A DNA stretch of 64,000 nucleotides from Daphnia carinata (lineage: Eukaryota). The stretch is from positions 13,702,001-13,766,000 of the forward strand of contig NC_081331.1 in the NCBI RefSeq assembly GCF_022539665.2. Reading direction: 5' to 3'. The position numbers were made by a program, and so were the translations under genes. The notes under the pieces are model-generated. The model searched no databases. It had not been told where the DNA came from and worked only from the letters and a program-made list of their open reading frames with translations. Below are positions 1 to 64,000 of this stretch, one piece after another (the stretch's first letter is position 1; each line of letters starts with the position of its first letter).

Positions 1-130
1 GTGGGATGATGATTTCATTTAGACACAGACAGGTGGAAACGCCTACGGAATATATCAACAGATACGATAAGAAAACGTGTATGAAGAAGGTCTGTTGGCA
101 GAGTTCTGAAGCCAATTTGATGACTTCAAA

Positions 131-2226
131 CTAAAAATAGTGAACAGTTGTTGAATTCCATCGGCATATGAAATGATAAATTTTCTCCATGACAAAGGTA
201 AACGTGGCTAGCCCGACACCGATGCCTAAAATGAGGAATGCTCCCATAAGATCGTTTAATTGAATTGGAACTTGTCGTGCCGAATTCTGTTGAAATTTCA
301 TTTTGGCGAAACATTTTGACGCTCGTGGCAAGCCGTTTTTTACCCAGAATGGAGGTAAACCAGTTTCCCACAATTCCATCAGACTTCTCTCGCCATGTTT
401 GCACACATTGCGATAGTATCAAGCCGATTACGCGGGCAGCCATAAAATGATTTAAAAAAACACTTTAACTTTTATTTCACAACGAACTGTATAATAAACC
501 TACGCGTAGTGAAACATTGGAGTATATCTACTGTTTTTCGGTAAAGGCATAGACCAAAATCCGGATTGAAAAGGTAAAGGATCGGTGGCTTGAAATCGGC
601 ATTTGCCCTCCTTTTTGAAGTGACTAGCGATGAAATTGAGGCTGAATGTTTTGAGCTGAAAGTACGTACACGCAATAAGTCGATGTTTACATTCTCATAA
701 AAATGCTAAGCCATCTAGAAAAGGACTCACAAATGGAAAGGCGTAATTTCCAGTTTCCAGGGTCTCGCTGATTTTTTCTACATTTCTTAATACCTGGCCA
801 CGGTTATTTTGAATATGCCCGCTTAAAATTTTCAGCACACCAGATTTGGCATCCTAGTATCAAGAAATGCGTGCGTCATCTTATCACAGCGAATATTTCG
901 AAGGCTAAATAAAAAAAAAAGAATAACAAGGCCACATACCAGTATTTGCTGGCCAATCACGTTATCCGCCAGCAAAACGAGATGGACATCCTGACTAGCG
1001 GCTAGGTCTTCTAATGTGTTTATAGGGGGTTTCATTCTGGGCACTGTCAGGTACGAAATGATGGTGCCAGAATAGCTGTTGACTAACACGGTTGCGATTA
1101 ACAGCCACATCCCAATAAGCATTTGGGATGAAAAAAAGCGTCCATCAGGAACTGAATTTCCTTTAATGGAGGAAATTAAGAAGATTAATATAGATTCATT
1201 TTTTTTAATGATACGAGTAAAACGTATAAAACCTTGATTTGTCATGGTGTTGACGATGTACATGGAATAAACGCTGATGCGTCCAAAGATGGTCGTCATT
1301 TCTTGGGATGATGCGGGAGAATCCTGACTGCTACCGTTTGAGTAGAATTGCAGATGTAGTTTCGAGAAAAGGCTCATAAGGATGACCATAGCGAGCATCG
1401 TGATAAATATGAGAAGCCACACCTATTTGGAACAAATTTTATTTAGATCAAGCAGGTCAAAGTACAGAGGCACTAACGAGAAATAAGCATGTAATAATGA
1501 CCCAGTATTGAAATGGTTTGATAAATGCGAAAAGACGAGGTTCCTCTCCTGGTTTAGGCACGATCATATTGAACGGCTCTGTCCACATGAAGTATGCTAA
1601 ATCAATCAATTTTTTTCTCTCTGGAGTTGCAATCAAACCCATAGTCGATCCATCGATTTCCTGATGGAACCCGTAAACGCAATTAATCAACGCTGATGCA
1701 TATGCAAATGATTTCCTTACCTTGTCCGCGAAGAGATTAAGGATGACAGCAGCGTCACTAACGGCCCCGTATTTTGCGTTTGTGTATTGGTTGGGTATAT
1801 AATAATACGAAATACTATACGGAAAACGAAAACAGAGGCATGCGTAATTATAATGAATTTTCGTGCGTATGCATAACTAACAAGCGAATAATGGTTTTAA
1901 CGTACGTGAAGTTCAGTTTGGCAGTGAGCCATTTGTAAAGTATTGGGCTGATTCCGTAGTTCGTGTAATTTCCGTCTTTTCTCAAAATAAGTATGTCGAA
2001 TGGGGGTAACTAATGCGGTAGCGAAAACAAATTAAAACGAGTTTACAAGGCTTTGATGGCATCGTCATTGTCACTTTTATAGTATTTAACTTACATGGCT
2101 AACTGCGAATTTCAAATGAACCTTGTTCATTAGCCCCACATTCTTTTCAAGAAAAGTCGACGAACAATCAACGGTTATGAGGGCCGTTTTGGCAGCCATC
2201 AGCAAGACCACCCAGAAACGCACCAT
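131..2226 (-). CDS. Divergent ionotropic receptor (IR, iGluR-like chemoreceptor), multi-exon
   Basis: Spliced model starts [21 protein letters not shown] (ATG 2226). It has S1 ([29 protein letters not shown]), M1 ([15 protein letters not shown]), pore (NTMTNQG), M2 ([31 protein letters not shown]), S2 and M3 ([26 protein letters not shown]). No ATD; GT-AG introns keep the frame. Confidence 0.9.
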
Positions 2227-3229
2227 TGTGGATCTTTTCGAAATGTTGGAATAGCAATGCAGTTAAGAAGCATTTAAGTGCTAAAATACCTTTTAAGGTG
2301 TCAGTTGTTTTATGATAGTCCCGCAATTTCAATAGTGTACGACACGATCTGACTAATGGGGAAACGATTGCTTCTTAAGAGTGTTCGTGTTTCTGTACGA
2401 AATTGAGCTTCAAAATGGGAATGAACGACTTGCGTGTCATATGATGCCAATCTTGCAACAGGAAGCTGCAACAAACAATTGCCTTCTTCGTCCACCTGCT
2501 AGGTAGCTTTTTATAGTGAGCTCAAAACGATTGTCGCTTTGCTGAGTGTGGGTACACCTGCTCGTCCGGAAAAACGCCGTGTCAAGGATGTGTTTGGCGT
2601 TTCTTGATCAACTATACGTATAAATTGAAACATTGTTTAGTTAGTCTGAATAATTGAACAGTGGATGACAATCGACCATTCATGGGAAAACAATTGCAGC
2701 CAGGCATTTCGTTTTCTTGTTTGGGTTCAAGAAGGTTATTCGTGAGAGTCTTTTAGAATATACTATCTATAAAGACAGTTGTTTTACTCGATATAGTCCC
2801 CTCGACTACAGAGATTATATCGTAACTTATTAAATTTTAAAAGTTTAATGGATTTAAAGATTGATTTTGTGAGTTTCCATTAGAACCTTCTCCGTATTAA
2901 TTAGTTCGGAGTTCTTGTCCACATACGGGGGGGATGGTAGTTCTCACTATGTTCATAACTCATATTGAGACAATTCTGATAATCCCAACTTGATGGTCTT
3001 CTATAATTCATGAAACAATTGCAGCTTCTATATAGGTCGCTTTTCCAATTGTGGTTCTGTACAGAACCTATATCGAAATGGTTTTAGCACAACACATTTG
3101 AATTCAATTTACTCAAAAACTCCAAGTCTCACATAAAATTAAAATCGTTTTTCGTGATCCCCGTTAATTCTGAGTTTAAATCACGCATAGTTTTTTATAT
3201 TTAGATGTTATTCAAAAATAAAACAATGG

Positions 3230-3339
3230 AAAATTTAAGCCCGATTTTTTAAGCCCGAAAAAACAAGCCCGACTTTTTAAAGTCGGGCTTATTTTTCAAG
3301 CCTGACTTTTTCATGAAAAAAAATTGGGCTTAAAATTTT
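3230..3339. repeat. Short inverted-repeat (MITE-like) element built of AAGCCCGA units
   Basis: aaaatttaagcccgattttttt ... aaaaaaaattgggcttaaaatttt ends, internal aagcccgacttt/aaagtcgggctt hairpin, several AAGCCYGA copies. Confidence 0.55.
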
Positions 3340-3728
3340 GATCTCAATCTAACTTATTGTATCCTTATTTGAAAGTTGATTCCGGATAAAATATTAGTTT
3401 CCTCTTAAAGTATGTAGGTTATAAAATAAAACAGAATCAAAATCACCGCGTTCATCCGTACTTGTGAAGTTCTAAATCTTTTGATCCATGTAATATTAAT
3501 GCAGGCTGAGATACGATAACAAATAGACAATCGATAAATTCGCGGATGTTACGGATTTATCCTCATCCATCCGGAAAACAGCAAGGAAGAAACGGTGAGA
3601 TCTTAGAAGCGCTGACTGAGCTAGGAAAGAAGAGGCTTTAGTGTATTTTATTTTTCCCAGCAGACGATTCCGATAAAGTTTTGAAAATCAAAAATCGTGC
3701 ATGTGACAAGTGTGTTACAACTGTGATA

Positions 3729-5435
3729 ATGGCAAACTTACGTGTACGACTTGAATTTCCTGATGGTGAAAAATATTGGCTTTTTATTGATTTATCTAAA
3801 ATCGAGACAATTCAAGATGTCATTGACGACATTGATCGTAAATACTCTGTAGTCTGTGAAAAACTTTTGTTGGACGATGCACAGTTGTATTGCAAAGAAA
3901 GTGTGGGCATTCTGCAAGACAGGGACTTGATCAGGTAATATTTCTGAATAAAAAACGTACATGACGCACTCTTAAACCTTTTATTGCAGGGTAAACTTGA
4001 GAACGTCAAAAAAGCGGAAAAAAGAAACAGAAGACAATCAAAAAGTTAACAGTCTGGAACCAGTAGAAGTAGAAGGTTCTAAGGCAGAAGAGGTTAAAAA
4101 GTCTTCTCCACTTTCAAAGCCCAAAAAGAAAAAGAAATGCAAAGAGGATAAGGTTGTTGAAAATGAATCTTTTCGCAATGACACATTTACAATAATATCT
4201 GTCAGCGAAGCACCAGTGATAGAGAAACAGAAAAAGGTGAAGCATTCTGCTAGGGAAGTTGAAACAGAAAACATAGTAGTAGAAAAACAAAGTTGGGTAA
4301 AGGTTCCTGAAGCAGAGCCTGAAATGGAAGTAACAATAATTGAAAACACAGCAGAATTAAGTACAACGGATAAAGAACCTTCGGCGGAAGGTGTTGCCAA
4401 ACGCAAACGACGAAGAAAAAGGAAAAGCCATCATAAAGTTGGAGCAGTAGATAGCAGTCTCACTCAAACTGTTGAAGCCCAACAATATTATTTACCACCT
4501 GCACCCAAGGAGCGGCAACATCTGCGTTTCGATGAGGACTCTGAGGATGACGCTGAGCCTGAAACTGGTAGGGCAGACATAGTGACAACTGAATTTGGTA
4601 AACATGTGAAAAACGAATCCAACGGGCTTGATAGGACCGGTCGTCCGCCTCTTGAAGATGCTAAAGCGAAAGGCATTAAAAATTTCTCAAAAGCTGGAGT
4701 ATACCAGAGCCCGTCCGCTACAAGCAGTCCTATCGTGCCTCAATTGGGCGCTTTACTTTCGCTTCGATCAGCTGTTTTTTCTAGAAATTCTAATGAAAAA
4801 TCAGCTCCGCCTAGTTACAACAATGTCCCACCACCGCAAAGTCTAACATCCGAAGAAGCCGTTCCATCATCCCCTCGAGTATCAGCTCCTTTGCTAGTGA
4901 AGGAGCCTCCAAAACTTGATCCTACCGCATTTCCAATAATCAAAGGACTTCCAAGAGTCAACGATCTTATCGCTTTCAAAGTAAGTTGTGTTAAATAAGT
5001 TCTTTTCCGTTTACGTTACGTTACTCAATTTAAATTCTTTATGTGCAGGTATTAGAATTGTCGGAAAATTATAATCCCGAAATTTCCGAGTATATGCAGG
5101 GCCGAATAACGCACATGTCCGCTGATTCCGATATCACAGTGCAGCTTCTTGGTATGTCTTTGTCTGTGTTATGTGTTAAGCTAGATTGGTTATAGGAACT
5201 CAATGAATTTACAGATCCCAAGCCCAAACGAAACACCAGAGGCAAATTCGAGCTGATTGAACTAGATGAAGAAGAATTCGAAGAGGAACCTGAAATCGAG
5301 TACGAATCCACCGTGACTTACCAATGGTAACATTCTGAAAATTAGATGGCATTGTTTTATGTATTACTAACTACAAATATGTCTATTTCGAATTGTAGGA
5401 ACCAGATGATCGAACCTCGTTTAATTTTCCCCTAG
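3729..5435 (+). CDS. COIL: Coilin (Cajal body scaffold protein)
   Basis: N-terminal MANLRVRLEFP..WLFIDLSKIETIQDVIDDI..LDDAQLYCKESVGILQDRDLIR; Lys-rich/NLS middle; C-terminal Tudor-like [49 protein letters not shown]. Confidence 0.9.
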
Positions 5436-6955
5436 CTAAACATGACATAGTCAACATTTTCAATCAGATTGAGTGAATGCAGATTTTTTTCGAATTCTCC
5501 TTTCGTTAAGTCCTGATGAAAGAAAATAAAACTGATGAATTATACCTTCTTAGATTAAGGAATTAAAATTAAAATGGTTTTGGGCTCGTACCAACTTAAC
5601 GCAAACCACGAAAGGTGGTTTGGCAGTGGTGAAATGAACAATTGGTACTCTTGGTTTCGGGCGTAAATTGGAATCCTCGTAAATGTAATTGCCTTGCTTA
5701 ATTTTTTTCACGTCAACGTCACAGAAACTAGTAACTCGTGATCGGTATTCCTCAAGTAGACAGCGGTATAATCGACGTCCTTGTTTCCCGGCATTCCAAA
5801 TAGTAAAGTTATCCCATTTTTCCAAAAAGCATTTTACTAGTCGCTTCAAACGCAGGTCCCAGATAGCTTTTCTGTCGAATACATTTTGCAAAGATTAACG
5901 AAAAGATCAATGGTATACTGAATGTAAAACGGACTCATCAATCGAGAAGGTTGTTTGTAACGGATGATAGCGGTAGACAAGTAGCACTTCATCGACTCTG
6001 AATATCTTGCCGTTCAAATCCAAATGACGGTAAAAGAAGATTAAATCTTCCGGTGTTCCCTTGCCTTTCTCGTCGAATCCACCAACTCTGTTCACGTAAT
6101 GAAACCGATTTATATGTTTTGCATCACATAGCTTTAGATCATAATACCTGTTAAATAAGTTCCTGGAACAAAACCATGTAGGCATGATGACAGTTGGTCC
6201 ATGAGATGTGAGTACTTGTTGATTAAGTTGCTCTGGAGTGAGGCTATTAGCCCAGTAAGTGTATCTTAAAGTAGAATCAGGTGGATCTCGTTCAAATTTA
6301 CTACCTATTATCTGATAACCTTTTTAAATAAAGTTTAGTTGAATAAGAATTTCACTCACTGCATCAGGATGTTGCAAGCTGGCATTATACTGTAGAGTCA
6401 ACCTTTCTGGTTTCATTTCATCATCCTACATGCATCATAAGATTTAATCATCAATGAAAATAGGAAGACACCACACAAGTTTTTCCCTATATTGGCTAGA
6501 GTTCCTTACACTATCTTGGAAACAAAGGTATTTTCCTGAGCTTTGCTGGACACTTTGATTTTTGGCAAAGCCAACTAGAAAGATTTTCACAGTTAAAATG
6601 AATTTACGATAATGACTAATTTTGTAAAAATACCTCCTTTAGGTGGTCCACTATGACCACTAATTAAAACTTTGAAGCCCTCTGCTTCTAGAACTGGTTT
6701 CCATTTTTCTATTACATATAAGCTGTCATCTGTGGACCCATCATTGTAAACACTGAGCTCAACCTTAAGTTTGTTCTTGATCTGACATGCGATCGAACGT
6801 AAACAATCTGGAAGCCAACTGCTTGCGTTGTACACTGGGATAATGATCGCCTATGGAAAGGAAAAAAAACATTTTGGTATGATTAACTTGTATGGTAACA
6901 ATTATTTATTGCTACTCACAATATCATACTTAACGTCATCATCAATCGATTCCAT
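5432..6955 (-). CDS. B3GNTL1: GT2 glycosyltransferase B3GNTL1 (queuosine-tRNA galactosyltransferase, QTGAL)
   Basis: [105 protein letters not shown]. Confidence 0.92.
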
Positions 6956-7085
6956 CTAAATTTTATTTTGTCTTCCAACATACACGATTGATTTTGTAAT
7001 TGTTTCGGACCAGCTGTCGTTCGCTCCGCACAGTTCTGTATCATGTGCGGAATTTGGACAACAACAAAAGGGATGAAGTTTGTCT

Positions 7086-7625
7086 AAAATTTAAAATTAT
7101 TGTCCTTGATTAGTCCTGCAATCAAATACCATTGATTCAGGGTGGAGTAGGACATTTATTCTATCTCACCATGTTACAAGATGCACCGAATAGAAGGTAC
7201 CTCCTACGATAAGTGAGAATTTAAGTGTGGTTGCGACTCGAACCCACAACCTAACGCATCACAGCCGCGTGCGATAACCACACTACGACAAACGATTATT
7301 GTTTTAGGGTTTCAAAATCACGTAATCTGGGGTATGTCGGTTGTTACTTCTCAGAGGTTTTTAAAAGGCGTTTACCAATTTAAATTTTGTGAAATTTTAG
7401 GGGCGCTGTCCTTTGCAAAAATTTAAATTGTTGTCCTTATTATAGTCCCGTAAACACATATTGTGGATCCAGGGTGGAGCTAGACGCATTTTCTATCTCA
7501 TGATGTCTGAAGTCTCACCGAATGGAAGGTACTTCCTACGACTATGAGAATTTGTTCTGATCGCGATTCGAACGTATACCCTTACGTATTACATTCCTGT
7601 GCGATAGCAGTTGGGATACTACCAC
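7086..7625 (-). repeat. Two diverged tandem units (~330 bp period), each with a tRNA-like head (SINE-like or tRNA pseudogene)
   Basis: 7086-7222 resembles 7417-7552 (ttgtcctt..cagggtggag..ttctatctca..accgaat.gaaggtac.tcctacga..tgagaattt). On the minus strand, 7224-7295 has A-box-like TAGTGTGGTTA and B-box GGTTCGAGTC; copy 2 is more decayed. Confidence 0.6.
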
Positions 7626-8211
7626 CTACATTATATTTGCAGTGCACTTGCAATGGTTACAAGCAAAAGTACAAGCAAATTGGAATGAAATATCTCCTAA
7701 AACCTTGTTCGAGGCCCACTAAACATATACGTAAGCCATGGACATTGGGTTTTCTTCGCCAACGGACGTTATTCGCTGAGATGTATTATTTCAGAAGGTA
7801 AGTTAGAAAATAATTGTTCTGCTTACAGTTTCACCATTTCGGAGCAAACACGTGTAGAAGAACTAGTCCCACTTCTTTCTATTACTCTATTCAAGATTTT
7901 CTTTCCGCATTTCCCACATCTAAAAATAAATAATAATAACTAAGACCCTCTACTTATTTTTTAAAAATCCATCATCTGGATTTCGATGTCTATAGTTGTA
8001 ATTTCGAGGGACTTCTGTTATCAGGACAATAGTCCTACTAATTCGGTCATGCGGTACGCGTCCTTTAGTACTGGAACACTATTGTTAACGATCGCACAGC
8101 GAACAAGTTTTTTTAATGGTTAATTTAAAAGCAACCGGGATTCTACAGCGGCTGGAATAAGATTTACGAACAATCAGATAATTGACGAGGGAAGGAGGGG
8201 CTTGTAGCGCT

Positions 8212-8250
8212 ATTATATAAAGTGAATTTTGCATGCCCCAAGAGTTCAGT
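8212..8250 (+). promoter_or_regulatory. TATA box plus arthropod initiator of the first QN-cassette gene
   Basis: TATATAAA at ~8214-8221 and TCAGT ~30 nt downstream, ~60 nt before ATG 8311. Confidence 0.55.
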
Positions 8251-8310
8251 CACTCTGGAACAAAGTTTGTGTTAACGTCCCTGCTCTCACCCTATGATGA
8301 GACTAGAGAC

Positions 8311-10429
8311 ATGAAATCATATTCATTGATGTTGCTGTTCATGATTGCGTGCTGTTCGCTTGCATCTAGCGAAGACACAGTTTCATTCACGGACCTTCAC
8401 GATAACACATTTTGGCTTAATCCATTTGACAGGCCCCCAAATGCTTCAGCGTTTCGTAAACTAGAATCTCAGGAAGACGGTCTGGCATTCTACCACCCTG
8501 ACGATTTGAAATTGTTGCATTCTCGTTGGAATAAGAATCAAAACATCATTCCCGAATTGCAAACTTCTAAAGGTCGTCCAATCACGAAATTCGTCGAAGA
8601 GCTATTTCCTGGTTTCAAGTTCACTACACCTCGATCTACGAAGAAACCTAACCAACCACTTGTTGCAAGTAAGAACAAAAGGAGTGGATCGAGGAAGACG
8701 ATCGGTAAGTTCTGTAAAAGCTATACGGTATCGTTCAATATCGATGTTTACCTTCGCCACCTTTTCTTTATCAAATAGAAGGCAATGGTTCAAAGGAAAA
8801 AACTCAATCTTCGAAACCTTTTTGGGGTCCTTCAATCATAATTCCATCTGTTCGGCCATGGTTTTACACGACCCAAGCAACAAGGAAGCCTCCGTTCCAA
8901 TCAAATTTGCCCAGCATAGATATCAGCAGGGAACTTACTACATCTGGTAATGAATGGTGCACGTGTCATTAATTCTTTTTAAACTATTGGCGAAATAACC
9001 AAACCGAGGAAATTGCTTCCGAAATTTTCAGATTATGACGCACACGCCATAGACGGACCTACACGGAAATCGGGTAAGCGTGTTAAAAACGGCCATAAAA
9101 CTATGAGGCATTGGGTATAATTGTTAATTTTTTTTCAAATTGGCATTGAACAACTGATGAATTAAACAGAAATCAGTATCCCATTGGAAACACGAGAGCC
9201 TTCTGTTCCTTTCTGGGGTATTCCTATTGAGACTTCGTCTACACGGCCATTGCTCCCTTACTCAAAGATAACGACGGCTGCTATTCCTTCACACATGGAG
9301 GAAGAATTTCTTTTCCATTTGTCCAATGAAACTGTGAATGGCGACGCCTTCTCAGGTAACATGAATAAACGTTTTGCTGTTCACGGTATCGCAGATTTTA
9401 CGGCCGCTCATCAACACCCACGATCATATTGTCCTTTAGGCCCGATTGCTTTGGCACTTCAACAGCCGTACGACCTGCCATACAACCCACCGATTGCAAC
9501 GGAACGTTTCCGAGATCCGATTCATTTGAAACCTGGCCCACCATATCAGGACAAACAAGAGGAAAATGATTTTATCGAGCAAAACGCCTGGCAAGCCACT
9601 GCTGCAGTTACGGAACCAACGATAGTCGGCAACCCGATAGCCACGGAACCGCGTTCGCCGCAGCAACAGCTAGAACCAGACTTGTCAATTCATCAACAGC
9701 TCTACCCTGGCTTTGCTCTCAACTCAGATGTTGGCTTCCTTCCTAAGGAAATTGACAGTAAGATTGTTTAAACATATGACGTTTATGTTTCATTTTGTTG
9801 AGTGTGCACTTGTTTTGATTCAAGCCACAGCTTCGGGCTCTTACCCATCGTCCTATCCGCATGCTATCAAGCCGAAACCTCACATCATCTACCATCACCA
9901 ACCAGCTCCGCAGCACAACAACTATTATCATCCTCCTTCTAGATTAACTCACATTGATTTCAGTCCGATTTTCTTAGCCATCGTTCCGATCGCTTTATTC
10001 TTGGGAGCAGCAGCAGCATTTGCTTTAGCGTCGGCAGTGTCATCTAGCTCGGCTGTAGCGACAGCTCAACAACAGCAACAACAGCAAGAAGAAAGCAGCA
10101 ATAACAATAACAACGATAACAACAACAATAATAACAACATTAACACCATTCTCGCTTTGCTGGCGGCTTTCCACGAAGTGAAAAAGAATCACGATGACCA
10201 TCAAAAAATCGTCATCGTCACTACCACCACCCCAGCAGCAGACATTGTGGATGTTGCTAAAGAAGCCCCGGTAACGACGGACCTGCCTCTTCCGCAACCA
10301 TCACCAACAGGGCCGTTCTTCATCAAACTATCGCCATCGAGAACCGAGTCTCCGCCTGCACCGTTACAATCATACGGACATTACGAACGCAAGAAAGTTA
10401 CCTATCACCATATGAATGGGATCACGTAA
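8311..10429 (+). CDS. Uncharacterised signal-peptide/TM protein with polyQ-polyN cassette (paralogue 1)
   Basis: Signal peptide MKSYSLMLLFMIACCSLASS; phase-1 introns; two PFWG exons; last exon HIDFSPIFLAIVPIALFLGAAAAFALA-SSS-Q7-EESS-N-rich-ILALLAAF. Confidence 0.8.
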
Positions 10430-11215
10430 TTGACGCATTTTTTAAAACATGATTCGACGTATTTATGAAACGACCTTTCTTTATTTACGACTTTTAACCC
10501 TTTAATCAACATACGATAACCTAGAAGGCCACCTGCCAAATGTAGAAGCGTAATCGTTAATCTGTTGATGAGCTTGTAATCAACAGTTCGTTGATGTGCT
10601 TTTGGGGTGATAGTCTGCAGAAAGAACTGTACGGAATGCTTCCGGCTAAACCACAACGTTTTAGTTTTCGATATTTATTACCTACACGTGTATCTACTTG
10701 TTTCCACCGCAGCCAAAGTCTTGTGACTTCGCATTGGTTCGGCTCAGCCATGTATTCAATGATCTCCGCGTGCTTTTTACACGCGCTCATTGGAGCAGGC
10801 TATGACTTTCTTTTTTATCGTTATAGATTATCCGTCCCGTTATCCCAGGTTAGCCTAAAAATAACCTTGCTTGAATTTCATTTTATTTTATGCGTTTTTA
10901 AAAGGAAGGCTTTTTCAAATACATTTCCGCATAACCTGATCACTGTGGTATGTGTTTTTCTAGCTACTTTTAGGGCACCAATGACACACAGTGTCTCATA
11001 GAATGTCACTTGAGGAGCGGGACTTTGATGTGGCGGCCAAATATTTACAGAAAAATGCAATACCTGAGAAGGAGGAGCTTGTCCCGCTAGGCTAAACACG
11101 ATGGGCTATTCGCATATGGTACGTGAAGTCAGTCACTCAGTCACTCCGAGGAAGTCGGTCTAGCAACAAGTGTTTCTATTTTCTGAAAATTGAAACTGAT
11201 AATGAGACCGAGAAT

Positions 11216-13044
11216 ATGGAATCCTATTCACTAATTTTCCTGTCGATGTTAGTGTACTGTTCGCTCATTCTGAATCATCAGGTAATTTCAGTGTCAGCCC
11301 GCCGGAATGACAAGCTGTGGTCGAAACCTTTCGACCTCTTCTCGAGTGCGACGAAATTCCGCAAGCCGGAAATCGAACCGAAAAAAGACTTTGCCTTAAT
11401 GGCATTTCATCCTGACGATTTGAAAAATATCGAACAGCCAGTTAGACCTCAGCAATACTGGGAAGATCGGAGCTCAGAGCCCAACCGATTCCAACCTCCG
11501 AAGTTCTTCGACAAGCCTTTTCTTGGTGTCAAACTCACGACGCCAAGAACGAATCCCTCAACGAAAAAAATTAACAAATCACCTGACACGTCAAATGAAA
11601 TTCACGTTCAGATTGATGACGTGGCTGATTTGACCAACATTTTAGGAAATTCGCAACATTACGAGAACATTGTCCTTTCCATCGACCAGTCGGATTCAAA
11701 ATCAGGTAAAGTCCGTAACGAGATGTTTCTTGCTTTCCCGATACAATGCGAAATCATTAAAAGGTAACGCCCCCGAGAAAGACGAATCTCCGAAACCTTT
11801 TTGGGGTCCTCCTATTGGAACCCCACCTACACCCAGGCCAGCACATTACCACAAAGCAACGTCGGTTTCCATCGAAAAGAAAGAAGAAATTCCTGTCCGT
11901 CTACCTAATAACGCCGTCAACACACGTCAAAGTATCACGCCAGGTAATTTCGGAAACATTTTTCTTGCACCAACAGAACTTCCTGTTCTGACTTTTTTAA
12001 TTGCTGAAGACCAAAAGAATTTTCATCAATCACTATTTAATTCAGATCAACGTTTTTTTTTCAGAATATAGACCTCAGTCTTATCATCAGCCCAACAGCC
12101 GGCTTACGACACCTGAACGGCTCCAGGAGAACCTTGTCCACATGCAATCCGGGCCACCGTATTACGAGAAAGTGCGAGAAAATGATCCGTTCGATCAAAG
12201 TTTCTGGCATCGAGTTCCAGTCACGGAACCGACAGTCTTCCCTAATCCGATTTCTCCGCAATCGTATTTTCACCAAAAACAGTTGGAAGATGAAATTGCA
12301 AACACCAAGGCACAGCTTTACTCCGGCGGAGCCCCGAATCCCATCATTATTCACAAGGAAATCGATTGTAAGAGAACATTCTAATTTTCATTATAACAAT
12401 ATGAATTCTAATACATTTTTTTTTCAGCTGTGGCATTGCCCTCGTATCCATCGCCCTATTACCCGCCTTCACCCCCAGAACATCACGTTGTGTATCACCA
12501 TCCCGCTCCTGCACAACATACTTACCATCACGCACCGTCTGGGTTTGCTCAAGTGGATTTCAGCCCGATTTTTTTGGCCATCGTCCCGATCGCATTGTTC
12601 TTGGGTGCAGCCGCGGCTTTTGCTTTAGCGACGGCCACCACTTCCAGCTCTGCAGCTGCGGTTGCCCAGCAACAGCAACAGCAAGAAGAGAGCAGCAACA
12701 GCAATAACGCGGCTAACAACAACAACGCCAATAACAACAACGCTCTTCTGGCTGCTTTGTTTGCTGCTTTACAGAGCAAACACGATGATCATAAAGACAA
12801 GCATAAGATTATCATCATTACTACTACGACGGAAGCCACCACTACCATGCCACCACCAACAATGCGATCGCTAGACCCTGTGAAGTTACCTTTAAAAATT
12901 CAGACTCCGACATTACCGCCGGATAAACCTCTTTCGGAAGAAGATGATACTGGCGAAGGATTTGATCAGCCTGGTGGTGGAACTGTTATCGAACCTCTGC
13001 TTCTCGAAGAGGAAGAGCCAGAAATATTGACATATGACTTATGA
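11216..13044 (+). CDS. QN-cassette TM protein (paralogue 2)
   Basis: MESYSLIFLSMLVYCSL signal peptide; shares FHPDDLK, KLTTPR, KPFWGP, GPPY, VTEPT and KEID with paralogue 1; DFSPIFLAIVPIALFLGAAAAFALA-Q6-N-rich-LLAALFAAL. Confidence 0.8.
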
Positions 13045-14370
13045 TTATGTCCTTCAACAACCACCGTTTAAACATTTATAAATGTCCGCATCACTGGAGA
13101 GGCTTCAGCTGCAAATCTAATTTATGTATTACAAGGGCTTTTTTTCGTTGCTGGTGCATTTCATCGCATGCTGTGCTGTATTGGGGGATAATATGCATAA
13201 CTAACTGTACAGGGGGAGTTTCCTTTCTTTTCAATTTTCATTGTCAATATTATACTTGTACTTGTAAGACGCACCGCTGTGCGTAAAAACTTGTACAGTT
13301 TTCTCTCACGAGCATCCTGCTGCTTCTGCTATACACACACGGCTCGTAAACCATTGAGATTTACGATTGTTTTTCTTTCTCGTGGTTGTCAGATGCGTCT
13401 AGCGGTCCGCACAGTTAAGTCGACCTTGACAATAAGCTGCTGGTTGAATATACAGGTAGTAACACGTACACGCAGCCAGCATACAACAGGTACGTAATTG
13501 CGCTATTTGACCATCTGTTGTGGCTTTCACGTAAACAAAACAAAAAAATAAGAAAAGAAAAAAAGCAAACACTTTCTGTGCTTTTCGTTTTGTTTCATCT
13601 TCTAGTTGGCGCCTCTTTTGTGAATAAGGAGGAGCATTAAGCCTTTGATTACGTAATAATAAGTACCATCACTGGGAAAAATGATGTAGCAAAAGAAAAA
13701 CATGTTGATTCGGATATAAATGCCCATTATTTTCTTATACACTTTTTGAATTTCAATGTGTTAATTGCCCCAAAACAACAGCATTGTAGCAGCCAATGAA
13801 TTACAGGGCAAACTCCGCTATAGACATTCTTCAAAAGCCATCGAATAAGGCACATGAAATCGCAGTTGAGGGCCGAATACAACAGCTGGCTGCGCTTGCG
13901 GTGTATAGTTGTATCGAATCCATGTACATCCGATGTCATCGAATTATTGATGAATACGATTCATCATGATTCATCGAACTTGGTGAAAGGTTGTCTATGA
14001 ATCGAACATGTTATCACATCTGCGGAATGGGAAACAATACCCTAACGAATCCGCCAACCAGACAGCTGTTATACAATGCAACATAGGCGACATAGAGTAC
14101 GTTTGCAATCATGTCTTATCCAATCAACCGAAAGTGAGAGTTTCCCACTCTCTTAGTAGTATAAACTGGCTACGCAGATTGCCTAATAACAAGAATTGTA
14201 TTGTGCTGGCCAATAATCCAGTGACGGCGATACCCTTCATACACCTTTATCAATTCCCACATAAAATAAATACAAGTACCGCGATTAGAAAATAGAATGT
14301 ACACATAAATGGACTTTTGTCACTAACAAACATCGCCATTATTTCACAACGTCCTATTCATACGATTACG

Positions 14371-15308
14371 TTACGCTAATAACAACGTTTCATTCAACAA
14401 CATCGGCGGTAATGCACGAAATGAATTATGCCAATTGAATAAGGAAGCGGGATTTGTAAATACGCTCAATCGTTCGTCTTCATTGGCCCTTCCAGTGGCG
14501 TTGATTGTAATGACGAACGTGCCCGTACCAGAAGATAAAATGATAGCGTTGTTGTTGTTATCGTTATTGTTGTTAGCGTTGTTATTATTGTTGTTGCTAT
14601 CCTGTTGCTGCTGTTGTTGTTGGCTGAGTGCTGCCGTAGTGGACGATGATGAAGCCGCGACTGCCTGCGCCACGTAGACGACAGTCGTGAAGAAAAAGAG
14701 CAAGAAGAAGGGCAAAATCAAAATTAATATTAAGGGTTTGAAGAATCCAAAACTGCCAAAGCCAAAGCTATGTTCTTTCGTCGCCGGGTAATAAGGTAAA
14801 GGTTGTGCCGCGTAGTAATGGCCTGCACTCGCGCCTCCGCTGTATCCATAAGTCTTCTTAGGATGACCATGTCTCTCTAGTTGTTGATCTGTTCCTGCTA
14901 CACTGGCTATTCGAGAGCTAACCGTAGGCTGGAAATTCGTTTTCAAATAATCTACACCTGAGAGGAACAAAACAAAACACGTACGCCAAATGTAACTACT
15001 TGTTTGAATCGCCGTAAATGACAGTCTTTCTAAATTGAATAAAAGGCTTTACCTGGATACGTGTTCGACTGTTGCACTGGTGTTACAATCGACTTGTACT
15101 GATGATACTGTTGATTGTAAAGATACGGTGGGCTTACTCTCTTCTCCCACAGGTAGGACGCTCTTCCTTTCTCGGGATTCTTGGTTGTTGTATCCTTGCC
15201 AGACTTTGATTTATCCATGTCGATTGAATTCGAATCGATGGCAAAGATGAGATGCGCGGCACCAGTCGCAACGGCCAAGAAACCGAGCCAATTGCCGAAA
15301 ATCTTCAT
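14371..15308 (-). CDS. QN-cassette TM protein (paralogue 3)
   Basis: MKIFGNWLGFLAVATGAAHLIFA signal peptide; one intron; Tyr/Gly-rich segment; TM (FFKPLILILILPFFLLFFFTTVVYV); ASSSSTTAALS-Q7-N-rich-AIIL..INATGRANED. Confidence 0.78.
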
Positions 15309-18300
15309 CTGTAAATGATGAACTAGTAGCTTTTCGTTTGCTTGGGATCTTCTTGCTCGATGACATGCAACTGACTTATCAGCCACTAGCAACTTAGACG
15401 ACGTGCTACAGCGGAATAAGACAAGCCCAACTAAAAACTGCGCGCATCAAACGGTATAGGCCAGTCACATCAGCCGACGATTCGTTCTCTTGGGCTTGCA
15501 ATGCCCGCCAGGCCAGACCGATGGGCGTCGCAAGTTTTCTGTTTAAACTACTGACAACAACTGAGAGAGAAAGATAAAAGAATTGTTCCAGGCTTTTTTC
15601 TTTGCTGCTAGTGTTGGTGGAATATTACCGCTTGTCCAATACATTATGTCACGCATCCTAGTGGAAAAAGTGAAGCTAGAAAATACAGGGGACTTTTTAC
15701 AAGAGTTCAGCGAACCATCACTTAATAGACTATGTGTCGTAGCTGTATGGATCTTCTTCGCATGTTGCCGTGATGTAACAGCGTTCAACTAGTAAGACGC
15801 AAGACGGGACTATAACACTCATCACGCGTGAATAGTTTTACCATAGTCTTTCTTTCTTTTCAGATCTAATAACGGATGGCGAGGGCTGTGTAATGGTAGC
15901 ATTGACCTTTCTCTTTACCCGCTTATCATTTCATCACGTTGGAATGTTCTCGTTCACCTCTTCGCAATCTGGCGGCAGCGGGTTGTACAGAAATGGGCCG
16001 ATTCGTTAGTACCCGCAAAATCTCAGCGCGACATTCGTTAGACTCGAATTACCTAGCCGTGTTTGTCTAGCGTGATTGCAGTTCATCCACATGATCGCAA
16101 ACTAACAGCCTACTTCTTCTTTCTTATTGTAAATTTTTGTTAAAAACCAGCACACGTTACTACAAATAAGATACATTGCGAAGCAGTTCAAACATTCATC
16201 ATATCTACGCATGAAAAATAAGGCAGGGAACTAGCTACAATTTGCGGGACAGGTATCAACTGTTATCAATGCAATCTGGGGCGGTCGTATGGTGTTCGTT
16301 ATCTAGCTCCAACTATTTTTAGCGTGTAAAGTAAGTGTTTGTGTATTGTTATCAAGCAAGCGGTACGTGTTGCATTATTGAAAAGCAACAAATGTTTTAC
16401 GAACAATTCAATATAAAATGAAAAGAAACTAACTTTAGGTGGCGATATTAACAAAGAACCTTTTTGGAAAGGATATTGCACAGAACAACAAACCGTTACG
16501 AAAATTTTTTTTGCGACGTAGTGTTTTATTGGCAATAAACTGAAGCATCGCTTTGTACCACGAGCTGAAATTTAATACGTTCACCTTTACTGCTACTAGT
16601 GAGGTTTTTTTTAGTGGACCCCCTAGCTGATATTCTTTCGCACATTATCTTCCATTTGAAACATCTCTGGGGTTTCCGCTAGTCGCATGTCCTTGACAGA
16701 TCTGTACACGAGTGGGAAAATGGCGAAATCCTGTAAAAAAAATAATGAGTGTTAATTTCCTGGGTTATAGAGTCCAGCCGAATTACTTTCAAATTATTTC
16801 CGCGAATTCTTTCGTGGTTACTTCCACCTACCCACCATAAAAAGAAAGGTAACTCTAATTCTACCTCCATAAGCCGGATAAAATAGCTGCTATTCAAAAT
16901 TGCACATGCGTATAAATATACAAATTACGTTGTTCACTGGCGTATCTTGTATTGTTTGATACACACAGAGTCGGTGTATTTCAACAGTGGGATGCATACC
17001 AGCGTGATCGAAGCGCGTCATGTGGTTTCCCTCACTTTCCGGCATTTGCCTCTGGAGAACTTGATGGAACAGCAAAGAAATGTAGACACAGCTAACAGTC
17101 GATCGCCGGCATGATGAATATGTAACGAGCACGAAAACAACAAGTCCATTTTATACAGCATTCTTGCACACGTTGGCCAAACTTCATTATTATTCAGCAT
17201 CAAGCGGCCAAAAACAACAACAGCAGCTGGTGCCATTAAAACTATAAAACCCCTATAATTCTATAGACATAACTCTTGTTAGCTATAGGATGTTGCGCAA
17301 TGTAGACGCTCTGCATATAGACGAGTGGAAATGAAATGGCTTCACATCACACCATACGTGTATTGAAATAAAAGAAGCATATTTTTCTACTGTTCATTGT
17401 ATTGTTTCACTGTAAATAAAAATTTTAATGGAATTAATGAATTTTTTCAGGAAGATCCAATAGAGGATGACGTGGCCTTTCTCACGGAAGTCGTTTGACA
17501 ATAGTGGAAATGCCATTTGTTGGTGTATTTGCCTGCTGATGTCTTCGTGATCATATAGTATCCCGTATAAAGGGGAAGATATAGTCACGCTAGCGTGAAA
17601 AAAGTCATCCCACCGGGATGACTCTGTGTTAAACCTGCAATGCTTCTGTTTATAAAGAAGGGGCATCTTCTCTTCTGAGAATAAATTCACTTTCAAAGAA
17701 TTTCACGAACATCATTGGCGTCCACTTTAAAGATATTCATCTCGTCATCTTGGGTGATGTTAGCCATTGTCATAACGGCACAGCGTAGACTACATAAACG
17801 AAAACCGTATCGAACAAACGAAGACTTTTGTCCCATCAAGATAGCAAGAAAACTACCATTTCATTGAAAAATCATATGAATACTGGTATGCTTGATTTGC
17901 TAAGTTTTCGCTTTTGCAATGATGGTTACCATGAATAACAATGTGTGGGGTCTTTCACCACCGTTGTGCCATAACAACACCGTTTTCTCCAAGTTCCTTA
18001 AACTTGTGTTCCGATTAGGGAATTATACACGTGCAGGGCGCTTGTGCTTTTCCCTCCAATTCCACGAAATCGCTCTGTAATGATCACGAACTCGGGAACG
18101 GGAAACAGTTTTGAATAACTCTTGGTTTTAAAACAATCGTAAAGGAAAATGATAATTGCGTACCTATATGTTTCGATGCTGAGGAATTCTGGTGGAATGT
18201 TCTGAACTAAACGGTGGTCCCGCTGCGACGGGCATAATTTTAGAGAAACTCCACCGGTGGGACCAGACAGATCCCCCGTGACGAAAGACAAACATCACCA

Positions 18301-20276
18301 ACGGCCGCATCTGCGTAAAAGTATATTCCAACGATAGACAGAGCATTTTGCGTTGCTTCCGCATTGACGCCAGTTACATGGACAATCGAAGAATTGTTGG
18401 TTGTTCCAGATGAAGTCTTTTATCGTCATCCCAACCTTGACAAAATCTCTTTCCAAGAAATGTGGAATAGAATCCAATTAGTGGCCGGGATTAGAATTGG
18501 AAGTTGCCACATCACAAACAGACAATGGTCGGAAGCAGATGACATCTCGCTTTGTATACGCACTGCGGATAATCTTTGTCAATTCATTTGTCATCTGCAC
18601 AGCTAGACAGGATGTGTTTTCTATAAAAAAGATTTCAATGTTATCAATCATTTTCTATTGCCTAATTCTAAAGGTGAACAAATGTCGTTACATCTGTCTT
18701 CCGCTTGCTTATTCATAGCAAAAAAGAAAGAGAGATATTTATCTACAAATAAGAGAGAAATTCAAACTTTAATACCAAGCGGTCAGCGTGAGAAAACTTT
18801 TAATCATGAATATGCAAATTACGACTTCGTATGTTTTTTTTTCTTTTTCTACTTTTTAAATATCCAAATATACCATGTAGCACGAAGGCGAACGAAAGAC
18901 GGTGTTAATGTTTAACAGCGTTGCTGCCTGTCTTTCATCATTGATTTATGTCATCCCATCCCAAAGGAAAAAGAAAAAAGAATGGCTGTTTTTTTGTTTA
19001 TTGTTCATTTTGTATGTCTCTGTGCGTTACACAGGTGAAGATCCTAGTCATTACCACACGTGATGTCTCACAGAAAGAAAAAAAAACCACGCTGCGTGAT
19101 GGCAATCGGACACTCGTCCCCACGACTATAACCGGATACAGAGCACCACCAACTGCGTGTGGCCGTCTAGCGGTATCCGGTGGACACCGTGCACAACGAC
19201 GGAGAAACATAAGTACAAAGAGATGCGTGAGTAAACGCTTTGTGACGTGGCTTATAAGACACGTCTAGACACGCTGCAATACAGATCGGAAGAAAAACTG
19301 GAAATGTATGAGAGTTGGGAACCATTTTTAAACACCACAGGATTGTCCATCTGACGTCATTCGTGAATGGCTGTCACGATAAATAACAGACATCACCATG
19401 TTCTGTCACCTGAATCTTTTCTTTTTTCCGGGAATAGATGGAAAGAGAGCAAAACTAAATTATTTGCACTTTTCCCCTCCGCTTTACCAATTTGTTTTCC
19501 TCAATTTGCATGGTAAGTAAAGGCTAATAATATTAATGTCTTTCCTTTTATGCATTTCAACTGTCAACAGTTGACATAAGTTTTTGTTTTTAAACAGAGA
19601 GCCGGGAAAGACCCTGGCGATTGATGTGAATTCTTTTACTTGACTTAACATGTTCGTCGTCCTTTATTAGTTAGCATTTTCAAATTAAGATATCACTCTG
19701 ACCATTAAAATTGATAGTGAGCGAACGGTAATTAAAATGCAACAAGAGGTAATAAAAATTAAAGGCTATCGTTAAAAAAAAAAGGAAGGCGACCGACCCG
19801 TTACGAAACACTGTTCGTACTCGTCTAATACACGCGCAAGGCCACTTTGAAACCGATGAAGCAAGTTCGGCATAGCCAAATTACCACAAAAAGTTTGAGC
19901 TTTTTTTTGAAAGTCCGGGTATACAATTTCGGTCTAGTCTGGGAAAAAGGAGGAGGAGAATATAGCCGAGTATGGAACCTCCTATCTCGAGTTTGCTCAA
20001 CTCCCCTCCTAGCGTGCTGCTGGATGGCAACGCGTCCAGAAATGGCCAGTCTTGGCCCGTCCAGGTGGCAAATCAGCAGGATTCGAACTTTTCTATTCGT
20101 TCGCTATCACATATAAGCGTAGAATCGTATCAAAGGTAACGAGAAAAACGTGGCTCTTGTTACTGTCCACCCCAAACTCATTCGTCCGTGTCATGTGATT
20201 CGAAGCGAAACTTTGCAGCAAAACAAGAAGACACATCGAAATCATCAACCAAGTTGCACCTTCATTTCTAGACGAG

Positions 20277-21096
20277 ATGAAGATAGAAAAGCCGTCGTAT
20301 TTGACTCTGGCCGTCCTCACGGCCATCATTTTGCTGGTCCATCCTTACATCGCAGAGACTAACAACAATCTACCAAGTTCTGGTCATCTTCTTGAAAACA
20401 CTCAATCAGAATCCACCTGGATAGATAACCGAATCAACGCGGCTGCCAACAACACCTCGACGATCAAAGAAAACGAAACATCACGTAAGAAAACATTCAA
20501 ATATTCCCACGTTTTTTTTAAGTGCTGTAAAGATAATGTCTTTTTCTTTCCGCCGACGATATGTAGACGCAACTTTCCCAAATGTCCAAGAAAAAGAAGG
20601 TAAAACAGAAAGTACCGTTGTGACGTTTACAGACGCAACTGTCGCTGGACGGCATGGCAGAAATTATGACTATCATCCCAGTCCGGTACACATCGATTTC
20701 AGTCCGATCTTTTTGGCTATCGTTCCAATCGCGTTGTTCCTGGGCGCGGCTGCAGCTTTCGCACTGGCCACAGCTTCTTCATCCAGTTCATCGGCTGCGG
20801 CGGCCGCCCAGCAACAACAGCAACAGCAAGAGGCGGCTAATAACAACAACAATGCTAACAATGCCAACAATAATAACAACAACGCTATTTTGGCTGCACT
20901 GATTGCCGCCATCGTCCAGAAAGGCAGCCATTCATCGAAGGGACACAAGACCATCATCTACGCGTACAACGTGACTAAAGTTCACGATCACGACTGGCGT
21001 CGATCGTACGGCGATTCATTTAAATTCTCCTTGCCGCGAATCAAACCGATGAGCCCTTTGCATCGCATGCGCAAATATTCCAAAGTCGAACCTTAA
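20277..21096 (+). CDS. QN-cassette TM protein (paralogue 4)
   Basis: MKIEKPSYLTLAVLTAIILLVHP signal peptide; one intron; GRHGR-NYDYHPSPVHIDFSPIFLAIVPIALFLGAAAAFALA-Q7-N-rich-ILAALIAAI. Confidence 0.82.
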
Positions 21097-22322
21097 AAGA
21101 ACATCACTTTTTTCTGTACATTTAAACGTATTTTTTCCCCCTGTCCAATTTTGGTTGGTAGAAATGCATATTGAGAATCGTTCTATTATAAAAGAAAATG
21201 TATTTAACAAAAAGATGGTTGAATAAAAAAGAAATATTTATTGTCGCATGCCAAGACGGTGCGTGTTCCAGGTTATTATCATTCGTCTGGCCACGAAAGC
21301 GTCGGCGTGTTGAAAACCAAACAATTTTATTTTGTAAATTAAAAAAAAGGGGCGTTTGAATGTATTTTTATGGTCCAGTACCGCCTTCCACAAAATTGAT
21401 GATGCAACAATAACGTACGCTATGATCTCATAAATAGAGAAACAAAAAAAAGGAGACAGCACGAGACTACACTGTTCGAAATGATTTGAAGGCGCCAGCA
21501 GATCCGAGATAGTCCCCGCAGGATAAGAGCGAGAACACGACACCGTAACATACGTGTAGCGACGGTACTTACTACATCCTTGTCGAATTCTACACGCCAA
21601 AAAATAAAGTAATGGCGAAATCATTAGCCAATTAAAGAGAAGACTAAAGTTTATACGTTTTGGGTATGAAAACGTGATGCCGTTAGGTTTCACTCAACAA
21701 ACCAACGTCAATGAATTGTTTGGTTTCTTTCCCAATCAATGAATGTATAGCCAATGATTTCGTTTCATTGTGCCTATCACGTGTGCTCGTTTTTAAACAA
21801 ATATTAAATACTATTTCTTCTATTTTGGGCCTCGTAGGACATCAGGCCTTTTGTATTTCATTTTTTTTTTTTACGCCGAGCTGAGAATTACAACAAGCTT
21901 ATCGACGAAGAAGAAAGAGAAGCAAATGGACTTCCTGCTGATGCGGCACTGACCGTAAGCTCTGCTTGTCGAGGGGCTGCAACCGCAGTAGCGGCATTTG
22001 TGCACGCCGGGAGTTTTGAACAAGCTTTTTTAAATTTCTAGAAGAAAAAACAGCAGATGCTCTGTACGTTCGCAGACCCACAGGTAGTGAATGTCATTAC
22101 TGCAGACACTCCGCTGTTGTTAGAATGGCCACAAGTCGGCGCGCTTGACTCTGCCCACTCGCCAGCCGCTTTGTACTTGTAGCTTTTTATACCGACCGAC
22201 ACACAAATCGCAGGATTAGTCTTGTTGCATTCCACAACCGGTAGCAGTGAGGAGCGTGATGCTCATACCGGACAAGGCTATAGTCTCAGTGAAAGTCATA
22301 GTATCTTGCCAATAATCATCAG

Positions 22323-23828
22323 ATGAAGTCGTTCGTGTGGTTCGTCTCAGTGGCCCTGGCAGTGGCGACGATGACTGGGTTCGTCTTTCTATCGGATGCT
22401 GATCTGTTTGATTTGTTCAAATCGGGATCCAGTTATAATCAGAGGAGTAGATGGAAAAGAAGTCGATTATATCCGCAATACGTCCTCCCTCCCGATCAGG
22501 ACAAACAGCATTTTCAAAATCATCAAGAGGAAGACGGACATCAACATTCAACGGCTAGCGCCTCTCTCAATTCTCATCGGAGTCGCTTGTCATCAACTGG
22601 TATGTTTTTCATAGATACGTTGGAAGACGTAATTAAAATTGTTATTTCATTCAAGAATTCTGGTCGAACGAAGATTATGCCCAGCTGATGCCACGGCCCA
22701 CTCCGTTCCCGCCCAACCATTTCAGTGAGTACACTATAAACATTATTGCAAATAGCAGGATGATTACTTAACGGTACATATTTATTTGGACCATTCCGAA
22801 TCTCGCAGTTAATCAACCGTACTTCGAATCGCAATTGCCTGAGAAAGCAGCATTGCATTCGTTGCGTACTTACACTAGTGTGGCCAAGAGGCAACAACTT
22901 TACACCGAGAGGCCAACAACTTCCCACCACAAAGTAACGAGGGAGGTCCATCACAATATCGAACACCCAACTAAACGCACTTCCTTCGTGACGAGCCTCG
23001 GTAACGAACGAAACAAACAGCCTCGTTTCCCGGTGTCATAATTTCTAATGATGATTTGCCTTTTGTTTTATGGAAATAGCAGCGCCCACGGTCCAGACCA
23101 AGGAGCAACATTTCAATGACTTGGACATTCCACTCAAATCGTCCGAAAGTAAAAGCAAACCGAGCTTCACCAAGATGTTCCAGAAGGCCCTTATTCGCCG
23201 GAACGGCGAAACCAAAAAATCCGCCAAGCAAAAAGAAGTGAAAAAGGAAACCAAGCACGAAATTGCACAACAACGTGACTATCGGCACGGTGGCGGGAGT
23301 TACGGTGGCAGTTATCACCAACCGCCTGTGTATTACATTCCCAACCATCACAAGGAGAAGGACTACAGCGTGCTATTGAAAATCTTTTTGCTGGCCATTT
23401 TGATTCCGTTGGGCGTCTGCATCGCACTGGCCGTCATTGCCGCCTTCTTCACAGGTGTATCGGCCTACGGCAGGTACCTGGTGACTTACGTCAACTCCAC
23501 CAACACGACTTACTATTTCTTCAACGGGTTAAACGGCTTTGGTGGGTTGACTAACTTGTTTGGGGTCAGTGGGTTGATCGGAGCGGCCTCCGCCAGCAGC
23601 GGCTCAACAGCGGCGGTTGTGCAGCAACAACAGCAACAACAGACGAGCAGCAATAACAACAACAACAATAATAACGATAATAATTCCAATAATAATAATA
23701 ATGTCGCTGTTATCGTCGTCAACATCACAGGAAGAGCTAATAACGATGACAAACTCAACTTTTTGGGCAAACCGTTTAAGATGAAATCGGCCAATCAAGA
23801 CGAAGACAGTGCTATGGATTATTTTTAA
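22323..23828 (+). CDS. QN-cassette TM protein (paralogue 5)
   Basis: MKSFVWFVSVALAVATMTG signal peptide; several exons; TM LLKIFLLAILIPLGVCIALAVIAAFF; ASASSGSTAAVV-Q7-N-rich-VAVIVVNITGRANND. Confidence 0.75.
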
Positions 23829-26800
23829 TGCTGTTGTCAACATTGCCTCTTTTTTTTTTTGTTGTGTTTTCAAACCTCTTTATTAAAATACGTATGGGAC
23901 ACATTTTGAGGGGCGTGGGATTTTGTTTGACAATTCAATGTGTGTCTGTAATTTGATGCTTACGATGTGAAAAAAGAAAACAACCAAAAAAAAATAAAAA
24001 GAAACTATTGTATTCCAAAACGTGAAAATTGGGCGTGTGGTGTTTGGTATATTCACATAATGTTGGGAACGTGCGTAATACAATTCTTTTGGTCATTTTA
24101 ACATGATATGTTAGTCTTTCATCGACACGCTGCAATCGACATGAGGCGAACACGAAGTGGGAAAAGAAACAGACCACCTTGTGGTTTCTCTTCGTGAGTG
24201 TCGAGATAATTGAAAAAAATCCTGGAATAAAAAAACAAGGGGGATTTGGAGGTAATTGCCATTGCGTGATTGAATATTAAAAAAAAGAGTTTATTGAATG
24301 CTTGATTTTAGCCTTTTTTTTAATGCCCCGCTTTTTCCTTACATCTAATTGCAGCGATGCTTGTCTATATGATTACATTATGCTGGCCATAACTGAGTGT
24401 GGCCCTAGCGTGATTTCCATTTTCAACCGCAAACCGACTTTTGCCAAATGAGTACCGATACAGTTGCAGATAGAAATTTGCTCCGCATCGGCTTACAATA
24501 AAACAATACGAAATGCGTTTTATTGGATTAGTTAGCTTTTTTTTATTAGTCATGTGCAATAAATGAAGTACATAAAAACATAACGAATAGCCAATAAAAT
24601 ATCAGATAATCCGACGATAGTGCGTTTACCAACAATAAACAGTGGGCTCTTATATTACCGGCGTGATATCGGTGATTGCGACATGCATTTGTACCCTCAA
24701 TGCTAATTAGAAAATTCAGGGCAACTGACGAAAGAAAAATGGCCGACAAATGACTGCTTCAGGTTCATCCAGTTTTATCATTTTTGTCGGGCATAAAAAA
24801 AAAGGAGGGGAAAAAATTGAAATTAGTTTTTAGGTTTCCTAGTCGATCCAGATCGCTGTTCGATTTCTGCTTTTTCTTCCCGGATTTTGGACGGAACAGG
24901 TTTTTAATAATTGCACACTCACCAACAAAAAAATGCAATAATAATGAGTTTTAATATTACTGAAGTAAAAATCAAATTTAAACCACTTAAAGATTACTTT
25001 CCTTGTCGTTACAATTTTCCGAAAAAAAAATTAAAGTTACACCTACTGCGGTACATGTCCCTTCTCGACAATGCGCGTGAGCATTGCAGATAATTACCAA
25101 TCAAGATGAGATTGCATCTATGCGGGATAGAATCACGGTACTTGCCACCCGCAGCTTTCGGTGTTCGTATAGGCTATTTACGTAACGTGTGTTTACTTCC
25201 GAGCACCCCCCCCCCTCCAAAGTAACGTTCAAAAGAATACACTATATATAGTACCAGAAAAACTAACACAGCCTTTGTGTTGCAGGAATACACGTGTATG
25301 TCCTCTTCTTGTTCAAGGATGCACCGCAGTACATCCACATTGCCTTCGTGAGTTAAGGCGACGGGTATCGACTGCTGTTGTACTTTATTCGCAGGAAACA
25401 TTAAATCTCTTCTGCAATGTTTTGGGGATGACGATACGGTACTATTACAACTGGTTAAGAAATTGTTAAGGCCTGCTAATGCCTCCCTCCCTTTCAGTAA
25501 AGTAATTTGCGCAATATTAGCCGTTACAAGGGCTAACGTACGACGTCAAAGATATCAGTGCGGAGCAATTCATTGTGAGTAGCTTACTACCTGTCTTGCG
25601 GATGCGATATACACGTACCCAGAACTCGGAGAAGGTTCCATGGAACAAAAGGATTGAGTCAGCTCCGCATTTTGTGCGGAAGCATAACTAACGAATAGCA
25701 TAGACAAGGAATAGTCGTACTCTGTGATCTCAATGATGACATCTGTCACATGGCGGGAGGTTTTTTTCTTTAACATTCGCTTTCCAGGTTGTTGGGTTTA
25801 TAATTGAGGCAAATAATAAATAAAATCTAGACTTTTTGTGTGCACTGCTACACTTTGCAAAAAAGGCACTTAGGTTCATTCACCTTTTTTCATTTTAAAG
25901 ATGGCAGTATAAATCTACTGTAAGCTAATGAAAAAAAAAACTGAACGTTATAATGCTTAGTGAAGCGCTAACTTTGACGCCCACCTGCGTTGCCAGCGCA
26001 GTGTGTGGCTGTCATGTTGTTCACCTCCAACCGCATTTTATTTCGATCGTTAAAAGAAAAATCGATGGGGATCTGAAACGACCCTTCAATGGTGATTTCC
26101 TATTGTGCCTGTCTTTCAATTAACTGCCTATTATTACAGAACCACGCACAACTATAACACGTGGATCGTGTGTGTGAGGATGAACTTTTTTTTCGGATTA
26201 GTGTGCCGCAATTCTAAAGGTAAACATGTACCGGTTAAAAAATAATACTTATAGATATCACCAGAGAATTTTTATCGGATTTTGATCCTCAATCCAAACA
26301 TATACGGATGCTCCATTAGAGGTGCTATAGTAAAAGATAACGCTACGCATTTTTACTGACCATCATCATGTGTAGAATAAGAGCAGCTAGCAAAGTTTTA
26401 CCAACTTTAAAATTGCCAAGGTAATAACATGGAGATACCAAGGGCTTTGTGTAATTTCATTTTGATGCGTTCGTTGGTGTTTCTGCTGTTCTTTTAACGG
26501 TGGGGAAGTGGCCAGCGTCAATTATGCAATAAAACTTTGACGATTGAACAGACAACGGCCACCTATTATTATTCAGTTTACTCTTGTGCTGAAATGCGAA
26601 ATAGCCCTTTCTACCTTATTCGACGTTTCCAACGAACCCCGTCTACCGACTAGTTAAATGAAATAATAACGCAAGCTCATTATCAGTGGCGACTAATTAA
26701 AAATTTAGATTTTTCACCCTTGTTCGCTTCTTAAACGTCTTCTTCTAACGAAGACTTTAAAAAATGTGTTGAAGAGTAGGACTAAAGGTCCTCGTCCACT

Positions 26801-27596
26801 TTGAAAGAGAAACGACCGGATAATGACACACTCTAGAGTTATAATACTTCCCAACAAGTTTTTGCATTCCCACCTGTCGTCCTGTTTCTCCAATTTCATC
26901 AGCGCAGCGATCGGGGGATAAAAAAATCAAGTCACGAAAATGTTTTCTTAATATTTCAAATGTTTTTTTTTTTTTTTTTGTTGTTGTTGTTTCGTTTTTT
27001 GTCCAGGTATTCCGTATCTCGTTGTGTGAGTCAACCATATGTGTCACAATCGTGCTGTCAGATTTGAGATCGTCCCTGTTGCCCACTTTCGCGGCCCATT
27101 GGCTTCTCCCACTTCCCCCCCACCCCTCATTTCCGCATGTAATGAAGACGAAATGCATGCGTGCATATATATATATATGTGTCGGTTCCCATGTTTTCGA
27201 CTTGCTAGTATAACGACAAAACTCGGTGGTGATGTTGACACAAGTCATTTGCTGCCACTATCGCTGAGGTGCGGCTGGTCGATAACCATCGAAACGTTTT
27301 AGAGTCTCTCGTAATCAGTCGGCCGTGCAATCGAGCTGATAACAACCAACGGTCAAGCACTTACATAGACGTTGGCATCGCCCTTTGCAGGAAGTCTCTC
27401 TTTTTTCCCAACGTTTTGGAAGCTTGCTTCGCATTTTGCGCTCGCTACATATTTCAGTGGTGTGTTTCGTGCGTCTGTGCTCCTTTTCCTGTTTACAGTG
27501 GACCTTTGAAAATCTTTCCGCTTCCGATTTACTAATCGCAATTGGCGGATATTAAAAACAAAGACCGAATGACTGGTTAACGTTGATCAAATTAAA

Positions 27597-30233
27597 ATGA
27601 AAACAAGTCATTTCATCGGATTCTTTTTCGTTCTCTTACACGCCCACCGAACATCAGCCTTGAGTAAGTTGTGTAAATCTGTTGCCTTGTATTGTTTGCT
27701 TTCTGATAATCAATAACCCCTACGCAAGAATTGATAGCGAAAAGATTGCGTCACGGTGCGCAGGGCAATCTGATAGAATTCAATTTAAGAAACTGCTATT
27801 TTTTTTTCTGCAGAAGTAAAATGACATACATTTTAAAACTATTTTCAACCAATTATTGAAATAAGGTTGCGGTTGGCCTGGTAAACCGGTTGGCGGCATT
27901 CTCGTGAGCGCCTCTTTGCCAACACCGCTTCAAGACGACATTCCGTCTTTCGGACGGGCTTACGTGCCGACAAACCGTGTCCTTTCCTACGAGTACCAGT
28001 TCCAGGAAGGCCAAGTCGTTGCTTACCAATGTCACACTTCCAGGCTGGATGTCCTGACTGGAACATATTCTAACCGAACTTGTCAAAGCGACGGCAGATG
28101 GAGTGGAACTCGACCGTGGTGTGGTAAGCATTTCAGAAATCAAACATTAATTTCTTCAATTTTTTTTATCTTTTGGGTAAACTATGGATCAGTGCGTGTA
28201 ACGAATCCAATGTCTAATCGGTACAAAAAAAATTATCTTTAGATTTGAACGTGGCCTACGGTAAAACAGTTAACTATGCCGGGCTTGAAACATCGCGGGT
28301 TGTTACGTTATCGGACACGTTAATGACGGACGGCCTGATTGACAGTGAAGACCCTCTCAACACAGCAGAATGTCCTTCATTAGCCAGAGGAGGAGGGGCT
28401 TATTTCACCGTCAATCTCGGCGAAGAAATGCCCGTCCGTGTTGTCGGTATTTTCGGCAAAAAAGGTAAGCATACTTTCATTAAAATCCCCCCCAATAAAA
28501 TTCATTTTTCGTTTCATAAAAAAAAGGTGAGGGCATGAACAATCTGGAAAACAAGAAAGTCACTCTTGGATCAGCAAACTGCCCACAGAGGACGGGCAAC
28601 GCTTCGGCTTTCGGTTATCAGTGCAACCAGGCAATGTCACAAGCGACCACGTCGAACCTGGTGGGTAGCACGGTCCGTTTCGAGCACAGCAGCACGTTTG
28701 TCGTCGATATTTGCGAAGTAGTCATTTACGCCAATCCTAGTACGTTAATTTGAGTGAAATGAAATCTTTAAAATAAAATTATATAAGTATTCGATTTGAA
28801 CTGACAGCGTTAGCTGATTGCGGAGAGCCGGAAATTCCGGCCTTTGGAGAGGTGACAATCACGACGGCTTCGTTATACCAAGAGGCTCGGTATAATTGCC
28901 GCGTTGGTTACGAACTGCAGGGCACTAACCTTCGTACTTGTTACGGTCGTGACTGGGCCGGCGAACAACCCATCTGTAACTCCATAAATTATAAACATTA
29001 AGCTTATTTTCAAATCTAGCTTTACTAACGTGGCTCTATCTCTCTTTGATCAGGTGTGGAGATCTACGTTCCACCGTCTACCGAGTATACATTTCTTTCG
29101 ATAGGTTTAATTAAGGAACTACGCGTAAATCTCATATTAATTTTGCTTTTTATTTCAGGGTCAACTACAATTCCACGACAACGTTTCCCGGAGGTGATGG
29201 GTCGTCGAATGGTGGGGGACTGGACCCATTCCAAATCGTTTTGATCGTCGTTTGCGTGGCTTTGGCTATCGGCTTGATTGTGGCCTTGATCGTCCTTCTC
29301 TATTACGGAAGGTTAGTTAACCAAACACATACAAAATTGAACTGAAAAACGATTCGAATCGTTCATTACGAATCGTGATTCTTGATTTCGTGTAAAATTC
29401 CTACAGATTGAATTGCTGCGGAACATGCTGTGAATCCAAAAATCGGTTATTGATTACATTCTATACTTTGCAGGCGATCAATTAATTAAAATTTAAATTA
29501 AATAATACATTTATTTTAACTAAATTTTTCCAGAATATCTTGCTGTGGAACGGCTGGTAATAAATTCGCTAAAAAATTGAGTAAGAAGAAGAAACCGTCG
29601 TCCAACGATCAGCGTGATTATCAGAAAGTGGCCACGCCACAAACCAAGCCGGCCACGTCAGCTACTGCCGCCGCTTCCAAGGCGATGCAAGATGCCAGCA
29701 AGAGGGAAGCTGCCCTAGCGGCTGCCGAACAAGAACGACGGGCAGAAGAGGAGGATTTCATCAACACTCGGTTGGCTTATCAAAACGAGAGGGCAGTTGC
29801 TCCTCAGCAGATGCAGCGAAAAGCCGCACCGACTCCGGACTCGTCGGCCAATCCGACGCCGCTGACGACGCCCCAGATACCCAAGAATCCGCCTATTACT
29901 TACGCAGAGTTATCCCATGAACCGACGCGACGACTTCCGGAATCCCCTGCGACGCTGCATTCGCTGTCCAACCCGTCAAATCCGGTTGCTGAACCCGAAT
30001 ACGCTCAAGTAAAGATGCGGCCTGGCAGCAGAAATAGCAAAAACAATGCTCAAGTAAACAATGACGGGGCAGCGTCAGATACGACGGATGTGAGCACGAC
30101 GTCACCGCCCGCACGCAAGTCGTACATCCCATCCATTTACCTCAAAGAGTCACCCGATGTGCAGATGAAGCAACAAGCGTTGAACAATCAGCTCAAAGAA
30201 GCTGTTCGAATCAGTCGCAACACCGATTTTTAA
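27597..30233 (+). CDS. Type I membrane receptor: sushi / F-type-lectin(F5/8)-like / sushi / TM / Tyr-motif tail
   Basis: Signal peptide MKTSHFIGFFFVLLHAH; CCP ..VAYQC..RTCQSDGRWSGTRPWC; NVAYGK..DG..FTVNLG..VVDICEVVIY; CCP DCGEPEIP..YNCRVGYELQGTNLRTCYGRDWAGEQPIC; TM FQIVLIVVCVALAIGLIVALIVLLYY; tail with ITYAEL and PEYAQV. Confidence 0.82.
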
Positions 30234-30803
30234 TTCAAGTTGATATGCAAACACTCCCAAAATTAGTGATTTCTCTTGTTCATGTTTTTCTTTTCTTTAC
30301 TCCTTTCATTCATTTTTCAGTATTTCAGTACGCAATTTCAAAAAAAATTAATGAAAATTAATAAATAAAGGCTCGTTATCAAAAATAGGGTAATTTTCGT
30401 ATACACATTATGTTGTTACGGTTACCATTTTAACGTCAACGACGTGAGAAAATACAAGAATTTCAAATATGTATTAACTCTTTTTTGAACATCAATACGA
30501 ATGCTGTGTATATAAACGAAAATCTTGCTGGTTTTCATTCGAGTTATATGGCAGTTGCTAGCTCACTGATTGGCTGAATACAACCGCGAATTTTCCGGCA
30601 AAATACACCAACGAAATGCGGTCGAATAGATAAGATTAGAATTCGGTTTTAACAGACACGCGCTTAAATGTTGTATTGAAAAGTTTTCTTTCCTTGTACA
30701 TACATATACAGTTGCTTCGAACGTGCCATAAGTTTGTGACAACAAGTATCGGCGATCCCATTAGTTAAACACATTAGATAAGGTTGCGGATGACTTGGTT
30801 GTC

Positions 30804-32419
30804 ATGGTACTGACACGTAGTTATTGCGGAATAATTACAGCCGGAATCGCAGTCGTAATGACGATCGTGTCCGTTGCAGGTCAGTTATATTGGTCAGACT
30901 GTTCACGTGGTGAGTAAATTAATAGTGAATTATCTCAACATCTGAGTCCTTCATAATCGTTTTATTTTTATTTAGGTGGATGCAGGCCACCAAACAATTT
31001 ACCGAGTTCGGTAGGGTTCGTCCTGACGAGGAACTTTGCCGAAGTCTATGACATTTCGTCTTCTTGCTTTCCGTTATACACCACACTGCTTTACGTTTGC
31101 AAAGATCATAACACCCATCAGTTCACACCAACACTTTTTGGTAGTCACTTGCTGAATCGGAAATGTGCCGGGAACGGATGGTTGGATGACAGTGGTGTTA
31201 CAAGACAGCCCCCAAAATGCGGCAAGTTATCATTTGAATTTTTATTTGGCAAGATCACATGAAACGAAAATCTTTATCGTATACATTGGATTACAGAGCA
31301 GAGGAAGCGGCATTGTTTGTGGCCGCCTGTCCCAATCGGTCCAAATATTTTTGTCCAAATCGACAGCCAAAATGTCAGCATCGCGGACAGCAATGCGCAC
31401 ACAGTACGTTATTATTCAGAGGGCACAATAGCCACATACAAGTGCATGTACCCTAAATCTGTGGGCATCGATAAAGTCCAACAAACTTGGCGTTGTACTG
31501 CTATAGAAGAAAGAAACAATCAATGGACATGGTGGAATCCCTCCTCTCGTCGTATCACCTATTGGAAATGGATAAGCTGGAATGCCCAAGAATTGTTTTG
31601 CGGTAAAAACAGTGTCCTCAATTTTACTCATTTATGGGTAGTTATACTTAAATCTGCTCGATGTGATGGGCAAATCCTAGCCGATTAGAACATTTCTTGC
31701 TTATGGATTAATCTTCATTAACCCCAATTCGGCCCAAGATCTAAATGTATTCCCAAATTACAAATATTTATAGAAGCATGTTAGTTGGAATAGAAATGAT
31801 TTTACGGAATGATGCAAAAACTAATATGTTTATAAAAAAAAGGATCTCCAGACCAGCCTCTAGACATAACCCCCACAAGCACGGAGGAGCACGCAACCGC
31901 AAAGACAACTAGTATTTTCACAACAGAAACTTCGTTCACGTTCGGCCATAACGAGTTCGACTTTATTGACTTTACAGACCCGCAACAAACAACGCAACCT
32001 TACATAATCACCGGCATTTGCGGCGCGGTGGCATTTGTCTTGATTGCCCTTCTTCTTGGTGTTTGCTATCAGAACAGGTATGCTGATGTTAACCGGCCCT
32101 ACTTCCGTTGATTATTCATTTTGAATTTTTTTGTTCTCAAAGAGTCATATTTGGTAAGAGATACCGTGATAATGCCGACTGCGTTAGTCAACGTTCATTG
32201 GCTCCCATAATGGAAGCGCAAACAAACTGTTACCAAAGTAACGAAGAAAATTCTAATTATGTCAATATCATACCGATTAAAGTAAACAGCGAGGCCATTT
32301 ACACCGAAGTGGAAACCGGGAAGGTTGGTCATGACAAAAAAATAGACACCAAAGTTAAATATACCGTTCATGAAGACCAGCTACAAACAGTTTATGCTGA
32401 AATACATCACCCAAAATAG
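30804..32419 (+). CDS. Type I membrane protein with two divergent sushi-like domains and a Tyr-motif tail
   Basis: Signal peptide MVLTRSYCGIITAGIAVVMTIVSVA; CRPP..LYVCK..RKCAGNGW..PKC; CLWPP..YSEGTIATYKC..WRC..FC; Thr-rich stalk; TM YIITGICGAVAFVLIALLLGVCY; tail with YVNI, IYTEV, TVYAEI. Confidence 0.75.
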
Positions 32420-32736
32420 TCGTCCCATACCAATGTCGAAGAGAATGAATTTTTTTTAAGTGTGACCTAATATTGTCTCAAAGCAGTGTAATACAAAGGT
32501 TGAATAAAACGGTGTCAAAATTACGAATGCATAGATGAAGCAAACAAGTTGAGATTCTAAAAGTTTTTTTTTTTTTAATAAATAGTCAGCGCAAGATGGG
32601 TAAAAATAGGCACCGGTTATCAGTTTTTTTTTTTAAAATACGACAGTGCGTGATATTAGACATCTTTACAAATCTACATTCCAAGTGCGCTTGTTTAGCG
32701 ATAACAAAGGCTGCTAGCCGCACGTCTCGTACCACG

Positions 32737-33763
32737 TCAACCTACACCCCTGCAAGATAAAAAGGCATCAACGTTCACCCTTGTTGCTATTCAAAATTTT
32801 CAAAAAAAAAATTTTTTTAAAAAATGTTCTTTGTTGTATGGGCATACCATTTCGTTTTGATGTGGCCCGTTTTATCGACGCCAATCGTATTACGATTTGA
32901 AGCGTACTGGCCGATGGCGCCCAGCATCAAGTATTCCTCTTGCGTTCCATTACCGGCGATCTCGGACGAATTGAATGATGCCTCCCATTTGGCCGAATGG
33001 TTCGGGCTAGTCAATCCCGTAATGATGACTATAACAAGCACTGCAAATACAATGTACAAATTGAAAGAATGAGCTGTTTAGTATTTGTTTTGTCTGTCCT
33101 TCTGCATAAGAATGTAACTGGCATTAAGTCGCAGCTGGTTGCAGGATGTTTAAGGGAAAACGAAGGATTTCCTAGTTTAACTGTAATTTAGAACATCTAA
33201 TGTTGTCATGGCTATGTTGCGTGGGCGTGTTTACTTATTTGCGGTATAAGAATAAACATTGAACGCAGTGCTTTTCGCCTGGTGTAAATAAATAGAACGG
33301 TCGGTTACACGGTTCACAAAAACGAAACGAACAATGAATCAGCTTCGACGTTCTGTATAGTCCAAATGGCTGAGGCTAGCGAACCCGCAAGAAAATAAAA
33401 TGAAAACATTCCGGAACCGCATTCGTACAAGATGATCTAATTGACTACAGTTAGAGGTAAATATAAGCAAAGCTTATAAGAACAAATCTGATGTATAACG
33501 ATTAAATGAAAATGCATTCATTATTCAAAGGTATATAGATGGAACCTATCCCTTGACTTAATGCTCTTCCGGACACTCATAGCCTAACTATCAAGGAAAA
33601 AGAAATTTGCAATGACACAACACTTTAAAAATTACAAATTTCGATCTGCTTTGGGTAACATTTAGCAGGTTACATTAGCAATATCAAGCGCATATTTACC
33701 TATGAAAACGACCACACCAAATGCCAAGCATTTGCCTTTCACGTTGTCTAAGTCGAGCAACAT
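32737..33763 (-). CDS. Small single-TM protein, KxKW family (member 1)
   Basis: Exons 33763-33700, 33040-32848, 32749-32737 give MLLDLDNVKGKCLAFGVVVFIVLVIVIITGLTSP..LGAIGQYASNRNTIGVDKTGHIKTKWGVG*. Paralogous to 62490-63285. Confidence 0.72.
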
Positions 33764-35171
33764 TCTCTGTTGCTCGGGATGTGGATTCTTTTAAACTTTG
33801 TAGTCGATACAGGGCAGCTGGCTAATAGGATCACAATTCCAAGTTCTTAGTAGGACCGGAAACTGAACGAAGACGAGCCCGGTGGAGCATCCGTGTGCCG
33901 ATGAAGCCGACTGAAATCTGGTGCAACAGCATCGCTCGACGTCCACGACTATACCTCTCACACAAACGAGGCTGAGACTAGCCACCGTCCAAGCGATAAC
34001 AGCATGGACCTGACGACGCATAGTCCTTAAAATTGCCTATTTGAAAAAGCGTATGTTCATGCTTACATTCCTTGCTTACTTATCTTTCCTGTTCATTCAA
34101 TGTTTCGGGCAGGTTGGGATTGTTACACCATGCAATACCAACTTCTAAGTGCCGTTCTGACGTAGGATGAATCGACAATACTACGTCGAAAACGACTAAA
34201 AAAGAATGTAGAACTGGACTATAATCCTCGGATTTCCTATGCGTGACGATGAGTAAAACGATGGACCTTAAAGCGGAAGAGACAACGGGGGAGTATCTAG
34301 GAATATTTTGTTAAAGGTCGCAAGACAAAAGCCGCCTGATAAAGACGACTTATTCGTAAGGTTGCTTAATTTCCGATGCACCTGAAAATTAGGGTCTATC
34401 CAAAGGAAATGTCTTCCATTTCCACACGAAATTCCTGACAAGTCCAAACGTTAAATGAAATGATTTCGTTGACGGAACTAGATGCCCAGATCTCGTCGGT
34501 AATGAGATTCAACCTCGCTACGTATCGCCAACGTCAAATAATAGCAACAATGACGTCATCACGATGTGCAAACAAGAGCACTATAAGTAAACATTTAGCT
34601 CACACTAGGAACAGGAAATGGAACGGAATCTGTAACCTTCTATGGCAGTGATCAACTAATGTTGATCACGAGGCAGTTGCCGACTCAGCCTTTTTTTTTA
34701 TTGACGTCAGTGATTACACATCAGGAGTGGTACAGAGTGGAATCCCGAGATTTTGATCACGCTTCTTTCTTACTTCGAGCATCACCCGTTGTCCTAAAAG
34801 CCTGACTCATTCGCTTGGAATAGCTTATCTGGAACATTCTTGATACGTAAACTGTTCGATTATTGTATAAGCTTTTAAACTATAACTTGCAACGTGAAAC
34901 TGATAGTCCTTATGGACCCGTAGTGAGATTCATTACTCTTGTTATATGCACCTTGTTATATGTATGACTACCGGCCTGCTAGTACAGTAAGGAAAACAAA
35001 AACTTACGGGTTTCGAAGAGGGTCACATATCCCGATCATAAGCGTCTGCATCCACGAGCCGTCTTTCAGGCCGTGGGGAGGCTAACGAACAGCCTACGTT
35101 CAACGATCACCTCTTCTCTACCTTTCAGCTTGTGGTTCGATCTTCAAGGTAGTGAACAGTACTACAGATCG

Positions 35172-35272
35172 ATTTTTAGCCTGGCAAGGCTATTTTTGCC
35201 ATTTTTAGCCTGGCAAGGCTTTTTTTTGCCATTTTTAGCCTGGCAAGGCTTTTTTTTGGTGTGCCATTTAGC
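35172..35272. repeat. ~30-bp minisatellite, three units plus a partial
   Basis: tttttagcctggcaaggct(t/a)tttt..gcca repeated, followed by a T/C-rich low-complexity tract. Confidence 0.85.
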
Positions 35273-35504
35273 CCCTTTATAATAGTAGGCATGGCTCTTC
35301 TTTTTTTCTCTTTTCTTTTCTTTCTTCTTGTTTTTTCTCTTCTTTTTTTTCTTTCTTCTTGTTTTCTCTCTTCTTTTTTTCTTTCTTGAAGGCGTAGAAT
35401 CTTGCGTCTTGATCCGTTGTAGAAGCTTGCGTAATCCGATGAGATGAAATATCTTGCGTATCTTCAATGAAGAATTGGAGGGGAAGGGAGGGAGGGAGGG
35501 AAAT

Positions 35505-35578
35505 TGGCGGTGTCGGGACTTGAACCCGGGGCCTTCAGAATGCGAAGCGAAGGTGGTAACCACTGTGCCAGGACCGCA
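35505..35578 (-). pseudogene. tRNA-like sequence (degenerate tRNA or SINE head), copy 1
   Basis: GCGGTCCTGGCACAGTGGTTACCACC..CCGGGTTCAAGTCCCGACACCGCCA: A/B boxes and T-arm present; acceptor and anticodon stems imperfect. Confidence 0.6.
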
Positions 35579-35919
35579 CATCTCAACCAAATTTATTTTT
35601 CATCGACCTTCGTTCTAATACCGGAGCTATATAATATGTGACTAATAGTGGTGTCGCGCTGTGGTATGGCGCTGTGGTATAGCACTGAGATCATACGTCA
35701 ACTGTCCGTGTTCGCCATTGCTTCAACATTTTTTTAATTATTTTTATAAATGTAAATAAAAAAAATAAAATAACCCATTTTATTTATTTTAGAACAGTAT
35801 TAAAACGAACACATTTTTAAAGCAATTAACCAGTGCCCGTCAAAGCCAAACAAGTTACCAGAAAAATTTAAATTGGCAATGGAAGCAGCGATAACAAACT
35901 GCATGGAGGGCTTGGAAAC

Positions 35920-35993
35920 TGGATGTTGCGGGACTTGTACCCGGGACCGACAGAATATAAAGCGTGGGTGATAACCACTGTGCCAGGACCGTA
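35920..35993 (-). pseudogene. tRNA-like sequence, more decayed copy 2
   Basis: Shares GGTCCTGGCACAGTGGTTA and CCCGGGT.CAAGTCCCG with copy 1; flanks also similar (~415 bp period). Confidence 0.55.
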
Positions 35994-36792
35994 CATTCAA
36001 ATCAAATTTTGCTTTGGGTGTCACCCATTCAGATAGGCAGCTTATGTAATGTATATGGCAAGTGAATGAAGTATGGTGTTCTGGTATAGTTTACAGCTGC
36101 CGTGCTGATTCCACTGGTTCCAATCTTTGTTATTATCCATTTAATTTTTTATTTATTTGGAAAAGGTGGTTTCCGTCTTTTAGCATACACTATGGTAACT
36201 AACCCCCTGTTTTTTTTGTTATTTCCATGAATAGCGTTGTATCCATAACGTTGTGATTCTGGATTAATTCATTATTTTAATATTAACACCGCAACGCCGA
36301 CAGCGTGATGGCTCCTGGTCCTATCCATTTCGTGGCAGCCTATGATGGTTTTCGAATCCTTACTTTACCTAGAACCTTGAATTATCAAGAACGCCCCGAA
36401 CTCATCTTTCTACCCTCTGCATGGTATACTCAGGTGAACACCTTGGAGTTAGTCAGGAATTGGCGCTGGTATGTGCGTGCACGTCCAATTTTCATTTGAG
36501 TGAATTTGACGGTAAAGCGCTCACGCAACTACCGACATTGGAAACAATTGCAGTTTAAATCGAACCACACGCGCCATCCATTTTTTTCACTTCCTTAATT
36601 TCAACAATATTGATGATTTTCAATCAATAAAAACGCGGAACAACAAACAGAATGACACATTTGTATAGCCTTCTGTTGCATTGTAAGCCATATTTCTATG
36701 GCTACCGACGGACACGTTTAGCACAGGAATAAATAGATTTCATTTGTCTTCAGGACGGGCAGTACACGCTCGGCTAACACCACTTCCTCACC

Positions 36793-38322
36793 ATGTCTGT
36801 GTTTGATCAGTTACGTCCATTCGTCAGCCTTTGTCAAGCTTGCGGAATGTTTCCTTATACAATTGAAGAAAACTTAACTACAAAGAAATTTGCGAAATTC
36901 AGCTTCTCTTTCAGGCATGCGATCACCTGGTGGTTCTTGATGGTCATCAGTTTGCAAGTGACCGTTAGCGTCGGCATCATATATTCATCTATGGAGCAAA
37001 TAGGCAACTTGACAAGTGACCAAAACATGCCAATCACGGCTACCATTTTATTTGCCGTCAACTGGCCTTTCTACATATTGCAAATGTTCACAACTCGCTG
37101 GATCGTGTTCCATTATCGTCGGCTTCGAAACGTAGTGAATACCGTGCAAGAAGTGGAAAGGCTTTTCGGAGAAGAATTTGTTGTGAGGCACAAGAGCTCA
37201 ATTACGAAAATATTTATTATCAGCTTCATTTTCATTGTTACAATAGTTAGCAAACATGGAAGATGATTTCGAAATATAGGTTTTTAAAAACCTCTTTGCT
37301 TACATTTCAGGGTATAGGTGTGCTGGTTGTTATGGTGCCAGTTTACAGCTCGTTCAGTGTGGCAGATATGAACTGGATGTTCGTTGCAGCTTTCCTTTCA
37401 ATTGTGGCATTAAACAGCGTCATGTTTGACAGTACATTCCTTTTGATTCACCTGTCTTATTACATTATTGGCCATTACATGCGGCTCGTCTTGTGGGAAC
37501 CCATTGAGAACAGTGGCGAATTTAATCGGACTCCAAGCGAAAGGTGTCATTATATTTAGAATTCCGTGTTTTGACTTGAAGTAAATCTTTATGATTTTCA
37601 GGACAAGAAGAATGCAATGGCTGAAACAAAATGTCCTGATATTCGATTATCTTTGTCGAGCCACTTCGGAGCTGAACGATATTTTCGCGTTCCCTGTTTT
37701 TTACATTGTGACTACGAAATTTATCTTTGTTGTCAGTATGGCTTATGCCCAGATACAAATTATTATTCATCCAAACGTTGTTTTGGGAAATTACTGGTTG
37801 ATGTTTCCTTTCCAATTCGTAGTGGACTGGGCCCGAATATTGGTAGTTCTTACTGCCGCCGATATACCTGCCAAACAGGTTAAGCTATTAAATAATTGAT
37901 ACGAATAACAATATAATCACGCTAAATTTTGGTCATTAGGTTAATCTTCTCCATGAAAGAGTAATTGTCACGTCCTGTTCCGGATTTTACCAAACATTAG
38001 ATGAAAATATTTCAGTCCGCTTTCAATTACAATATAAACTTTCTGCATTAATAAATTGGCCTGCTTTAATGACGATTACTTACGTTTTAGGTTGCAACTA
38101 TCCTAATGCAAATTGACGAAAATCGCGTCCGCTTGTCGGCTTTTGGGCTGTTTAATGTCGGTACTCATCTTATCCCAGCAGTAAGTTTACACTTCTTCTA
38201 AATCATTTGGCTGATGTTTGGATATCCATATTTCATCAATTAAGTTATTGTACCTCATGTATCTGAATTTTCAGCTAATGGGCGCGGCCGTGACTTACCT
38301 GGTTATTCTTATTCAGAATTAG
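36793..38322 (+). CDS. Gustatory receptor (7TM chemoreceptor)
   Basis: MSVFDQLRPFVSLCQACGMFPY; multiple TM segments; ELNDIFAFP; C-terminal RLSAFGLFNVGTHLIPALMGAAVTYLVILIQN* with the three short phase-0 terminal introns typical of Grs. Confidence 0.92.
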
Positions 38323-39283
38323 CAAATTTTAAAAAAGTTGTGTCTTAGTCAAAGACGAGTTAATCTGGCTTACCCAACACAAGAACTGCTCCATCTCCTT
38401 GTACTTCATACACATCGTATCAGACCCACCCAAAACCCTTCTACAACTTCGATGGAACGCTGCATGTACCCAATGGCTCCTAAGTTTGCAAATTGTAAAG
38501 CTCTAGGACGCACTTTGTTTGGATTGTCAGCAACAATTAAGATGTCTTTTATTAATAAGCAAATAAATGGCCCTAAAACTTTATCGAGATCCATATTATT
38601 TATGCATTCGTAGCGTATCACGCTAGCTTCGTGCATTCTAGCTCTTTCAATCATTCCTGAGCTGATGCATCTAATGCACTTGGTAATCTGCCAGCCTATC
38701 AGATTTTTCTTACTTCAAGTCCCCTCCATTCGCCCGCGTGACTTGTTCGCTTCGATTAGCTTATCTGGTACTTCTTAATCTGTGAAATGTATTGATTACG
38801 ACGTTTGCTGCTCTTAAGATATGACTTGCTGCAACCTGCTATCCGATAGCCTTGAATGTGGGTCTGAAAAAGGTTTCCTCTCCCCCTGCGGTAAGACCTG
38901 TTTTTTGGTACCCTTACCTTTTTGTTTGAATATTGTTATCTTGATATAGAATATGGAAGTTGATATGTATGGGGAGAACATGGAAAACCTTAGACGAAGG
39001 CGGCTGGGAACAAAACCGCCAACACTTATCAGTCACTATAGTTTTGTTTCAGCGGGCAAACCTCTGTTTATATCTTGAAAGATTCAAGCAGTGTTATCAG
39101 CAGCCAACGGAATCTTGCAGATAGAATACCGGCAACGGTCAAGGAAATGGCGTCGACTAGAAGTTTCGTTCGAGAATAGCGAACACCACAGTTTCTTGGC
39201 TGTTTTATATCCTACATCTATGCGTTTAAGTGCAAGATCATTTTTTTAATGCTTCAGCATTCGTTGATTAACAGAAAAAGGCA

Positions 39284-40937
39284 ATGCCGAACATCATACA
39301 AACGGTGAGATTGTATTCATTTAAGCTGGTTTTGTACGATCCACGTAACTTAACTTTTATGGTTGTTGTCTTGCCGGGTTTCACTGAGCTACAGACTTTG
39401 AATTATCCAGCGCTAACTTGCAATAATGGAGAGAACAATATCTGGATTGCTTGTTCAATCCTAGAGCAGGTCAATTCGCCAATTGGCGATACAGAAGCCT
39501 CGTCCCTCAGCAACGAGGAAAAACAAATTACCGAAAAGCTTCTGAACGAAACCAAATGCTGTGGCTACTTTATCACGCACGTCTCTAGCATAGATTTCAA
39601 GTAAGAGTCTTTCTGCCCCAAGCAACTCATGCACAAGTTGATATAATCTATGAAATGCAAAATTATTTTAAATGTTACTTTTTCTTTCCATTAGATGCTT
39701 ATATCCAGAGACGTTTAATGATCAATTGGACACTTATATCCTGAAACATGCAAAGGAAAACAACTTCCTGCAAGACATTTGCTACCAATTGGTGGATTGC
39801 GTGTCATGGCTACATGAACGGAGCATTTACCGCAATAGTAAACTTCATCCTGGAAACATTTTCATCAAGACTTTTCACAGTCAGTGGAAAGTAAAGCTTA
39901 TAGTTTCCGAAAATCCTTTTCACAATTTGGACCAAGAGTACATCAATTTGTGGTCGGAAATCAATCCGGATCAGGATTTGGCACCCACGAGGGACGGAAC
40001 TGCCATCCAGAGAGACCTAGCTTCCGTAATCATCCTATTGTTTTTTATCCAGTCAGCCGGCGCTCATCCTTTTCAAATAACTACCCCTGTTGATCCGCCA
40101 CAGCCGAAAAAGCACCAAGGCGTAAAGGAACAAATTGAAAGGCACACATTCAGTTTAGTTGCCTTGGATAGAAAATGCTTTTGTCAAAGCCAAAGCGACA
40201 ACTGCGAAAATCCGCAATGCAAATATCGTTTTTGGGTCAATATGCTGGCCAAGGATTGTACGCATAGTAAGCTAACCGAAGTCTTTCATAACAAAACAAG
40301 TTCATATACCAGAGAATCGTTACGAGAATTTATGGAGCATCCCTTTTTCTGGAAGACTTCCGGAGTTCTGAGGTTCATCGAGCAATCATCAAACTACTTG
40401 AAAGAGGCACAAGATAAAGAAAAAGAAAACAAATTTGGTTATTTTTCGCCAAGTCAGTCGAACAAACGGGGACAGCGTCAGTTGCCAAGCGGTCCATCAG
40501 CTGCCACAAGGGCAATGGAAGAGGTTATACCGTGGCGACTTGATAGTGACCTTTTGACGAAAATTAAAACGAACTATAAAAACATTTTCGAGTATTTACA
40601 TGAAAAACCTCCTAAGAAATTTTTACCGTGTATCACAATTTATTACGAACTTCTCAACCAAATACGAAACAAGGTTTGAAATGCAATTTCGGATGTTAAA
40701 TCATTTATCTTGTACATTGTCTAATCGACATTCACGTTATTTGCATGACAGAGTTCTCACTGGAATGAGACGACTGCATGTGGAACTAGAGCCAGAGAAG
40801 ATTTGGAGAGAATCACGTTTGGAGCAGATAGTAATATGGATGTTCAGCATAAGTATTGTTTGTTCTGGAACATACATTTCCCCAAACTTATTCTCTACAC
40901 ATGGAAAAACCTAAAAGATGTAGTTGCGAGTCAATAA
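39284..40937 (+). CDS. IRE1/RNase L-like pseudokinase-KEN ribonuclease protein (A1)
   Basis: Degenerate kinase (LQDICYQLVDCVSWLHERSIYRNSKLHPGNIFIK; no HRD or DFG; GAHPF), then KEN: HPFFWKTSGVLRFIEQSSNYL..LLNQIRNK|SSHWNE..FWNIHFPKLILYTW. No signal peptide or TM. Confidence 0.8.
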
Positions 40938-42079
40938 ACATGTCAAGAAATGACACAGTTTTTCTATCCTGAAACCTGTTCGCTTTTAATTGATGGAAAA
41001 GGTAGATTTATATGATTATCTTTTCAAAAAGATTTTTCAGGTGCCCAGAATCCCCCGTTGTTAAAAATTCAGAGCGCTTGTGTAAAACAAAATTCTTTAT
41101 CAGTCGCCATAGCGCAAGTTGCAACGGATGACCTCTTTAAAAACCAGTAAACGCGTGGGATAAAATAGATCGAGTTGTGATGTTCACGTTGTTATCGATC
41201 CTTTGATAGCAACGCTGATAGCGACTGTAAGCCGGGTTTCGTTCGTTTTAGAAGTCCACACCGCCATTCTGGAAGAGTGGTTTAAAAAAATTTCTCATTA
41301 CAATTGCAGTTGGCTATGCACACGCCAACCTATCTTTGTACAGGCAGTTACGTCTGCGTGGATCTTTTGAATAGTTAGCTTCAACGCTTATTGAGCGACC
41401 TTTGCATGAAATTGCCGAAACATTGACAACCTTATGCACAGGCCTTTCAGAGAGTGTTGAATTTAACTATTCCCAAAATCCCAAGTTAATTCATTCACCA
41501 AGAAATCTGAAGCTAAATTTTCATTGTAAAGTAAGTTTCTTTCTTATTTTTATTTGTCGGAGAATGTTGTTGTCGTGTCGTTGTATTAAATATTGTTTTG
41601 GACGTTAGCGCACGCATTCCATTAGAATACATTTCCCAGACGATACTTAGGGTAGGCGTTATCTTTTAGCAATAAAAAAAAGTATGGAGGCTTACCCATC
41701 CTGCCACATCTTCCAATGCCTTGTTGGGTTTTCAGTCGTATCACAAGAGGCCCGATGTCTGTGCGGATAAACTGATAGACTTACACGCCGTACCACAATC
41801 ACTTTGAGAGGATAAGGGTGGGACTAAAAACGCCGGTTTTAGGCCAACTCACGTAGTATACGCATCAACAGAATTTCAGTTTTGCATTGAAACCATGAAA
41901 ATCAATTGCAATATTCAGACTAATTTTGCTACTACGGTGACTTTACGAAGTCACGTGAAAGGGAAGAGAGATTTAACATAAACTGCTTCTCTTTATGGCC
42001 TGCGTGACACAATAATTAATAATTTAATTCTAAAAAAAAGCATTTGTTTTTTCTGCTATCTGCCTTTACGCTTTGTAGG

Positions 42080-45000
42080 ATGACCATATTAGACGTTGAG
42101 TTCAATTCGGATGAGAGAAGAACTCGAAATCGGAATGCAGTTGAAAAGATCAGACAATTGACGGAACTGTTGGCTGACGTACATTCTCAAGGAAAAGAGT
42201 ATGATCAACCAATCCCGTCATCTTTCATTCCTCACCTCACTGGGGGAGAGGTTTGCGACATCACACCAGACGTGTCTGAACTTCAATCCGAATGTTCAAA
42301 TGAATGGCGGCGTGCAGAAGAAAAAGATTTGAAGTCAGGGGACATATTTTCTTTAGGATGCTACTTTTACTACGTGATCACTGGTGGTCAACACCCGTTC
42401 GGGAAGAAAGGCCATCGCACGCTGTTAATCGCTAACAATCTGTATGACTTGACAGCATGTCGAGATGGGCCTTTAAAACAACTCATAGCTAGGATGATTT
42501 GCCGTGATAGCACAAAACGGCCCAGTTCATCGGATCTGCTGAACCACCCCTACCTTTGGAAAGAAGACCGGGCGGAAAGTTACCTGGTGTCATTAGGTGA
42601 CAATCTGGACGAGAATAGTGAAAGGTATCAGATATGGAAAGACACATTTCTATTTTCATTCGAGTTGCGTGCCACTAACTTTCACATGGTTCGAGAAAAT
42701 TTTATTACAAAAAGTATTTTGAGTATCTTGATGGATATCAAGGTACGTGACTGCTCTTATATTGTGTCTGCCAAATTGAAAATCAATAATAGTAACATTT
42801 TACTGTGACATAAAGGAAAAGAAAGAAACGGCCTTAAATGCCTGTCAACTGTTTCCGGACTTGCTATCAACTGTTTACTTTAACGAGAATCCTGACGCCA
42901 TCCTAGAAGAAATCAAAAGTTCATGCCCAGAAACTCTCGGCAATGTGCTAATAGCAAATGATTGCTTTGCTGGTGTCCTGCCAGATATCGGGATCGAGAG
43001 GCGTCACGGGCGATTCGGGGCGTATCCTGTCCACGTTATGCAATTTCCGGTGATCCGCCACACCGATGATTCTATATCATTAATGACACGTCTGAGCTGC
43101 TTGAATCATCCAAATTTGTTGCAATATTTTTACCTTCGCGAAAACTCTGACAAAAAGTATTTTCATTTCATTTCACATCACTGCCTCTCTATATGAAATT
43201 GCGATTACACAATCTTTTGGTTTTTCTAGTTTGGTGTTGGCTTGTGAGCCGTTCGATGAAGTACTCAAAACTTGGATGGAGAAAAACAGCCAACTTACCT
43301 TAAATGAAGCAAAGGAAATTTTAATTCAAATCACGTTAGGTCTCGTGTACTATCATTCTAACGAACTCATTCACGGAAACCTTACATCGAGCCAAATTGC
43401 TATAACCAACAGCAACAATGCTGTTACTGCGAAGATCTGTAAATTTCTGACTGATGGCAAGTTACATTATCTGCTGTTTTACAAGCACTTGAATCACATT
43501 GTTGGCACACTGGATTCCGATATTTCAATTCACTATTAACCGTGACCTCATTTGCGTTTGCAGAAAAAGACTGTACAGAGAATTCATCTTCCACGATGCA
43601 AAATGACATTCGAAAACTGGGCCAAATTTTTGCTGATTTATTGCGACGAACGAAAGACGTGCCACCAAGCAGCCTTCATCTTATCCAGTCGATGAAAGAT
43701 ATTAGGGATGAATGTGTTCCCCCATCGGTAGCAATCTTCTACCACCCGTTCTTCTGGTCACCCAAGGAAACCGATTACTTTCGTCGGAAACGTCATATCG
43801 GCGGCCAACCAAATCCTAATATCGATGGAAATTCGTGCACGGCAAGCGTACGTCATCATTACGAAAATGAGCCCAATTCTAAACGTGTAAGTATTTTCAC
43901 CAATTTCTGAACTACCCATTGCATAGCTATTACAATTATTTCAAAGAAAACCCAGTTATTTTTTTCTCTGGATCGGTCAACTGTCATTTGAATTGCCGTA
44001 CGACAGGAAAAATGGTGTTGCGTGTTTATGTATGCATACGTTCATGCAATTATCTTTATGCAGCCTGCTTCTGACTCCGCGACGAAAGTGCAAACATCGT
44101 CTGAGATAGACAGGTGGCTAAAAGGGCAAGAAACCCAAAAATCTGCTTTTCCAAATTTCTATTACCCATTCTACAATTTTCCTACAAGGGAAAAGGTAGG
44201 TTTCCGTTGTTTGTATTGCCTTAACTACCTCATGGGTACGAATATCATTTATCAACCTGCATCTTTGCATTCATCGCCACACTTCCTCAGTCCAGCGATT
44301 ATTATTTTTCTTTAGCTTTCGGCTGGAACGCAAGAAAATATAAACAGGCAGATTGCATTGCTAAGCAAAGAACAGTATGCAGGTAACCATTTGCAGCGTT
44401 TTATTTCTAAATTTAAAAATAAATGTAACCAATACATTATTTTGCACATATTTTTATTTTAATCATTTCAAACGTCAAATGAAGTAGAAAATCAAGGGCC
44501 TCATGGTATCCAAAACTATCTCGAAAACTATTTTAAGAAATGGGCACAAGCTACGGAAGATTCTGAAGCGCCTGAACAAGTCACGAAGCATCCCGCTCCC
44601 GGCATCCCGCTATTGATTCTTCAGCATCCCGCTAGTGATTCTTCAGGAAGAACAGCCATGCACCTTGCTTGCCATTCTGATCACTTCTACGACTCGGCCA
44701 AGAAACTGCTGGAATTGGATTGCAACCCAAACATCGCAGATAAAAATGGATTCGTACCTTTGCACGTTGCTGCTCTCAATAGCTCGTTTAAGATTGCCGA
44801 ATTACTAATCGAGAACAAAGCTACTATTGACTTGTGCAACAACAAAGAATTAACAACACCTCTTTTCTGTGCCGCACTCAGCAACTCAGTTTTGATTAGC
44901 GAGCTGCTGATGAAAATGGGCGCTGACACAAATAAAGTGGATGCCTTTGGGCAAACTGTCCTTCACATTGCTGTGGTAAAAAATTCGGTAAATGTGGCGA

Positions 45001-45629
45001 AGCTTCTTCTAGAAAACGGTTGTCAGAAAAATGTTAATGCAGTTGATGATTTCGGCAAAAGTCCTTTACATATTGCCGTGTTCCACAACTTGATACAAAT
45101 GGCGCATCTGCTGCTCGACAATGGAGCAAACCCTAACGTTACCGAACCGGGGAAAAATGCTATTTCTATCCCTGTACTGCATCTTTCCGTGAAAAATAAA
45201 TCGCCCCAAATGATGGAACTGCTGCTCAGGAAAGGTGCTAACCCAAATTTAGTGACCTATCAAGGCGACACTCCATTGCACGTAGCTGCTGTTCTCACCC
45301 CGACCTGTCAAATCTGTTTACAAATGGTGAAGTTACTTATCGACTTGAAAGCAGACGTGAATGCTGTTGATGGGGGGGGCAGAACTCCGCTTCATCTTGC
45401 AATATTGAACGCGGTCGGAAAAATGGAAGGACGCGTTGCAGCAGATCATGGTGCACGAGAAGTCGTCAAGCTCCTGATTGCTAAGGGCGCGGATATCGAA
45501 GCTGATGACGACTTTGGTTCAATTCCAATTGATTATGCGAGATGCAGTAACAAAGAGGACTTCATCAAATTCATCGAGAAAAGCAGCAACGAGGAAGACT
45601 TTTCTGGGATGATGCCACTGGGCGCGTAG
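42080..45629 (+). CDS. Pseudokinase / degenerate-KEN x2 plus C-terminal ankyrin repeat protein (B1)
   Basis: IRE1-like C-lobe GDIFSLGCYFYYVITGGQHPFG..RPSSSDLLNHPYLW; KEN remnant FPDLLSTVY; second pseudokinase LNHPNLLQYF..QITLGLVYYHSNELIHGNL..HPFFW; then multiple ANK repeats. Start codon inferred. Confidence 0.75.
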
Positions 45630-46019
45630 CTAAGTCCAGCTGAGAAGACAGTATATTCCGAGTTGAAAACAAAATTTAACAAAGACCGACACTGGCATGA
45701 AGTAAGCTACTCGATAAACATAAACGTTGCTTATGAACAACAAGAATTGTATTAGAGTTTTTAGACACTGTGCTGATCCAGCACTACACTGATCATAATT
45801 TCAATCACATGTGTCTTTGTAATGGGCTTTGTAGGCTGCAAAGACAGTCATCTGATTTTTAAAATCCCTTAATAATTTCTCTATGCAAATAAACAGGTAT
45901 AAGCTACTCAATTACTGTCCGATGAAATCGGTATTAAACACACATATCCATACGATGCTTAACTTAATAGTTCTCTGTATTAAATAATACAAAGCCAAAT
46001 ATGGGATAACTACTGTAAG

Positions 46020-46195
46020 TAGTGGGTGTGCACGACAGCAGGTCTGAAACTCTCCGTTTGTGTGCTGCAGAATATTTTTACGCTTCATCCGGACTGGGCG
46101 GGCTGTCATGCTGGCCTTGACGGCGTTAGCCTCGCTAGGAACGGCGGCTACCAAGTTAGCAATAGAAGTAACAGGAAAGGGCATTCGTTCCATGA
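46020..46195 (-). pseudogene. 3' fragment of the LRYR-precursor paralogue at the duplication junction
   Basis: PVTSIANLVAAVPSEANAVKASMTARPVRMKRKNILQHTNGEF matches PVTPIANFVAAVASEVDAVKASLTAGPVRMKRKNILRYRNGEF of 58339-58911; no 5' part. Confidence 0.8.
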
Positions 46196-47001
46196 GAATT
46201 GGTGATTTACAACCCCTTCAGCGTGGCAAACATGAATTGGATGTTCGTTGCAGCTTAGTTTTCAACTACCACATTAATCGGCGTCTTGTTTGACTTCTTG
46301 ATTCTTAAGCTGTGAACTGTATTGATTACGACGTTTGGTGCTTTTAAGATCTGGCTTGCTGCGACCTGCTATCCAATAGCTCCGAATGTGGCTCCGAAAA
46401 AGGTTACCTATTCCCCTATGCGGTAAGACCTGATTTTGGTGCCCTTACTTCTTTTTTTGTTTTGAATAGTGCTACCTTGATATAGAATATGGAAGTTGGC
46501 ACGTAAGGGAGGAACATGGAAAGACTAAAGCGAAGGAGGCTGAGCTAGATTTCACTGGCTATTTTCTTACTCTTCCCATTGTACCTCAATTGTAGGCAGG
46601 CGGTTCGTCATTGACTTTTTCTTTCCCGTTTTTTTAGACAACTGTATGATTTTCCCAACGAAATTGTTGAATGTAAAGTTATTGCGGTTCCGCATGCACG
46701 TAATCGTTGTTCAGTTAGTACCGCGCACACTTATCAGTCACTAGAGTTCTATTTCAGCGAGCAAACTTTTAGTTACATCCCGAAACGTCAGAGCAATGTT
46801 ATCAGCAGCCAACGTAATCTTAAAGATAGAATACTAACAAGGGGCAGGGAAATGGCGTCGACTTCAAGTTTCGATCGGGAGTAGCAAACATCACAGTGTC
46901 TTATAAGAAATATAGCCGTTTTACATCCTATACCTATGCACGTATAAGTACAAGATCATTTTCTTAATAATTTAGCCATCGTTGATTGGCAGAAAAAGAC
47001 A

Positions 47002-48683
47002 ATGTCGAACATCGTACAAACGGTGAGATTGTATTCATTTTAAATTGATTTTGTACGATCCATGTAACTAACCTTTATGGTTGTTGTCTTGCCGGGTTTC
47101 ACCGAACTACAGAGGTTGGATTATCCAGCACTAACTTGCAATAATGAAGAGAACACTAATTTTCAAGGCATGTCAATTGCAATCCAAAAACACGTCAAGT
47201 CAGACATAATAAAAATTAAGTCATCTCGTTCGAGCGAAGAAAAAAAACGACAGCTAATTTTCGAAATACTTCAGAACGAAAACAACTGCCAAGGTTACTT
47301 TTTCGATTACGTTCCTTCAATGAATTTCAGGTAAGAGCCTCACATCTCCGAGCAACTCAGACACAATTTGATATCGCATATGAATTACAAATATTATTTG
47401 GAATGATTTTTTTTTCTTCACTAAGGCACGTATATCTCGAAACGTGTAATGATACATTGGACACTTATATCCGGAAACATGCAATGAACAGCAACTTTCG
47501 ATGGACCATACTGCAGGAGATTTGCTGCCAATTGGTGGATTCGGTAGCCTGGCTGCATCAACGAGGGTTTTATTACAATGGCCAACTTCATCCTCGTAAC
47601 ATTTTCATCAAGACTTGTAACAGTCCGTGGAAAGTAAAACTTCAACTTTCCGAAAAGGCAAATCCCTTTCACGGTCTGGACACAGAGTACGTTAATTTGT
47701 GGTCTGGAATAAAAGAATCGGACTTATTGAACAAATCTGCGGACGAAATTGCCATCCAGAAAGATCTAGTTTCCGTAACCATGTTGATGTTTTTCATCCA
47801 ATCATCTGGCGTTCATCCTTTTCAAAGAACTAGCACTCTTGATCCGGTCGAACGGGAAAACTACCAATGCATACAGAACCAAATTAAAGAGGGCATATTT
47901 GCACTAGATGCCTTGGATAGAAAATGTTTTTGTGCCGACGAAAACGAAAACTGCGAAGAGACGCAATGCAAATATCGTTTATGGGTCAACAAGCTGGCCA
48001 AGGATCATACATATGCTATGCTAACCGAGCTCATTCGCGAAACAAAGTCATATGACAAAAAATCGTCTGAAAAGCTTATGGAACATCCCTTTTTCTGGAA
48101 GACTTCAGGAGTTCTGAGGTTCATCGAAAATTCATCAAACTACTTAAAGGAAGCAAAAAATAAAACGAAAGAAAACTTATTCGGTGTTTTTCCGCAACGG
48201 CAGACAAAAGCAAGTGGAAAAATTGGATTTAAAAAAAATTCATCAGCTTCTATCCAGCAAAGCCAAGTTCATCAACCATGGATGCTGGATCATATCATTT
48301 TGACAAAACTTGAAAACAACCATAAAGACATTTTCAACTATTTACATGAAACGCCTACAAGGACCGGCCAGACATCTATCACAAATTTTTGCGGACTTCT
48401 GACCCAAATACGGAACAAGGTTTGAAATGCAATTTCATATTCTAAGAACCTGTGCTAGACTTTGCCTAATCAACCCTCACGGTGTTTTGTGCGGCAGAGT
48501 TGTCATTGGAATGAAGCAACACCATGTGGACCTGATGCCAAAAGAAATTTGGAAAATCTAAGCTTTGCAGCAGATAATGATATGGATGCTCGTCTTAAGT
48601 TTTGTTTGTTCTGGAACATACATTTCCCCGAACTTATTGTCTACACTTGGACAAACCTTAAAGACGTAATTGTGCATCAATAG
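47002..48683 (+). CDS. IRE1/RNase L-like pseudokinase-KEN ribonuclease protein (A2)
   Basis: Same exon structure as A1; WLHQRGFYYNGQLHPRNIFIK; HPFFWKTSGVLRFIENSSNYL..LLTQIRNK|SCHWNE..FWNIHFPELIVYTW. Confidence 0.8.
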
Positions 48684-49879
48684 GCATGCCAAGAAATGAC
48701 TGGTTTTCTATCCTGAAACCCTGTTTGCCCTTAATTGGCAAAGAAATTATGTTTTATCTGACCGCCTTTTTTCAAAAAGATTTTCCAAGTGCCTAAGTTA
48801 AACCCACGTTTTTAAAAATTCAGAGCACTTGTGTAAAACGAGCTTCGTTATCAGTCGCCATAGCGCAAGTTGCAACAGATTAAAAAGGAGTCTTTGTCAA
48901 GTAAATATGTGAGACAAAATACATCGAGTTGCAACGTCCACGTTGCTATCTAGGCTATACGTCGAGCAACACGTACAACGGCTGAGCCATTCGATAAGCA
49001 CACTCATCAAAATTATGATTAGCTAACTACAGTTAGCTATACAAGCGCCAACGCGCCTTTGCGCAGGCAGTTACGTTTGTGTGGATCTCTTGAATAGTTA
49101 ACTTCAACACTTATTGAACGGCCTTTGCATGCAATTGGCAAGACATTGCTAATTTTATGCGCAGAACTTTCAGGAAGTGTTGATTTTAACTATCCCAGAA
49201 ATCGCACTTTAATTCTCCCGCAAGAAAACTGAGACGAATTTCTTATCGTGTATTAAAGTAAGTTTCATTACTATTTTCTATTGTATACTACTCTGCAATA
49301 AGTGTTTCTAAACTATAGTTATTAAATATCGGTTAATACGGTGTGACCGGAATATTACATCTGTTAGAATCTGAAGCATAGGTGCAAATCCCAGAAGAAA
49401 TAACGTTTTTGGGTTTTAAAAAATTTAACTAATGATTTTTTACGCACCGTTTTCTCCCACCAGAAAAAAAAATAGTGATATGTAGGATGGGCCTTATCTT
49501 TTAGCATTAAAAGCTATGGGCGCTTACCCGTCCTCTTGCTGCCTCCTACTGCCTCACTTTCAGTTGTCCTATCACAAGACGCCATATGTCTGTGCAGATA
49601 AATTAATAGGCTTACACGTCGTATCGCAATCACCTTGACAGAATTGGGGTGGGGGGGCTAAACTGCGAGTTTACGCCAAGTCACGCAGTAGACGTACCAA
49701 TATGAATTTCCCAATTTCACAGGGAAATCAGAACAAACAACTACAATAATCTAACCAATCGTGCAACACAAGGGTGACTTTCCAAAGTCACGTGAAAGGA
49801 GAAAGAGATTTACGATGAGCTGCTTTTTTAAAAATGTGAATGCCATATAATACTCTAAACCAAATCATTGCTTTATAGG

Positions 49880-52800
49880 ATGGCCATAGGGGAACTTGAT
49901 TTTTATTCGGATCAGAATAGAAAAATTCGGGTTCTTGAAAAGAAAGTACAAGAACTTCTGATCCAATCCACTGAAAATTTGGTACGCATCCATTCCCAAG
50001 GAAATGTGCATGGAAAACCAATCATCCCAATTTCTTTTAACCCTTATTCATCCGGGGAAAATGTACGTAACATCAAACTAAACGAGCCTGAACCAAACGA
50101 ATTTTCAAATGAATGGCGGCCAGCTGAAGAAAAAGATTCGGAGCCATCTCAAGCTGGGGACATATTTTCGTTGGGATGCAGCTTCTACTCAGTCATCACT
50201 GGTGGCCAGCATCCGTTCGGGAAGCCAGGCCATCGTGCCCTGTTTATCGCTAAAAATCTATACGATTTGTCTGAATGTCGAGATGAGCAACTTAAAAAAC
50301 TCATAGCCAGGATGATTTGTCATGATAGAACAAAACGACCCAGTTTATCCGATCTGTTGAACCATCCGTACCTTTGGAAAGAAGAACGGGTGGAAAATTA
50401 CTTAATGGCATCAGCTGAAAATCTGGACGAGAACAACGAAAAGTATAAAATATGGAAAGACACAGTTCTATTGTCGTCAAGCGCACCATCCTTTGATTCT
50501 GACACAGTCCAAAAAACTACGATTGTAAAAAGTGTTGTAGAAATTCTGATGGAATTAAAGGTGAATGGCTGCTGTAATATTTCCGTAGTGCAATGAAAAC
50601 TTAAGAGTTTGATTCCTTTCGGCATAGGAAAAGAAAGAGACGGCCCTAAATGTCTATCGGCTGTTTCCCGATTTGCTGTTCTCTGTATACTTTGCCGAAA
50701 ATCCCGGTGTCATCCATGACGAAATCGAAAATTCAGGACCAGAAACATTCGGTAATGTGCTGATAGCAAATGATTGCATCAAAGAAGTCCAGCCGACTAT
50801 CGGGGTCAAGAGACGTTATGGCCGATTCGGATCGCAACCCGTCCATGTGATGCAATTTTCGGTTTTTACCGCTGAATCGATATCCTTAATGAAACGCCTA
50901 AGCTGCTTGAAACATCAAAATTTACTGCGATATTTTTACCTTGCCGAAAACCCTGTCAAAAAGTACATTCAAATCGTTTTATATCATTGCCTAACTAAAC
51001 AATTTAACTATAAAATCTTTTTGTTTTTCAGTTTGGTGTTGGCTTGTGAGCCGTTCGATGAGACACTCGACACTTGGATAGCGAAGAACAGTCAGCTGAT
51101 AAACTTGGAAACGGCAAAGGAAATTTTAACTCAAATAACGTCAGGTCTCGTGTACTACCATTCTAACAATCTCATTCACGGGAACCTCACATCCAGCCAA
51201 ATCGCTATAACCAACAGCGGAACTCTTACTGCAAAAATCTGTAAATTTCTGATTGATGGTAAGTTACATTATCTGCTGTTTTACAAGCACTTGAATCACG
51301 TCAAAAAATGTATTTCAAAATTTCAATTCATTATTAACCATCCCCTCGTTTGCCCTTGCAGAAAAAGACTGTACAAAGAATCCATCGCCCACAATGCAAA
51401 ACGACATTCGAAAACTGGGCCAAATTTATGCTGATGTATTAGAACAAACACTGGACGCGCCACCATGCAGCCGTCATCTTATCCAGTCGATGCAAGATAT
51501 TAGGGATGAATGTATTCCCCCATCGGGAGCAATCTTCTGCCACCCGTTCTTTTGGTCATCCGAGATCACCGCAGATTTTCTTCTGGTAGCTGGTGACTTT
51601 TACAAAGAAAATCCGAATATCGATAGAGATTCGCGGCTTATTACTGTGCCGTCACCGGCACCCGAACGTCAACATCTCAAAACAAACAGATCGGCCATTG
51701 AATCCTTTTTGCAACATGTAAGTATTTTCACCAATATTTAGACCGCACATTGCATAGCTATTAGAATTATCTTAAAGAAAACACAGTTACTTTTTTCTGT
51801 GGATGGCTCAACTGCCATTTGAAGGGTCGTATGTGCACGACAGGCAATGGTGCTGCATATTTTATGTATACATACAGTTTGTACGTTCATGCAATTATCT
51901 TTGCGCAGGCCACCCATGACTCCTCGGCAGAAGAGCTAATATCGCTTGCCATGGATTTGTTAAACGATTGTCCCGAGCTAATCACCCAGACGTGGCTTAG
52001 GTTGCAAAAATTCAAATCCGCTGATGAATCTGAACTTGCAGATTTCTATCACCCAATCTACGATTTTCCTACAGATGAAAAGGTAGGTTTCCGTTGTTTG
52101 TGTTGTCTTAACTAACACAGGTAAGAATATCGTTTACAAACCTGAATCTTTTGTATTCATCGGCATACTTACTCAGCCCAACGTTTATTATTTTCTCTTT
52201 AGCTTGTGGATGGAACGCAAGAGAATATGAACAGGCAGATTGCATTGCTAGGCAACGAACAGTATGAAGGTGACCATTTGTAGCCTTTTATTTCTAAATT
52301 TAAAAATAAATCTAACCAATAAATTGCTTCGTACAGAATTTTTCATTGAAGGATTTCAAACGTCAAATACCCTGGAGAACCAAGTGCCTCATGTTACTCA
52401 AAACTATCTCCACAACTATCTTCAGAAATATGCACTAGCTATGGAAGATTATGGAACGACTGGAAAAGTCATAAAGCATCCCGCTATTGATCCTTTCGGA
52501 AGAACAGCCATGCACCTTGCTTGCCACTCGGACGACTTCTACACTTCGGCCAGTAAATTGCTGGAATTTGATTTCGATCCAAACATCGAAGATAAAAATG
52601 GATTCGTACCTTTGCATGTTGCTGCTCTCAATAACTCGTTTAAGATTGCCAAGTTACTAATCGAGAACGAAGCTATTATTGACTTATGCAACAACAAAGA
52701 ATTAAGAACGCCTCTTTTCTTTGCCGCACTCAGCAACTCAGTTTTGATTAGCGAGTTGCTGATGAAAATGCGCGCTGACGCAAATAAAGTGGATGCCTTT

Positions 52801-53889
52801 GGACAAAGTCCCCTTCACATTGCTGTGGAAATAAACTCGGTAGAAGTGGCGGAACTTCTTCTGGAAAACGGTGCGAATGTTAATGCAGTAGACGATTTCG
52901 GCAGAAGTCCTTTACATATTGCCGTGTTCCATAACTCGATAGAAATGGCGTATCTGCTGCTCAACAACAGAGCCAACCCTAACGTTAACCAACCGGGGAA
53001 AAAAGCTACTGCTGCTCCTGTGCTGTATCTTGCCGTGACAAAAGAATCACTCCAAATGGTAGACCTTCTGCTCAAGGCAGGTGCCGATCCAAATTTAACC
53101 ACATCACAAGGCGAAACTCCATTGCACGTAGCTGCGCTTCTCAAACCGACATGTCCAATCCGATCACAAATAGTAAAGTTACTTATCGACTGGAAAGCAA
53201 ATGTGAATGCTGGGGATATGAGGGGTCGAACTCCGCTTCATCTTGCAACATTCAACGCGGCTGAAGAAATTGTAAAACAGTTATTGGAATACCAATTTAT
53301 CGAAATCAATTCAAAGGACAACATTCGAGGGATAACTCCCTTACACTTGGCTGCTTGGTATGGTCGTGAAAACATAGCTGAATTACTTATTGGCAAAAAA
53401 GCCAAAGTTGATGTCGAAGATAAAAATCGCCAAACACCTCTCGAATACGCTGCTTCATCAAATTCCGTTAATGTAGCCAAACAGTTATTAACAGCCGGTG
53501 CCGCAGCAAAAACACGGAATTACCAGAAGAGTTACCGTTCACCGTTACATATTGCAGCAGCCCATGGTGCACGAGAAGTCGCCGAGCTCCTGATTGAAAA
53601 AGGCGCGGATGTGTATGCCACTGACGGGTTTGATTTAACTCCGTTTCATTATGCGGAATGCCGTAACCAGAAGAACTTCTTTCAGTTCCTCCAGAAAAGC
53701 AGCAATGAGAAACATTTGTCTCATTCTTTAATGAGCAAGCAACTTAGTCCAGCAGACATGGCCGAAATTTATGAATTGACAAACAGTTTTCAACATATGA
53801 CTCTCCCTGGCATTGAAGTAAGCTTGTCTGGCTTTCAAAACCAGGTCGATAGTATAACCGTTGCTTATCAACAAGTATTGATGTACTAG
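49880..53889 (+). CDS. Pseudokinase / degenerate-KEN x2 plus C-terminal ankyrin repeat protein (B2)
   Basis: GDIFSLGCSFYSVITGGQHPFG, HPYLW, FPDLLFSVY, YHSNNLIHGNL, HPFFW, then a longer ANK array than B1. Confidence 0.78.
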
Positions 53890-55330
53890 AAATTTTAGAC
53901 ACTATGCTAATCCAGCACGCTGTTGCTCATCATTTTAATCACATGTGCATTTGTAGTGAGTTTTGTAGGCAGTAAGACAGTCACCTGATTTTAAAAATCC
54001 CCCCCAAATTTTTGCTAAGCGAATAAACAGGTTAATTGCCGATCAATTAAATTGCTATTAATCCGCCCACCCCCAACACATACACGCATTCATACGATGT
54101 TTATCTTAATAGTGGCCTGTACTACAATACGTCGAACATGGAATAACTGCCATAATATAGCTATCAAACTATTTAATCGTTTATTCGAACGATCCCTACC
54201 TGTAAAGTGCACCTGAGAGCCCTCATGAGCCGGTGTTTAACGTCGGCCAGAGTTCATTTGCGCTCAACTGTACTAAACCGGTTTTATGGAAATAAACTCT
54301 AGTAGTCCTGACTGATGTTGTGATTGTTATGAATGCCGAAGGAGACCAATTAAATCAAACCGGTACTGCCGTTTCCAAGGTTACTCAAAGCTAAGCAGAG
54401 TGCACTAACGGCCAGACATTCCTGACGTTTTAGTAATTACTTTCCCGTTTTCTACCTGCGACGAAGGTCAATATTGAGACTAGCAGACACACAATACCGT
54501 TTCTACACGAGAGCAAGAAAAAGAACTAAAGAAAACAAAAAACATCCCTTTAACAAGGTCGACATCGTTACGTAAGCCATTCATAAAAATGTTCAGCCTT
54601 CCAGACTTGTACCTCCATCTTCGGGAAATATGCGATTTCTATTAAATTGAAGCAGCTGAAAATCGATTGAGTAATTTCTAGGATTTCCTACCCTTACTTA
54701 AAAATATGAAGGCAGCATTAAACCTTCACAATTTGAACACCTTCGTCTTACTGAGCTTGTCAACGGCTATGGAGTCCTTTAGCTAAGGTTATCAATGAAG
54801 GTGAGAGCGCAAGAATGATAGAAATTATGCCTAAATAGGTGTGGTCTTTACTATAAATAAACAACGAATAAAACTACCCACCCAAGCCGATGAATTTGGC
54901 AATAAGAGCAAAAAGAAAAAGAGTGTAAATAGACACGTGATTAATACCACAATGATAACGTTCCAAACACGTTAATCTATTAAGGAGAAGACTAAATTTT
55001 GATTTTATGCAGAATACGCGTTGCTGCGGGTTTTCCCAGCAACATTTGCGTTTCGCTCGACATTTGTTGCATTCGCAGTGCAACTACCCACTTCATCAAC
55101 TACCTGCAATGACCTCCATGTAATCGACAAAGAACGAAACCAGTTTTCATTTTTCGCATTTATTTATCATGGCTTTAAGTCTACACGGTGAGTTCCAGCT
55201 GAAGAGATGCTATAGCACCGTTCAGAGTTAGCTCGTAGTTACGTTGTTAGAATTTAAAAGTAACTGAATCATGTAATCGCTTGATGGCTCGTCCGAAAGT
55301 GTTCATTTCCTAGTCGTGGCTTAGGCAGGT

Positions 55331-56018
55331 TCAGTGAGCGGGCATAGTCTCGATGAAAGAAGGTTCGTTCAGGCTCCTCCCGACTCTCTTCCTATTAGCA
55401 CCGTTTCTGTACCGCAGTATAATTTGACGGTCCGCGCGAGTTGAGGTTGCGCCCAATTTATCAAAGGCCGGAAATAAAGGGATGCTGCGTCCTCTCCTGG
55501 AACTACCTCTGTATCGCAGTTGAATTTGACGCTCTTTGCGGGCCGGAGTGGCAACTTTGTGAGCAGGGCGTTCGGACAACGAACGGTCATTCAAACTTCG
55601 ACCATTTCTTCCACCGCCTCTGTAACGCAATTGAATTTGACGCTTCGCGCGAACGGGAGCAGCGCTCGATTTAGGGTCCACGATAGTACCAGGCTGAACC
55701 GCGTTAGCATCCACCTGGACCGTTGGATTGAAGTAAGCCCAGGACCCTATGTTATTACCTGCAATGTCACGATAATAATTGGAAGGCTGGGCAGTGTAAG
55801 CGTAAACGTTGGACGGGGCGAACTGGCCATGAGAGAGCCACTGCACGGGGATAGTGGAGGGTACCGCGTAACCGTGGTAACCGCCGATAAACTGGGCCTG
55901 TGCGGCCACAGCAAACAGCAAAACGAGGGCTATCTGTAGGTGACAATTCAAATAAAAAAAAAAATATGGTACTGTGATTAAAGAAGGAGATGTTTGGATG
56001 GCTTACCTTAGACTTCAT
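55331..56018 (-). CDS. Secreted multi-peptide precursor with three QIxLRYR repeats
   Basis: MKSK|IALVLLFAVAAQA signal peptide (4-codon first exon). RAKR-QIQLRYRGGGRNGR, RKER-QIQLRYRGSSRRGR, RADR-QIILRYRNGANRKRVGR. TATAAAA (~56092-56098) and TCAGT upstream on the minus strand. Confidence 0.8.
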
Positions 56019-58338
56019 GGTGTAGCCAAATGTTGAGTGAAGCGCTGGCGAGCTTGAAGATGATACTGAAGAGAGCTGATTCTTCCGTCTCTTTTATACG
56101 GATTCACCTGACGAAAACAATTGCCATTTCTGTCAACAAAATCCCCAGCGATGCGCATTATTTTATTTATACGTTGTTGACCACACCCCGAAATCGGCAG
56201 ATGATACACGAGAAACATGTATAGCCATTGGTGCTTCGTATTTACGAAGAAGTCAAACTGCTTTGTATTGCTATCCAGCGATCCTGAAGGCGTTGCTGGT
56301 CGAGCTTTTAGACTCCGTCGACTCTGAATCTGGCTCTGCAACATTCAGACAACTCGACTGTATTTTCAGATAATCATACGTAATTGTTTGTGTACTTCTC
56401 CGCTTCTGCGAATGAAGACGCTGTCGGCAGAGAATTTAGGCGTATTGTAATTGGCGATAGTATTTTTCTGATTGGGTTTTTTGCTTTTTATATTTATCTT
56501 TGTTTGCAACAGTTGCCAATGAAATAATTAAATTGCTTCGTTCTTTAAATGGCGTTGTTTCAACTTTAAAGATGTCCAGGTAGCCAAAAGGGTAGTGCGA
56601 CACGATGGCAGTAGCAACCGCTTATGTAAATTTCATGCTACTAGATGTCCTTAATTGATTAAATAAAAAACAACAAAAAAGGAGAATACAGAAAAGACGC
56701 TTAGAGGTGAAAATGGTTGAAGAAGGTTAAAGAATACCTCTGGCTATATACTGTGATAACATTAAACCTGCTCCCGATTTTTTTTTTTTGGCTATAGATG
56801 ATTGAAGAGATGAGCCCCACCCTGGCATTCGAGGAATCTTCAAACTACTGTGTAATTATATTAAAATTACTTCGAATTGCTATACATGTTTCATTCCAAT
56901 TTAGTTTAGAGTAGCTGTCACTTACCATTGTCCGACAAGCTCAATTCTCGCTAATTTTCCTATCAAAGGAAAAACGCTTATAAGGCTAGTATAAAGGCAA
57001 CGCTCTACGTTCACATGAACTGAGAACCGCACTCATGGCGAATGCGAACGATTTTAGCTAACAAAAAATCTGGTTGGAATTTGCTGGTTGCAAACTGTCG
57101 GAATGATTCACGAATTTTCTATGCATTGCTGCGGACGTCTAAAATCGTTTGCGACGAATATTGGAGGAGCACTTGATGGTGTACGCAAATCAATTGAACG
57201 ATAATATCTATTAAGAAAACGACTCACAAGTAGGCTTCATGTATATTCACTAATGGTGGATGGTATTATTTAATTGATGAAATTAAATTTGGCTTTTGAA
57301 GCGCTGAGATCACGTATACCGTATCCTTTCGATTCTGGAAATCAGATGGACAGTTTGCGCTCGCTATTTATAACAAAGAGGCGGACGTTGGTCGAAATAA
57401 ACACGTTTCGTGTAGGAATAGCAAGGTGTTTTTCCATTCATGATACCCCAAACAGGGAATAGAAAATTGGGCAATAACTCATTCGAAATTATTAGCACTA
57501 TGTTAATGTTTGCTGTGACGGAGCCGTTGTCAAAAAACCCAATCCGTGGAGTTTTTTTTTGCGTACGTGACTGCAGCCTTACCAACTTGTTTTAAAACTT
57601 GTGTTTTCCCCATTTGAATCGGCACTTCAGGTGATTCACCTCCATTGTTTGTCTCAATTGTAAATAAGGCGTCGTCTGAACAGGTTTTTAGCTACTGGAA
57701 GCCTCTCGTTGTGTTTGTTTTAGATAAACGCTGGAAGGGGAATGCGAAACAGGTATTCGGAATTTGGGGGTTACGTTCAAGGTTAGTTCTCATACGGCGA
57801 GCTAAAGAGAAGCACGTGCCCGCTAAGCAAACGTAACGGACAAAATTCTTGGCGCCATACTTTTTCATGTGAAATTTCGAATAGTCATGCAATGGCCACA
57901 TTAGGTAATTTTTTTCTGGAATGCTGCCTTTTACTGGCATTCTTTTAATATTCTGACTGTAAAGTGACGAAATTTCTTCAAAATTTCAATTTTACATCGA
58001 AGACAAGTTTCTAATCCAGGTAAACAGCTAAGAAATCATCGCAAACTACCTCAACAATTTGATTTAGAAAATTTACCAAATGCTATTTTTAAATTTATTT
58101 CCTTTTCCTCCCAAGGCTAACATGGCATTAAGAAACAAGGGCGGAAAGCGTCGTCAAGGTAATCTGAGTGAAACAGGTATTAGTTTTGCTAGTCATCCAC
58201 AGAGAGTGCTCCAATTCTTTTGTTTATGTTGAACAAAAGTGGTTGTATTTTTTTTTATGTTGAGTGGCATGGGGTACAGTGAACAAGGTCAACCACAACT
58301 GATGACAAGAGTACAAATTTCTTTTTACAGGCCTTTAA

Positions 58339-58911
58339 TTAATCCCAAAATGTCGTGTCCATAGTTGATTCATATTCGTCATATGGCTTTTCAGACAAGC
58401 ATAACGTAGGTGTGCACAACGTAGGCCTGAACTCGCCATTTCTGTACCGCAGAATGTTTTTACGTTTCATTCGGACTGGGCCGGCTGTGAGGCTGGCCTT
58501 GACGGCGTCAACCTCACTTGCAACGGCTGCTACAAAGTTGGCAATAGGAGTAACAGGTAAGTCATCAGGAAGAGCATTTGTTCCACGAAAATTGGTGACG
58601 TAAGACGTGCGAACGATGTCATCACTTCCCGAGGCCCATGGTCCGAATGAGTTACCGACGCCATCAACAAAGACGGGGGCAGTTCCAGCGAGGATGGGAT
58701 AGGCAAAATCCACCTGGCCCAGTTGGTCCTGCAGGACCCATCCTAGTGGGATGGCGACCGTTTGCAGTTGGTAGTTTTCATGGCTACCAAGAAACCGAGC
58801 ATCAATGGTCGTTGCCAAAAGTAAGGCATAAACAATCTAAATAGCAAAATTGATCAATTCTCGAATTAATGCATGAAATGTAAATTTTTATTCGCTTACT
58901 TTACACATCAT
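58339..58911 (-). CDS. Secreted paralogue of the LRYR precursor (single repeat)
   Basis: MMCK|IVYALLLATTIDA, with the same 4-codon first exon and gtaagc donor. Shares IP..W, D..GN..G.WA, PVR.KR and ILRYRNG. Confidence 0.75.
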
Positions 58912-60170
58912 TGTGTTGTCTCTTGTATGGGGGTAAGAGCTGAAGGAGCTTAATACACGCTAGACGGAGAAGCTAAAGAAAATCTATTCGACTGATTCGT
59001 ATAGGCTGCAGAGCATTTTTTAAAATACGCTTACCATAGACGAAGAAACAGGATGGCCATGAATGTTTGCTATTAGCATCGTGCCAACGTTGTGTAGACT
59101 TTTCTTGTTATTTTGTTAGCCACACCCACTAGGAAAAGAGATAGTGTTCTGTTGAATTGCTAAACGACCTTGCTTTCGAACGTAACAATACGTATTTCCG
59201 GGTGTAAATTTTAATTATACAGTCTGCTCGATGCTCTAGTGCGAGGCATTCTGCATTGTCCTAAGAACCAATGGGATTAGCAGCAGGAATTATTTTTGGT
59301 TTAACAGGCCATTGTGCACAAATTTAATCGTAATAGTAGAGAATGTGCCAAAAGAACCTGTTCAAAATGATTTCAACCTGAAATTCAATTGAATCTATCA
59401 AATCTGAAATTTTAAAGTTCAGCTCCTCAACGTTCCCATAGATCCCAATCCTTTCTAAAAACAAAAATACCATTGCAACGTTTTTGCTTTATGCTAGAAG
59501 GTGAACTGTCGCGAACTGAAGTAAAAGTTCTACCTATAGACGCTACCTTGTAATTTATAAAACTGGTTCAATCATTATCTTTTTTTCTTCGCCTTGGGTG
59601 AACGTGATTAACTAGTCTGGCGATAAACATTCTTTATTACCAAACGAACTATACCCCAAAATTTTTCTATAGATCAATACTCTTTTACTAAAGTGTGATT
59701 CACTTCAATATACACCAATAACATTTCGAAGTAAACAGCGAACAGGCTATTAATCTTCTTTTCCCTCTATAAGAATATGTTTAAGTATATTGTATGGCAT
59801 TAACTACAGCGAAACCCACTAAAAAATATTTTGACGAACAGGTGCTGAAACATACAGAAAACGGATAGAAAATAGTGAAGCCGATCTTTCTTCAAAGGAT
59901 TAACCTTCAGCCAGTTTTCTTTTACAAGCTGATTGAACCCAACGCACCCAGAGCAAAAAAGGACAAAATCAACTAGAGGTAAGGAATTGGAAAACTCTTG
60001 ACAAAACGAGCGTTCGAGATAAATAGTTACCTTATTCTGCAAAACGAAAATCGTGGCTGTTGTATATTGGCTAACCGCCAATGCGTTGTATTTCAATCGA
60101 CAGGGACTTTACATTATAGTTATATTTGCCTTGATAGGAACCTTGAGTAACTTGTTTGTTACACGATTAA

Positions 60171-60253
60171 TATCAGGTGTGAGGATCGAACTCACGTCTC
60201 AATATAGAGACCAGAACTTAAGTCTGGCGCCTTAACCACTCGGCCAACCTGAT
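60171..60253 (-). tRNA. trnL-TAA: tRNA-Leu (anticodon TAA)
   Basis: ATCAGGT/ACCTGAT acceptor stem plus A discriminator; D arm GCCGAGTGGTTAAGGC; CCAGA-CTTAAGT-TCTGG anticodon arm; long variable arm; GTGAG-TTCGATC-CTCAC T arm. Confidence 0.93.
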
Positions 60254-60941
60254 TTGTTTAATTGGCAATGACCCGTGAAAGTATCTAAAAATTTAGAAAC
60301 ATGTCTAGTGATTCTCGGGTACTAAAAGGCTACGCATCCGAGTTTCACGAGACTGACGAAGTTTCACCCGAATTTGGATAGCGCCTCTCTTTTTTAAGTA
60401 AACGGACCACAAAAACGGTATGCCACCGTAATTCACTCGTATCTGAAAAGGGAGATGCTGTTGAAGATGTTTAAAGCTATTCATAACGAATGTCAGTTGT
60501 GTAACGTCTGGCCGTGGAAAAGACTTGTATCGTGCTAGATATATTAGAGGTTGAATATACGACGCAACCTTAAAACACATAACTGGCTAAATCTTGTTCG
60601 TGTTAAAGAGCGTGTGGGCTGCTAGGTTGGTCACAAGACTTGTGTCGTCACACAATCAACAACCATAACTTAATAGAAGCATTGCCATCCATGCCATTCA
60701 GTTTGGTGTGCTATTTGAGGTTTGACAGTTAACAGGCATTTTGTTTTTATCCATCTAAAAATTGTTTGCTGTTTCATGTAACCAAACGAAAGATTTGCTA
60801 CGAAATCTGAACGCTACAATCCATTTTTTGGGTATTCATCTCATTAAGCTTATTGTGGTAACAAAATACTTAATAAGCAAGTCTGTCGATTTTTCGGAGA
60901 CACATTGTTATCCACAACCCAATATCGTATTACTGCTATTG

Positions 60942-61549
60942 ATGGACTCCCGAAGAAGCTCAAATTCCACTTCTGCCTTCTTCGCTGTCGTTATTGGTAA
61001 ATATTATTACTTTGCTCTCAGCGTTCGCACGTAAAAATTTAAGAAAATCCTCGTCATTATTCGTTATGTAATTGTTCTTAATAGAACGACAAATTTTAGC
61101 TATTAGTAATTTACTAGCCAATCTAATCAGCTTCTATTGATCGGACTCCATTTTCTGTTCTAGTTATAATTGTGATACTTGTTATAACGGCGGGCCTTAA
61201 AAACTCTGCTCGTCCATGGCGCATCAGACGAGCTAACATGACATCATCCTCCCATCAACGAGGACGATCTTCACCAATCCTCGTTTCTTCAATTAAAAGC
61301 GCATCTATACGTAACAATAAGACAGCCATCATTTTACAGTCCCTCAACAAAACAAAACCTAAATGGTAATACGTTAAGTTTTGCTTTCACAACTTTAATC
61401 GCTTAATGGAATTGTTTGAAAGGAATCCCAATAATCCGAGGCCACATGCTGTTCAATGGCGCCCGATCACGTTGAAGACAAAAGAGATAAGCCAGCGCCC
61501 GCATTTGAACGACAGCGTTGCATCCACGTTATCAAGAAATGCAGGTTGA
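60942..61549 (+). CDS. Small single-TM protein, KxKW family (member 2, divergent)
   Basis: Exons 60942-60996, 61164-61365 and probably 61423-61549 give MDSRRSSNSTSAFFAVVIVIIVILVITAGL..NKTKPKWNPNNPRP..RNAG*. Same intron positions and phases as members 1 and 3. If the last intron is retained the ORF ends at W (61369). Confidence 0.6.
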
Positions 61550-62489
61550 TGCGAAACACCTTCAAATAGAGACTTCGTTTTTTGCGATTACTCATGCATT
61601 TGTTTTGAAGCCTTGGAATCAACTATCCAATTTCACAGCCCCGAGTGTGTCATAAAGACCTTTATCGCTTTCTCTTGCACTTTTTTAACACCCACGTTGC
61701 ACGTAGCCGTTAATTCTGTCATATTGGATCATAGATTCTTGCAACTTTTGGGTTTTCAGTAAAACTCCATTCGAGCCTTTTTTTTGTTGACGAATACACG
61801 TTCCGTAAGGGACTTGGCTTTTTCCGAGCAGAAATGATGCCAGATATAGTTGGCAGTTTCGGAATGTGATCTGAGCTATATTTACCGTTGCTGTGGAAGG
61901 CTCTAAAAATAGATATCTTGTGTCAGGATACCTCCAATTGGTTAATTTATTTAATTATGGTTTAGTGACGTTTTCAATCTTTAAATGGGGGAAACCCATT
62001 CTGGTCATCCAAAAAGCATGTGTTCTTAGAAGTACCACGGATCACGCAAATGTTCTGTCCATTGTTATTCTGTTATCATCCCGTTGGTTATACCTCACCA
62101 GATTTTCAAGAGCTTATCTATAGATGGCGTGGATGACGCTTCTGTTATCTTTTTTTCGTCCCTGTGCTGCTGCTTGTAAGGTGAAACACTTGGATGGCGA
62201 TAGAACACAGTTATTAACCTAACGTCACAACGTACTGAGGCGGTGGCTCGCTAACGGGGTTGGCAGCGTGACTGAAGTGCATCTCGTATCCACTCCTATT
62301 TTCTTATTCTTCGTGAACATCTCCAAGTGACTTAATGTGGAGACGTAGGAAAAAAATTTTCGAAACCAGTTAGAAACGTATGTGTTGTGGTGCTGATGCA
62401 ATATAGTGCTGTTGGCTCTTTGAAAAGTGTCATCAGTCTCATACAAAAACTTGTTAGTTCTCTTTCCGGTGTTGCTTCAAGTTCGACAA

Positions 62490-63285
62490 ATGGGGCCTAC
62501 CGGGAAGATGATAATTGTGTTCTTCTTCGTTGCCTTAGGTACGGTGAAAATTCCTATGGAGATAAGAAAAATTTGTGAGTCGAAAAGTTACGTATGTGCT
62601 GTAGGTCTATACGGCATCTGATGTTGCGTTTTTTCCAACGCCGTTTAAGACGGAACGTGAATGTATGAGTCATGCGTTTATACTTTGGATGTAGGGCCAA
62701 ATGCGTATTTAGAAAAGGAATGCACTAAGAACAGTAGAAAAAGTGTATTCGAAAAAAGGAATATACGTCAATAATGTATGTTGTCACGCTGAAGGCTTAT
62801 CTTTGACGTAGCTGTTTAGACATAATGGTGCCACTCTTCACTATCTTGGTATTCAGCCAAATTGCTCTCCAATGATGCCCAAAGGCCAGATGCCCGCTGT
62901 ACGACAAATGTAGTAGAATGACAACTCTTTAGTTCCCCTAACTAGGCTCCATCCCGCGACAAAAATTTCTAGTAGTTTAATGCTAAATCATTTGCTTGAA
63001 TTTCATTCCCCGTGTTCTAGTGGTACTAGTGGTTGTCATTGCAAGCACTTTGTCGGGGCCGGCAGATCCAGGAAAATGGAATTCTACACAGCCAAACGGT
63101 ACAGAAGATCTGTCTATGGGGGCCATTGGCCTCGCTCCGAATCGCGGTAGTACCGGAACCGGCGTCGACAAAACCGGAAAACTCAAGCCCAAATGGTATG
63201 TTTGGTTGATTCATTTGTGCATGACGATCAGAGATCTTCATTTAAAGAATTACCCGTTATTTCCCTTTTGTTTTACAGGGGGTGA
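62490..63285 (+). CDS. Small single-TM protein, KxKW family (member 3)
   Basis: Exons 62490-62538, 63021-63195, 63279-63285 give MGPTGKMIIVFFFVALVVLVVVIASTLSGP..MGAIGLAPNRGSTGTGVDKTGKLKPKWG*. Confidence 0.72.
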
Positions 63286-64000
63286 TCGGGCATTTCAGGA
63301 GTGTGGACATACTTGCCCAAGTTTCCAGAAATACAGCGTGTTCACTTATGCATGTGTGTGTTATTTACGTTTATTTTTCATGATCGTTCACTGAATTTCT
63401 GTTTTCATTTGAACTTGTTGATTCCAAAGACCCAAGTCATTAACCGGTTATACTTTCATCATTTCCCACTGTTAAATGTCATCACACAATTTTTCACTCA
63501 ATACATCATTTGTAAATACTTGACAACGTTGGTGCACTCATTTGAATTTTAGAACGTCTGCATTTTCAGTCAGTTATTTTCTTTGAGCTCACGTTGGTGT
63601 CTGTTTAATTGTACAAATCGTAAATGTATCAAAGTAATGTTTCTCGATTATGAAGATGAAACCTTTCCCGAACAATCAATGGAAGAAATCGTACCAAAGA
63701 GAGGTAATAATCAATACAAAACCTAGTTCTACCTCGTGCTATCTCCAAAAATCCATTCTTTCTTTTTTACGGTGTGTTAGATGTGAATATTCCGCAGTTG
63801 ACGTGCATGGGAAAAGTTAGTTTTGCGGAAGACTTATTCCATCCAGCTGGTTATGTTTGCAGCAGAGAATTTGACTCTGTGCTCAGTAATCGAGATCCCG
63901 CTCATTGCTTGCATGTTGATGAGAATGTGTGGCTCTTCAACAAGTGTTTCATTTTTGAAGAAGCCTTTTTTAATGATCATGTTTTACTTTTTACCCTCTT

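Follow-up and report, generated by a model that had tools for sequence, protein, structure and literature searches.

Two tandem A+B units on the forward strand

The window analysed here, a 64-kb stretch of Daphnia carinata DNA, carries a tandem duplication of a 7.5-kb unit comprising two genes, A and B, with approximately 73% DNA identity between the copies. When aligned by blastn, unit 1 (38772..46011, + strand; A1, spacer, B1 and flanks) matched unit 2 (46302..54148, + strand; A2, spacer, B2 and flanks) as a whole, the alignment comprising four collinear blocks that include the spacers and range from 70-83% in identity, demonstrating that A and B were duplicated as one unit, as the first-pass annotation of this DNA had claimed. 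A stretch at 53260-53552 is present only in unit 2 and represents ankyrin repeats beyond the number in unit 1, and tblastn revealed no third copy of the unit within the window. Our rebuilt gene models agree with the earlier placement of A1, B1, A2 and B2, all on the + strand. We found no published description of the D. carinata A and B genes in the literature; the supplement of PMC10400998 may list Daphnia proteins among relatives of RNase L, and a HEPN survey (PMC3710099) names Daphnia only for another expansion, of the Swt1 type.

Gene A has four exons in both copies. A1 (39284..40937, +; exons 39284-39304, 39395-39600, 39695-40673 and 40752-40937) encodes a truncated pseudokinase followed by a KEN domain in 463 aa, and our model is identical to the NCBI protein P0001 (LOC130691656). 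A2 (47002..48683, +; exons 47002-47022, 47113-47330, 47426-48419 and 48498-48683) encodes 472 aa and is likewise identical to its NCBI protein, P0004 (LOC130691655). A Kyte-Doolittle profile of A showed no hydrophobic N-terminus, and its single peak of at least 1.6 (A1 residues 184-202) corresponds to the kinase alpha-F helix. Merely 45-75 residues precede the kinase part, and no PQQ or beta-propeller Pfam match was detected in A, such matches being present in P0043, P0083 and P0087. Pfam likewise returned neither Pkinase nor Ank for A. The glycine loop and VAIK region are missing, HRD reads N/D-S/G-K/R/Q and DFG is deleted; because the N-lobe is truncated and both the HRD Asp and DFG are absent, A is, by these motifs, a pseudokinase whose catalytic kinase residues are gone. 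The A family further possesses an insert of its own in the pseudokinase C-lobe, which in A1 (40176..40220, +) contains four cysteines, C237, C239, C246 and C251. The first three are kept in 22-25 of 24-27 A-family rows and C251 of A1 was read off the family alignment, with just 0-2 of 17 other kinase-KEN rows having a residue in this region.

We also considered whether A and B could be a single gene that had been split in error. This was ruled out by the stop codon of A in both copies and all orthologues, by the 1142-1196-nt spacer with in-frame stops upstream of the B ATG, and by assembled B transcripts too short to include A. The A profile found no fused A forms among 3073 candidates of 864-2465 aa, a further search having covered 179-571 aa.

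Gene B has seven exons. B1 (42080..45629, +; exons 42080-42742, 42816-43156, 43230-43456, 43564-43886, 44064-44195, 44316-44382 and 44488-45629) encodes 964 aa, uses a GC donor at intron 3 and equals P0012 (LOC130691644 isoform X2), one of three NCBI isoforms that differ at one acceptor. B2 (49880..53889, +; exons 49880-50560, 50628-50962, 51032-51258, 51362-51717, 51909-52082, 52203-52269 and 52337-53889) is our own model, an intact gene of 1130 aa with GT-AG introns throughout. It was not present among the annotated proteins returned by search, and it is collinear with the D. sinensis orthologue P0015, with 884 of 1122 aligned residues identical (79%).

The B proteins share a layout in which half a pseudokinase with a dead KEN is followed by a full pseudokinase with a dead KEN and then by 8-12 generic C-terminal ankyrin repeats. 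Block 1 of B1 (42080..42742, +) consists of the C-lobe half of a pseudokinase, beginning at approximately helix alpha-E, and the minimal start of a dead KEN, ending in ILMDIK at a phase-0 intron. IRE1 was the first match of this block in the PDB (phmmer, E 9.5e-15, residues 79-178), and hhalign related it to the A family at 96% probability; a search of three spacers for a remnant of the lost N-lobe exon gave nothing better than E 0.07. Block 2 of B1 (42816..44195, +; Pfam Pkinase 60.5 bits in P0012) consists of a pseudokinase and an eroded KEN-like stretch, and its sequence reads VHVM for VAIK, HGN for HRD and CKF for DFG. Pfam Pkinase scored 56-60 bits on B over two stretches and the kinase matches of B in the PDB were IRE1 and CDK sequences, such that a kinase fold is supported in B by Pfam and PDB matches and in A by the fold matches described below. 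The HEPN motif is absent from both KEN-like blocks of B, each of which is without the catalytic R, N and H, and no Ribonuc_2-5A Pfam match was found in the B proteins. The ankyrin array occupies exon 7 in B1 (44488..45629, +; Pfam Ank E 1.9e-52, Ank_2 E 2.8e-51) and, together with a C-terminal tail, in B2 (52337..53889, +; Ank E 1.2e-77). The B2 ankyrins matched ankyrin-1 in the PDB (E 1.3e-124), and RNase L was not among the matches listed (60 of 360). Of the first-pass description of B as two pseudokinase/degenerate-KEN blocks plus ankyrins, the two dead blocks and the array therefore stood, and block 1 had to be reduced to half a kinase.

Catalytic motif and predicted fold of gene A

IRE1, which acts in the unfolded-protein response, and RNase L, which acts in vertebrate antiviral defence, are the well-studied kinase-KEN RNases. 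In A1, codons R400-N401-K402 end exon 3 (40665..40673, +) and codons S403-S404-H405 start exon 4 (40752..40760, +), completing an R-x4-H motif in the spliced model; the R-N-K (48411..48419, +) and S-C-H (48498..48506, +) codons of spliced A2 occupy the same exon ends. The junctions IRNK|SSHW and IRNK|SCHW reported earlier are real, with a 78-nt phase-0 intron following the K codon in both copies. The R-N-K-S-x-H of A aligns on the catalytic R, N and H of IRE1, with R-N-K of A1 placed on that of the IRE1-type RNKKHH, and FPxLxxYTW of A aligns on FPxLLxHTY in the C-terminal FPxL helix. For the catalytic Tyr of IRE1, however, the alignment offers no clear equivalent in A. Across the A family the motif R is kept in 25/25 rows and the N in 20 of the 25, the other five having D, and none of the 12 rows extending as far as the H lacks it (seven full-length proteins and five last-exon fragments). 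The catalytic R and H are conserved over more than 20 family clusters with mutual identity below 50%. The HEPN RNase motif is R-x4-6-H with a polar residue following the R (PMC3710099), a pattern that we found in R400-N-K-S-S-H405 of A1 and R-N-K-S-C-H of A2. Both copies of A thus kept the motif while the proteins diverged (A1 and A2 are identical at 55% of residues, B1 and B2 at 64%), as the annotation had stated, and we predict that A acts as a metal-independent endoribonuclease.

When the A-family profile was searched against the PDB, 16 IRE1 sequence sets led the matches (E 1.5e-7 to 2.6e-4), with alignments that run collinearly from the kinase across the HPFFW junction to RNK, and RNase L was absent among the 34 rows at E<=1. 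Against 1.84 billion representatives, 79 sequences scored E<=1e-3 with the A profile. A Pfam scan of 42 of these left 12 A-family fragments without any family and identified Pkinase together with Ribonuc_2-5A in 26 of the 30 long proteins. By sequence alone the KEN assignment of A is weak: Pfam Ribonuc_2-5A (PF06479) scored 23.4 bits on A1, 23.2 on A2, 19.4 on P0002 and 29.8 on P0008 at a gathering cut-off of 23.3, A1 searched singly against PDB sequences gave IRE1 at E 0.6-0.95 and nothing significant, and a profile restricted to the KEN region of four A proteins missed IRE1 in the PDB, its sole match being RPL27 at E 0.094.

Structure prediction of A, for which the annotation had called, yielded a kinase-KEN fold. 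The AF2 model of A1 (pLDDT 79.7, pTM 0.80), whose input alignment included IRE1-like sequences, matched IRE1 over residues ~46-463 with VIA Z scores of 19.3-22.1 in 30 entries, compared to 16.1-16.8 in 10 RNase L entries and at most 15.5 for kinase-only chains, whose alignments stop at approximately residue 295. AF2 supplied with 10 family sequences alone gave a poor model (pLDDT 38.5). The top Foldseek matches of the A model were all IRE1, and the ESM Atlas's own model reached TM 0.57-0.62 to Pkinase + Ribonuc_2-5A clusters over residues 43-463. A KEN fold thus follows the kinase fold in both the AF2 model, folded with IRE1-like sequences in its alignment, and the Atlas model. By sequence profile and by modelled fold, A is closer to IRE1 than to RNase L, and the earlier label 'RNase L-like' is an analogy. 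The domain order and the HPFFW junction are shared with IRE1; however, A differs from it in being without a lumenal sensor and membrane span, in its truncated N-lobe and missing HRD Asp and DFG, and in its extra four-cysteine insert and very long branch. Two first-pass statements are supported by these results, namely that A is not a canonical IRE1 and that it is a cytosolic pseudokinase-KEN protein with an R-x4-H motif of the HEPN type.

Common descent, orthology and constraint

Intron 2 of A and intron 2 of B are both phase 2 and lie immediately upstream of an LxLExC motif. At the RNK position each module has a phase-0 intron, namely intron 3 in A and introns 1 and 4 in B. Because these positions are shared, A, B block 1 and B block 2 are, on intron evidence, paralogues. 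The word 'split' in the earlier description implies a fused ancestor, for which we found no evidence; the shared introns point instead to one kinase-KEN unit duplicated in tandem. In a tree of 41 kinase-KEN segments, which carries a long-branch warning and included no named RNase L, A, B block 1 and B block 2 fell on separate long branches of 2.1-2.7 changes per site, and the tree supports no particular relationship among them.

A and B adjoin in three Daphnia species (D. carinata, D. magna and D. sinensis). The D. sinensis accession run reads A, B, one not seen, A, B (KAI9565922, 923, 925, 926), and D. magna reads A-B-A in one assembly (KAK4018931-933) and A-B in another (KZS03582-583), so that in the A-B-A arrangement one A is without its own B. 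Adjacency alone is no proof of a functional pair, since tandem-born paralogues are neighbours by descent. Orthology holds unit by unit, with 76% identity between A2 and D. sinensis A 723 and 79% between B2 and B 926. Both members of unit 1 are accelerated, A1 retaining 60% and B1 59% identity to the corresponding D. sinensis proteins, and both lie on long branches. In contigs assembled from sequencing runs of relatives, a spliced full-length A ORF of 477 aa was present on 20 contigs, and spliced full-length B ORFs of 1140 aa and 1092 aa were found on 4092 nt and 3740 nt, respectively; because transcripts of these lengths could not also accommodate A, the A and B mRNAs are separate.

Overall dN/dS between the paralogues is high (A, 0.64; B, 0.54). 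Within block 2 of B the kinase part has a ratio of 0.35 and the KEN part one of 0.91, and nowhere else in the locus is constraint as strong as in this second, dead kinase. The second KEN-like stretch of B1 is, by these ratios, evolving neutrally and has been eroded by in-frame deletions (exon 4, 323 nt vs 356; exon 5, 132 nt vs 174), and B1 has lost approximately 90 residues of its ankyrin array as well as the C-terminal tail. Given this neutral and deleted stretch and the missing ankyrin repeats, unit 1 may be decaying. The high dN/dS, the B1 losses and the long A1 and B1 branches would all be expected were the locus, or at least unit 1, evolutionary debris consisting of functionless, fast-evolving duplicates of an IRE1 fragment. 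We regard this as very improbable, as all four open reading frames are preserved with valid splice sites, the catalytic R and H persist across the diverged family clusters, and the genes have orthologues in three species and spliced transcripts in relatives.

A candidate regulatory partner and its counterparts elsewhere

Our reading of each unit, held tentatively and at a little under an even chance, is that it pairs a cytosolic, IRE1-derived pseudokinase-KEN protein A, the predicted endoribonuclease, with a paralogous regulatory partner B. In IRE1 and RNase L the KEN RNase is active only as a dimer, and in both the nucleotide pocket promotes self-pairing. Because KEN RNases need dimers and A appears to be without a nucleotide pocket to drive its own pairing, the dead kinase-KEN modules of B could, by analogy, supply the dimer partner, and a ligand bound by the B ankyrin array would then gate RNA cleavage at the single active site of A. 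The model for such a system is borrowed from RNase L, which is activated through induced dimerisation (PMC11672174). Counting against pairing, which we nonetheless consider the best explanation, is that the two blocks of B could pair intrachain and leave no room for A. Prediction of a complex between B1 1-600 and A1 70-463 scored 0.00 in both runs, with alignments unused and controls not folded, and says nothing either way.

It is possible, though we consider it somewhat improbable, that A instead self-pairs into an active KEN dimer, perhaps under the control of its N-terminal tail or the four-cysteine insert, and that B is a functionally unrelated ankyrin scaffold, made on a base of dead kinase-KEN modules, that neighbours A only by descent. 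The tandem paralogy indicated by the introns, the A-B-A arrangement of D. magna, the separate mRNAs and the conserved, family-specific cysteines of A all fit this scenario. It does not readily account for the duplication and retention of the pair unit by unit since before the D. carinata/D. sinensis split, the joint acceleration of both members of unit 1, the loss from A of the nucleotide pocket for self-pairing, or the finding that the strongest constraint of the locus falls on the dead kinase of B.

Pairing could also carry the opposite sign, with the dead KENs of B holding A inactive as an inhibitor or decoy until B is taken away or modified, or its ankyrins are engaged, in the manner of a guard or toxin-antitoxin system. 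The same unit duplication, neighbouring genes in relatives and joint A1/B1 acceleration would be consistent with this, and there is precedent in the HEPN RNases of conflict systems, which are often held in check by a partner (PMC3710099). The present evidence does not separate activation from inhibition, and we judge an inhibitory role for B unlikely.

Returning to B as a regulatory partner of A, the system resembles RNase L in that A is a cytosolic pseudokinase-KEN protein with R-x4-H and ankyrin repeats occur in the A/B pair. RNase L is activated when 2-5A binds its ankyrin and pseudokinase domains; we know of no link between Daphnia A/B and 2-5A. In contrast to RNase L, where N-terminal ankyrins, pseudokinase and KEN make up one chain, the Daphnia ankyrins are C-terminal in a separate protein, are of the generic ankyrin-1 type and accompany dead KENs, and RNase L is the weaker match to A in fold (Z 16-17, as against 19-22 for IRE1) and absent from its profile matches at E<=1. 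'Split RNase L' is accordingly an analogy and not a family membership. The RNase L lineage has been reported solely in jawed vertebrates, and ankyrin gains elsewhere were judged independent (PMC10400998). A more speculative and rather doubtful extension is that water fleas used IRE1 parts to assemble, independently, a two-component equivalent of RNase L, in which the B ankyrins would sense a pathogen product or second messenger and the dead modules would template A into a single-active-site heterodimer that cleaves cytosolic RNA, the two fast-evolving units representing two receptor-nuclease specificities in an arms race.

Several invertebrate proteins share with the Daphnia locus a kinase-KEN module joined to a sensor-type domain outside vertebrates. 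These include single ankyrin-kinase-KEN chains in sea anemones (P0076 of Actinia tenebrosa and P0089 of Actinostola sp.), a Styela clava protein that joins kinase-KEN to a RIG-I-like helicase (P0070), and fusions with LRR, PARP or zf-CCCH domains (P0061, P0055 and P0064). These uncharacterised fusions are one chain with a kinase and KEN that score normally in Pfam, whereas Daphnia has two genes and both kinases are dead. A two-chain parallel is found in Las1-Grc3, in which HEPN-type RNase activity depends on a second polypeptide and serves rRNA processing. In Las1-Grc3 the HEPN nuclease has a kinase partner in a separate chain (PMC10942766); the complex differs from A/B in family, fold context and function, and the likeness is one of analogy only.

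The A/B locus would give the kinase-KEN module a third use, as a cytosolic, kinase-dead and lineage-specific predicted nuclease, with its likely regulator B encoded as a distinct paralogue in which the scaffold survives, the active site has gone and ankyrin repeats have been added. If A and B do pair, they would constitute a natural active/dead KEN heterodimer and offer, in D. magna with its CRISPR tools and known parasites, a tractable model for the sensor control of HEPN nucleases in invertebrate immunity or stress. Diverged members such as A can also escape Pfam-threshold surveys of RNase L relatives.

Gene models of the duplicated A-B unit

We assembled by hand spliced models of A (pseudokinase plus KEN) and B (pseudokinase/dead-KEN blocks plus ankyrins), all on the forward strand. 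A1 (39284-40937, four exons, 463 residues) and A2 (47002-48683, four exons, 472 residues) translate exactly to the NCBI models P0001 (LOC130691656) and P0004 (LOC130691655), and the large A exon of the source Daphnia carinata is 100% identical to LOC130691656. B1 (42080-45629, seven exons, one GC donor) equals P0012 (LOC130691644 isoform X2), while B2 (49880-53889, seven exons, all GT-AG, 1130 residues) is a model from this analysis, collinear with its D. sinensis orthologue P0015 at 79% identity and free of anomaly at every junction. These models bear out the span (39284..53889) of the duplicated module proposed in the first-pass annotation, its order of A then B on one strand, and its spliced reads IRNK/SSHW and IRNK/SCHW. 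B2 was not among the annotated proteins recovered by homology search, though more distant D. magna orthologues were; intact by model, it may be unannotated or filed under a different annotation. The DNA of 38772-46011 aligns with 46302-54148 at 70-83% identity, spacers included, and no third copy of the unit was found within the window.

Several smaller features were seen at the locus. Intron 3 has a GC donor in B1 (43457-43563, G/gcaagt), also accepted in the NCBI model as GC-AG, and a GT donor in B2 (51259-51361, G/gtaagt). The NCBI isoforms X1/X2/X3 of B1 differ solely at the intron 6/exon 7 acceptor (44383-44500; EQYAVENQ, EQYAENQ, EQYAGPHG), where closely spaced alternative acceptors lie; the exon 7 acceptor of B2 lies further upstream, keeping 13 more residues. 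The A1 stop codon sits inside an AATAAA signal (40933-40938), and neither AATAAA nor ATTAAA occurs within about 190 nt past the A2 stop. Parts of the B1-A2 spacer (46022-46205 and 46206-46294) match 58406-58598 and 37342-37430 at 78-80% identity and are probably dispersed repeat fragments. None of 25 flanking ORFs scanned matched recognised immune-gene families; those at 832-1422 (-), 14371-15048 (-) and 36778-37266 (+) match Lig_chan (ionotropic receptor), TMEM62_C (weakly) and 7tm_7 (gustatory receptor).

Gene A and its KEN RNase motif

In single-sequence searches A is almost an orphan: Pfam returned Ribonuc_2-5A alone for four A proteins (23.4, 23.2, 19.4 and 29.8 bits against a cut-off of 23.3), with no Pkinase match, and phmmer gave no significant match to PDB sequences. 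A ten-member A-family profile placed 16 IRE1 sequence sets at the top (E 1.5e-7 to 2.6e-4), collinear with A from the kinase over the HPFFW junction as far as RNK, and RNase L was absent from its 34 rows at E<=1. Exhaustive profile searching of 1.84 billion representatives retrieved just 79 proteins at E<=1e-3, about two dozen being A-family members, mainly single-exon fragments. A Pfam scan covered 42 of the 79, finding no family in any of 12 A-family fragments and Pkinase plus Ribonuc_2-5A in 26 of 30 long proteins. More than 20 clusters of A-like proteins (P0018-P0036), with mutual identity under 50%, extend the family well beyond the seven named Daphnia proteins; in five of the clusters IRDK replaces IRNK.

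When aligned in 56 rows, IRNKSxHW of A falls on the IRE1-type RNKKHH and FPxLxxYTW on FPxLLxHTY, with no clear aligned counterpart of the catalytic Tyr of IRE1. R400 is conserved in all 25 A-family rows and N401 in 20 (D in the remaining five). Each of the 12 rows long enough to cover His405 has it, namely seven full-length proteins and five of six last-exon fragments, the sixth of which begins downstream of it. A-family exon fragments finish in IRNK and then V, a read-through of the GT donor, so all across the family an intron follows RNK. Because the HRD Asp, DFG motif, glycine loop and VAIK region are missing, A is a truncated pseudokinase. It also carries a family-specific four-cysteine insert (C237, C239, C246, C251; C-x-C-x6-C-x4-C, 40176-40220 on the forward strand in A1, with a corresponding stretch in A2), possibly a zinc knuckle and almost wholly missing from 17 other kinase-KEN proteins.

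An initial AF2 run on family sequences alone reached a pLDDT of 38.5; the 56-sequence alignment, which included IRE1-like sequences, gave a pLDDT of 79.7 and pTM of 0.80. Foldseek matches to this model were topped entirely by IRE1 kinase-RNase structures, and VIA-align scored IRE1 (Z 19.3-22.1, 30 entries) above RNase L (Z 16.1-16.8, 10 entries), with other kinases covering residues ~40-295 alone (Z <=15.5). An independent ESM Atlas model agrees (TM 0.57-0.62 to Pkinase + Ribonuc_2-5A clusters). The modelled structures and the alignment together show a KEN RNase fold and motif in A. A has the kinase-KEN fold and the HEPN R-x4-H motif; it does not have the N-terminal ankyrins that RNase L carries in the same chain, and the earlier label "RNase L-like" is an analogy. 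Neither signal peptide nor membrane span was found in A, and its placement outside canonical IRE1 holds, as the latter has lumenal and membrane parts and an active kinase, all of which A lacks.

Dead modules of gene B and their origin

B block 1 (B1 residues 1-221) matches IRE1 from kinase helix alpha-F to the start of KEN (E 9.5e-15) and the A profile at 96% probability; its N-lobe is missing, and no remnant of one was found in the spacer. Its KEN-like tail reads ILMDIK/EKKE against QIRNK/SSHW in A, keeping the phase-0 intron and losing R, N and H. B block 2 has a complete kinase fold (Pfam Pkinase 60.5 bits; CDK6 and IRE1 in the PDB at ~E 1e-5) in which VHVM, HGN and CKF replace VAIK, HRD and DFG; beyond it come HPFFW and then a KEN-like stretch that lacks the RNase motif. 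Two pseudokinase/KEN-like blocks lacking RNKxxH, as originally described, are thus confirmed. Language-model features place B residues 1-600 closest to IRE1-like clusters (score 0.96). The C-terminal ankyrin array of B2 is generic (ankyrin-1, E 1.3e-124), RNase L not being among the best 60 matches listed for the B array. These data show B to be a KEN scaffold minus its motif, plus a repeat array.

Intron 2 of A and intron 2 of B are both phase 2, immediately upstream of an LxLExC motif, and a phase-0 intron interrupts each module at the RNK position (intron 3 of A, introns 1 and 4 of B). These common positions and phases show that all three kinase-KEN modules arose by tandem duplication of a single IRE1-derived unit; their branching order was not recovered, as all three lie on long branches in a tree that carried a long-branch warning. 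Such descent could by itself explain why A neighbours B, with A working alone, a reading we consider plausible but doubtful.

Proposed pairing, conservation and related systems

In IRE1 and RNase L alike, the nucleotide pocket favours dimer formation. RNase L is reported to need dimerisation for KEN RNase activity (PMC11672174). Since KEN RNases require dimers and A has lost the pocket, we propose the dead modules of B as its partners: A would be a predicted KEN RNase in need of a dimer partner, the constrained B modules would be natural candidates, and they would link whatever the ankyrins bind to RNA cleavage by A. We hold this coupling tentatively, as a serious possibility. The same pairing with opposite sign, B being a holding inhibitor of A, seems unlikely.

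Pairing of A with B is consistent with their order in relatives, where A and B carry neighbouring accessions in D. sinensis (KAI9565922 A, 923 B, 925 A, 926 B), D. magna (KAK4018931 A, 932 B, 933 A) and a second D. magna assembly (KZS03582 A, 583 B); taking consecutive numbers as adjacent genes, we infer that A adjoins B in both species. Orthology runs unit by unit: D. sinensis A 723 shares 76% identity with A2, and B 926 shares 79% with B2, with A1 and B1 both unusually far from the matching D. sinensis proteins (60% and 59% identity). The A paralogues show a dN/dS of 0.64 and the B paralogues one of 0.54; within B it is 0.35 for the second pseudokinase and 0.91 for the second KEN. B1 carries in-frame deletions in its second KEN and has lost ankyrin repeats and tail, which would fit a locus of debris; that reading appears very improbable. 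Assembled sequencing-run contigs of relatives hold full-length spliced ORFs, of A (477 aa, 20 contigs) and of B (1140 aa on a 4092 nt contig and 1092 aa on a 3740 nt contig). These contigs imply that A and B have separate mRNAs.

One study reports the RNase L lineage in jawed vertebrates only and judges ankyrin gains elsewhere independent (PMC10400998). Kinase-KEN is fused to ankyrin repeats in sea anemones (P0076, Actinia tenebrosa; P0089 and P0122, Actinostola sp.), and in the tunicate Styela clava (P0070, P0123, P0124) it is joined to a RIG-I-like helicase plus the helicase C-terminal domain, so KEN as an effector module is already known. What is new here is the two-gene arrangement with dead paralogous partners; literature searches found no description of these Daphnia genes. 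Kinase-KEN is also fused to LRR, PARP and zf-CCCH domains (proteins P0061, P0055 and P0064).

What the first reader, a model, noticed from the sequence alone, without database searches (positions are those of the whole stretch)
55331..56018. Candidate novel peptide precursor releasing pGlu-IxLRYR cationic peptides
Seen: a signal peptide, then three repeats each preceded by RxxR (RAKR, RKER, RADR), starting with Gln and ending in GR followed by S-[LI]: QIQLRYRGGGRN-GR, QIQLRYRGSSRR-GR, QIILRYRNGANRKRV-GR. Known: RxxR is a furin-type site, N-terminal Gln cyclises to pyroglutamate, and Gly before a basic site is an amide donor. Polypeptide precursors of this design occur among neuropeptides and insect immune peptides (apidaecin, Baramicin). 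It matches no arthropod neuropeptide family I recognise. Inference: a new neuropeptide or antimicrobial peptide family.
Basis: partly seen in the sequence, partly recalled or inferred. Interest (0 to 1): 0.75.

Follow-up and report, generated by a model that had tools for sequence, protein, structure and literature searches.

The report
Water-flea peptide precursor from cuticle gene
This water-flea gene is related to cuticle-protein genes but lacks most of their chitin-binding part, and it carries three repeats predicted to be cut out as short positively charged peptides, likely for defence, in an animal reported to lack known antimicrobial peptides.

Summary
The locus is a two-exon Daphnia carinata gene (LOC130691671, 204 aa) with a signal peptide and three units, RxxR|QI(Q/I)LRYR...RxGR|S. 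All named homologues are Daphnia (six species), with 2-6 units. The N-terminus is a truncated R&R chitin-binding domain: it is 45% identical over 64 aa to an intact cuticle protein, and the two group together in a tree (100/100). Of 120 such cuticle proteins, 83 already carry one RxxR-Gln site, so the furin site and Gln are inherited. The cationic units, the Gly-Arg second site and the repetition are new (0 of 120). The units are conserved (74-89%, core pN/pS 0.14), while the R&R remnant decays (31-43%) or is lost. In a published D. magna table the closest homologue has 0-7 reads in 7 of 7 uninfected animals and 49, 179, 775 and 0 in yeast-infected ones. An intact cuticle relative goes the other way. 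Moult stage is an unresolved confound. Best reading: a cuticle gene turned into a Baramicin-like defence polypeptide (0.45). Rivals: a processed cuticle component (0.35) or a neuropeptide (0.1). Processing and activity are untested.

The parts
56181..56188 (-). GGGTGTGG upstream element, within a promoter block conserved in another Daphnia locus (L001)
   Evidence: the 8-mer occurs only twice in the 64-kb window (both strands), here and upstream of the paralogue, and also upstream in L001
56091..56099 (-). TATA box
   Evidence: conserved in L001
56007..56018 (-). coding part of exon 1 (MKSK)
   Evidence: L001 has the same short first exon and phase-0 intron, and L002 lacks the intron
55934..56006 (-). 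73-nt GT-AG intron
   Evidence: the spliced form matches NCBI protein P0002
55895..55933 (-). rest of the signal peptide (residues 5-17); the predicted mature chain starts with Gln18; near-identical to the signal peptides of Daphnia R&R cuticle proteins
   Evidence: cleavage site inferred from the sequence, no predictor run
55724..55843 (-). truncated R&R (chitin-binding) remnant, residues 35-74; the second half of the consensus is missing
   Evidence: no Pfam hit
55640..55651 (-). furin-type site 1, RAKR, homologous to the single site of the cuticle-protein relatives
55598..55639 (-). unit 1, QIQLRYRGGGRN + GR (net +3; predicted pGlu/amide mass 1398.76)
55529..55540 (-). site 2, RKER (minimal RxxR)
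55487..55528 (-). unit 2, QIQLRYRGSSRR + GR (net +4; predicted mass 1500.84)
55427..55438 (-). site 3, RADR (minimal RxxR)
55376..55426 (-). unit 3, QIILRYRNGANRKRV + GR (net +5; predicted mass 1838.09)
55159..55164 (-). AATAAA polyadenylation signal
58339..58911 (-). tandem paralogue LOC132087931: same exon layout, longer but degenerate R&R region, RMKR followed by one KNILRYRNG unit and a two-Cys tail
   Evidence: its unit is 83% identical in DNA over 29 nt to unit 3
46022..46205 (-). relic 3' fragment of the paralogue (78% DNA identity); no 5' part detected

Best explanation
The gene encodes a secreted protein related to R&R cuticle proteins but lacking most of their chitin-binding domain; it is predicted to be cut by furin into three short cationic pyroglutamyl, probably amidated peptides that likely act as inducible defence effectors. 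Shown: homology to cuticle proteins, decay of the R&R domain, conservation of the units and sites, and 2-6 units per gene across Daphnia. Inferred history: an R&R gene that already had one RxKR-Gln site was duplicated in tandem; the neutral tail after the site was replaced by a cationic unit closed by RxGR; the site-plus-unit cassette multiplied; the R&R domain decayed. Inferred processing: cuts after RxxR and RxGR, cyclisation of Gln, trimming of Arg, and amidation from Gly. Inferred action: the alternating QI(Q/I)LRYR strand and the Arg-rich tail bind anionic microbial surfaces at the epidermis or gut lining, or in haemolymph.
For: Homology: 45% identity over 64 aa to the Pfam-positive cuticle protein P0018. 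An HMM from 115 other cuticle proteins (closest clade left out) scores P0002 at 33.4 bits; the best of 357 shuffled or reversed controls scores 4.3. In a tree of 37 N-terminal regions, the family, the paralogue and the P0018-type cuticle proteins stand against 21 other cuticle proteins at 100/100. New features: 0 of 120 cuticle proteins have RxGRS or a second RxxRQ, and the 14 residues after their site have net charge -2 to +1 (83 of 120 scored), against +3 to +5 here. Selection: against 7 three-unit homologues the units are 74-89% identical, the N-terminus 31-43% and the spacers 23-68%; intact cuticle proteins show the reverse (R&R 73-95%, first 14 residues after the site 2-7 of 14, 6 pairs). 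Across 12 units from 3 loci, pN/pS is 0.14 for the QIxLRY core and 0.16 for RxGRS, against 0.89 for the six codons upstream. Beta-periodic amphipathy of QIQLRYR has shuffle p about 0.005. D. pulex paralogues P0021 and P0172 have lost the remnant and carry an amphipathic helical peptide in the same slot (p 0.002-0.003). Expression (PMC13587834 Table S1): APZ42_033775 has 1, 2, 3, 7 reads in controls, 0, 0, 6 in exposed-uninfected and 49, 179, 775, 0 in infected animals; permutation p 0.027 of 330. The intact cuticle relative APZ42_028475 falls in infected animals (p 0.003). Design precedent: Baramicin A (PMC8423362 passages).
Against: No peptide has been observed and no activity tested. The expression data are single adults with no moult staging in the methods I read. 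The infected animal with the most parasite reads (I521) has 0 counts. One control (C70) is raised in the same co-varying gene set, and the ecdysone-response gene E75 is higher in infected animals, so a moult- or brood-stage pulse fits too. The peak is only about 40 counts per million. The gene appears to fall under the authors' count filter, and their DE tables were not in the held file. No kappaB-type site lies within 500 bp upstream of the gene, the paralogue or L001. The peptides have only 3-5 hydrophobic residues in 12-15, which is few for membrane lysis. Sites 2 and 3 have an acidic P2. The 5' sites show weak codon-level signal (pN/pS 0.72, with near-fixed Arg codons). The Atlas's best feature hit is a 'Cuticle protein' cluster (0.82, a lead only). 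D. magna has a second copy (P0142), so one-to-one orthology of APZ42_033775 (63% identity) is not certain.
Confidence: 0.45

Rival explanations
1. A processed cuticle or matrix component. The gene is still an epidermal moult gene. Furin releases small Tyr/Arg peptides that pack, cross-link or self-assemble as beta strands in newly laid cuticle, or bind anionic matrix or mineral, at one short moult stage.
For: Descent from R&R proteins whose RxxR-Gln site is a cuticular trait (83 of 120). The same signal peptide. The paralogue's D. magna homologue is named 'Cuticle protein' by UniRef. Atlas leads: cuticle protein and GYR clusters, 0.77-0.82. The on/off expression could be a moult pulse, with E75 raised in the infected animals. 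N-terminal pyroglutamate in arthropod cuticle proteins is recalled, not checked here.
Against: The chitin-binding consensus is broken, and is deleted further or fully in homologues (P0003, P0004, P0021, P0172). Expression runs opposite to the one intact relative checked, and the target does not track E75 (highest E75 in I521, which has 0 counts). The amphipathic helical peptides of the D. pulex paralogues look unlike cuticle sequence.
Confidence: 0.35
2. A lineage-specific neuropeptide or hormone precursor: pGlu/amide peptides with a conserved N-terminal QIQLRY act on a receptor.
For: Paracopy design, invariant Gly before the closing Arg, and purifying selection on the core. The Atlas's feature neighbours of paralogue P0172 include neuropeptide precursor clusters at 0.85-0.89 (leads only, several unrelated families).
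Against: The amidated end varies among nine residues. No Pfam family matches. Named members are Daphnia only. The sites are RxxR rather than plain dibasic. The gene descends from a cuticle gene. Expression spans more than 100-fold in whole adults.
Confidence: 0.1
3. The protein works uncut or only partly cut, as a disordered Arg-rich secreted glue or filler.
For: Sites 2 and 3 in this gene have an acidic P2, and 12 of 56 family sites are minimal RxxR. The AlphaFold model has no confident fold (mean pLDDT 48).
Against: P4 and P1 Arg are kept on both sides of almost every unit (56 upstream by definition of the count, 55 of 56 downstream), while spacers diverge to 23-35% in 5 of 7 comparisons.
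Confidence: 0.1

Closest known systems
Branchiopod R&R cuticle proteins, 'cuticle protein 7-like' subfamily (PF00379), closest clade P0018 / D. galeata CAH0098351.1
   Same: Signal peptide, mature N-terminus (Q-F/L-I-G-G-Y), first half of the R&R domain, and one RxKR-Gln site.
   Different: The second half of the R&R domain, the PVQDTPEV repeat and the C-terminal motif are gone. The tail after the site is cationic, closed by RxGR and repeated 2-6 times; none of 120 relatives has this.
Drosophila Baramicin A (PMC8423362, passages read)
   Same: Secreted precursor of tandem related peptides between RXRR furin sites, N-terminal pyroglutamate, linked to fungal infection.
   Different: No sequence kinship found (no non-Daphnia relative). 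The peptides here are shorter (12-15 aa, against 23 for the synthesised Baramicin peptides) and Arg-rich. Toll control and activity are shown for Baramicin, not here.
Apidaecin-type tandem AMP precursors (named in PMC8423362)
   Same: Tandem cationic peptides with variable copy number released from one precursor.
   Different: Apidaecins are Pro-rich (recalled); these units have almost no Pro.
Arthropod paracopy neuropeptide precursors (general knowledge)
   Same: Repeated peptides with Gln starts and Gly amide donors.
   Different: The C-terminal residue is not conserved here, the origin is a cuticle gene, and the known range is one genus.

Membership tests
R&R cuticle proteins (PF00379) | Complete R&R consensus scoring above the Pfam cut-off | tested here: not met
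   0 Pfam families for the target; P0018 scores 38 bits against cut-off 25. The match stops at YFNP, before the YxADxxGF half.
R&R cuticle proteins (PF00379) | Homology with R&R proteins | tested here: met
R&R cuticle proteins (PF00379) | Chitin binding and presence in cuticle | not testable with these tools
   needs a binding assay and exuviae proteomics
Baramicin / apidaecin-type furin-cut defence polypeptides | Signal peptide plus tandem related peptides between RxxR sites | tested here: met
Baramicin / apidaecin-type furin-cut defence polypeptides | Sequence homology to Baramicin or apidaecin | tested here: not met
   No non-Daphnia relative is named; no Pfam hit; no PDB hit. No direct pairwise comparison with Baramicin was run.
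Baramicin / apidaecin-type furin-cut defence polypeptides | Induction by infection | tested here: inconclusive
   High in 3 of 4 infected and 0 of 7 uninfected D. magna, but moult stage is uncontrolled
Baramicin / apidaecin-type furin-cut defence polypeptides | NF-kappaB sites in the promoter | tested here: not met
   0 matches to two kappaB patterns in 500 bp upstream of 3 of 3 loci; simple patterns only
Baramicin / apidaecin-type furin-cut defence polypeptides | Mature peptides detected, with antimicrobial activity | not testable with these tools
   needs peptidomics and assays
Neuropeptide precursors | Conserved amidated C-terminal motif among paracopies | tested here: not met
   the residue before Gly is R in 32 of 56 units, H in 12, and seven other residues in 12
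Neuropeptide precursors | Neural or endocrine expression and a receptor | not testable with these tools
   no tissue data were reached

The most novel reading that the evidence does not exclude
This is the missing antimicrobial peptide family of Daphnia, born from a cuticle-protein gene. The chitin-binding domain was shed and the gene's own furin site became a multiplied cassette for cationic pGlu/amide peptides. The steps survive side by side in one tandem cluster: intact cuticle protein; degenerate R&R with one unit; remnant with 2-6 units; no remnant with a helical amphipathic peptide.
Probability: 0.38. Interest if true: 0.85.

Novelty: new variant of a known kind. Interest (0 to 1): 0.62.

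Why it matters
Daphnia is a main model of host-parasite coevolution. [quoted passage not shown] This locus gives named genes, peptide masses and cheap synthetic candidates that make the question testable. Whatever the function, it shows how a multi-peptide precursor can arise from a structural cuticle gene. It also shows that RxKR-Gln alone does not mark a neuropeptide: 83 of 120 cuticle proteins carry RxxR-Gln. I did not find that cuticular furin site or this family in print in the searches listed.

Tried and rejected
No whole genome is held, so there was no genome-wide paralogue count. No RNA holder was listed for the locus, which is no evidence either way. Pfam gave nothing real for the family (only sub-threshold hits). 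PDB sequence search with the family profile: 0 hits. The AlphaFold model had mean pLDDT 48 and no fold, so I ran no fold search. Of 8 hits I dropped P0019 and P0022, long repeat proteins without the unit. The metagenome scan confirmed 2 of 96 pattern matches, both short contigs, so it gave no synteny. Paper searches: QIQLRY, 0; six locus tags, 0; cuticular protein + furin + Daphnia, 0; Daphnia + cuticle protein + proprotein convertase, 0; five-term crustacean pro-protein search, 0. Searches gave listings with nothing on this family by title and abstract start. Supplement searches found nothing in PMC11331620, PMC9375365 (only tiny files held) or PMC10375369. PMC2222620 has no passage on cleavage. 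PMC4551569 passages gave nothing on this gene. Three papers were not held, and two DOIs I guessed led to unrelated papers that I did not use. The sigma-70 scan does not apply to an animal. The look-ups of earlier findings returned nothing. The paralogue's homologue APZ42_033788 shows no infected-versus-rest difference (p 0.50). No complex prediction was sent, as no partner is claimed.

Full report
Observation. The finding is a real two-exon gene on the minus strand: exon 1 at 56007-56018, a 73-nt intron, and exon 2 at 55331-55933. Its product is the 204-aa NCBI protein of Daphnia carinata LOC130691671. A TATA box and promoter blocks are conserved in another Daphnia locus, L001, which has the same intron; L002 lacks the intron. 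Of 20,000 shuffles, none gave two units.

Family. The first search returned 17 proteins. The search of 1.84 billion representatives returned 8, of which I dropped 2 as unrelated repeat proteins. A profile search returned 22, scoring only the 7,991 best candidates. Every named member is Daphnia: carinata, magna, sinensis, pulex, pulicaria and galeata. In 17 proteins the pattern found 57 units, 56 with an upstream RxxR; 55 of these 56 end in RxGR|S, and copy number runs from 2 to 6. So each unit is flanked by two convertase-type sites, with an invariant Gly where a basic residue would suit furin better. That points to an amide donor (inference). Of the 56 upstream sites 44 are R-x-K/R-R; in this gene only the first is.

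Origin. The weakest hit, P0018, carries the R&R chitin-binding domain PF00379 and is 45% identical to residues 13-74 of the target. A profile built from 115 other cuticle proteins, with the 5 closest left out, scores the target at 33.4 bits and the window paralogue at 34.7; the best of 357 shuffled or reversed controls scores 4.3. Of 17 family proteins, 14 scored above that control. A tree of 37 N-terminal regions separates the family, the paralogue group and the P0018-type cuticle proteins from 21 other cuticle proteins at 100/100. The tree is midpoint-rooted for drawing only, and six family rows fill under half of the columns. The signal peptides are near-identical. In D. galeata, the intact cuticle protein and a family member have accessions six apart (CAH0098351.1 and CAH0098357.1), which suggests linkage (inference). 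Of the 120 cuticle proteins examined (the best 120 of 294 hits), 92 carry R-x-K/R-R and 83 carry RxxR-Gln. None has RxGRS or a second RxxRQ, and the tail after the site is neutral. The furin site and Gln are therefore inherited; the cationic unit, the closing Gly-Arg site and the repetition are new.

A graded series exists. At one end is the intact cuticle protein. The tandem paralogue at 58339-58911 has a degenerate but longer R&R region and one KNILRYRNG unit, 83% identical in DNA over 29 nt to unit 3. The target has half the domain and three units. The D. magna and D. sinensis homologues P0003 and P0004 have a further deletion of about 35 residues. The D. pulex paralogues P0021 and P0172 have no remnant. 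The pair is also adjacent or close in D. sinensis (GHT06_009725 and 009727) and D. magna. The order of events is inferred, not tested with a rooted tree.

What selection keeps. Against 7 three-unit homologues, the units are 74-89% identical, the N-terminus 31-43% and the spacers 23-68%. In the paralogue, 22-25 of the first 26 residues after the site are kept, against 52-71% before it (6 pairs). Intact cuticle proteins show the reverse (6 pairs before the script stopped). Over 12 units from 3 loci, pN/pS is 0.14 for the QIxLRY core and 0.16 for RxGRS, against 0.89 for the six codons upstream. The 5' site gives 0.72, and these pairs are not independent. QIQLRYR has a strong beta-periodic hydrophobic moment (shuffle p about 0.005; 0.07 for unit 3). 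The first peptides of P0021 and P0172 are amphipathic helices (p 0.002-0.003). The precursor has no confident fold.

Expression. PMC13587834 (abstract, most of the methods, section 3.2, passages and part of supplement 1 read) sequenced single D. magna adults 12 days after exposure to the yeast Metschnikowia bicuspidata. APZ42_033775, the closest D. magna homologue (63% identity), has 1, 2, 3, 7 reads in controls, 0, 0, 6 in exposed-uninfected and 49, 179, 775, 0 in infected animals. Library sizes were 13.5-23 million for the 6 of 11 libraries I saw. The permutation p is 0.027. By eye, it is the only one of 214 neighbouring rows where three infected animals are at least sevenfold above all uninfected ones. 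The intact cuticle relative APZ42_028475 goes the other way, from 16,044-67,395 down to 27-3,846. Against an immune reading: I521, which has the most parasite reads and which the authors flag as dispersed on PC2, has none. One control is raised in the same co-varying set (for example APZ42_033696: 88 against 2-17). E75 is higher and EcR lower in infected animals, so moult or brood stage may differ between groups. The target does not follow E75 sample by sample. The paralogue's homologue shows no infected-versus-rest difference. No kappaB pattern lies upstream; the shared upstream word is GGGTGTGG.

Mechanism and odds. Furin-type processing into pGlu peptides is likely (about 0.85, inference from site conservation; not observed). 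I put the function at 0.45 defence effector, 0.35 processed cuticle component, 0.1 neuropeptide and 0.1 uncut protein. The defence reading rests on charge, amphipathy, copy-number turnover, the helical peptides of the paralogues, loss of the chitin-binding domain and one confounded dataset. The cuticle reading rests on descent and the moult confound.

Comparison with what is known. It works like Baramicin A, a precursor of tandem pGlu peptides between RXRR sites (PMC8423362, passages), but no kinship was found. It descends from R&R cuticle proteins but fails their defining test. It fails the usual neuropeptide test of a conserved amidated end. McTaggart et al. [quoted passage not shown] Searches for the motif, the locus tags and the cuticular furin site found nothing in the held library, which lacks most subscription journals. 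That pyroglutamate and propeptide cleavage are known in some arthropod cuticle proteins is recalled and unchecked.

Verdict. This is a new variant of a known kind (a furin-cut multi-peptide precursor) with a traceable origin in a cuticle gene, and a concrete candidate for the missing Daphnia antimicrobial peptides. Interest 0.62.

Noticed in passing
window 38772-54148, + strand: A tandem duplication of about 7.5 kb (70-83% DNA identity) of a gene region with degenerate kinase-like domains followed by ankyrin repeats, directly beside the finding.
   Followed up: partly
window 46022-46205, - strand: Relic 3' fragment of the paralogue LOC132087931 between the two kinase-ankyrin copies.
   Followed up: partly
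window 58339-58473, - strand: The paralogue's product after RMKR starts with Lys, not Gln, and has a conserved two-Cys motif: a candidate disulfide-looped peptide, kept at 22-25 of 26 residues in D. magna and D. sinensis. Its D. magna homologue is highest in exposed-uninfected animals and in one infected animal.
   Followed up: partly
proteins P0018-P0140 (not in the window): A large crustacean R&R cuticle subfamily carries one conserved RxKR-Gln site (83 of 120 with RxxR-Gln), suggesting routine furin cutting of cuticle proteins into two chains; not found in my paper searches.
   Followed up: partly
proteins P0021, P0172, P0173 (D. pulex group): Paralogues without the R&R remnant whose first peptide is an amphipathic helix ending in Trp before Gly-Arg: the most AMP-like members.
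   Followed up: partly
window 8200-23830: A cluster of related secreted-looking genes with a 'DFSPIFLAIVPIALFLG' or similar hydrophobic stretch followed by poly-Ala, poly-Gln and poly-Asn runs; no Pfam hit for the 3 ORFs tested.
   Followed up: no
window 832-1876 (-) and 36778-37266 (+): Pieces of an ionotropic-receptor-type gene (Lig_chan) and a gustatory-receptor-type gene (7tm_7).
   Followed up: no
window 60171-60253, - strand: tRNA-Leu (TAA).
   Followed up: no
PMC13587834 Table S1, APZ42_033778-033786: Several D. magna genes between the two homologues (033778, 033780, 033781, 033786) rise in the same infected animals; identity not determined.
   Followed up: no
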